DNA of 44,534 bases, filler included, from Jimgerdemannia flammicorona (lineage: Eukaryota): assembly GCA_003990765.1 (NCBI GenBank). It is 2 parts of 2 records of this genome, joined end to end, with 100 filler letters (N's around TTAATTAATTAA, not from the genome) between each part and the next. Parts side by side here need not be neighbours in the genome. Positions count along the whole stretch, not along the records: positions 22,321 to 44,534 come from RBNJ01001317.1; 1 more part is not named here. One strand, written 5' to 3'. This document shows positions 1 through 44,534 of the stretch, one piece after another. Below the pieces are notes generated by a model, which was given only the letters and a program-made list of their open reading frames with translations, searched no databases and had not been told where the DNA came from. The stretch's first letter is position 1. Each line of letters begins with the position of its first letter. Position numbers and translations under genes: made by a program.

Positions 1-309
1 GATAGTAAATTTAAATCCTCTCAGCTTTGGCACAACGTTGTGCGAAAATAAGTTCTAAATATACGCCACTATGCTGATTCCCTACAACAACCTCCCTACC
101 TTGAAAACAAACAACTTGTAAATTTAGATGCTCAGCTTCTTACCAATATACCGTCAAACCGTGCGAAGAACTCAAATATTTGCCAAAGATGATTATAAAG
201 TGGGAGTCGTTTGCCCTCTAAAATAAAACCAAATAAACCCTTCAAAAAGAAACCTGCTGCCTCTCCAAAGACCAAACATCTCTCTCCCAAAAATCACATT
301 TCATCCAAA

Positions 310-819
310 ATGAAATTCTCGTCCGTCGTCGCAGTTTTCGCTCTTCTCGCAATCCTGTCCCCACCGAGCTCAGTAAGGCAGAGGGCCTGAAGCATGAGAT
401 ACTTCAGAAGAGAATGGCTTGTACAATTATACATCCAAATGGCAATGTCCGGGCCTGTGAGTATCCATAAATTTACGATAACATCAGGGATGTCAACGAA
501 ACCTCTATCTCCTGCATTTGCTACAAGGTGGATGAGGCATTTAACGGGAATAAGTAAGTAACGACTTCAAACTCTTTGTTACTCCTTCCAATACCTTTTC
601 TCTGTTGTATTCAAATTATCAAACTCATCTTCCCTCTTCAAGGCATTGGTGCAAGATTGCCAAAGGCCAATACATTAACGATTTCTTCATCGGCCCCGAA
701 TGTGGTAAGTGTTGTCATAGTTTAAACTTCACCCATACGAAATATATCCGTCACACGAGCACAAAGGCCCTGACATTATTTCTCTTGCAGATACAGTCGC
801 GGAATGCCCTCAGCCTTGA
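310..819 (+). pseudogene. Small secreted cysteine-rich protein (3 exons), disrupted by a frameshift and a stop
   Basis: Read by eye. ATG 310 gives signal-like MKFSSVVAVFALLAILS. After a 1-nt frameshift at ~361 the frame reads TELSKAEGLKHEILQKR-MACTIIHPNGNVRACEYP*IYDNIRDVNETSISCICYKVDEAFNGN, with an in-frame TAA at 468. GT-AG introns at 554-642 and 705-790 join in phase to give K-HWCKIAKGQYINDFFIGPEC and D-TVAECPQP* (TGA 817-819). There are 7 Cys and a KR dibasic site. Confidence 0.7.
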
Positions 820-3129
820 AAAAGCTCTTCGCAACAAATCAACTTTGGCTTATTCACCCATTAAATATTTGACTACGTTTTTAAAGAGTTTACCATTATT
901 TTCCATTCTGTATTGTTTTAAAATTCGTCAATGAATTCGGTTGGCAATATCAGAAATGTTACCTTTCTGGAATAAACAAATTATCTATCATAACTATCAA
1001 TTTTACAGTTTTTTTGTTTGAAGAGCTGCCTTACATATTTCCAAAAGGAATGTCTGGGTAACACCCCTATGACCGAATGCATTTTCTTGGCATTTTCATT
1101 TATTAATTCATTTTTTGTGAGTCTCTCCCAGTTTCGTAATGGCCATTGCTGCAATTTACAATTTCTACGGATTTCCCTAAGGACCAAAAAAAAAAAATAA
1201 AATAAAATAAAAAAATGTGTATCTTATATATCACAAAATCCAATCTTAAATAGTGTCCGGCAACTCGACCAGCAAAGTCGGTTTCGACTCGGGTAAGGTC
1301 GGCGCGTCATGTCAGCGTGCCAGGTTTGCGACACCAGGACACCACATTTCCAATGATTGTGGGTCCAATGGTGACACCTACGTCCTATAGCAGAACCGTA
1401 GTTTCGGTAATAAAGTTGATAATGTCATTGGATAAATATAGAGATATCAGTGGTGTTCGATTTGACAAGTCGGATGTAAGGGACTATGTCGAGGTAATTT
1501 GTGCGAATTAAGAAATCTTCAAGCACAAAATGACTCCTGAAAACTTTATATCGCAGCCACCAATCTGCGAGTCAACGTTCTGATTTGTGGTATTGTTGAT
1601 GGTATCTTGCTTCGTCCCTTTCACTGCCTGAATAAAAAAAACCCCCCATTCCCCAATCTCCACCACACCATAAATATAATAAAATAAAAATAATCTGTCC
1701 GACGAATGACATTTTCTAGAAGACAACAAACGTCAGTGATATTTTCATGGGGACCGAATTGTACCGATTAGCGCACGCCTACCCTTGGGGCGGAAGCAGA
1801 AATCGGGCACCATACATAAGAGGATGAAAAGTGCTAATTTCTGGCAACGTTTTCCAAAAATTCAGTATAAATGGTTGCCATGTGGCTTCAAGCGATAAAT
1901 GTCGATATGCAAATTAAACTGTAACCACGCCACAAACCTACGAAGGTCTGAAGGGCACAGCCTACACAGCCGTCGTAAAAAGGGTTAACGTAAAAGAGGA
2001 ATTTATCCATTTGAATATCTGTCATAGGATGAAAGGTGGCGTGGAGAGAGTTGATGAAATGGTAGATGCATATCTATCATTCATCAAATGCTTGCAAAAA
2101 TCAATCAATTATCTCGTCAGTATATATCAATGTACCTTCCTTACAGACAGTGCACCTTCGTCCCTAGCTTTGTTGGACGCCTCCCTCCAAGGACGATTAC
2201 ACGACGGGCATATACAACCTTCCAAATTTTGACCGCCATGCGAGCAGAAAGACAACCAATTTAAAATCATCTCTCAAGCTCTCGATGTAATGAATGGTGA
2301 GGTGTCAGTGACAGTGAGTTAAAGGGAGTCAAACAATCCTTGATGTGCGAGCGAGAATGGTGATGTTGACGGAGCATGAGGGAATAGTATTGAGAGCCAT
2401 AAGGAGTGCAGGTGTACTCACTTCTTAAATAGTCGATTTAATCACCTACAGTGGAATATGATGAATGATTTAATTGCTTTGATGCTATCTTGCATCACGC
2501 AAAAGTATCATGCCAAGGTGCAGCTGGAATGATAGATGTTGACCAACAAGACGGAAGATATAGAATCACAGATCCAAAAGATAATGACATATTACTGGCA
2601 TACTTATAATAGACTGAGATGTTCCATATTTGAGAGTGCAATGCCATTTCCATAGCTGTGAGATATTCATAGGTTCAAACATAATTTTTTCTGGAATTCT
2701 CAAACTTTGTACATTGATCTGGTATTTTATATTAAAATTTAGAATCAGAAAGTTGGAATCTGATGTACATCAGCAATGGATTCGTCGACTCCTATCCTAG
2801 GATGAGATTTGCTACCCTACCGGGCAAAGGATCAAAAGGCCTCAAAACCGCCAAAGGATCCACTTTGAGGAAAGCCTCTCAAAACCAATCGTTCTAAGAA
2901 AACAAAATCAAAATCGAAAGTGGCCATGTAGAAAATACAATCCAAAACGTAGCGCGGAACAACGTCACTTGCTCTTGAGTCTTCGGGGTTTAAATCACTT
3001 CAAATGGAAGTATTGCCCGTTCACAACTGCCAAAATCAACCAGTGGAATGTAGCTCAACATACTCAACGTATGAATAAAGGGGAAAAAAAAGCACCCCGG
3101 GTGTCCAAAATTTTTGCATTACAGACATT

Positions 3130-3300
3130 GGGATATTAAATGCCTTTGGATGAGATGTTATAAAATTACATAATAGAACACTTGGGAACATGATCTTCGC
3201 TATAGTTATAGTGGTAATCATGGTCATGTAGCCGCACCCGTTGCTACTGCGCCTCTTCCTCATGATCACGTATAGAGTAGTAAGTTCAGTCCAATTCAAG
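3130..3300 (-). pseudogene. Diverged duplicate of the 3' end and 3' flank of the DUF4246-like gene
   Basis: gtagccgcacccgttgctactgcgcctcttcc (~3228) resembles gtagccgcacccgatgttgttgcgactcttcc (~4468). ggatattaaatgcctttggatgaga (3131) resembles ggatactaaatgcattcggatgaga (4362). It translates as EEEAQ*QRVRLHD versus EESQQHRVRLQD. Confidence 0.55.
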
Positions 3301-3687
3301 AATGAAGAGATTGGAGGTAGTTAATGCGATTCTGCACGTAGGCGTCGTTCTTTGCTGTTCTGCGCTTAATCATCGTTCATCGCCGTTCTGCGCTTAGTCC
3401 GTCGTCGTCCTCACCGTCATCAAAACTCTGTACTTAGTTGTCGTTCATCGCTGTTCTGCACTGAGTCCATCGTCGTCGTCATCGCCATCGTCATCGTCAT
3501 CGTTATTTTTCTCTTTATCGTCGTTTATCGCTTCGTCGTGATCGTCGTTCTGCGCTTGATCTTCGGTCATCGCCGTCCTGTGCTTAATTATCGCTATGGA
3601 CTCAGTCGTCGTTCATCGCTATTCTGTGCTTCATCGTTTATCGTTCTAAGTTTAGTCGTCCGTCATCCGTCGTCCATTGCCCATCTT

Positions 3688-3860
3688 CCGTCGTCTTTCG
3701 TCACCTGTCGCCTGTCGTCTTTCGTCACCTGTCGCCTGTCGTCTTTCGTCACCTGTCGCCCGTCGTCTTTCGTCAACTGTCGCCCGTCGTCTTTCGTCAC
3801 CTGTCGCCTGTCGTCTTTCGTCACCTGTCGCCCGTCGTCTTTCGTCACCTGTCGCCTGTC
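3688..3860. repeat. Minisatellite, 24-bp unit c(c/t)gtcgtctttcgtcacctgtcgc, about 7 copies, within a gtc-rich low-complexity tract (3340-3860)
   Basis: Near-identical tandem copies are directly visible. They explain the repetitive ORFs at 3538-3904. Confidence 0.92.
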
Positions 3861-4435
3861 AACCATCCTCCAACTCATTTAAAAATAAATTAGTTTTAGT
3901 TTAGTCTAATTTCCATTATTTTTTATTTATTTCCTTTATATTGATACTATATAATAATAAAAAAGAGAAAATTTGGGTGTTTGAGTGCACATTTATGGGC
4001 GAGCTGAATTGGAAATATGTGGAATCGCATCTGCATCGGCATCGGACATCTTCATTGGAGAAATCTGGATCGGGGACATCGCACATCTCGACTGGAACTC
4101 TAGGTGACATCTGACATCTAAGACATCTACAATATCTGAGGCTTTATTGCCATCCTGTAGTCCAGAATGTTTTTATGATAATTGCTGACCAACTTGTTCA
4201 GCTTCGACTCCTTTTATGACCCTCTGGAATTATGGTCATACCTAAGGTTGTTATATTCGATTTCTTTCAGAGAAGTCAAGAACTGTGTCTGAAATTTCTT
4301 TGAGAGCAAACCCATCGTTTATTTAAGATATTTTATATATTTGACTGCGTTACAGACTATGGGATACTAAATGCATTCGGATGAGAAATTAAAAGATTAT
4401 ATAACCAAACATCTTGAATGCGGGAAGAGGTCATA

Positions 4436-5017
4436 TTAAGCTTTTTCAGAGTATTTGTTATTGTCTTGTAGCCGCACCCGATGTTGTTGCGACTCTTCCA
4501 ATATGACCCCCGTTTTGGCCAACTCCATGATCTCGAACATGATTTCGGTCGGCATCTCTCTCCCGATCGTCCTCATCACTACGTTCAGCGCTGTCATGAC
4601 CCGGAGCCGCAGGCGGTCCCACTGCTGCCCGCCAACGTACTTGGTGGACACAAACTCATGATCTGGATCGACAAGGAGGAAACCGAGCTCCTTGCAGATG
4701 CCAACCTCAGTCTTTGATTTGTTAAAGATCCCCGAAACCTGGTGCCTTCTTGTGTTGCAAAACGCGAGCAGTCGGGCCTCCGTAGTCTTGGCCTCGCCAT
4801 CCCAGAACGCGAGCCCGTGGTCCATGAGATGCGGGGAGGTCGAGTAGTAGTAGATACCAGAGGCAATGATGTGTTCGTGTGACAAGCTATCCATTTCCCG
4901 CTCCCCTTTGTACGAATTATCACCTGGCTGGATAATGTAGTTGACCGCCTTGACAATGACTTGCAGCTCGCGCGAGCGGAGGGGCGTCGCCAGAAATTGC
5001 TCGAACATTGGTACCAC
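4436..5017 (-). pseudogene. DUF4246-like protein (C-terminal 2OG-Fe(II) oxygenase-like domain), N-terminally truncated and degenerate
   Basis: The motifs LQVIVKAVNY, EHIIASGIYYY, RLLAFCNTRRHQV, FLLVDP and STKYVGGQQWD resemble the DUF4246 pattern as recalled (LQVIVK..N, EHIVATGIYYY, LLAFPN..QH.V, FFLVDP, ST..VPPQQ.DW). The WHVEG motif reads REMDS here, and no N-terminal half is visible. Confidence 0.7.
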
Positions 5018-5861
5018 GAAGCTCTTTGGAGGTGATGTAACGACATCAAGTTAATCGCATTATTATATGGCTAACATAGCAACCAGCTATTGGGAAAACG
5101 GATAAATTAAATATGTGCTGACTTTGCGATACGGACACGAAAGAATATAATCAATATTTTTCTAGACTACAATAGCGATACAGGGATTTTGGTAACTTTG
5201 GCACGTTGGATATGATAATATCCTGCCAAAGAGGACCCTACCGCCAGGTTAATCCAGCGTGGGTTGGCGGCAGAGGTTTGCACCGATGGCTGTTATCGAC
5301 AAATTTATCGCATCGATTGGGGGCATTTAGCTGCCAAAGTTGTAAGCGTGTGCGAGACTAAACAACCTCTATTGTTCGTTTAAACTGGCACGTTCATCAT
5401 TATGGCAGTTAAATTAAGTTTTACAATAACAATGAACAAGATCAAGCGGAACATTTGAATTTTGCCTAATAGCATAGAATACCGAGTTCTCCAAGGCGCA
5501 CCCAGGGGGGACTAACGAAATCGTGAAATCGTTGCCTGCGGTTTGTCAAGGTGGTGTTGAATTAAGAATTCCGTCGTCGCATAACCACAATAAAGATATG
5601 CATAGATAGTTCGATCTGAAAACCGCAACCAACAGGCCACAACGCGCAAACATGTACACTCGCATTCAGCCAATGCCTTCCAGGGATTCCCGAACGACAG
5701 TATGCCGTGTAATGGTTGATGACGCCGTTCCCCGTCGACATAGACATCGTTGGGCGTGCTCCTAGACGTACGCGCGACATTTTTTCCAGACACAAGGTGT
5801 TGTCTAGCGCGGCATTTTATACGCTCCTTTTGATTTCCTATTACTTGGCAATAAAGACAGT

Positions 5862-5901
<40 letters not shown>

Positions 5902-6669
5902 CTCGGAAGCCCGGTTCTGATGTGTACACCGCCATTATGTTGCTGTGCGCGCCTTTCAACAAGTATAATTTGTGGAAAGACCGAATTCTGGGGAAATGTC
6001 ACATGCGGCTTCTGGTTTATTCGCTCGGCCATCGTTTTCTTTGTCGACCAGACGCTACTATTTGTCTCTGATCTTTGTCCGATGCACTGCGCTGCTTGAC
6101 GTTCAATATGGAGAGTTTTATTGTAAAAAATAACTTGTATCATGTATGTCCCCCCACACGCAATCCGAAATCGACGCTGACGAGATGGTGATCTTCGAGC
6201 ATGGTAGGTTGGCATTGGAAATTATTCAGCCATGATTGAAAACGCCTTCACCTAACTACCAAATTACCAACAGTATCCAACAACCCCTGCCCGGTCATCC
6301 CCCCCCTTTCTCTTCCGACTCCATCCGCAACCTTCACCACCCTCGCCATCGATACTGCCTCCGACGCCCACACACTCACCATGCAAATCGAAACCATCGC
6401 TGCCCTGGATCGACCGACTCGCCGTACTGATCGACCAACTCGCAGTACTGAGCGCAATAGAGTCGGCAGATGCGTTCGCGGAGGCGCGTGCAGGGGCCGA
6501 CACAGATTCCTGCCTTCGGATTCCAGGTTGAGATGGATACCGTAAACATGATAGCGTTGGTGTTTGGTGGCACTGGTATGATTAAATCACATTTGTTCAT
6601 CGCGGTTTATTTGGCCGCTCGCCATTACACTCACAAATATCATCACGTTTGCCGTTCCATTCTATATAA

Positions 6670-7640
6670 TCATGCGTAGGCACCGTGGGCAGGGCCCTCG
6701 TCCGTCAGCTGCTCGAGGTAGGGGTTTACGGGCGTTGTCCCCGTTGGACGCAGGGAGGTCGAACTTCGAGGCACGGTGCCTACGAATAGGCTGGTAAGTT
6801 TCCTTTTTTTTTTTGTCCTTTTTGCACGCATGATGACCACGGCGTTCTCGAGGTTATCGTAATCGATCACCTTTTGAGTCTAGGGGTAGGCGATGATTAG
6901 AGCATGTGGCGGATTAATTGTGCAAGCCAAACGAGATACATGGCCGATAGTACATAACACATGAACTCCTCAAGCAATATTTATTACTTGAATTGCTCAA
7001 GATATTTTCACCGCCTTCCGCGGAGCCGAGTAAGATCGCCTCGCACCCTGTTGTCACAACATAATCTCTACTACCGTCCGCAGCGTCGATTTTTACTGTC
7101 TCTGCACAGCCCGCACCTCCGTCGCCGCTAGGAGCGTCGCCCAGTTGGCCAGGATCATTGCGCAAGTGAACCCATGAGGGTGAGGGCGGCCTGTCACTCG
7201 TAGATTATTTGTATTGCTCGATGCTGATGAGTTGGTTGGTAGAAAGGGCAGGTGGACAGGATGCGTTGTAAAGCACCCTTGGATTTTATGGCATCGTACA
7301 CTTGACTATACCCACGCTTCATAAATTCAAAAAATCTTCCATTGCTGGCAAACATTCGCACCCCTCTACATGCGCTCCAAAAGCATAACCTCTTGCACTC
7401 GGGTTCGCCGAGGGAATCGCCTTCAGTTATGTCCGCCATTGCAGCCTCTTCATCCCCTCGCCACCGTCGGCCGCGCCATGATTAACGTCAGCGCCGGCGC
7501 AGTGTCCAGCTACAATACAAATATAATGACGCGGGAACGGAATTTGCTTTCGTCGGAAATAAACAGATAATGGCGCGCTTGGTGGGGAGGAAACGGCAGA
7601 GGGGGGGACGGCCGCAGGGACAGAGAGGGCCGCTGGGATC
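6670..7640 (-). pseudogene. Unidentified degenerate multi-exon gene fragment
   Basis: CpG-rich coding-like blocks, with an acceptor-like cccctag before TQKVIDYDNLENAVVIMRAK. Frames shift between blocks and no family is recognised. Confidence 0.25.
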
Positions 7641-7829
7641 CCTGGACTAGATGGGAAACCTGGTGGTATGGATGATAACACCCTGTTGACAATGATAGAA
7701 GTGACAATGATGGAAGTGACAATGAGTTCCTCACAGCCATTGGCTGCTGCTTCACTGTCCTGCCCACCTTCTCTGATGTGGTTCCTTCTGAATATGTCCG
7801 TGTGCACCTCCCCCCCCCCCCCCCCCCCA

Positions 7830-9055
7830 CCAGTCCTAGGAAACTCATCTATAATAACCTCAAACCCAAAGATAGTAAATCTTTTGTACTCTCTCTATCA
7901 CAACTTCTTCAAGGCTGTCAGAGATTTAGACTGGGTCTTACCAATCATAATGTACTATCTACAATATACTCTATCTTATAATCATTATTCAATATGTTCT
8001 TAAATTATACAGTAACAGAACTGATATCTACTATGGCCTAATTTATAATATAATTATTATTTCTATAGTAGAGAAACTCTAAGACTTACTTCAGATCAGA
8101 TTTTATAAATCTGAATACATTTGTATCTACTGATATATCAAGCTTATTAAATTAGTTAAATAGTCTCTTGCTCTTATATCTATATACTGTAATGAGCAAA
8201 CATTATGTATAGCCAGATAATATATAAAATACCCAGCATAGTTACCCACATAGTTACTCCTTATATCATCTATTATATAAATAACTAATATATCAAATTA
8301 GGACAAATTTTATAAATCTAGAATACATCTATATCCTGAGGAAACATCTATATTCTGAAGAAATATCTATTCCCTGAGAGAATACCTTTCTAAATTAGCC
8401 TTACTGTATATTTTATAATTAATCACATAGCAACCAGCTAGCAACCATAACTATATAAATACTCTAGTAATAAGAGTGAATAAACCTCAGTCTAAAATAT
8501 TTCAAAACAAAAAACAAGTCTGCCTAATATACTTCCAGAGATATATCTATTAAAAGTTACTTAATCTAGAAAAGATTATAATACTTAGAAGAAATGCTGT
8601 CTCTATAGCTACTACTTAGAAAATTATAAGAAGATACTGTAAAAAAGAAAAAAAAAAAAAAAATAAAAGAAAAAACTATAAAAAAAAAAAAAAAAAAAAA
8701 AATTACAAGCTTTCTTTTCCACTCTGATCTACTTTCTAATATAAAGAAGAGAAGTCTGCTGATTTTGGTCTGCTTATTAGATTAAGTCTGGATTTAAGAA
8801 CTCTGTCTCTTTGATATATTTGTCAGATAATATCAGAAGAGAAATCTGTTATATTTATAAGAATTGGTATCACTTGAGAGAAATTAAATAAAGGTTGAAA
8901 AATGTCTAGGAGTAGTGAGAAGAGAGAATAGTAAGAGGAATAGGTAGGATGATTTGAGAGAGAGATTAGTGAGTTATATTAGTAATGAGTAGCTTATAAT
9001 TAGGTGAGTTTTGGTGGTATGAATGAAACTGACTAGATACTGGTTATATGCAGTA
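7830..9055. mobile_element. CpG-depleted, AT-rich degenerate repeat/transposon relic
   Basis: There is an abrupt loss of CG dinucleotides with TpA enrichment between two CpG-rich islands, and no ORFs. The family is not identifiable. Confidence 0.55.
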
Positions 9056-9074
9056 CTTGACATCACGCGAAAAC

Positions 9075-9452
9075 ATGTTCCGTGCCACTGGCCTCAACTC
9101 CCTCTTAAAGACCGCGTCGCGCGTTGCCGCCCACCAGCCTCCACGGTCCGTCGCTCGCATTGCCCCGGCCATCTTTACTCGCCTCTATTCTGCTTCCACA
9201 AGTCTGTCGCGTAGCGACATTGAATCCAGAGTCCTCGACATTCTCAAGGGCTTCGATAAAGTCGACCCCGCCAAGGTATCGCTAAATGCCCACTTCTCGA
9301 ACGATCTAGGCCTTGACTCGCTCGACACGGTCGAGGTGGTGATGGCTATCGAGGAAGAGTTTTCGGTGGAGATTCCCGACAAGGATGCCGACGAGATCAA
9401 GTCCGCGGTGCAAGCCGTGGAGTACATTTCCAAGCGCGAGGATGCCCATTAA
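9075..9452 (+). CDS. ACP1: Mitochondrial acyl carrier protein (complex I NDUFAB1/SDAP subunit), intronless
   Basis: An Arg/Ser-rich presequence MFRATGLNSLLKTASR...RLYS precedes the ACP core with the phosphopantetheine motif DLGLDSLDTVEVVMAIEEEF and EIPDKDADEI. The likely start is ATG 9075 in aaaacATG context. An AATAAA lies at ~9560. Confidence 0.95.
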   Translation: MFRATGLNSLLKTASRVAAHQPPRSVARIAPAIFTRLYSASTSLSRSDIESRVLDILKGFDKVDPAKVSLNAHFSNDLGLDSLDTVEVVMAIEEEFSVEIPDKDADEIKSAVQAVEYISKREDAH

Positions 9453-10269
9453 TTGGGAAATGGATGCGACGGGTGGTTGACCATTACTAGACGAGATGGG
9501 TTGTCAGACAGGAAATGGTTGGGTGTTAAACATTTTTTCCTTTTCACCATATACATGTCAATAAAACTGCGTGTGGCAGAAAACGATGCGCCTGGATGAG
9601 CGCCGAACAGTACGATCCCCTTTTACAAATCATTATTGCCAAGAAAATATCGCGGCATTGCGCACCTATTCGATACGCATTCATATGTCACGCTTGTCGA
9701 TTTAGTTGGCGTTATAACCTTCCATCGCCACAACACCATTCCACAATGATTAATATAAATTATTGCCAAGGCTTTCAATCCACTACGTCCTATTCACTTG
9801 ACTGTGTTTAGCGATTCCTTCGCACAGCCGACTGGCCGTAAGGGCCTTCGCCTTCGAAGGGACTCGACGACCTGATACTCGTAAGGCAGATTTCGTCTCG
9901 CTGTGTCCCCCAAATCTTTTGAACATTTTTTGCCTGAATGTCGTTTGGCTTGTCCCGTTCATTTCTACCACCTACCAAGAAGGTCCCCATGGCATTTTGC
10001 AGATATAGTATCCACGCAGAAATTCTTAAATTCTATTCAAGTTAATAACGTTTATATAAAGCTCGAGGCCCGTAAGTATATGTATGTATGTTGTGTATTT
10101 ATTTCAAATTACCCTTTGCACGCTTATTCAGAGGTGTCGCTACAATAAACATGCCATCGCTTTGCCATCGTTTCTGGTGTACACGGTGCTACTTCCTGAT
10201 CATTCACCGTCTCACCTGATGTTTGCGTCTATTTACATGTTCCAACACCTCCATTCCCTCCACGAGCTT

Positions 10270-11830
10270 ACCATTGAGTGTGTCTAAAACATTGACAACG
10301 GATTCCATCTGGTGGATGGAGCTGGGGAGCAGGCATTCTTCGACAAGGACGAGATGGAAGAGATCTTGGAACTTGATCATCGCGTAGGTTTTGATCTTGT
10401 ATTCTAGTTCAGAGGGAGGTGAGAAGGGATTGCATTATATCTATTAATCTTATTATAACAAAAGATACCTTACCAACAACTTGTAAACCCCACGCGATGA
10501 CAACCTCATCGACCAAAGCGCTCCCCAGGTTCTTCTCGGCGCGAATAAGAACATCGCGCATGCCTTTTGCCAGCTTGACCTTGTCTGACCATGCTTTTTC
10601 CTTGAAGTTTCCGTTCCGGTATCTCGCCTGACACATTCACCAGTAGTATTCCTGGATGCCAACTCATAGCCTTACAGGTCACAAGGAAGTCGCATTCGTT
10701 CCCGATTCTGGCGGGTCACGATCAGTGTTGCGACGCTCAGCAGAGCTCATTCCCGTTATAAGTAAAGAATCATCAAAAAGTCAGTAATAGTTATAACGTT
10801 GAACATTTCACAATGTAGGATATATACCAACTAAGAGCGAAGACGGAGTGTGTCGTCTCATTCATTCGACGTATCCCACGCAGCTTGAAGGACTTGATTC
10901 GTTTCCACAAATCCTTGACCTTAGCTTCCTCTGCGCTTACGATGCTTATGGTTATCACATTTTGTGTCTGACATATGTATCATATGTTAAAATTTAAATA
11001 AAATTAACGTCGGACTGCGAAAAATGATATAAAATACCTTTTCAAGCTTGTCATACAGGGGAGGCGTAGAATTCAGATGAAACGAAATATTTTTACGGAC
11101 TGCCAATAGTATCAGCGGAAAAGCTGTATAATAGACAGTCCGACAGTAGTCATGAATTCACGGTCCAATTCCCTGGTTTATTTGAGGATGGCGTCGATAT
11201 CGTAAATGATGAGTCAGGGGTATCCTCCATTAGATCTTGCAGGAGTTGCTGATCCTCCTGATTATTTTTCTCTTCTTCGAACTCCTCGTGTCCTTCCTCC
11301 TCTCCTCCACAACCTCAACCTCAACCTCAACCTCATCCTCATCCTCATCCTCATCCTCCCTATCCTCATCATCATCCTTATCTTTGGCATCTGCTGAGGT
11401 TGTTGGTGCCGAGAACCCGCCGCTTCCGCTTGTTCCGTAATCGTGTCTTGATACAAGAGAACCTACCAGCGAGTGAAATAGTGTACGCACGTTATGGCCT
11501 TAAGTCTCCAAATGATAGACATATACCTGATCGACACGACTACCCTTGTTTTTCGTCTGCCAAGTTTTGCCAAAAGTTAGTCAAGATCAAGACAAATATT
11601 GACTAAGTGATAACCTATACGCAATTTCTTTACGCTTTGTTGCGGAGAGTCTTTTTCACATAATTGTTTTCCTCGATCGTGACCGCCTTAGCAATGATTC
11701 TCTCCTTCATTCCGCAAGGTATTTGCTTTGAACGAAGACATTCGAGAATGGGCACCACTCTTCACGACCCGAAGTTATCGACAGTGCTGTCGAAGAATTC
11801 GTCGATACCGGATGTGATTTTAGAGGACAT
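10270..11830 (-). pseudogene. Crinkler-like/PD-(D/E)xK (restriction-endonuclease-fold) family pseudogene, multi-exon
   Basis: The start reads MSSKITSGIDEFFDSTVDNFGS*RVVPILECL, followed by an acidic linker (11230-11490). The frameshifted core reads SSAERRNTDRD..RIGNECDFLVTCK, then KAWSDKVKLAKGMRDVL...WGLQVV, an intron, and YKIKTYAMIKFQDLFHLVLVEECLLPSSI. This resembles recalled Mucoromycota/Glomeromycota expanded nuclease-fold proteins. Several frameshifts and stops are present, and the last exon may extend to ~9783. Confidence 0.6.
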
Positions 11831-12516
11831 GGTTTTGGATGTAGATAAGGGTTGTTCGTCCTGGCGAAGGGTTGTTCGTTGGCGAACAGTTGTTGCTGGC
11901 GAACAGTTGTTCTTGCTGGCGAAGAGTTGTTCACCGTGCAAGATCGCGAGGGAAGAAGGTTCGCCGTCGATGACAGAAAGTGGTCTATAGCGGCAACCGT
12001 CACAAAGCCAGTAAAGCATATGACTAGAGGGTGGGGTTTTCATTTCGCGTCTCACGATCAGTCGGAACACATGCACCAATGTCAGTGAGGCCTTCAATAT
12101 TTATCAAGCTTATTTGAACAGCATTGGCCAACTGTCTCTAATGTCTGGACTTATTACAATGAAGGCTTTTCCACCAAGTAATGCTTGGAAAGTTTATATC
12201 TGTTAGCTGGAGAAATACAAGAAGTCAAGTATACACATTAATGGTATTGTATCTGAGAAGTGTCAGAAGACTAAAACTTCTTTTGTTCAAACAATTTGGA
12301 GAGAGCCAAGCCACAAATATATTCTTTTGCAAAAAGCAACATGTTTAACAGTTTTTACTTTACCTTTTTAGATATACTAGGTTCAGAGTAAGTCTAATCT
12401 TTATTCAATATTACTTTTATTAGGTTTAGCTAAGTTTTGAGAGAATAATGAGCTAGAAATTAATAGACTTAGAGAGATTAAAGAAGCAAAGAACAGAATT
12501 AGAACTTTTTAGAAAT

Positions 12517-12804
12517 TTTGTAATAGTTATTTTTTTTTTTTTTTTTTATAGTTACTTGGACTCTTTCTTTATTACATCCATCTATCCTATATAAGTATAG
12601 TGAACCCACCCCCTATCCAATTCCCCTAGGGGGGCCCCTCCCCCTGACCCCTTCTCGATGAAACACCACTCTATCATATACAATTCCCATCCTCCCACCA
12701 CTTTGTTCACATATTCTCGCCACCAAACCTCACTGCCACCCCCCTGAAGAACTCCAACCTATCCACCATCCAGTCATCAGATCCCCCAATTTGTAATAGT
12801 TATT
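12517..12804 (-). mobile_element. 5'-truncated LINE insertion with poly(A) tail and 15-bp target-site duplication
   Basis: tttgtaatagttatt at 12517-12531 and 12790-12804 flanks poly(T)+atagttacttggactc. The 3' end matches the LINE copies at ~19620, 20736 and ~34752. Confidence 0.85.
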
Positions 12805-13081
12805 AGTACTGTAGATCTTGAGAAAAATAAAGAGATACAGAGAAGAATAAGAGATACTAGAGATTAGTATACTATAGTAGAAAAAAGAAAAAGAGTAGTC
12901 AGAACTATAGTGGCAGAAAGAGAAGAGATATAGTTTTGATAAGAGAAGTTAGATAATAGATCAAGTAAGAGACAGAGATCAGAAGAATATAACTAGAAAT
13001 TTTAAAACTAAGTAGATAATTAAAGAAGAGAGAAATTAAAATTAAAAAAGAGATAACTACTAATATAACTGATAGAATATC

Positions 13082-13659
13082 TATATATAATAAAACTATA
13101 TATTGATAAAATTAATATATTGCAGATAATCAAGATGACTATCAGCCCTAAGTTCTGAATGTTTGTAAGGAAGTACTAAGTTCCAATTACCTATTGTGGT
13201 AATATAGTCTGAGTATCATTTTCAGATTCTAGTACTGATAACAGTATCATACTTGTATCCTAAGTTGATCAGCTTGGAATTGTTAATATGTCAGATTCAG
13301 GGATTCTGTGATAAGAATACTGCTTTGTTCTTATATTTAGAGAAAGCAGAGCTTTAAGCTTTTCTTCAGCTTTCAGACTGAGATTACAACATACTCAGTA
13401 CAGAGGGTATTTATAGGTTTAGGGCTATAGTATGCTGGGTGTATCCATACACAGTTATACTATATAGGGTATCTATGACTGCTAGTTGGAATTTCCATTG
13501 GAATTTTCAGTGGCTAAAATGTTTATTCAAAAATAGATACAAGTTCTCTTCATGTAATGCGGACGATTTTGGCGATTTCCTAATTAGGAATGGTTAGGCG
13601 GATTTGGCGGATTTGCAGATTCTGGGATTTGGCGGATTTGCATGTAACGAACCGTTACA
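13082..13659 (-). mobile_element. Probable solo LTR
   Basis: The right end reads tgtaacgaaccgttaca (TGTAAC... on the minus strand). There is a minus-strand TATA (gggtatttatagg, ~13405) and short ggatttggc repeats. The flanks atatc (13077-81) and gtatc (13660-64) fit a 5-bp TSD with one G-to-A change. Confidence 0.55.
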
Positions 13660-15180
13660 GTATCGAGAGATAAGAGAGTAAGATGATATTAATTACTAAA
13701 TTAGAGGAGTTAGTGATGAGACTCTTTTTTTTATAAATTAGTATTAATATAGATAATTTTGATAAATTTTCTAAAACTTAAGAGAGGTGCTGAGAGTAAT
13801 TAGTGAGAAGATTGAAAAGGTTGAATTTTTGAAGTTTATTTCTTAAGCAGAGATAGTGAAGATCATCTTTATAGAAGAGAAGACTTGGATAAGAAGTTGA
13901 TAGTTAAAAAGATAAAAATATAGATAATCTAATATTTGAGATAGAATTTAAGAACTATAAGACTAATGGTAAAAGAAGTATCTATTTTAAGAAAACAAGA
14001 GATAAAAGAGATAATAAAGAGATAGTAGATTTTAGCTTTATATTTTAAGAGGATACTAAGTTGTATAATATCATCTGTAAGGTGATAGTGAGATTAGAGA
14101 TATAAAAGATAACAGAACTAAAGAGAGACTGACTAGAGGTTATTTAGATTATAAGTCAGAATTATAAGATATAATAGCAAAAGAAATCTAAACTTAAGAA
14201 AGATAAGTTGATAATAGTCTTAAAGAAGAGAGAGATTATAAAGAGGATATATCAGAAGAGATAAGAAAGATTCACACAGAACTAGGTCTGAATTCAGATG
14301 AAAGATATGTAAAAGAAAAAATATAAGAAAGATAGGCTGAAAGAAATTACAAAGAGTGATAGAGTATATAGTAACTGAAAAGAGAAAAGATCTGAATAGT
14401 AGATAATAGAATAGAGAAGATAGAGAAAACTGATAGTTCTATTTCTCAACTAAGAGAAATTTTAGATTTATAGTATATACTAAAGAAGAGTGAGACAATA
14501 GTAAGAAGAAGTAAGAGAATAGTAACTATTATTATTTAAATCATTTAAATCATTTAGAGAGAGATATAAGTTACAATTATATTTTTTTATAAAAAGTAAT
14601 ATATTTGATAGCTTTACTTTATTATCTTAAGTATACTTTATTAGAGATAAATTTATCTTTTATTTATAATTACTTTTATTAAAATTTATTAAGTTTTAAG
14701 TAAATAGTAAGCTAGAACTCATCTGACTCTAAAAGGTTGAAGAGAAGAAAGCCTGAGCTAGAGCTGTTCAGAAGATTTATATCTACTATAAGCTATAAGA
14801 GTATTAAAGAGTTTAAGTAAATATAAGAAAAAATAAAGAGTATAAAGAAATAGTATACTATAATAAAAAGAAAAAGAGAGACAACTAGACCTATAGTAAT
14901 AGAGGGAGAGAAGAGTATAGTATTGATAGAAAAAGAAAGTTAAATTATAGATTAGATAACTAATAGAGATTAGAGATAGGGAAATATAACTAAAATTTCT
15001 AAAGCTAGATAGGTGGTTTCAGAATTAGTAGAGATATAACTAAGAGAGCAACTGATAGTATAATTGGCAAAAGGGAGAAGATTTCATTAGTAGTTAGATC
15101 AGATAAGCTAATAGTATACTCTTTTTCTATAAGTTAATATTTATATAAACTATCTTGATAATTTTTTAGATCTAAAAATG

Positions 15181-15399
15181 CAGTGACTTCTAAAACTGGT
15201 CTAATGTTTTATTACTTTTTACTTTTCATTTTTTAAAATATAAAAAAAAAAATAGAAAAAAATGTAAAAATATGAATTATTGTAGCCCTAAATCAGCAGC
15301 TTCTATAGATATTAATTTTATCAAATTTAAGATTAATTTGGTGCTTATATGAATTTCCAAAATAGGTTAGCACATTGGACCAGTTTTGGGACATCACTA
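15181..15399. mobile_element. MITE-like element with ~27-bp terminal inverted repeats
   Basis: The left end cagtgacttctaaaactggtctaatgt matches the reverse complement of the right end, tagtgatgtcccaaaactggtccaatgt. The interior is AT-rich. A TSD is not evident. Confidence 0.65.
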
Positions 15400-15909
15400 C
15401 TGATGAATGTTTTTTTTCTCATAGACTATCAAAAAACCAGCACATAAGTGTGAAATTTTACATAATCGTTCTTTTGACCCCTTTCTACATCCTCATATTT
15501 TTTTTTTTTTTTTTTTTTTAAACCATTTTTTTATTTTTTAAAAAAATATTATCAGTTGCTAAATTTAGATATATTGACCTCTCTTTGATAGATAACATTG
15601 CAATACTCCTTTCTAATACAGATGATAGATGTTTTGCCAACATCAATCTATTTAGTAATTTTATATATTATCTAAGAATACTTTTAGCTCATAATAAGTC
15701 ATAGATCATTTACCAGATAACTGATAGTAAGGCTATATGAAAGTAGTGAATGGTAAGAATTGTTAGGAGATCTTGAAAGCACTGAATACTCAGCAGAGAG
15801 AGATAGATGAGCTTGAGATAGAGAGGAATCTAGATGTTACTAGTAATATAGTGAATATAGAATTATAGAGTGAGTGTTTATTCTCTAAACATTATTCAAT
15901 ATAAATAGT

Positions 15910-18900
15910 ATAACTAAAATCTTATCTTTAAACATCAATGGACTATAAGGTAAGATGAGATATTAGAATATTTTTAGCTAATTGAAGGGACTAGATATAG
16001 ATCTGTTCTTGCTGCAGAATATAGGATATAATATAGACTTTGATATGCTGAACTGAATAAAAGAATAAGGAGAGAGGTGACTGTATAGTAGGATCAGGTG
16101 GATATTTTAGTTAGGAAGAGTAAGAAGGATATTAGGAATATTGGATATTGGGGGAGTAGGGTAGTGTGGGGAGTGTGGAGGTAGCTAGGCTAGAGCTCTT
16201 TAACTATTAGGTTATATTATTACTCAGTGGAGAGGAGTGAACAATTAGAGTAGATAAAAGGACTATGAGATGTAGATATAATAGTAGTAGAGGAGATTGA
16301 TTGTCTGGGTGATAACTTTAATATAATATGGAATAGGTAGTTAGACAGAACTGATGAAGGGAGGAGGATAGTTGGTAGGTAGAAAACTAGAAGAAGATTG
16401 AGAGGCTGGACTCACTGATAGATACTGAGCAACTTAGATAGAGAGATTACAGAGTCTATACTTACTAGGTAGCAGGGCTGAGTTTATTGATTGACTGAAT
16501 CTTAACTGCTAAGTACTGGGGAGCAGATGTCTGGAGTTTTTTAGAGACAGTTTGGTGCCTATAATCAGATCACTAGAGATTGTTGAGTTACAGAAGATTC
16601 AGAGGAAGTGAGAAGGAGCTTGGATATTAGTATCTGAATACTTTATTACTAGAGAAATTCTCTTTGTAGGATATATGTGTAGAAGACATTAGCTCTAGGA
16701 TTTTGAGCTAGAGAGTATAGGGGCTGAAGATTGGAGATCATTAGTGACATTTGAAATCAGATGTCCAGCAGTTCTGGAGAGAGATAGGGAGAGAGAAAGA
16801 TGCTCAGAGGAGGAGTTATTTAAGGTGGGCTTTCTGGAGGTTGAAGAGGCTATTGAAGAAGTGGGCAGAATTACTGAATAATAGAAAGAAGAGAGATTGG
16901 AGGGTTCAGTAGATCTAGCTAGAGGTGGAGAAACTGAAGGAGTTGCTGAGACAAAAGGAAGAATTGTAGGTTAAGAGTATGGTAGTCTAGCTGAGATAAT
17001 AGGACTTAGAGAAGGGGGAGAGACCTATAAAGTTTTTTTCAAGGCTACTTCAAGTGAGAAAGATAAGGCAGTAGTAGGAAGGAGTGTTGAATAAGATAAG
17101 AGAGATGATAGTTGGAACTCTAGAGATCTTGGACCAATTGAGAGCTCAATGGAGACAATTGTAGAGTAAGAAGGAGAGAAGAGAGGATGCACTGGACATT
17201 GAATGGCATCTGGTAGATTGGTACCTAGATCTGGCAGAGGGCTTAGATAAACTTAGAGTATCTGTTCAAAGAGAGGAGATCTGTAGAATATTAGTAATGA
17301 TGAGTTTTGAAATAGTTCCAAGAGAGGATAGTTTATCTTGAGATTTCTAGAAGAGAATGGTGAGGATAGAGGTGGCTTTGGAGGAGATGATATAGATATA
17401 TAATGAGATTATTAGCTCAGAGACCTAGATTGAGGGACAGTACTTGGGTCTTATAGCTCTATTATATAAGAATAAGTAGAGAAGAGAGAATTGGAAGAAC
17501 TGGAGACTACTCATACTTCTGAATATGGATTGCAAGTTAGTTATAAAGATTTTGGTAGCTAGGTTGTAAGGAGTGACTCAGCAGATATTAGAGACAGAGC
17601 AGAGGGGCTTTATTAGGGGTCAGTTAATAAGAAATAGGACAGTATAAGTCCATAGTATCATTGAAGGAGTCTGTACTATCAGGGTCAATGATTAGCTAGT
17701 ATTTCTAGATCAGGAGAAGACCTATGACAGAGTCAAATAAGTGTAACTAGAGATAGTGCTGAAGTATATAGAGATTCTCCAAGGGTTCAGATGATCTTTA
17801 ATTAGTCTGTTAGAGAGGAGTCAGGCAGCTATTATAGTAAATGAGTATAGGAGAGGAGTCTTTTCCCCTGGGCAGAGGAGTACTACAGAGAGATTCACTA
17901 TTATCAATTTTTTATGCTCTCTCTCTGGAGCCTTTATTAGACAGGATTAGATGTAGGATGGGGGGGTTGAATATTCTGGAAGTAAACTAGAAGATGGGGG
18001 TCTTTGCTGATAATATAGTAGTAGGGCTGAACTTTATAGAGGATATGATAGTATTGAAGAGTATAGTGGAATAGTATAAGAGATATTCAGATACTAAGCT
18101 TGACTAGTATAAGTGTGAGACTTTGGTATTAGGTAGAGAAATAGTAGGAGGAGATATGATTAGAACAGTTATTCTAGTAGGAGAGGTAGTCTAGTACCTG
18201 GAGATCTACTTTTGATATATGATTCTCTATTATCTTAGAAATAGTAAGAGCAGCAGCTGATTGAGTGGAGTAGTACTCTTCTGGAATGAGACAGTCAATA
18301 TATCTCTCTAGTTAGAAGGGTGATGGTGTTAAATATATATTAGCTATCTAAGTTATAGTATCTGGAGTATCACTTAGACTTCCCAGTATTGGTGGTCAAG
18401 AGACTATTAAATATAGTCAGAATATAGATTTAGATGGAGTGGTAGAGTCAGATTGGATGAGAGGTGATGATATTATCAGTAGACTGAGGAGAGCTAGATC
18501 TGGTGAACTTTATCAAGTACCTATACTACTTGAGGGTATGGTGGCTGAAGTAAGCTAGTAAGTTGAGAGATCAAGAGTAGGTGCCTCTTATACAGAGAGT
18601 GTGGGAGGTATAGTTCTCTCTCTGTGACATATTTGGTGACTTGCTCTCTCTGGTAGTACTAGAGGAGAGCTGGAAGATCCACTATAGAGAGTTCTAGTAG
18701 AGAGTAATTAATAGTGCTTAATAAATTGGCCTCTAGTAGTAGAATAATGAGGTAGAGGAGGACTGGAGACCCCAGATGTAGAGGTGGGACTATCTTCTGT
18801 TAGAGAGCATGCCAGTAGATGATTTTAGTTTAGAGGATGATATGAAATATCTTTGGGAGTATGGGAGAGATTTGTAGCTAGAGACCTAGTAAAGAGTATA

Positions 18901-19635
18901 AATCAGTAAAGAGTAGAACTAGAATAGTATTTAGTCTTAGAGCAAGCAGGTGGTGAGATAGATTCCCCTCAAGTTCTGAATAGCATAGTAGAGGTTCTTG
19001 TAGCACAATGTGATGTTGAACTATAGGTTAGGACATTTGGTGGAAGGAGGTGTTCTGGAGTATGAGAAGTATCTTAATATTGAGCAGAAGAGTAGAGTGG
19101 TATAGATATCTGAGTATTGGCTGAGAGAGTGTGAGGTTATAGGTGACTTTAGAAGACTATTGAGAATTAGTTGAAAGTATATCCATCTGGACAGATGGTG
19201 GGTAGGAGGTGGGGTGATCTCCAGAAGAGGCTGGTGAGAGAGATTAGAGATGAGTAGTTAATTATTGAGTGGGTTCTGGCTATTTGGATTGAGCTTACCA
19301 GATATTAATTATATATATTTGAGAATGATCAGCAGTTAGTACTTAGAGTATGAGTTATGAGATAGGAATAATTATTGTTGGACCTTTTGAATAGTTAATA
19401 GTAGGAGTGAAGATCTAGAGAGGGACTCTATAGAAGGCTTATAGAGAAGATTTGCAGACAGAGTAGAGAGAGGATTGAGATCACTGGAGAGATGGTGAAT
19501 TTTCAGAGAGATGAGTAAGAAGAGAGAAGCTCCTTGTGGGATTGGGTGAGGAATATGTTTATACATCTATATTAGTATAATATAGATTAGATAGAAATAA
19601 AGTAGAAGTTTAAGTAACTAAAAAAAAAAAAAAAA
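15910..19635 (+). mobile_element. L1/Tx1-like LINE ORF2 (APE endonuclease + reverse transcriptase + C-terminal Zn domain), heavily mutated, with poly(A)
   Basis: Decayed motifs occur in the correct order: ILSLNINGL..DLFLLQ (~15920-16020), GDNFN (~16308), SDH (~16565), WRLLILLNMDCKL (~17502), FLDQEKTYDRV (~17702), RGVLQRDSLLSIFYALSLEPLL (~17875) and GVFADNIVVGL (~17997, the FADD motif). It ends with aagtaact plus poly(A) at 19620-19635. Confidence 0.88.
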
Positions 19636-20120
19636 TTAAATAAATAAATACTAAGTTATAATGTAATAGATATTTAATCTGAGAAATATAGTATTTTTTT
19701 TATTTTAAATATTTGATCTTTTTTAAGTTCTTAGAGTTCTTAACAAAATATAAAGATTAGTAAAATTAAAGTATATCTATCTGTAGACTTATTAGTTCTT
19801 TTATCTCTTTACTTTTAAACTATTTAAATTTGAGGGTTATTTACTCTAAATACTGAAAATATTTATATAGATTTTGTAGCTATATAGTGTCTAAGTTATG
19901 ACTCATTTCTATAATATATATATAGATTTCTTACAATTGTAAGTTTTTTATATAAGTAGAAAATTTCTTTATATTATATAGATTGAATAACTACTGACTA
20001 GTACTCCCAATAAATTGAATCAAATTGAATTTGACCTAAATTTAATTCAATTTGATCAAATTAAAAGTTTAATTTGATTCAATTTGAATTAAATTAAAGG
20101 TCTAATTTGATTTGAGATTT

Positions 20121-20248
20121 AATTTAAACTCTGTTTTTTGAAATATAATAACTTGAAAAAAATATATCTAAATTTAATAATCTTTAGTTTATTAAATTTG
20201 GATGTATTTTTATTGAGTTATTATATTTCAAAAAATAGAGTTCAAATT
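20121..20248. repeat. Inverted repeat/hairpin, 60-bp arms with an 8-nt loop
   Basis: 20121-20180 (aatttaaactctgttttttgaaatataataacttgaaaaaaatatatctaaatttaataa) pairs with 20189-20248 with few mismatches. It is embedded in aattgaatt/caaatt-type short repeats (20005-20365). Confidence 0.85.
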
Positions 20249-20665
20249 AGACTCTCAATTTGATTTGAATTTAATTTTATTCAAACTTTATTCAAATTGA
20301 AAAATCCCTAATTCAATATAATTCAAATGACTCTCAATTTTATTTAATTGATTTAGATACCCTAATTAATTATCTATCTATATAGATATATATATTTATA
20401 GAAGAGATAAAGAAGAAGAAGAAAGAGCACCTCTTTCTCTACTATTTTACCAGTTATAAGATTTGATAGGTGATCTTCTAAGTCCACTTTTTATAACTAA
20501 TACTCTCTCTACCTTAGGTTGGTTTGCTGTACCTATTGCAGAATAGTAAGAGAGAGATAATAGTGATGAGTTGCTTCTTTATCAGTATTGGATCAGTATC
20601 TTCTTCACTTTTTTGTAGTTTCTGGTGCCTTCAGCTCCTCTGGGATATATCTGTTTTGGTATAGC

Positions 20666-20667
<2 letters not shown>

Positions 20668-20737
<70 letters not shown>

Positions 20738-22220
20738 GTCACTTGGACTCTATTCTTTATTAATGCTCCTGTCTATCTTCTATATAATACACAGTGCCCT
20801 ACCCCTAACTGATCTCCCTAGAGGGCCCTCTCTCCCCTCCCCACTACTCCCCCTCCCTACTCTCTCTCAATGAAAGACCACTTTGTCAAACACTATCTCC
20901 ACCTACCTACTACTCTGTTTACAGATCTCCTCTATCAGATGGTGATGTCGCCCACTCTGGAGACCCCAACCCATCCACCACCTAGTCAGTAGATCTCCCA
21001 CTAAAGTCTCCCACCTCAATAACTTCTCCTGTATCCCTATTTATTGCCTTTTCTCAAAAACAAAGAGCCAATGTCTAACCAAACCTACCCACACTACTAT
21101 AATCCACTCTACTATGAGCCACCCATTGCTGACACCTCTCATCAGTCTAGATTTCAAATCCTCCCAGTGATCTCTCTCACTATCCAGCCTCCTCCCTATA
21201 CCCAGCTAGTCCCCTATAGCTATCCAAAAGTCCCCCAAGATCTTACATTCTCTCAGCCAATGTTCTGGCATCTGTACAACTCTCCTAGTATATAGCACTT
21301 TCTTCCTTTTACTATCATCAATATGGTGTCATCTTGGTATATCATGGGCTATATAGGAAGTCAGCTGACCTTGGGTATCAAGTACTCAGTATAGGTTATC
21401 TGCAGGTCTTCAGTACCTATAGTGAAGTCCTCTGGCTTTGGCAAGCTTTTTGGTGAATGTAGTTCTGATATAAGTGACTGCTTTTTGAATAGAGTCAGAA
21501 TGAGAGGGGAGATAGCTATTACAGATAAGAGGAAAGGTAATTATAGTGAACCAGTAGAGTACTAGGCTGGGGATAGTTATTAGAGCTAAAGCAGATACTG
21601 TATCAGTAGAGTCTTCTAATTGGTACAGAGTAATTAGGTAGTAGGTGTTACTCATAACTTCTTTTAGCAATTCATAAGATTGGGCTCTGGTTATTGGGGG
21701 GGGATTAGGAGACCTGAGGCTACCTATTTTAGATATCTTGATGAAATCAGAAGCTGATATGGCAATATAATTGAGGTCTACAGACTTGAGTAGTAAGATA
21801 TTGGGAATCCTCTCCTACCTTACATATAAGTCCTTTACTTATCTTATCTGAGAGAACTAGGTCCTATCTACTGTGATATACTTTGATAGGAGTTTTTTCT
21901 TTACCTATTATTCTCCTTGGGGTGGCAGGTGCTATTATATTTGGCTCAGGTATGGCCTTTTATATATATTGGACTTTTGGGTATATGCTTTTGGTCATTG
22001 ATATATAGTTGATTTCTTCTGATAGTAGGGAGAGCATAGTATACAGAATAAGATATAGGCAATAATGCCCTACTATATCTGGTATGGTCAAGCTACTAGA
22101 TAATAGCTAGTCTAGATTTATTAGGAGTATGGTGCTCAGAGAGGGGTGGGAGAGAGTTTTGGTCTATATAGTCTAGGTTTTCTTCCAATAAAAATCTATA
22201 GGATATTGAGTCTATTAAAA
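20668..22220 (-). mobile_element. 3' part of a second LINE copy of the same family, with a 68-nt poly(A) tail, cut by the assembly gap
   Basis: poly(T) at 20668-20735 is followed by atagtcacttggactc. The reverse complement near 21270 (cagatgccagaacattggctgagagaatgt) matches 19104-19135 of the plus-strand copy. Confidence 0.85.
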
Positions 22221-22320
22221 NNNNNNNNNNNNNNNNNNNNNNNNNNNNNNNNNNNNNNNNNNNNTTAATTAATTAANNNNNNNNNNNNNNNNNNNNNNNN
22301 NNNNNNNNNNNNNNNNNNNN
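22221..22320. other. Assembly gap with artificial six-frame-stop linker TTAATTAATTAA
   Basis: 44 N + ttaattaattaa + 44 N. Confidence 0.95.
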
Positions 22321-22661
22321 CTGACATGTCACGTTTTTTTTTTTTTTATACCAAACATCTCACAATTTCACACATGTCTTACTACAAAACCGAAGGCATG
22401 CATTACGTACAAACGGTTTCCAATATACCATTACTACGACCAGTTTCCATATTCCAAGCGCCAGCGACCCTCCGCCTTTCATATCAGCGTTTAATTTCCC
22501 ATGCCTCACGAAACACTGATCCGTTTCTCCGGATCAACCTGCGGGAAAACGGAAGCAAAGTACGGTTCCAACGTGTTAGAATCAATTTCGTGGCTTCGCA
22601 ATTGCGAAGCTCGAAACGGTGGGGTCCGCGCCGAAAAGGAAGAAGCGAGAGAGAGGAGGAC

Positions 22662-23633
22662 TCACCCGACTTGCCAGAGGATCTCCGGATTGTTTGCTGG
22701 CTTGGGTACGGGCTTCTGAGTAGACTCTTTGCGGGTCTACTAGGGTGGTAAAGGGGTGTAGTTAGGCCACGGGTGTTTGCGGTTGTCTTGGTACCATGAC
22801 GGATGGACTTACTTTCGAGACAGCCTGCTTGCCTTCTCCATGCTGAAGTTTAATCTCGGGGTCTTTTTCTTTTCTGAGGACTCTAGAGAAAACATTGGTT
22901 TTAAATTAACACCTCTTCCAGAGCCGCCAAGATTTCCACCCACCAAGAAAATCTCAGTTCCGCAGACTCACTTTTCCTTCACCTTCTTCAGCTGGAATAA
23001 CCTGAGCGGGACCACCAGTTCGCCCACCAACTGATCGGTCTCCAGAAATGGCATCCCAGCCAACTCAGCCTCTGTGAGGCCGTACAGCGCACGAGCGTCG
23101 GTCTCGTTAGCGACCCTGATCCGCGAACGGATCTTGTCGTGGTAGCGTGGGGTTTGAATACATCTACGGCACAGGCGCAGCATTGCGAGCGGGTGGACGC
23201 ACTTGGTTGGGAAGTTGCAGCCGGCGCATTTCCAGCGAGTGAAGGTGTAGAAGAGCTGGCTGTTGTCAGGATGGGAGTAAACCACATTGAGCCGTTGAGA
23301 TTGGAAAGTCTGTGATAATAGACAAGATTCAAAGCCAAGAGACGAATATATATATATATATATATATGGGGGGGTCTACCGATAGGACACCTGCAACGTA
23401 ATTGCCGCCCTCTCAATCTTGCTCCAGCTTGTCTCGTCCGAAACACCACGCCCGATGTACGGTTTCCATAGCCTGTCGTCATCAGTCATCGCGTCCATGA
23501 CGAGGCAAGTGCGCGACAGCCGCAGCAGGGAATTGACATTCAGAAGCACAAGGATCTTGATCATCACCTCGGGAGGTAGGCGGAGGATCCCCGGGAGCTT
23601 GGGAGAGGTGGGTGGTGGAATTTCAAGCTGCAT
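22662..23633 (-). CDS. F-box protein (about 4 exons) with CxxC...CxxC and an XPA-C-like helical region
   Basis: The F-box reads ILRLPPEVMIKILVLLNVNSLLRLSRTC...DDRLWK. Phase-compatible GT-AG introns join ITLQ|TFQSQRLNVVYSHP...KCAGCNF...LCRRC...ARALYGLTEAEL...KVKE|KVLRKEKD...VSK|TRKES...QVG*. The 3' end is uncertain. Confidence 0.8.
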
Positions 23634-24710
23634 GGTTGTGTTGGGGGTGAAGAGAGAAAGAGGATGGAAGGAGCTCGGGGGATATAGCATGGAGGCGGGC
23701 GTTGTTGGCAGATTTAGGAAACGGTGGTGCTGGTTTGAGAAACGATCTTGATATCTGAAATGTCACAGTATAGTTGACAGTGTGACGCCACCCCCTAGCT
23801 AAGCTCAGGAACGGCAGCAGCCCATTAGAGTATCCGCATATGGTTATCCGACAGAAGTATCCTCTTCTAGGCATCCATCTGTAGCGTACTGTACAACTTG
23901 AACATCAACGAACACTTTGTCTCATATCAAACAGGTTGCATGATAAAGTATACCATGTAGTATAACTTATAGCTTATTTTGTAAGGTGCAGTCTTATTTT
24001 AATATATACACCGTAGTAGTCAGAACATGAATAAAAGCAGTACACTCAAAGGCTTGAAAGCACCAAACATCCTCCCCTTCCTCTACCTCTCCTGAATGAC
24101 AAGTACAGTTTGCCTTCTACGCTACTCACTCAGCATCTTTGCTCAATCACATGAACCCTGACATGCATAAATACACGTTTGAGCCGACAACAACAAGGGG
24201 ATCAAGTTTCAGCACGACTACCGAGCTCCAAAAAAAAAAAAAAAAAGACACAAATCGCAGCGGAAGCGTCACGCAACACACAACAGCATTGACTGCATTG
24301 TTTACGGACGAATAAGTCCTGAGAGGAGGATGGACGGATTAAAAAGAGAATGCTTTGAGTTCTCGCTACGGAATTCCATGACTTGATCGACCCAAATAGC
24401 CTAATGCGATAATATATTCGGACCGTTTGCTCTGCCGTGAGCGTCATTGCCCTACACGGTACATTTTGGTGAATTCAGGGAGCCACGGCACCTAGTATCC
24501 GAGGCGCATTAAAATGTCGGTAGAAGACATGCCAGTTTTGTGGGTTTCTGCAAGAGTTTCTGCTGCTCGAATGTCAACAAAAACCTGACTCATCGTTTCA
24601 CTCCTTATTTTGGTTGTTTTATTTGCTTCTGATGTTACTTTGGTATTGTTCATAGCACCAACTGAAAACATAATGACGATCATGGATTACAGACACAGAG
24701 ATATCGTTTT

Positions 24711-25400
24711 TTATTTTTGTTTTTCCCTGAAGAAGAGCCCCATCTCATCACAGTTAAAAACCTGCTCTAGTGGCCATGACTCAAAAAGTGTCTGAAAGTC
24801 AGCATGGTCTTGCACTATAACTTGAGAATCTGCAGAATCTGCCTCTCCTTCAAAACAATGGTTTGAGATCCTGTAGTAGCTCTTGAAGCCAAAAAGCCAG
24901 CCACTTGATGCAGCAAACCCTTCCAGCAACTCAGTTGGCAAATGCTCACATAGCTTGGTATAAAAAATACAGTCTTAAAGTAGAGTATATCACCCAACAC
25001 AGGCAGTCTATATGCTTGTATTGTCAAGAACTACTTAAATGTAGCTTTGTCAACAAGTGATCACTTTCCACCTTGTTGGCATTTTCTATCCATTGAAAGG
25101 CCTGCACCTTTCTGTACCTTTGTCTTTTCATGAAGACTGCTCTTATCTTTCTTTATATGAGAGACAACAGAGATGTTGATGCCATACTTCTCTGACACTT
25201 ACCTCAGTTTCATATTGCAAAGGTGAAGGTCTTTGAGCATAGTGATTTTGTCCTTGAGGCTGAGAGCTTTGCAGGGCTTGTGGTCTGGTGGCATTGGAAT
25301 GAGGAATGGTGTAAGCACGTGATTTTTATTTATAACACAACTCGAGTTATAACACGATTTTGGTCTGGTCCCAATGGGGTTGTTATAACTTGACTTTTAA
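24711..25400 (-). mobile_element. pogo/Tigger (CENP-B-like, Tc1/mariner superfamily) transposase remnant, 3'-truncated
   Basis: ATG 25294 gives MPPDHKPCKALSLKDKITML (psq-type HTH), then RLPVLGDIL, FAASSGWLFGFK (CENP-B HTH), EGEADSAD and VFNCDEMGLFF (first catalytic D). gttataac subterminal motifs lie at 25330-25392. Stops and a frameshift are present. Confidence 0.85.
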
Positions 25401-25568
25401 ATGATTTTGATTCATCTATACAATATCTGTATTTCATAACTCGGGGTTCTTGCTTTGAATATATTTCCTGATTTTGAAAACCACGTAAGAGCACGTCTGC
25501 CTGGGGTTGGGGTGGTTCCGGTTGTTGTCAGTCACTTTTTAGGCCTCCCTCGGTGGCCCTGCGATGCC

Positions 25569-25771
25569 TTAGTAATTTCCTTAACAAACGTGTCACTGAA
25601 CATTCAACAATTTCAGGCTACATACCACCACCCCGAATGAAATCGGAATCGTTGGTTCCTCTTACTTTTCAGGCTCCACCGGTGGACCCGCGACGCTTTA
25701 CTTAGTAATTTCCTTAACAAACGCGTCGCTCTAGATCCAACAATTTCAGGCTACATACCACCCTGAATGGA
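25569..25771. repeat. Direct repeat, about 70 bp x2
   Basis: cttagtaatttccttaacaaacg...caacaatttcaggctacataccacc occurs at 25569 and 25701. Confidence 0.85.
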
Positions 25772-26331
25772 CGTGGTGGATTCGTTGTCCTGCAGTTCTT
25801 CTGTTCGTCATCATCAGTGGCTCTTTGTCTAGCCATCCATCGTCGTCTCCTGCCATTCATCGTTGCCTTGCTATTCGTCCTGGCATTCGTCCTGGCATTT
25901 GTCTGGCGGCCTATTGTCATCTTATGACTATCCGTCATCTTACGGCCTATCATCGTCTTACGGACTATCCGTCATCTTACGGCCTTGTCTTGCTGTTCTT
26001 TCAATATGAAAAATAAAGTGGCCAAGGGATATACTCGACGTTTTTCTGTATTTATTATTGTCTTTGGAGAACCTCAAAGTTCTACAATTTTCGCAGCCAA
26101 ATTTGGCTGCAATAAGGTTACAGAGTAAGTGATATACAAACTAGTAGAAAATTCGATGAGAATTATCTGCATAAATTATACGTGACGGTTGCCAATGTCC
26201 AAATTAAAAATAAAAAAAAATAAAAAAAAAAAGGGTACAGCATGCATATCTCTGCCATCATCCAATCCTAATGCTGTCAAAGCATCAAGACTACCTCCTC
26301 ATTGATAATAAATAATCACCATTTTCCATTT

Positions 26332-29300
26332 TCAACGGCGCGCCTTCCCCTTCCCATTCCCAACCACGCTCCGCCTCTTATTAGCGGTCTCAGTCCCGCC
26401 CCCCCCACTCCGCCCCCTAATGTCCACCGCGTCGGGACTGATCATGCTCCTTCTCTTGTCAACAGCCTCGTCCCTGGTGGCAGCGCCGGCCCCGGGCATA
26501 CTGCGCTTTCTATCGGTCACATCCCCCCTGCTGATATTGTTAACAGCCATCTCCAGCTTTCCGATTCCCAACAAGACCTCCATCCGCTCGAGCAGTAACC
26601 GATCATTCTCTCTTCTAACCTCATCCTCGCGACGTTCGTCTTCCTCGAGGCGCTCGCGCTGGCGCCCATGAGCAGGCTCGTCCTCGAAGTAGATGACGGA
26701 GGGGAACCAGTCGCGACGGCGGTACTGTCGTGCGCCGAAAAGCCACAGGGCCTCGATTTCGGCGATCGAGCGAACCATCCAGACAAGCCATGCGGCCTCG
26801 GCGTGATCGTAGCGCAAGGCCAGGAAGTCGTTGAGCAGCGTAATAATGAAGTTGATGATCAGGAGCACGAACAGCATTCCGAATAGGATCAGCAAAAAGT
26901 TCGCAAGCTGGAGCGTCGAGTGCGGTATCCTGGTCTCTGACACGACGGGCTTCGCCGTAGGCTCCGCTGCCGCCTCCAGGGCTTCCCCTGCCGTGGTACC
27001 AGCCGGCGTGACCGCCAGGGGCGCCGACTGTGAGGAAATCGGTGTGGACGAACTGCTCGCCTCTTCTGTTGGATCGGGATTAATCTCGTCATCTTGCCAG
27101 AACGGCTGCATGGACGAGAGATCGCCACGCATAAAGAATATGACGTTCTTCATAGCTTGATCGAAAGACGCGAACGGGTTCCCCTGTCGAACAATAGAAG
27201 TGGCTGCGCTGATGCTTGTCGCCTGCGGATATCGCGGGGTTGGCATTGGCGGAGGCGATGGGCAAGGGGGGATGACGGGCTGACGAAAGTAGGCTTGTGG
27301 TGCGGTGATGGTGATGTTGCCGAAGAGGATGCTCCTGTTGGGGCCCGAAAAGGTGGCGTTGATGGTGCCCGTGAGAGTCTGGTTGAGTGCAGTGGTGTTG
27401 GCCGAAATGGTGTTGTTGGCGACCGCAGCTGCTTCCAGAAATTGGTCGGCCAGCGAATGTACAGATGGGATCGCCGTGGGGACCGAGTTGATTGTGAAGG
27501 TAGGGAAGGTGGTGGTTCGGGTCGGCTGGGTATCTTTGAGAAGGATGTAGAACGCTTGGGAGAAGGCGAGGACAAGAACCGCAAGGAGGACCAGGAAGAA
27601 TAATAGCGTTTGGGTGATATTTGAAATACGGTAGAGGAAAATTCCAAAGGGTTTGTAAATTCGGAGATGTAATAACTGTCGTGGAAAGGCAAGGAGATTT
27701 GGAGAATAGGAGGTCAATAAATAGCGAAGAAAATAAAATGCGCGCTCCTTTTTTTTTTTTTTTTTTTTTTTCCCCGATCGCAATCGACGAAGCTACCGAT
27801 ACTCACGATATTCAACCACAGGAACAATACGCTGATCACCACCACCCCGACTTCAACCTCTCCCTCCACCCCAGCGATCATGACCGTCGCCACCCCCAGC
27901 GGCAGCAGCCCGGCACCGATAAGTCTGATAGAGTTCTCAAGCTTATGCACATAACCGCTGACGCCGCCGACGAGCCTGACCTTTCTAGCCTCCTGGACGA
28001 TGACCAATATGGCCATAACGAGGACGAGTGCCCTGAGAGTTGCGGAGACGGCGGAAGGGGTCGCGAGCGTGACGGTGACGGCGTATACGACGAAGTAAAC
28101 GAGGTAGAAAATCCAGAGCGCGAGGAACCGGGTGCGTGCAAAGGCGCGCCACTTGAAGGAAATGATGGGATTGGAGACCGAAGGGTGGCGGAATAGGAGG
28201 CCCGAGTTGGTATTGGGGTCCAGGGCCAGGTGGGCGAAGAGCGAAGTGGTGGGCGTCCACCAGCGGACCTTGGTGGAGGGCGTGGTAGTGGTGGTCGTGT
28301 GGGTGGAGAAGACGGGGAGCGTGGTGGTGGTCGTGGATGGTTCCGTTCGGCTCGTCGGCGGTGGGGCGTTCGGAAGCTGCTCCGAGTAGTCAAATAGCTT
28401 GGGCAGGGGAAGCAGGTACAATCTGGCAGGGTGGGAGATGTTCTTGCCCATTCTTCCAAACGACTTGGACGCCTGCACGTGATAGTTGTCTTTGGTCCAC
28501 TTGCCTTTCCCCTTGGCCCTCCTCGATGCGCCGACCATCTCGTCCACGGCGAAGGCGTAATTCTCCTCCTGGGTGGACCTCTCGAACCTGCCGTTGACGA
28601 CCTCTGTCCTGAGCAGCTCGCGCGGGGTTTCCTTGGACGTTGGAGGGAACCAACTGACGTGCTCTTCCATCAGCCTATCGACGTAATCCGGGTAGTTGAC
28701 GAGCAGGGCGGGGAGGGCCTTGACGGCGGTGATCATGTACCCTGAATGGACAACGGCGCGGTTGGCCATGTACTCGAGCAGAGCCCAGACGATAGCGGGC
28801 CGCTTGAGGGCAATTGCGAGGGTGAGGGCAGACTCAGTGGTGTGTGGTGGCGTGGCGCCGAGGACGGAGATGGAGAAGGAGGGCGAGCTCCTAGCGACAT
28901 GGAAGCACGGGATGTACTGCCCCGTGGCGAGGAAGTCCAAGACCAGCGAGTCCCAGCCGAGATACAGCCAGTCCTGCATGGGGTACAGGCCGCCGTTGAC
29001 GACGGAGAGGACCTCAGGGTGCTCCTGGACACCGCGCTCGATCATCTCGCGGATTCGCTTCACGACCCAGAACCGGCTCTCCATGTCGTCAGCCTTCTCG
29101 TCCGCGGACCCGTCGCCGTCTTCCTCGACCCGCCCGGTTCTCACGTCCCTCATGAATTTCACGGCCCTGCATGCGTCCCTCAGCGTCCTCACCGACACTT
29201 CCCTGGTCCTGTCGTTGCGGGTCTCGCCATCGTCCGCGGGTGGCAGCTTGAGCACGACGTCCTTGTGCCCGCTCTGCGATAGCCGGACGCGCAGTATGTA

Positions 29301-30552
29301 CTCCCCAGCGTCCGCATTCTCCGTATCGATCCAGATCTGTTGGATCAGCTGGTAATTGTTAATGGGCGCGTTCTGGTTCACGCTTCCGGCCGTCGAAGGC
29401 GGAACGCTAAGCCCCCGCCCGCCGGGTGGAACCGACGCGCGCGGGGACACGGGGGTAGTCCAAATGTACTGTAAAGTGACGTCGTCATTCCCACCCATGG
29501 CTGCGGCGGCAGCGGCACCATTTCCATACTCCTCACTTCCATCCTCGTCCTCACCATCATTCCAACCCCTCTCCCTCTCCCTCTCCCTCTCCTGCGCGGC
29601 CGCACCACCGAATCTCCCCCCGCCAAAGGCCCACACCTGAATGGAATAGTCGCCGGCGATGAGCACACGGTTGTGATCGAGAAAGTACGCAAACACGTCC
29701 GGCGTAAGGCGGTTGGCAACCCAGGGCTCCGGGTTGATGGCTTGGGCGGAGTGAGCGAAGAAGATCTTGTGCTCTGGGTGCAGTCCGGAGGCCAGCACGA
29801 TGAAGCGCTCGGTCGGGTGCGAGAAATGGTGTCCGGGTTGCAGGCGGACGAGCGTCGCCGGGTGGCTTTTTGAGGCGGCGCTGAGGCCGATCCCGAGCGA
29901 TGAGGTCAAGGCGGAGGGCATCAACGGATGGATCTGCAGGGCCTTGCCCAGGTTCTCGACGAACCAACCACCATCGGGGCTGCCGAGCTGTGTGGCCCAA
30001 GGGACGATACTTGCGCGCTCGAGGCCGTGGTGCTGGAACGTACCGAGCAGGGTGCAGCTGTAGGGTTCCCATACCTCGGTGGCGATGTCGCCGTACGGGG
30101 TTGTTCCGAGTGTGACGAGGACGGTTGCGGTGGCGCCCGTGCCGGCCACGGTGGAGGATGAGACGAACTCTGGGTGGTCGGTGTCTGTGAATCCGATGAA
30201 GTCGATCTTGTTGACGACGACAGTGCGCGAGAGGGGGATGCCGCCGCTCTCGACCAGGTAAATGGTCAGCTCAGAGGGAATATCGCCCTCCAGCGGGACC
30301 GTGTAGACGGCCAGGAGGTCGCCGGCGTTGGACAGTGCAGTACGCACGAAGACCTTGCCGTGGCGGAAAGCACGGTGGTGGTCGTCGTGACCGAGCATCA
30401 CGCGCGCAAAAAGCTGTGTCTCACCCTGCCCCCCCCCGCTCACGACGACGCCGGAGCGAAGGCGTGCAAGGAGGTCCGTAGCGGTGCTGGTGACTGTTGG
30501 GTCGGCGTTGCCGTTGGTTACGGCATCTGGCGTCAGAGTTATGGGTGCAGGG

Positions 30553-30594
<42 letters not shown>

Positions 30595-32063
30595 GTTGCC
30601 GTCGTCGTGGTGTCTGTTGACCCGTCCGCGCCGAGGGTGATTTGCCACAGGCTGAGGCTGGCGTAAGGCTCGAGCCAAGCGATGGACATTCCGAACCGGA
30701 GGGAAGACATTACGAGCTGGAGCTGGTCGAACGCATTGACCCAGGCGCCGCCAATGTCCTGCGTAAGGAACGCGAGGTCGAGCTTGTAGAGGAGTGTCCA
30801 GTTGGTGGTGGAGAGGATGTGCACGTGCGTCCCGTCGCAGACGCCAAGTCGCGCGGTAGGCAGAAACTCGATGACCCCGTACAAGTTTACGAAGGACTGC
30901 GCTCGGATCGGGCTCTGCGTCTCGGTGGAGAGCAGCAGGAACGAGTCGGCCGGGTTCGGCGTGGACGGACGCAGGGCGTACTGGCCGGGAACCTGACCAC
31001 GGATGGTGTTTCCGCTAGACGCGACGATGCACGACGAGAGCGCGATGAACTGACCATAGTTGGATACGGCGAGGAAGGCCTCCCCGGGGGGCAGGATGCG
31101 TCCGCCCGTACCGCCGTCACCGGATCCAACGAATGAGCTCTGGCGTTTGAAGAAGCCCGTGCGGTAAGTACCGCGTGCTTCGAGTTTGCCGAGGGAGCGG
31201 CCAGCGCCGGTGGCGGTTACGCCGGGGCGGTATACCCATGTGATGACGATGCCGTCATCGCGGCTGAAGCTTGCGACAGTGGTACCATCGGGGGAGACGG
31301 AGACGAGATCGATGTTGGAGTGGTGGTGGTGGTAGAGGCCGAAGAATTGTGGGGGTTGCGACGCGAGGCGGTTGGAGGCTGGGTTGGAGCCCGAGAGCAT
31401 GGGGGTCTCGGAGGTGAAGGAGAAGTCGGACTGCGGGGTCATGATGCCCGGAGAGGCGAAGGGGAGCGTGTCGGCAACGGCTTCGAGCGTCAGGCTCGCG
31501 GCGAGGTCGGTATCGTCGCGAAGGGTCGAGCGGTACTGGTTCGAAGACAAGCTATCGTGACGGATCCCGGATACCTCGGTTTCTGCAAGGTCGCGGTTGT
31601 ACGTGCTTGGGGATTTCTGTGCTGGTGGAGGTCGTGTCATGGCGGTGGGGTGGCTTGTGCTTCCCTGGTTGCTACTGCTACGGAGGTTTGTGGTGCTGCT
31701 GGATTTTTGGAGTGTCTGGAGGAACTCGGGCAGCCGAAGTTCAGGGACGGTGCCGGGCTCGATGTGCAGGTCGCGGAACTTTGTGCGGTAGTTGAGGGCC
31801 TCGCTTGACGAAGAAGCGAAGGCGTTTGGGCTAGGGTGACGCGCGACGGCGAGGCCCGAGAACACGGGAGTTTGGGAATCGGGCGAAATGGACAGGAACT
31901 GCGGGGCCAGCTGTGGGGAGAGGGCCAGAGGCGAGACGGCGTTGCGTACGGGGGGTGGGGGCAGCGAGCGCGAATAGGTAGGCGGGCGTCGCAGCGGAGG
32001 GGGGGGAGGGGGAGGGAAGTAAGGTTGCTGTTGCTGCTGGTGTTGATCCTTGCCGTCGGCCAT
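26332..32063 (-). CDS. Large TRP-like cation channel with a beta-propeller-like N-terminal region (2 exons, about 1866 aa)
   Basis: Exons 32063-27807 and 27675-26332 are joined by intron 27806-27676 (GTGAGT...ACAG), giving FLWLNI|LLHLRIYKPFG. Motifs include pre-S1 FKWRAFAR, TM helices, S5 LAFSQAFYILL, pore NPFASFDQAMKNVIFFMRGD, S6 LIINFIITLLND and TRP-box-like WLVWMVRSIAEIE...DWFPSVIYF. Confidence 0.9.
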
Positions 32064-32779
32064 TGTTGTGGGTGGTGGTGGTTAGTTCCCGCGACTCCCA
32101 GCTGGACAGCAGAGGAACACGTCTTGCGGGCTTGAGGGTAAGTCTTGTGACGTATCAGATCAACTCATTTGCATCACCTTGCCTAAATCAGGAAGCCACA
32201 CAGCCTGATCACTTCCAGCCCTTCGTTTACCCCCCAAACCAACCATGTGTCACAATGGCGCACAACGATATCGCGGATCCCTTTCCATATGTGGTCGTTC
32301 GTTCGGAATGTATGCGTCATTATTATTGGACGTCACGTCTTTATTGCTTCTTTGGTATCAAGTCGCGTCAAACATTTAATGGGAAAGAAATATCGGAGGG
32401 AGCGCGAAAACAAAAATGTCAACCCCCCGAAATGACGCGTCGGTTTTCGACGACGGAATCAATCAGCCCAAACTTAAGCTGTGCGAGGCGGCAAAGCAAA
32501 TACAAATCAGTAACCTTGTGGAGATAGGCACCGGCGTTGGCCCGAGGGGCGTGGTTATGCATCTCTGAGGGGCTGAGTAGTAGGTCCTCTGTCAACATGG
32601 ATTATATCTCTATTGCCTGCTCCTTCATTCCAGCCACGGTATAGTGCGCCAAGTCTATAATCGACCTACGTTACACAAGTCGAAAAATAGCATCACATAA
32701 GATGTGACGTAACTACGAATAAAACCCTTTAGAAGTTACCGTATACATTTTGAGGATGGCATCCTGAGGAATACAGCAA

Positions 32780-34720
32780 TGTGATTTATACTTTTAACTA
32801 TATATTCTGTATTTTTTTGCATTAAATTTTTTATAATATACATCTATATTTCATACTCTATTACACTAACAGTTAAATTTAGTTGTTTTTTTTTTTTTTT
32901 GACTTAAAAAAAATTACCAAATTGATTTTTATAAAATTTTTTAATATATCTGTTTTTTTACTCAAATTAAGCTATAATATAGTTTAAAGATAAGACATTA
33001 TCTATTACTTAAATTATATATTTCAATAATAAGAAATATAATAATATTAATAATTTAGAATTAACTTATAATAAATATATAGTTTTAAGTCAAAAATTTG
33101 TATGGGCCAAATGTGATGAACCAGGGGTCAATGAGCTGACTGCAGCTAGCCAATCAGATCAGACAAGCAAATTTGCTAATGAGGAAAAATAGTTACTTTT
33201 ATATAGAAAAAATGCAAAACTTCACCCAGAAAAAATGTAAAAAAATATAAAATCTCAATAAAAATAAGCAAATTTTATTAGTTTTAAAATACTAAGAAAA
33301 AGTCACACCTAAGCAGGTTAAGTATATATATCTCAACAAGAGTCATATAGAATTATTTCTACCAAAATATATAACTGAGATATATTGATTTCTATTATTA
33401 TTTTTACAACCAAAAATTCATATTAATGAAAATAAATATATTGAGTATATTCTCAAATTTCTGAAGCAATATCTATATTAATAGTTTGATACAGATTTAT
33501 AAAAAAATTATATTATAATAATATCTTTTATGAAAGGTAAGAAATTTTAGTAAAAATTAATAATAGTCATAGTAATTATATTATTTATTAATAAAAAGAA
33601 AAAAAAATATATATATAATCTAGTTATATATTTATATTATAATATCTTCATAAGTTCATTATATGAAAAAATCTACAGAATTCAGCAAAATATATATAAA
33701 TATTATATAATTATAGCTTAAAAGATTGAGATATACCAATTTTATATAAATGAAGAATAAAGCACAAAGAGTGATAAATTTCAGTATAGTTATATAGTAA
33801 TTATATTATTCATTAATAAAAATATCATAATGTCTTTATAAGTTCAGAAATCTGTAGAATTTAGCAAAAATATATATAAATACTATATAACTATAGCTTA
33901 AAAGATTGAAATATACTAATTTCTGATTATAGCTATATGATTTAGCTTTAAGTAATATATAATTTATAATATAAGATAATAATTTAAGAAGCTCAAGACT
34001 CATCAAGAGACTCAATACATATATATTATATTAATCTTATTATAGATTGATAAGTAATATATATCTAACTCAATATATATATTATTGAATTGCTTGCATT
34101 ATAGCTAGTATATAATAAGTAGTACTAATAAGCTCAACATATATCTCTTTGACTATAGATAAGATCATCTTTTAAAATCATTTAGTAGACAAATTAAAGT
34201 TTGAAAAAAATGATTTTTTAAAATACTGTTTTTCTGTTAAAAATATGTCTCAATTTGTTTAAAAACAATTTTTTTTTTTTTTATAAAATTTTTACCAAAG
34301 GTAGAATTATTATATAAAAAATTATTGGTAAAATTTTTTTTAAAAGCTATTATGATTTTAAAAGTTATAAATTTTTAAAATCTTGCTTCTAAATATAGGT
34401 GCAAAATAGTCAAAGAGATATGGTCTATATATATAGTAAGCTCAATATAAATATAGCAAGCTTATATTGATAAATAATATATACATATGTATCTGACCAA
34501 GCTTTCATTAATATATCATTAATGAAAATTAATTACTTATATTATAGCCAGTATATATAGTAAGCTCAGTAAGCTCAATATATATATATTATAATAGTGA
34601 TCTCAGAATGATGATATCAGTATAGAAGATAGCCTTCCTTATAAGCTATCAGATATTATATAGTACATATAACTTACTCAGACTATGAGATGAGTAATGA
34701 TGACTAACTATGAGTTATTG
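32780..34720. mobile_element. AT-rich decayed repeat block with internal duplications
   Basis: It contains almost no CpG. A ~130-bp direct duplication (33569-33742 versus 33794-33922) and recurring aagctcaatata motifs are visible. Confidence 0.55.
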
Positions 34721-34721
34721 T

Positions 34722-34724
<3 letters not shown>

Positions 34725-34752
<28 letters not shown>

Positions 34753-34935
34753 AGTTACTTAGATATCATCATTTATTACTAATTTATTAATATGGTTACA
34801 GTATCACCTCTCACTATCTAATCCCCATAGGAGAGCCCTCTCTCATCCTTTTGTAGATAAAGACTACTTTCTCACTTATCACCCCAACTCTCCTCCCACT
34901 CTGTTTACAGATTTTCTCTACTAAGTGATGCCTCT
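34725..34935 (-). mobile_element. 5'-truncated LINE 3' end of the same family
   Basis: poly(T) followed by agttacttaga...ccccataggagagccctctc...ctctgtttacagat resembles 20736-20930. No TSD was found. Confidence 0.75.
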
Positions 34936-34982
34936 GATTCTCTGATTTCTTCAAAGGTGATTGTATTGGCCTGCTCCTTGTT

Positions 34983-35840
34983 TCATATGACATTGCTTGG
35001 TTGAGCCTTGTGTTTGGTTTCACTCATACATTCATAGGAGTAGTGGCCTTCTTCTCTGCAGCTGTAGCAGGTACTTTTCTTCTTGTCTGAGGTGGCAGCA
35101 AACTTCTGAACAGGGCGGCGATCTCTTCCTCGGATTTCCTTTACCACATCTCCCAGGTGGGCAGTCATTTTAGCAAACCTTTTGGCAAGTTTCTCCATAG
35201 GGTCGCTGTTCTTTTGCTACTCGATAGCTTTTGGCTGAGGTGTGTTTCGATTGATCATTGTGGTGGAGATCACACTGGTTGCCTTGGGTGCCTCGATTCT
35301 GACTCCTGTAACTCTCTCCATTGTATGGTCTTGTGGGTATCTGGCTATCCAGTATCGCTGAGCATAGGTGACCCTTTGTGGCAGATCCAGAATCACTGGT
35401 GATGAGCAGATGGTCATGGCTATTTCTGGATGGACTCCTTTCATGAAGGTTGCTTCAGCTACTTGATCTCGGATAGCAGTAGTATAATCTGCAAGGATTA
35501 TCTGATATCGAATTCTGGTATAGAATGTGTTTGGATCCTCACTCATTCCTTGGCACGTTGTATTGAGCTGATCCTTCAGGGCTTGCTTGATCTTGTCTGT
35601 ATAATATGTGTTTCGGAGCCAGGTCTTCTGTGCCATCAATATAGCATCAGCATCATTTCCTGCATGGGTTGCGGCTGTGAATGCTGCTCTGGCAGGGCCT
35701 CATAGGCTGAAGGGCATGAGGGCTACTTGCTGTGCTGCTGTCAGAGTCCTTACAGCAGCATACTGCTTGAAATCATCAATGAAGGTGATGATTGATTCAT
35801 CTGAGGTATATTCATAGAATACTGGTGGTCTCATATCCAT
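34983..35840 (-). mobile_element. Ty3/Gypsy-like gag pseudo-ORF with CCHC zinc knuckle
   Basis: A single frame from MDMRPPVFYEY through QGMSEDPNTFYTRI and ATFMKGVHPEI to CYSCREEGHYSYEC (CX2CX4HX4C) is broken by two in-frame stops (TGA ~35700, TAG ~35217). pol is absent. Confidence 0.85.
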
Positions 35841-35938
35841 CTTGTCTGGGTATTGGAGCTTGGTTTGTATGGTTGTTTGGGTAGTGGTGGTTGTTCGTTG
35901 TTCAGCTTGAAAGTGAGAGATTCGTCTTGAATCATCAG

Positions 35939-36359
35939 CCAATGGGCACCAAGTTGTAACATAGCAGATGCTTACTCTTGAAAGTATGTCGGATTTCTGT
36001 ATCTTGAAAACTTGACTGTTCTGACTCTCGCAGAGTCTCTTGAAGTGGCAGGGGAGGATGGATGAGTTCGAAGTGTATCTGCCCACAGGCTTATTAGTTC
36101 CTTTGCTATCTCTTTGCTTTTGAACTATTTCAATCTGAGATTTATTCACTTGAAGATACTGGGTTATTTATACAAGTTTGCTAGCTATGGGAGGGTGGCT
36201 AAGTAATAAATGAGTCATTTGGACTTTGTTGAAACATTTGGACAATGTCTAAATACTATACTAAATTGGAGTATTCGATTTGAATAATGTCTAAAATTTA
36301 GACAATGTCTAAGAATTTAGACAATGTCGAAATTGAGGACTGCTAACTATAATGCTATA
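35939..36359 (-). mobile_element. 5' LTR (35955 to about 36359) and primer-binding site of the Gypsy-like element
   Basis: The minus strand reads ...tgttaca (LTR end) act TGGTGCCCATTGG (PBS-like) just upstream of gag. A TATA-like tataaata lies at ~36165 and gacaatgtc repeats at 36241-36328. Confidence 0.75.
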
Positions 36360-37189
36360 CTACTTTGGGAATGGGTGCAATCAAGTGTCTATTCCCTATT
36401 TCCTTCTTCCAAATCTGGCTGTACTATCATAATATTCAAATATCTTCTTGAGAGTGTTTTCTCATTCTTCCTTATTTGGCTATATATTAATAACAATTAT
36501 ATATCTGAGAAGTTTGAGCTTAGTTATTCTATTCTAATTGAAATATATATCTTTGGGTTTGACTTTACATTTCTCAAGAAGTTTGGTATAGTGAATTATT
36601 GAGAGTATATCTTAAGCTTAATTAGATATTATATTATTAGATAGTAAGTATAGGTAAGTAGATAGATTGAGTGAATTTTAACAGTTTGACTTATATATTA
36701 TAGTAGTGAGCAATAAGTATAAGTATGAGTATAAGTGATGAGCATGAGTATAAGTATAAGTAATAAATATAAGTATGAGTATGAATGATAAGTATGAGTA
36801 TAAGTATGAGTAATAAGTATGAGTATAAGTGATAAGTATAAGTATGATATAGTGATATAGTGATAATTTTATAAGTATGAGTAAGTATAAGAATAGAAAA
36901 GTAGAGAGGGTAGAAGGAGTATTTTTATATTAATAAATAGATACAAAGTAAGCTTGGTCAGATATATACTACTTATCAATATATACTCACTATACATATA
37001 CTAAGCTTACTATATATGCTTACTATATATGCTCACTATATATATATATTGAACTTACTACATATATTTACTACATATATACTGAGCTTACTATATATGC
37101 TAGTTATAATATAAGTAATTAATTCTCATTGATAATATATTGATAAAAGCTTGGCCAGACATATACTACTTATCAATATAAGCTCACAA

Positions 37190-38600
37190 TATACTATTAT
37201 ATTAGTTACTAAGTCTTTCAAATATATCAGATTCTCTTCAAGGTATATCTCTTAGACTAATCACAAGTTTATTATAAGAAAATTCTTATTAAAGTATCTT
37301 CCCAAGGTCTTATAGTCCTCAAACTTCTTATATTTAAACTGTCTTATTATCTCTTAGATTGCTTATAAGAAATTGAGAGTAAGTGAACTTGACTGACTTT
37401 ATTTCAAAGGAAATAAGAGAGGTATTTATACAAAATATAATTCAATAGTTGCTAAGATATAAAGCTAAATATAAATTTCAATAACCAAATAAAATGCTGA
37501 AACACAGAAAACTGCTAAGTTCCAGTGTTGATACAGATGATTGCACAGGTTCAGGATACTGGTATAATTTCAGTAATATAAGAAAAGAGTACTGGAATAA
37601 TTCTGAGTCATATAAGATTAAAATACTAGTAGAGGAATAGCTGTTATATAGAAAAAGAATACTGGCATAATTCAGTATAACTAAGAGACTTAGAGCAGAA
37701 TATTTAGGACTATGAGTGCTTCATTCTTATCATCACTGAAGGAGATGAGATCTATGAATATTTCAGTCTTATCATATAGATCATGCATTTTGCATATGTC
37801 ATATAGGATGATATCATCACTGATGACATTATCACATTTGACAGTGGTGGAGAGAGTGAGGATCTTCATTCTATGAGATTCTCTTCCACAAAATAAGGGA
37901 CAAATATAGGATCTTAGAGACATCTAATCTGAATGCTTGAGTCTTAGAATACTGAGATCAATTCTTATAGAAATTGATCTGAGTTGTCCTGGAGGATGGA
38001 ATGTCAGAAGTCTTCTATTTTATCACTATTGAGAGTAATAGTGGACTGGGCTTCTATAGCTACTCTGGCTTTTAGTACATTGATATAGTAGGCTGACAGA
38101 TCTCTGAAGTCTGAGACTCTAACATACTTTAAGTTGAGAATTGACCATAGTGCATGCCTGAAGATCTGATGAATCTTCTTAGCTATCCTTGTTTTATATA
38201 TATCTATAGGAGTAGTATCTTGTAACTCTTAAGGGCTGGTCTGTGGAAACTTCTGATAGAGAAGGTTTCTTATTTTATACTTCTGCCATATTTGAAGGCA
38301 TTCAGTAGTAATAGTGATCCTTGTTTCCATTTCATGGCAGTAGAGAATAAAGTGATAAGGATCCCCAGTGCCTAGGTTAAGGCTAAGAGTTCTTCTTGTA
38401 TGAGTCCTCATAGCTCTTCTGATGTCTTGAAATATCTTTTTTTTGACTGAGGGGTCTTGGTGGTTCCTTGACCTTGAGGTTTGGTGAGTAGTAGGCATTC
38501 TATTTATAGTAAGTCTTTGAGCTATTTTGGGATTGATGGGTCTTATTGAGTTGCTACTACTGCAGTTCCTTAATCCTTCTTTTATATTTCTCAAGATACC
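37190..38600 (-). mobile_element. Possible second LTR (about 37190-37534) with an adjacent decayed unidentified reading frame
   Basis: A tgttgataca end and a gaggtatttataca motif resemble the other LTRs. A long stop-interrupted minus frame runs 38600-37690. No PPT or TSD was seen. Confidence 0.3.
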
Positions 38601-39235
38601 TGTACTATAGTTACAATAACTATCTCTTTCCAGTACTATTTGGATTATACAATCTTTGGAAAGTACTTATAATATTGTTCTTAGAGAAAAGAGACTAGCA
38701 ATATGGTGACTGACAGACAACCTGAGGTATGTACAGAGTAGAGCAGCCTGAGCATATTTGACTGGCAGCATGTAGAGAGGGGCCCTGGTCTGGGGGAAAA
38801 TATGAGAGATCTGCTGGCAGGAGAATGCAGAAGAGAAGGAAGCAGTGATAGAGGACAGGGGTCAGGGAGGGCAAGCTTTACAGAGATGATAAAGGGGAGA
38901 AAGCAGATATCTGGGCTAAAGGGCTGATTGAGGAAAGGCAAGGAGATGGAGAAGGTGGCAGTACAGGGGGGAGTAGCTCTTAGTAGTGAGGGCAGTAGTG
39001 TTGGGGGTATAGTGACTGGAGGGAATGTGATGGCTGATGGTAATGGGACTGCCAATCTGAAAAAAAATCCAAATATAACTACTGATAGCAGGGCTAAGAA
39101 GATGGGGCTTGGATGGCAGGGGGATTTGGTAGATAGTGTGATGGGCTTAATGGTGGTCCTATTACTCAAGAAGTTGATCTCAGAGTTCATGATTACTTTA
39201 TACTTCCAGAGCCCAGCAGTGATGGCAAAAATGAT

Positions 39236-40443
39236 TAGTGCTCCGAATGAATGGAGTTGATCTGGATGAGATTCGATTCAGATTCATCATGTAATGGATT
39301 TGAATCAACTCAGATTGGTCTCATGATCTGATCCAGATTGATCCGGATTGATCTGGATTGATCCATCCAGATTGATCCATCTGGATTGATCCATCCAGAT
39401 GATCCATCCAGATGATCCATCTGGATTGGCCCATCTGGATTGATCCATTCGGATTGAAATCTTTGGTGACGTCACCCTTTCTTTTGTTTATTTTGCTCTT
39501 GTTTTTTTTTTCTGCCGTACTTTGGTGACATCACCCTTTCCTTTGTTCCCTCTCTTTTTTTTGTTCTTTTTCTTTGTTCTTTCCTACCACATCACGAGCA
39601 AACAAAACAGCAGCCCTTAATTCGTATGTTGGTCCAGTCTACTCATTTTTCACCCTGCAATGATCATCAAAAGAGAGAGTATTTGAGGTGGAAACACACT
39701 CTCTGCTGACAATGTTAGATTCTTTCTCATATAGACAGCACACAAGCTGCTCATCGAGAGCCAAAGGGATGATAGCGGTGGCAGTGGCGATGGCGATGGC
39801 AGGGATGAGAGAGAATTCCGGCAACAACTCATAGCGGCCCTTCAGACCTTGGAATTCACAGACCTCACAGCTATGTATGTGGCAGCCTTTTTGGAGCAGC
39901 CGATAGTAGATGTAGGTTGCTTACTCAGCCGCCACTTGTTTACTTGTGTTTATTTATTTAAACTTCCCCAGTATGACCCAATTCATCTCATGCTTTTCTT
40001 AGGGTCCACAGCTCTACGGTGAGATCTGCTGACTTTATTTGCAATATCTGGTCAAGATGAAGAAAGGCTGGTGGATGTTGTGGGGCATGCCTTTGGTGGC
40101 TGAGCTGTTGAGTCAATACATCGTGTAGTGGAGGTCTCAAAAGGAACAGAAGTAAGTCTTCGTGAGCAATTCTTGTGCAACTCATCGGCATGCAACTTGT
40201 CGGCATGCAACTCATCAGCATGCAGCTCACTCACTCATGCTCTTTTTCTGAAATACCCATCTCCATGTTTTATTTAATTTCATTTTTACATGGTCTCTCC
40301 CTAAAAAACACCCACACCCACACGCAACCCACATGCAACCCGTCCGCATGCAACCTGCCTGCCCGCATGCAACCTGCCCACACGCAACCCACCCGCAACC
40401 CGCCTGCATGCAACCTGCCCACACGCAACCCGTCCGCATACTT
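39236..40443. mobile_element. Probable non-autonomous DNA element with subterminal repeat arrays
   Basis: It starts tagtgctccg, followed by a gatccatc(c/t)(a/g)gatt array (39325-39456). It ends with a (c)gcaaccc array (40310-40440) and catactta. The TIR match is weak. Confidence 0.5.
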
Positions 40444-41697
40444 ATCTCGGTCCCTCAGATCAGGGCTCAGTTCCATTGGAAAGGAAAGTTCAAAGTTACC
40501 CAAGTTCAACCATGTCCAGCATCTGATCAAATAGAGAAATTCGAGGGCAAGATGTTCAGCATGAGCAGTACCAGCATCATCATCAAGGCTTGGGGGTCTA
40601 CATCTAAATCAGAGCCAATCGTACTCAACCAAGGGGTCTATTGGCCAGCAGGAGTAACCAACAATGAAGAGAACCATATCTTTATTAACGAACACAGAGA
40701 GGTGGTTACAATGGTGGTAAGGAACCTCTTTAGCGACAAGCTTCGCCACCACATCAATGAGATTTGCGAGGATTGCATCAAATACTGGGTAGCAGGGAAG
40801 AGGGGGTGAAAAAAGCAAGGAGGGGGGGTTTGGATGAATTGGGTATACTGCAATATAGGCGAAGGGTGGGTTCCGAAATCCCCTGCACTCATCTTCCTTT
40901 TTTTTTAACTCCTCCCCAGATAAATCAAACTCTTCACTGATATACTCTTTTTGATACAATTCCAGGGATGCATAAGATTCTATACCCCTACCGGAACTTT
41001 AGAAGTGCCATTGAAGAGCAAACTGCGTGCGAGCACGACACAGCCTGTACAGCGATGGCGGCTATGATCTGGGATTCTTTGAGCAGATTGGTAGAGCGTA
41101 TGGCAGGCCAGCTTGGTGGTGATCTTGGCGCAGCTGTATGTACGTTCTTGGCGCAATTTAGCATGCCGTATGAGGTGAGAAGCTCCACTTTTTTGGGGTG
41201 CTACAGCCCGGGGGGTTTCTGTGGCCCAGGGGGTTTCTGCCCCCTAAACACAAAAAGGACTGACCAGTTGCCATCCATTTTGGCAGGTTTCCAAGCTGGG
41301 GCTCCTGGGGCTGGACCAAGGGCAGACATCTACCAGCACAGCCTAGCAGTATGAGATCCTGGGCCAAGGGTTCACCCAACTGTATGCTCATGTCACATCA
41401 GGATATGTCAGGCGCAACCTTTTTCTGCCCACACACACAGACAACAATGTCACCCCAGTAATGTTTTACATCCCAGAAAGGAAGGGCCCAACCTGGGAGG
41501 ATAGCGGCGGAGTCTAGTATGACCTCACCTATGGTTTCGGGGTCCTGTTTGTGGCCAACACGGCCATCCTATTCCAACCACATGACCACCATGGCACCGT
41601 CGCCTTCGAGGAGAGCTCGGACACAACAGTCATCACACTCACAACAGATGACAGGCTCATCAAGGCCTGAGACCGGTGGGTGGAGCAGTTTTTGTGA
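40444..41697 (+). pseudogene. 2OG-Fe(II) dioxygenase-like (TET/JBP-like) gene, spliced and disrupted
   Basis: Introns lie at ~40866-40965 and 41175-41286 (GTGAGA...ctgac...GGCAG, phase 0). The last exon reads VSKLGLL...TA*QYEILGQGFTQLYAHVTSGYVRRNLFLPTHTDNNVTPVMFYIPERKGPTWEDSGGV*YDLTYGFGVLFVANTAILFQPHDHHGTVAFEESSDTTVITLTTDDRLIKA*. This gives HxD (41434-41442), a GG-aromatic strand and a distal H (41590), the DSBH iron-binding triad. Confidence 0.65.
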
Positions 41698-41919
41698 GAG
41701 TTAGGCAATCTTTCATGAGGGTTAGGCAGCCATTTTGTGTGGGTTGGGCAGTCTTATGTGGGGGGGAGTTGGGCCGGGCGCCTCTTATGTAGCACTAGCT
41801 TAGCCATTATGCAGGGCCCTACCGGCCCCTCGGCCCTGCTCTGTAGTGCCGCCGGTGCAGTGCTACAGTGCAGGGCCAGGGTGCCCATGGGACCCAAACC
41901 GGCAACTTCGACCGCCAGA

Positions 41920-42360
41920 AATGCCCTCTGACCGCCAGAAGCACCCTCCGACCGCCAGAAGCACCCTCCGCCCTGGACTCCTTGGCAGCTTGGGGCTGTT
42001 CCTATACCGCTGGCAGAGGGCTGCAAATTTTGCACGCTCCCTCCGCCTGCCCCACCCACCAACTGACCCTGCCAACTGACCCGGGCACTGATAGCTTGGG
42101 GCTGCTCCTCGCTGCTGGCGGAGGGCTGCAAATTTTGCATGCTCCCTCTGCCCCCCCCCCCTGACCCAGATACTTGTGGCTTGGGGCTGCCTCTTGCTGC
42201 TGGTGGAGGGCCACAAATTTTGCACACTCCCTCCGCTGACCCGCCCACCGACCCGCCCACCGACCCAGGCACTGGCAGCTTGGGGCTGCCCCTTGCGCAC
42301 CCCCTCCGCTGCTGCCGCCGCCAACTCCACCCCAATTTGGCCGCAAACTCCAGGCCAAGT
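41920..42360. repeat. GC-rich dispersed tandem repeats between the dioxygenase-like gene and the transposase
   Basis: gaccgccagaagcaccctcc-like units occur three times. Units with gcttggggctg...gagggc(t/c)(g/a)caaattttgca...ctccctc occur 3-4 times. Confidence 0.8.
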
Positions 42361-42446
42361 CCTCAGGTTTTTTTTCCTTTTTATTAATTTGAAAGATATT
42401 AAATATTCCACAAGGCCAACCAACTTATCTGTAGACCCACTGAATT

Positions 42447-44534
42447 TTAGTGGCCTGAGCCCCACTAAGACTTCAGACACATATATGCCCAGATTGTCTC
42501 AGCATTCAGCACACACCTCTTTGGGGCAACGAGGTCCACCCCATCTGAGAACACCCGCTCGACAGGAGCGCTGGAGGCAGGAATCGCCAGGTAGTCCCAA
42601 GCCATACCACACAGGCTGGAGAAGTCCGTTTGACACAGCTGCACGCCCTGGTGGGTAGAGCGGTGGTTAGATTAGTGGGTTAAATTGGTCCAACGCCTGC
42701 CTGACAACCCACCTTCTACCAGTTGAGCACCTCCATGCCCTCCAGCAGGACCATGCAGTCACTGGCAAGATAAATGGTAAGTTTGTCTATTGACGGCAGC
42801 TCTTCCACTGATGGCTCCCTCTTCCTCTTTCTGCCAAAGTAAATGTGGGACAGGAGGGATCCCTTGGCATATTTATCCAGACTTCAGCCAGAACCTTGCG
42901 GCAGTGTGTAGTTTTTCCGGTACACTTCAATTATGGCTTACTTGGTTCTCTCAATGAAGTGCTGCTCCCAGCCCTAATCTTTATGGTATTGTAGCTTTAA
43001 GCATGGGTCCAGCACTGTTCGAAGAAAAGGAGAGTGAGTTTTTGCAGGGTTTCCTCTGTTTTGGAAGGGGCAATGGCCACATACTGACATCAACATATCT
43101 GTACTGATTGAGTATACGGCAGTATCTGTTTGGGTGTAGTATTTTCTAAGCTTGCTTAGAGCAACCACCATGGCATCTCTCTGATCCGGGCTTAACCGTA
43201 AATCACTGCAACCCTCCAGCCTGTCCTCAAGCTTGTCCTCTAGCTGGTCAATCAGAAGGTTGTATACTGGTATCGCAGAGCTTATTGTCAGGGTCATTTG
43301 TTTGACTATATCCTTCGTACAATTGTCAAAACACTGGCAGTTATATGTGGTGAGGTGTTGCACTATGTGGAGGCAGACAAAATGAGTGTGGAGCCAGGGC
43401 AACCACCACTTACTTCCAAAACTCTGACAACATTCCTAAGTATGTCCCACTCACTTTCACCTAGAGTCTCGGCCCATATTTCCTTGTCGGCAGCCATCAT
43501 TGAATTTATTGGCTTTTTTTTTTTTTTTAAAATTAAATCTTCCATCATCCGAAACAGTTGCTTCAGCCGACCGAAGAAAAAAAAAATGTATACTACAGCA
43601 AACTCCAGCATGTGCTGGATCATTGCAAATATTGAGTTCCAATGCATACAGATGTCCAATATGCTCTTTCGGGGCTAAACTGATTGCCCTACACTGCATA
43701 GCGAATTTGTCTCATCATTGTGGGAATGATCAGACCAACACAACCAGTTTGTACAGCTTGGAAATTATACTCAGGGCCTCTCCTCTCTCAGATGTTTTGT
43801 CTACATACATAAGATAGTCCTGAACAGCAAGGTTCAGTACGTGGGCCTGGCATCACACACGGTAGCTTTCTGCACTGAAGGCCATGTTTTCCTGTTTGAG
43901 GCTAGCTGCTAAACCTTGGAAAAATGTTGAGTTGTTTGTGGCATTGTCCATCGTAATGGCCAAAATCTGTACTTGAAATATTTGGTTGACAAATTTATGT
44001 GAAAATAAGTAACCAATAAAATCTGGTTTGGTTTAGGACCTCTCTCAAAATGCCGACCTGATGGCAAGCCCCCCTTTTTTACCTTGGTGGTGATCCCAAG
44101 CTCCTGGATACAACTAATAAAAGCATCTGCAATGTTGTCTCCAGAATGAGGGCCAGCAAGTTTGACAAAGTCAAGGGTGAGAGATTTAAGCTGCCAATCA
44201 AGGTCAATCCAATGACCGGTAATGCCCAGAAATGAAATTGCATTAGGGGATGTCCATGTGTCAATCGTAAATGAAATTTTGCCTGCCGAATTCTGCTTAT
44301 TGAATATGAGGTTAAATTGGTGAGCTCTTTTGTATAATTCAGCTTGCAAAGGTCATAGTGCTGCCCTTATTTTACCTGTAGTGTCTGGCGGAGATTGTCG
44401 TGCTCCTTCCTATAGGCCTCCAGGACATCTTTGCGAATAGTATCGGCACTTGGCAAATATAAATCATGCTTGAGGAGGCCAAAGATGCTATGCAATTGAT
44501 CACTCTTGATGGTTGTGAATGGCTGGTCTGTGCA
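42447..44534 (-). mobile_element. hAT-superfamily (Ac/RICESLEEPER-like) transposase, intron-containing and disrupted; 5' end outside the window
   Basis: Motifs include KISFTIDTWTS, FLGITGHWID, GPHSGDNIA, ILAITMDNATNN, CQAHVLNLAVQD (CxxH), DICMHWNSIFAM and VLDPCLK. The hATC dimerisation region reads MAWDYLAIPASSAPVERVFS...LNAETIWAYMCLKS. Several premature stops are present. Confidence 0.92.

Follow-up and report, generated by a model that had tools for sequence, protein, structure and literature searches.

The stretch of DNA analysed here (the window, 44,534 nucleotides from Jimgerdemannia flammicorona) carries near its right end what we read as one dead copy, marked by transition mutations, of a DNA-transposon unit present in multiple copies. 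On this reading, to which we give a probability of about 0.55, the unit has a hAT transposase tail to tail with a gene of four exons encoding a divergent TET/JBP-like Fe(II) dioxygenase. The intact enzyme would bind Fe(II) through an HxD...H triad and oxidise a modified DNA base, most likely 5-methylcytosine, and this oxidation would work against deamination of the element and its silencing by methylation, a role already suggested for other TET-carrying transposons of fungi. The carrier of the gene would be the hAT element.

Results

The TET-like gene lies on the plus strand, is spliced and spans 40057-41670, according to direct reading combined with homology to metagenomic relatives. Its modelled parts are the following:

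40057..40151, plus strand: exon 0, opening with ATG 40057 (direct reading)
40152..40463, plus strand: intron 0, with GT...AG ends (direct reading)
40464..40864, plus strand: exon 1 (read-through BLASTP against residues 92-160 of P0004, E 9e-9)
40966..41174, plus strand: exon 2, GMHKILYPYRNF... (tblastn with P0004 and P0009)
41287..41670, plus strand: exon 3, core of the predicted double-stranded beta-helix (P0002 match and direct reading)

A sequence-only reading of this DNA had placed the beginning of the gene at 40444, but the gene is longer than that and its start codon is the ATG at 40057. Direct reading finds in exon 0 an in-frame TAG (40126-40128) within a W-W pair and, after the exon, the donor GTAAGT at 40152; by eye, the exon 0 stretch ...VxWRSQKEQK resembles ...KWWQEQRHLKAK of P0004. 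Intron 0 contains a GCATGCAACC-type tandem repeat at ~40160-40440 (repeat families D1, D3 and D7). Exon 1 is interrupted by an in-frame TGA (40807-40809), and its frame is off by one base where its 3' end meets the intron 1 donor (G/GGTGGGT). Exon 3 reads ...LPTHTDNNVTPV...GGV*YDLTYGFGVLFVANTAILFQPHDHHGTV... and carries the PTHTDNN...HDHHGT motif, with the triad codons at 41434-41436 (H), 41440-41442 (D, so that HxD occupies 41434-41442) and 41590-41592 (distal H); its in-frame TAGs are at 41344-41346 and 41515-41517, and it terminates with a TGA at 41668-41670. The spliced plus-strand structure, the motif and the two TAG stops of exon 3 had all been claimed before and are confirmed by direct reading. 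The claim that the gene is pseudogenised also holds, since the gene contains four in-frame stops and the one-base offset noted above: this copy is dead, without function.

Searched against 1.84 billion representatives, exon 3 matches P0002 with 79% identity and an E-value of 2.8e-58, and for this reason the ORFs of the window are not chance ones. Exons 1 and 2 match P0004, a full-length and intact relative of 374 aa, and a joined local alignment of the window gene with P0004 contains 74 identities in 255 positions. The sole relative with flanks is a pair of metagenome loci (L001/L002), which are distant from the window copy. The introns of L001 coincide with those of the window gene, and the intron at exon 2 has the same position and phase in both; because L001 shares them while P0004 and P0009 read straight across, we consider the introns to be real.

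Downstream of the gene and convergent with it, tail to tail, lies a transposase remnant:

41671..42464, no strand: spacer between the two genes, 794 bp (repeat search)
42465..44534, minus strand: hAT transposase remnant (Pfam PF05699), its frame split over several frames and its N-terminus beyond the window end

The C-terminal dimerisation domain of the hAT (42465-42671) matches PF05699 Dimer_Tnp_hAT with E 1.1e-8 and 35.1 bits, the cut-off being 21.4; the stop codon is at 42465-42467, and direct reading shows an in-frame stop at 42713-42715 (VLNW*K). In the ORF at 43909-44352 there is an ...FTIDTWTSPN... motif, which we take to be of the hAT catalytic-core type. In the spacer there are direct repeats, GC-rich and 85-105 nt long, at ~41980-42300, whose number differs between metagenome contigs (seen as joints), and an AT-rich patch at 42369-42410. 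A nearby convergent hAT and GC-rich repeats in between had been described correctly, whereas the distance of ~750 bp has to be corrected to the 794 bp given above.

The whole 39.3-44.5 kb stretch, that is gene, spacer and hAT, is multi-copy. In a soil-metagenome run (X1), 2153 short contigs with at least 80% identity were placed over 38500-44534. Of the eight gene bins, six had a summed contig depth of 111-245 and the two at the intron-0 tandem repeat had 156 and 28; the spacer had 69-131 and the hAT 179-341. Summed depth is not a copy number. Differences between the window and these contigs are nearly all transitions, and in 35 of the 40 best-supported rows the window has A or T where the contig has G or C. 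CpG is depleted across 39-44.5 kb (observed/expected 0.33-0.45) and TpG/CpA is in excess to a similar degree throughout (1.45-2.02), both unlike the DNA to the left. Summed X1 depth climbs from ~10 (38702-39105) to ~250 (39308 onward), a hint only of a left boundary, in a region with CAGTGATGG at 39217 and clustered GGATTGATC motifs at 39335-39445:

39217..39460, no strand: candidate left end of the repeat unit (depth step and motif cluster; a hint only)

Within the window we found no TIR pair flanking the TET-like gene and no TSD, in agreement with the earlier remark that no TIR was evident, because the element runs off the window and the right end of the hAT lies outside. An 18-nt inverted match between 37721-37738 and 39217-39234 was considered as a TIR pair and rejected, as its arms point away from each other and the decayed AT-rich DNA around the 37721-37738 arm has a similar word close by.

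The gene and the hAT could instead be two separate repeats that happen to lie side by side, the gene belonging to another element or standing alone and the hAT not being its carrier, an alternative that we hold to be less likely but still of some weight. It agrees with L001/L002, where the available flanks of the gene contain no hAT (none within 1.7 kb downstream). The ORF immediately after the gene in L001 (2320-2598) may point to another neighbour in common, since the window has a decayed homologue of it on its minus strand at 36441-36599 (E 9e-8, 47% identity over 53 aa). The alternative also agrees with the lack in the window of a TIR/TSD enclosing both gene and hAT, and with the frequent moves of TET genes between transposon superfamilies that are described in the parts of Kojima (2025; PMC12730594) used here. 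It is opposed by the contigs, which cover gene, spacer and hAT with no well-supported common break in 39.3-44.5 kb among the best-supported loose ends listed, and by the uniformity of the CpG depletion and TpG/CpA excess over 39-44.5 kb, which sets this stretch apart from the DNA to its left. The earlier proposal that the gene is hAT cargo keeps the support of adjacency and of continuous multi-copy contig cover, and is weakened by the missing TIR/TSD, by the hAT-free L001/L002 and by the fact that none of the X1 contigs listed bridges gene and hAT.

The protein family of the gene is very rare, with about ten clusters among 5.8 billion, all of them metagenomic. The exon 3 search yielded five credible relatives among 1.84 billion representatives (of seven rows listed, two were long bacterial repeat proteins and were discounted), later searches added P0009 and then four more fragments, and a profile search of the 5.8-billion-protein set with alignment A4 returned P0004 and P0002 only. 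When metagenome loci were scanned, the window's own subfamily gave none and the other subfamily gave two near-identical ones, L001 and L002. With an E-value limit of 10, HMMER found no match to Pfam, PF12851 (Tet_JBP) and PF20515 included, in the window exons or in P0002-P0005, the ORFs of L001 had no Pfam match either, and a PDB sequence search with three profiles gave nothing credible (one profile returned only designed repeat proteins, with E above 1). A literature search under the id PF20515 found nothing.

In the family alignment no exception is seen to the first His of the triad (11 of 11 sequences) or to the distal His (9 of 9), while the Asp is present in 8 of 11 and replaced by Asn in the remaining three, which are decayed copies with H-V-N; elsewhere the metal motif is H[VT]D. 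The HxD...H pattern first picked out by the sequence-only reading is accordingly the conserved core of the family, with its His invariant. A usual feature of 2OG-Fe(II) oxygenases is an Arg that binds 2-oxoglutarate from the strand following the distal His. A conserved Arg was not found at the usual place in the alignment columns after HG[ST], so that the caveat raised about this residue was well founded, and an Arg ~18 residues further (..TTD[DE]RL..) is confined to the window subfamily. Lacking this canonical Arg, the enzyme may depend on a co-substrate other than the one used by classical TETs. The legend to Figure 7 of Kojima (PMC12730594), one of the parts of that paper used here, gives only H, D/E and H as conserved across all types.

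The best available evidence, namely the ESM Atlas results and a by-eye match to PE-type transposon TETs, points to a 2OG-Fe(II) oxygenase fold with Tet-like families as the nearest ones. For P0002 the Atlas model has a pTM of 0.59 and a pLDDT of 0.69, and seven of the ten rows in its structure table are 2OG-Fe(II) oxygenase-type clusters, as assigned by Pfam family or automatic name, the other three being unnamed (TM 0.54-0.63). By features, rank 3 for P0002 is a cluster named 'Tet-like 2OG-Fe(II) oxygenase' (score 0.91 with 178 shared features; 72% of its members carry PF20515) and the top cluster for P0004 has PF20515 in 15% of its members (score 0.96). By the Atlas's own text, its results, on structure and on features alike, are a lead only. 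PF20515 (2OG-FeII_Oxy_6) and PF12851 (Tet_JBP) are the nearest named families in both Atlas searches and have the HxD...H triad in common with the window family, although the latter has no HMMER match to them at E up to 10. The AlphaFold2 models of P0004 (7-row alignment, mean pLDDT 38.3) and P0009 (13-row alignment, mean pLDDT 35.9) were too poor for use.

A protein with this type of fold that is not a DNA-base dioxygenase, acting on another substrate or being a non-catalytic relative, would suit the failure of the Tet_JBP and PF20515 profiles, the missing Arg and the presence among the Atlas structural neighbours of prolyl hydroxylase, 2OG-FeII_Oxy_3 and Oxy_5 clusters with the same TM as the Tet_JBP-containing cluster, but we find it quite improbable in view of the Tet-like families nearest in language-model features in both Atlas searches, the by-eye collinearity with PE-type TETs and the location of the gene in multi-copy repeat DNA, as is the case for transposon TETs. 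We favour a gene that probably encodes a TET/JBP-like DNA-base dioxygenase; the earlier assignment to TET/JBP-like 2OG dioxygenases is backed by the Atlas and by the by-eye match, and not by Pfam or PDB sequence matches.

Discussion

PE-type transposon TET/JBP dioxygenases occur in Pezizomycetes and Agaricales, according to the parts of Kojima (2025; PMC12730594) on which this comparison is based. Set by eye, not computed, against the Table S1 sequences of that work, the window family appears to have five collinear motif blocks in common with the PE type: an N-terminal N[YH]I..D...EIV..V.RN, a G...GY[ST], a FAL.WNM-type helix, the metal-binding block and GG.F...YG..V....N.....F....HGT. In neither does an Arg directly follow the distal His, and both are very far from Pfam Tet_JBP; Kojima's own HHpred E-values were 1.4 and 19. 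They differ in the triad itself, which is HxD in the window family and HxE in the PE type, where HxE is the stated hallmark (section 3.4).

TET-carrying hAT7 families are known in Puccinia (rusts), as reported in section 3.1.2 of the same paper. Like the window, they combine a hAT-superfamily transposase with a TET/JBP-like gene in fungal repeats under C-to-T hypermutation. Their TETs are of the PU type, which is less like the window family in the two PU sequences compared, and the elements have 7-bp TSDs, whereas in the window TIRs and TSDs are not seen and the element runs off the end. Judged by these sections, the pairing of TET and hAT is already published for rusts (PMC12730594) and the window locus adds a variant, not another kind; the novelty that the sequence-only reading attached to it was overstated.

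A bolder and doubtful reading would make the family a fourth type of transposon-borne TET/JBP-like dioxygenase, with a PE-like scaffold, an HxD triad and no canonical 2OG-binding Arg, captured by a hAT in a fungal lineage beyond the three reported for TET-carrying transposons. Because of the absent Arg, such an enzyme might use another co-substrate, as CMD1 does with vitamin C in the text of Kojima (PMC12730594, in the part cited here).

To the picture of transposon-borne TETs, the locus contributes a family that is very rare and escapes profile searches, and it may also join an enzyme type to a transposon superfamily in a new combination. Transposon-borne TET/JBP enzymes are thought to help DNA transposons to evade cytosine-methylation silencing and C-to-T hypermutation, and to our knowledge none of the fungal ones has been assayed outside the CcTET group. 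As the cofactor-binding residues of the family are unusual, an intact member, such as the 374-aa P0004, would be worthwhile for biochemistry.

Structure of the TET-like gene

The TET-like locus is real but dead. On the plus strand, we have read the gene as four exons, which are opposed by a hAT transposase remnant:

40057-40151 (+): exon 0, opening at the ATG at 40057, with a GTAAGT donor at 40152 (direct reading)
40464-40864 (+): exon 1, from a read-through BLASTP match to P0004, a metagenome relative of 374 aa
40966-41174 (+): exon 2, from tblastn with P0004 and a second metagenome relative, P0009
41287-41670 (+): exon 3, the last, with its terminal TGA at 41668 (direct reading)

The sequence-only reading had proposed a spliced gene beginning at 40444; the exons stand, and homology moves the start left to ATG 40057. 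The exon 0 stretch ...V*WRSQKEQK parallels the P0004 N-terminus, which contains W-W, and the frame 40534-40863, with TGA 40807 read through, matches P0004 residues 92-160 (BLASTP, E 9e-9), while tblastn placed P0004 and P0009 on 40965-41174 and 41290-41679. Direct reading of 41287-41670 also bore out the last exon with its TAG codons at 41344 and 41515, and gave the product ...LPTHTDNNVTPV...GGV*YDLTYGFGVLFVANTAILFQPHDHHGTV.... In a local alignment made with an earlier exon 0/1 boundary, the conceptual product showed 74/255 identities to P0004 residues 92-337, the aligned version running to 365 codons, its five stops (four in frame, one terminal) included. Those four stops (TAG 40126, TGA 40807, TAG 41344 and TAG 41515), together with the intron 1 donor, which has G|GGTGGGT instead of the required G|GT... 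and leaves the frame off by one base, confirm that the gene is pseudogenised, as had been noticed.

In L001, a metagenome locus, the relative is interrupted by introns at both of these downstream sites; the earlier one is phase-1 and falls inside the Gly that precedes M-H. P0004 and P0009 are continuous across both sites, so the introns must be real. At least some family members thus occur spliced or intron-free, and we infer that P0004 and P0009 derive from transcripts. Intron 0 is filled at 40160-40440 with a GCATGCAACC-type tandem repeat, and the summed contig depth of X1, a soil-metagenome run, falls to 28 there.

A rare family of predicted dioxygenases

A HMMER search of 1.84 billion representatives returned seven proteins at E <= 0.001, of which five were counted as real (P0002, with 79% identity, P0003, P0004, P0005 and P0008); the other two, P0006 and P0007, are long bacterial repeat proteins and were set aside. 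Word-indexed searches added P0009 and P0025-P0028. Every member is from a metagenome or Logan assembly, and no informative name is attached to any of them. This is a very rare family that seems to be multi-copy, the P0005 cluster having 28 members on different contigs.

The HxD...H pattern from which a TET/JBP-like enzyme had been proposed holds in the family alignment: the first His is present in 11/11 sequences, the Asp in 8/11 (Asn in the other three copies) and the distal His in 9/9. There is no conserved Arg at the usual place after the distal His, in agreement with the earlier caveat about 2OG binding. TET/JBP membership found no support in profile searches, since neither the window exons nor P0002-P0005 had a Pfam match at E <= 10 and three profiles run against PDB sequences gave nothing credible, and it did appear among leads from the ESM Atlas, which by its own statement gives leads and not tests. 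AlphaFold2 models of P0004 and P0009 had pLDDT values too low for use (38.3 and 35.9). The Atlas contains P0002 letter for letter (model pTM 0.59, pLDDT 0.69), and among its ten neighbouring structure clusters (TM 0.54-0.63) seven carry a Pfam family or an automatic name of the 2OG-Fe(II) oxygenase type and three are unnamed. Tet_JBP is present in 28% of one of them, 2OG-FeII_Oxy_3 in four, one named HIF prolyl dioxygenase, and 2OG-FeII_Oxy_5 in two; one cluster is named prolyl 4-hydroxylase 2OG dioxygenase. By features, the third-ranked cluster for P0002 is 'Tet-like 2OG-Fe(II) oxygenase' (PF20515 in 72% of members, score 0.91, 178 shared features); in the case of P0004, the top cluster (score 0.96) has PF20515 in 15% of members and the one ranked 11 has Tet_JBP. 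We consider the product to be TET/JBP-like with a probability of about 0.75, and 5mC oxidation is tentatively put forward as a possible activity of the predicted enzyme.

Relation to the hAT transposase

The convergent hAT was confirmed by the ORF at 42465-42671 (-), which matches Dimer_Tnp_hAT (Pfam, E 1.1e-8); upstream transposase pieces continue past the window end at 44534. The distance of ~750 bp had to be corrected, as 794 bp separate the two stop codons. As described before, a repeat search in the window found GC-rich direct repeats (85-105 nt) in this gap and no evident TIR. No inverted repeat pair bracketing the TET-like gene was found within the window, and both the N-terminal part of the hAT and any right end fall outside it.

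Contigs of four public runs were aligned to 38500-44534 at identity >= 80%. X1, chosen without use of the hAT, gave 2153 short contigs (265 at >=99%, 679 at 95-99%, 888 at 90-95% and 321 at <90% identity), whose summed depth, which is not copy number, was ~10 over 38702-39105, 111-245 in six of eight bins over the TET-like gene, 156 and 28 in the two bins over the intron 0 tandem repeat, 69-131 over the spacer and 179-341 over the hAT. This hints that the window from ~39.25 kb to its end forms a single repeat unit. The depth step adjoins CAGTGATGG (39217) and, at 39335-39445, clustered GGATTGATC motifs; these may represent a terminal and a subterminal region. Among the contigs listed, none bridges the TET-like gene and the hAT and no common, well-supported loose end occurs in 39.3-44.5 kb; the number of GC-rich spacer repeats varies between contigs.

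A point against linkage is that L001 and a second metagenome locus, L002, which comes from a different record and is 99% identical to L001 over 2.7 kb, have no hAT in the 1.7 kb flank downstream of the TET-like relative. Instead, the downstream L001 ORF 2320-2598 (+), which has no Pfam match, has a decayed, stop-riddled homologue (47% identity over 53 aa, E 9e-8) at window 36441-36599 (-), 3.5 kb upstream of the TET-like gene and 5' of gag-like ORFs that carry a zinc knuckle. The ORF may be another neighbour that the family shares, or else belong to a common retroelement. Overall, we lean towards the TET-like gene being on the same element as the hAT.

Decay by transitions

Where window and contigs disagree, the change is nearly always a transition (X1 counts: A>G 182, T>C 158, G>A 130, C>T 127; transversions 38), and at 35 of the 40 best-supported places the window has A or T and the contigs G or C. 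The contexts of the inferred C-to-T changes were CpG 16, CpA 13, CpC 6 and CpT 1 (36 transition rows). Over 39-44.5 kb, CpG observed/expected is 0.33-0.45 and (CpA+TpG)/(ApC+GpT) 1.45-2.02. A W stands in place of stop 41344 in P0002 and of stop 41515 in P0002 and P0003, the nearest relatives, and, matched by eye, of stop 40126 in P0004, indicating that the three stops are TGG-to-TAG changes. At 42713-42715 the hAT frame likewise runs VLNW*K, against a W-W pair in hAT proteins. L001 and L002 differ by 28 substitutions, 23 of them transitions (L001-to-L002 G>A 11, C>T 6), and L002 has new stops in its TET-like gene.

Other features of the window

4436-5050 (-): ORF matching DUF4246 (PF14033, E 2.3e-19)
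13001-20000: AT-rich block, CpG observed/expected near 0, GC skew +0.32 to +0.56 in six of seven 1-kb bins and +0.13 at 15-16 kb
~22270-22360: stretch of N's, 88 within the window, read as an assembly gap
27714-32081 (-): single open frame of 1455 aa, 61-64% GC, with hydrophobic C-terminal segments
33-35 kb, left of the gag-like ORFs: 19-25% GC, no CpG
34983-36167 (-): gag-like ORFs with a CCHC zinc knuckle at the end (PF00098, E 1.4e-5)

The gag-like ORFs are probably an LTR-retrotransposon remnant. C is depleted on only one strand of the AT-rich block, the pattern that C-to-T hypermutation of a repeat on one strand would leave. The 1455-aa product has no Pfam match at E <= 0.01 and seems to belong to an intact host gene lying between repeats.

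Comparison with transposon-borne TET/JBP enzymes

TET/JBP genes have been described on 11 transposon lineages of Pucciniomycotina, Agaricomycotina and Pezizomycotina, including 20 TET-carrying hAT7 families of Puccinia, whose TETs are of PU type and whose TSDs are 7 bp, so the concept of a TET on a transposon is already in print (Kojima 2025, PMC12730594); Mucoromycota, Glomeromycota and Chytridiomycota are not named in its main text. Among the domains printed in its Table S1, the PE-type ones of Tuber, Morchella and Sphaerosporella elements are, by eye, collinear with the TET-like family in five blocks:

Collinear blocks of PE-type domains and the TET-like family (by eye)
Block 1: N[YH]I..D...E[IV]V..V.RN
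Block 2: G...GY[ST]
Block 3: FAL.WNM-like helix block
Block 4: metal-binding block
Block 5: GG.F...YG..V....N.....F....HG[ST]

The two PU-type domains seen there resemble the family less by eye. The PE hallmark is HxE, whereas our family has HxD, and according to the Figure 7 legend only H, D/E and H are conserved across all types (PMC12730594). The PE type itself was placed in TET/JBP on the strength of similarity to CMD1, NgTET and CcTET in AlphaFold DB, its HHpred E-values being only 1.4 and 19 (PMC12730594). Novelty may lie in the enzyme family, a very rare one that is PE-like, has HxD and escapes profile searches, and its pairing with a hAT may be new as well.
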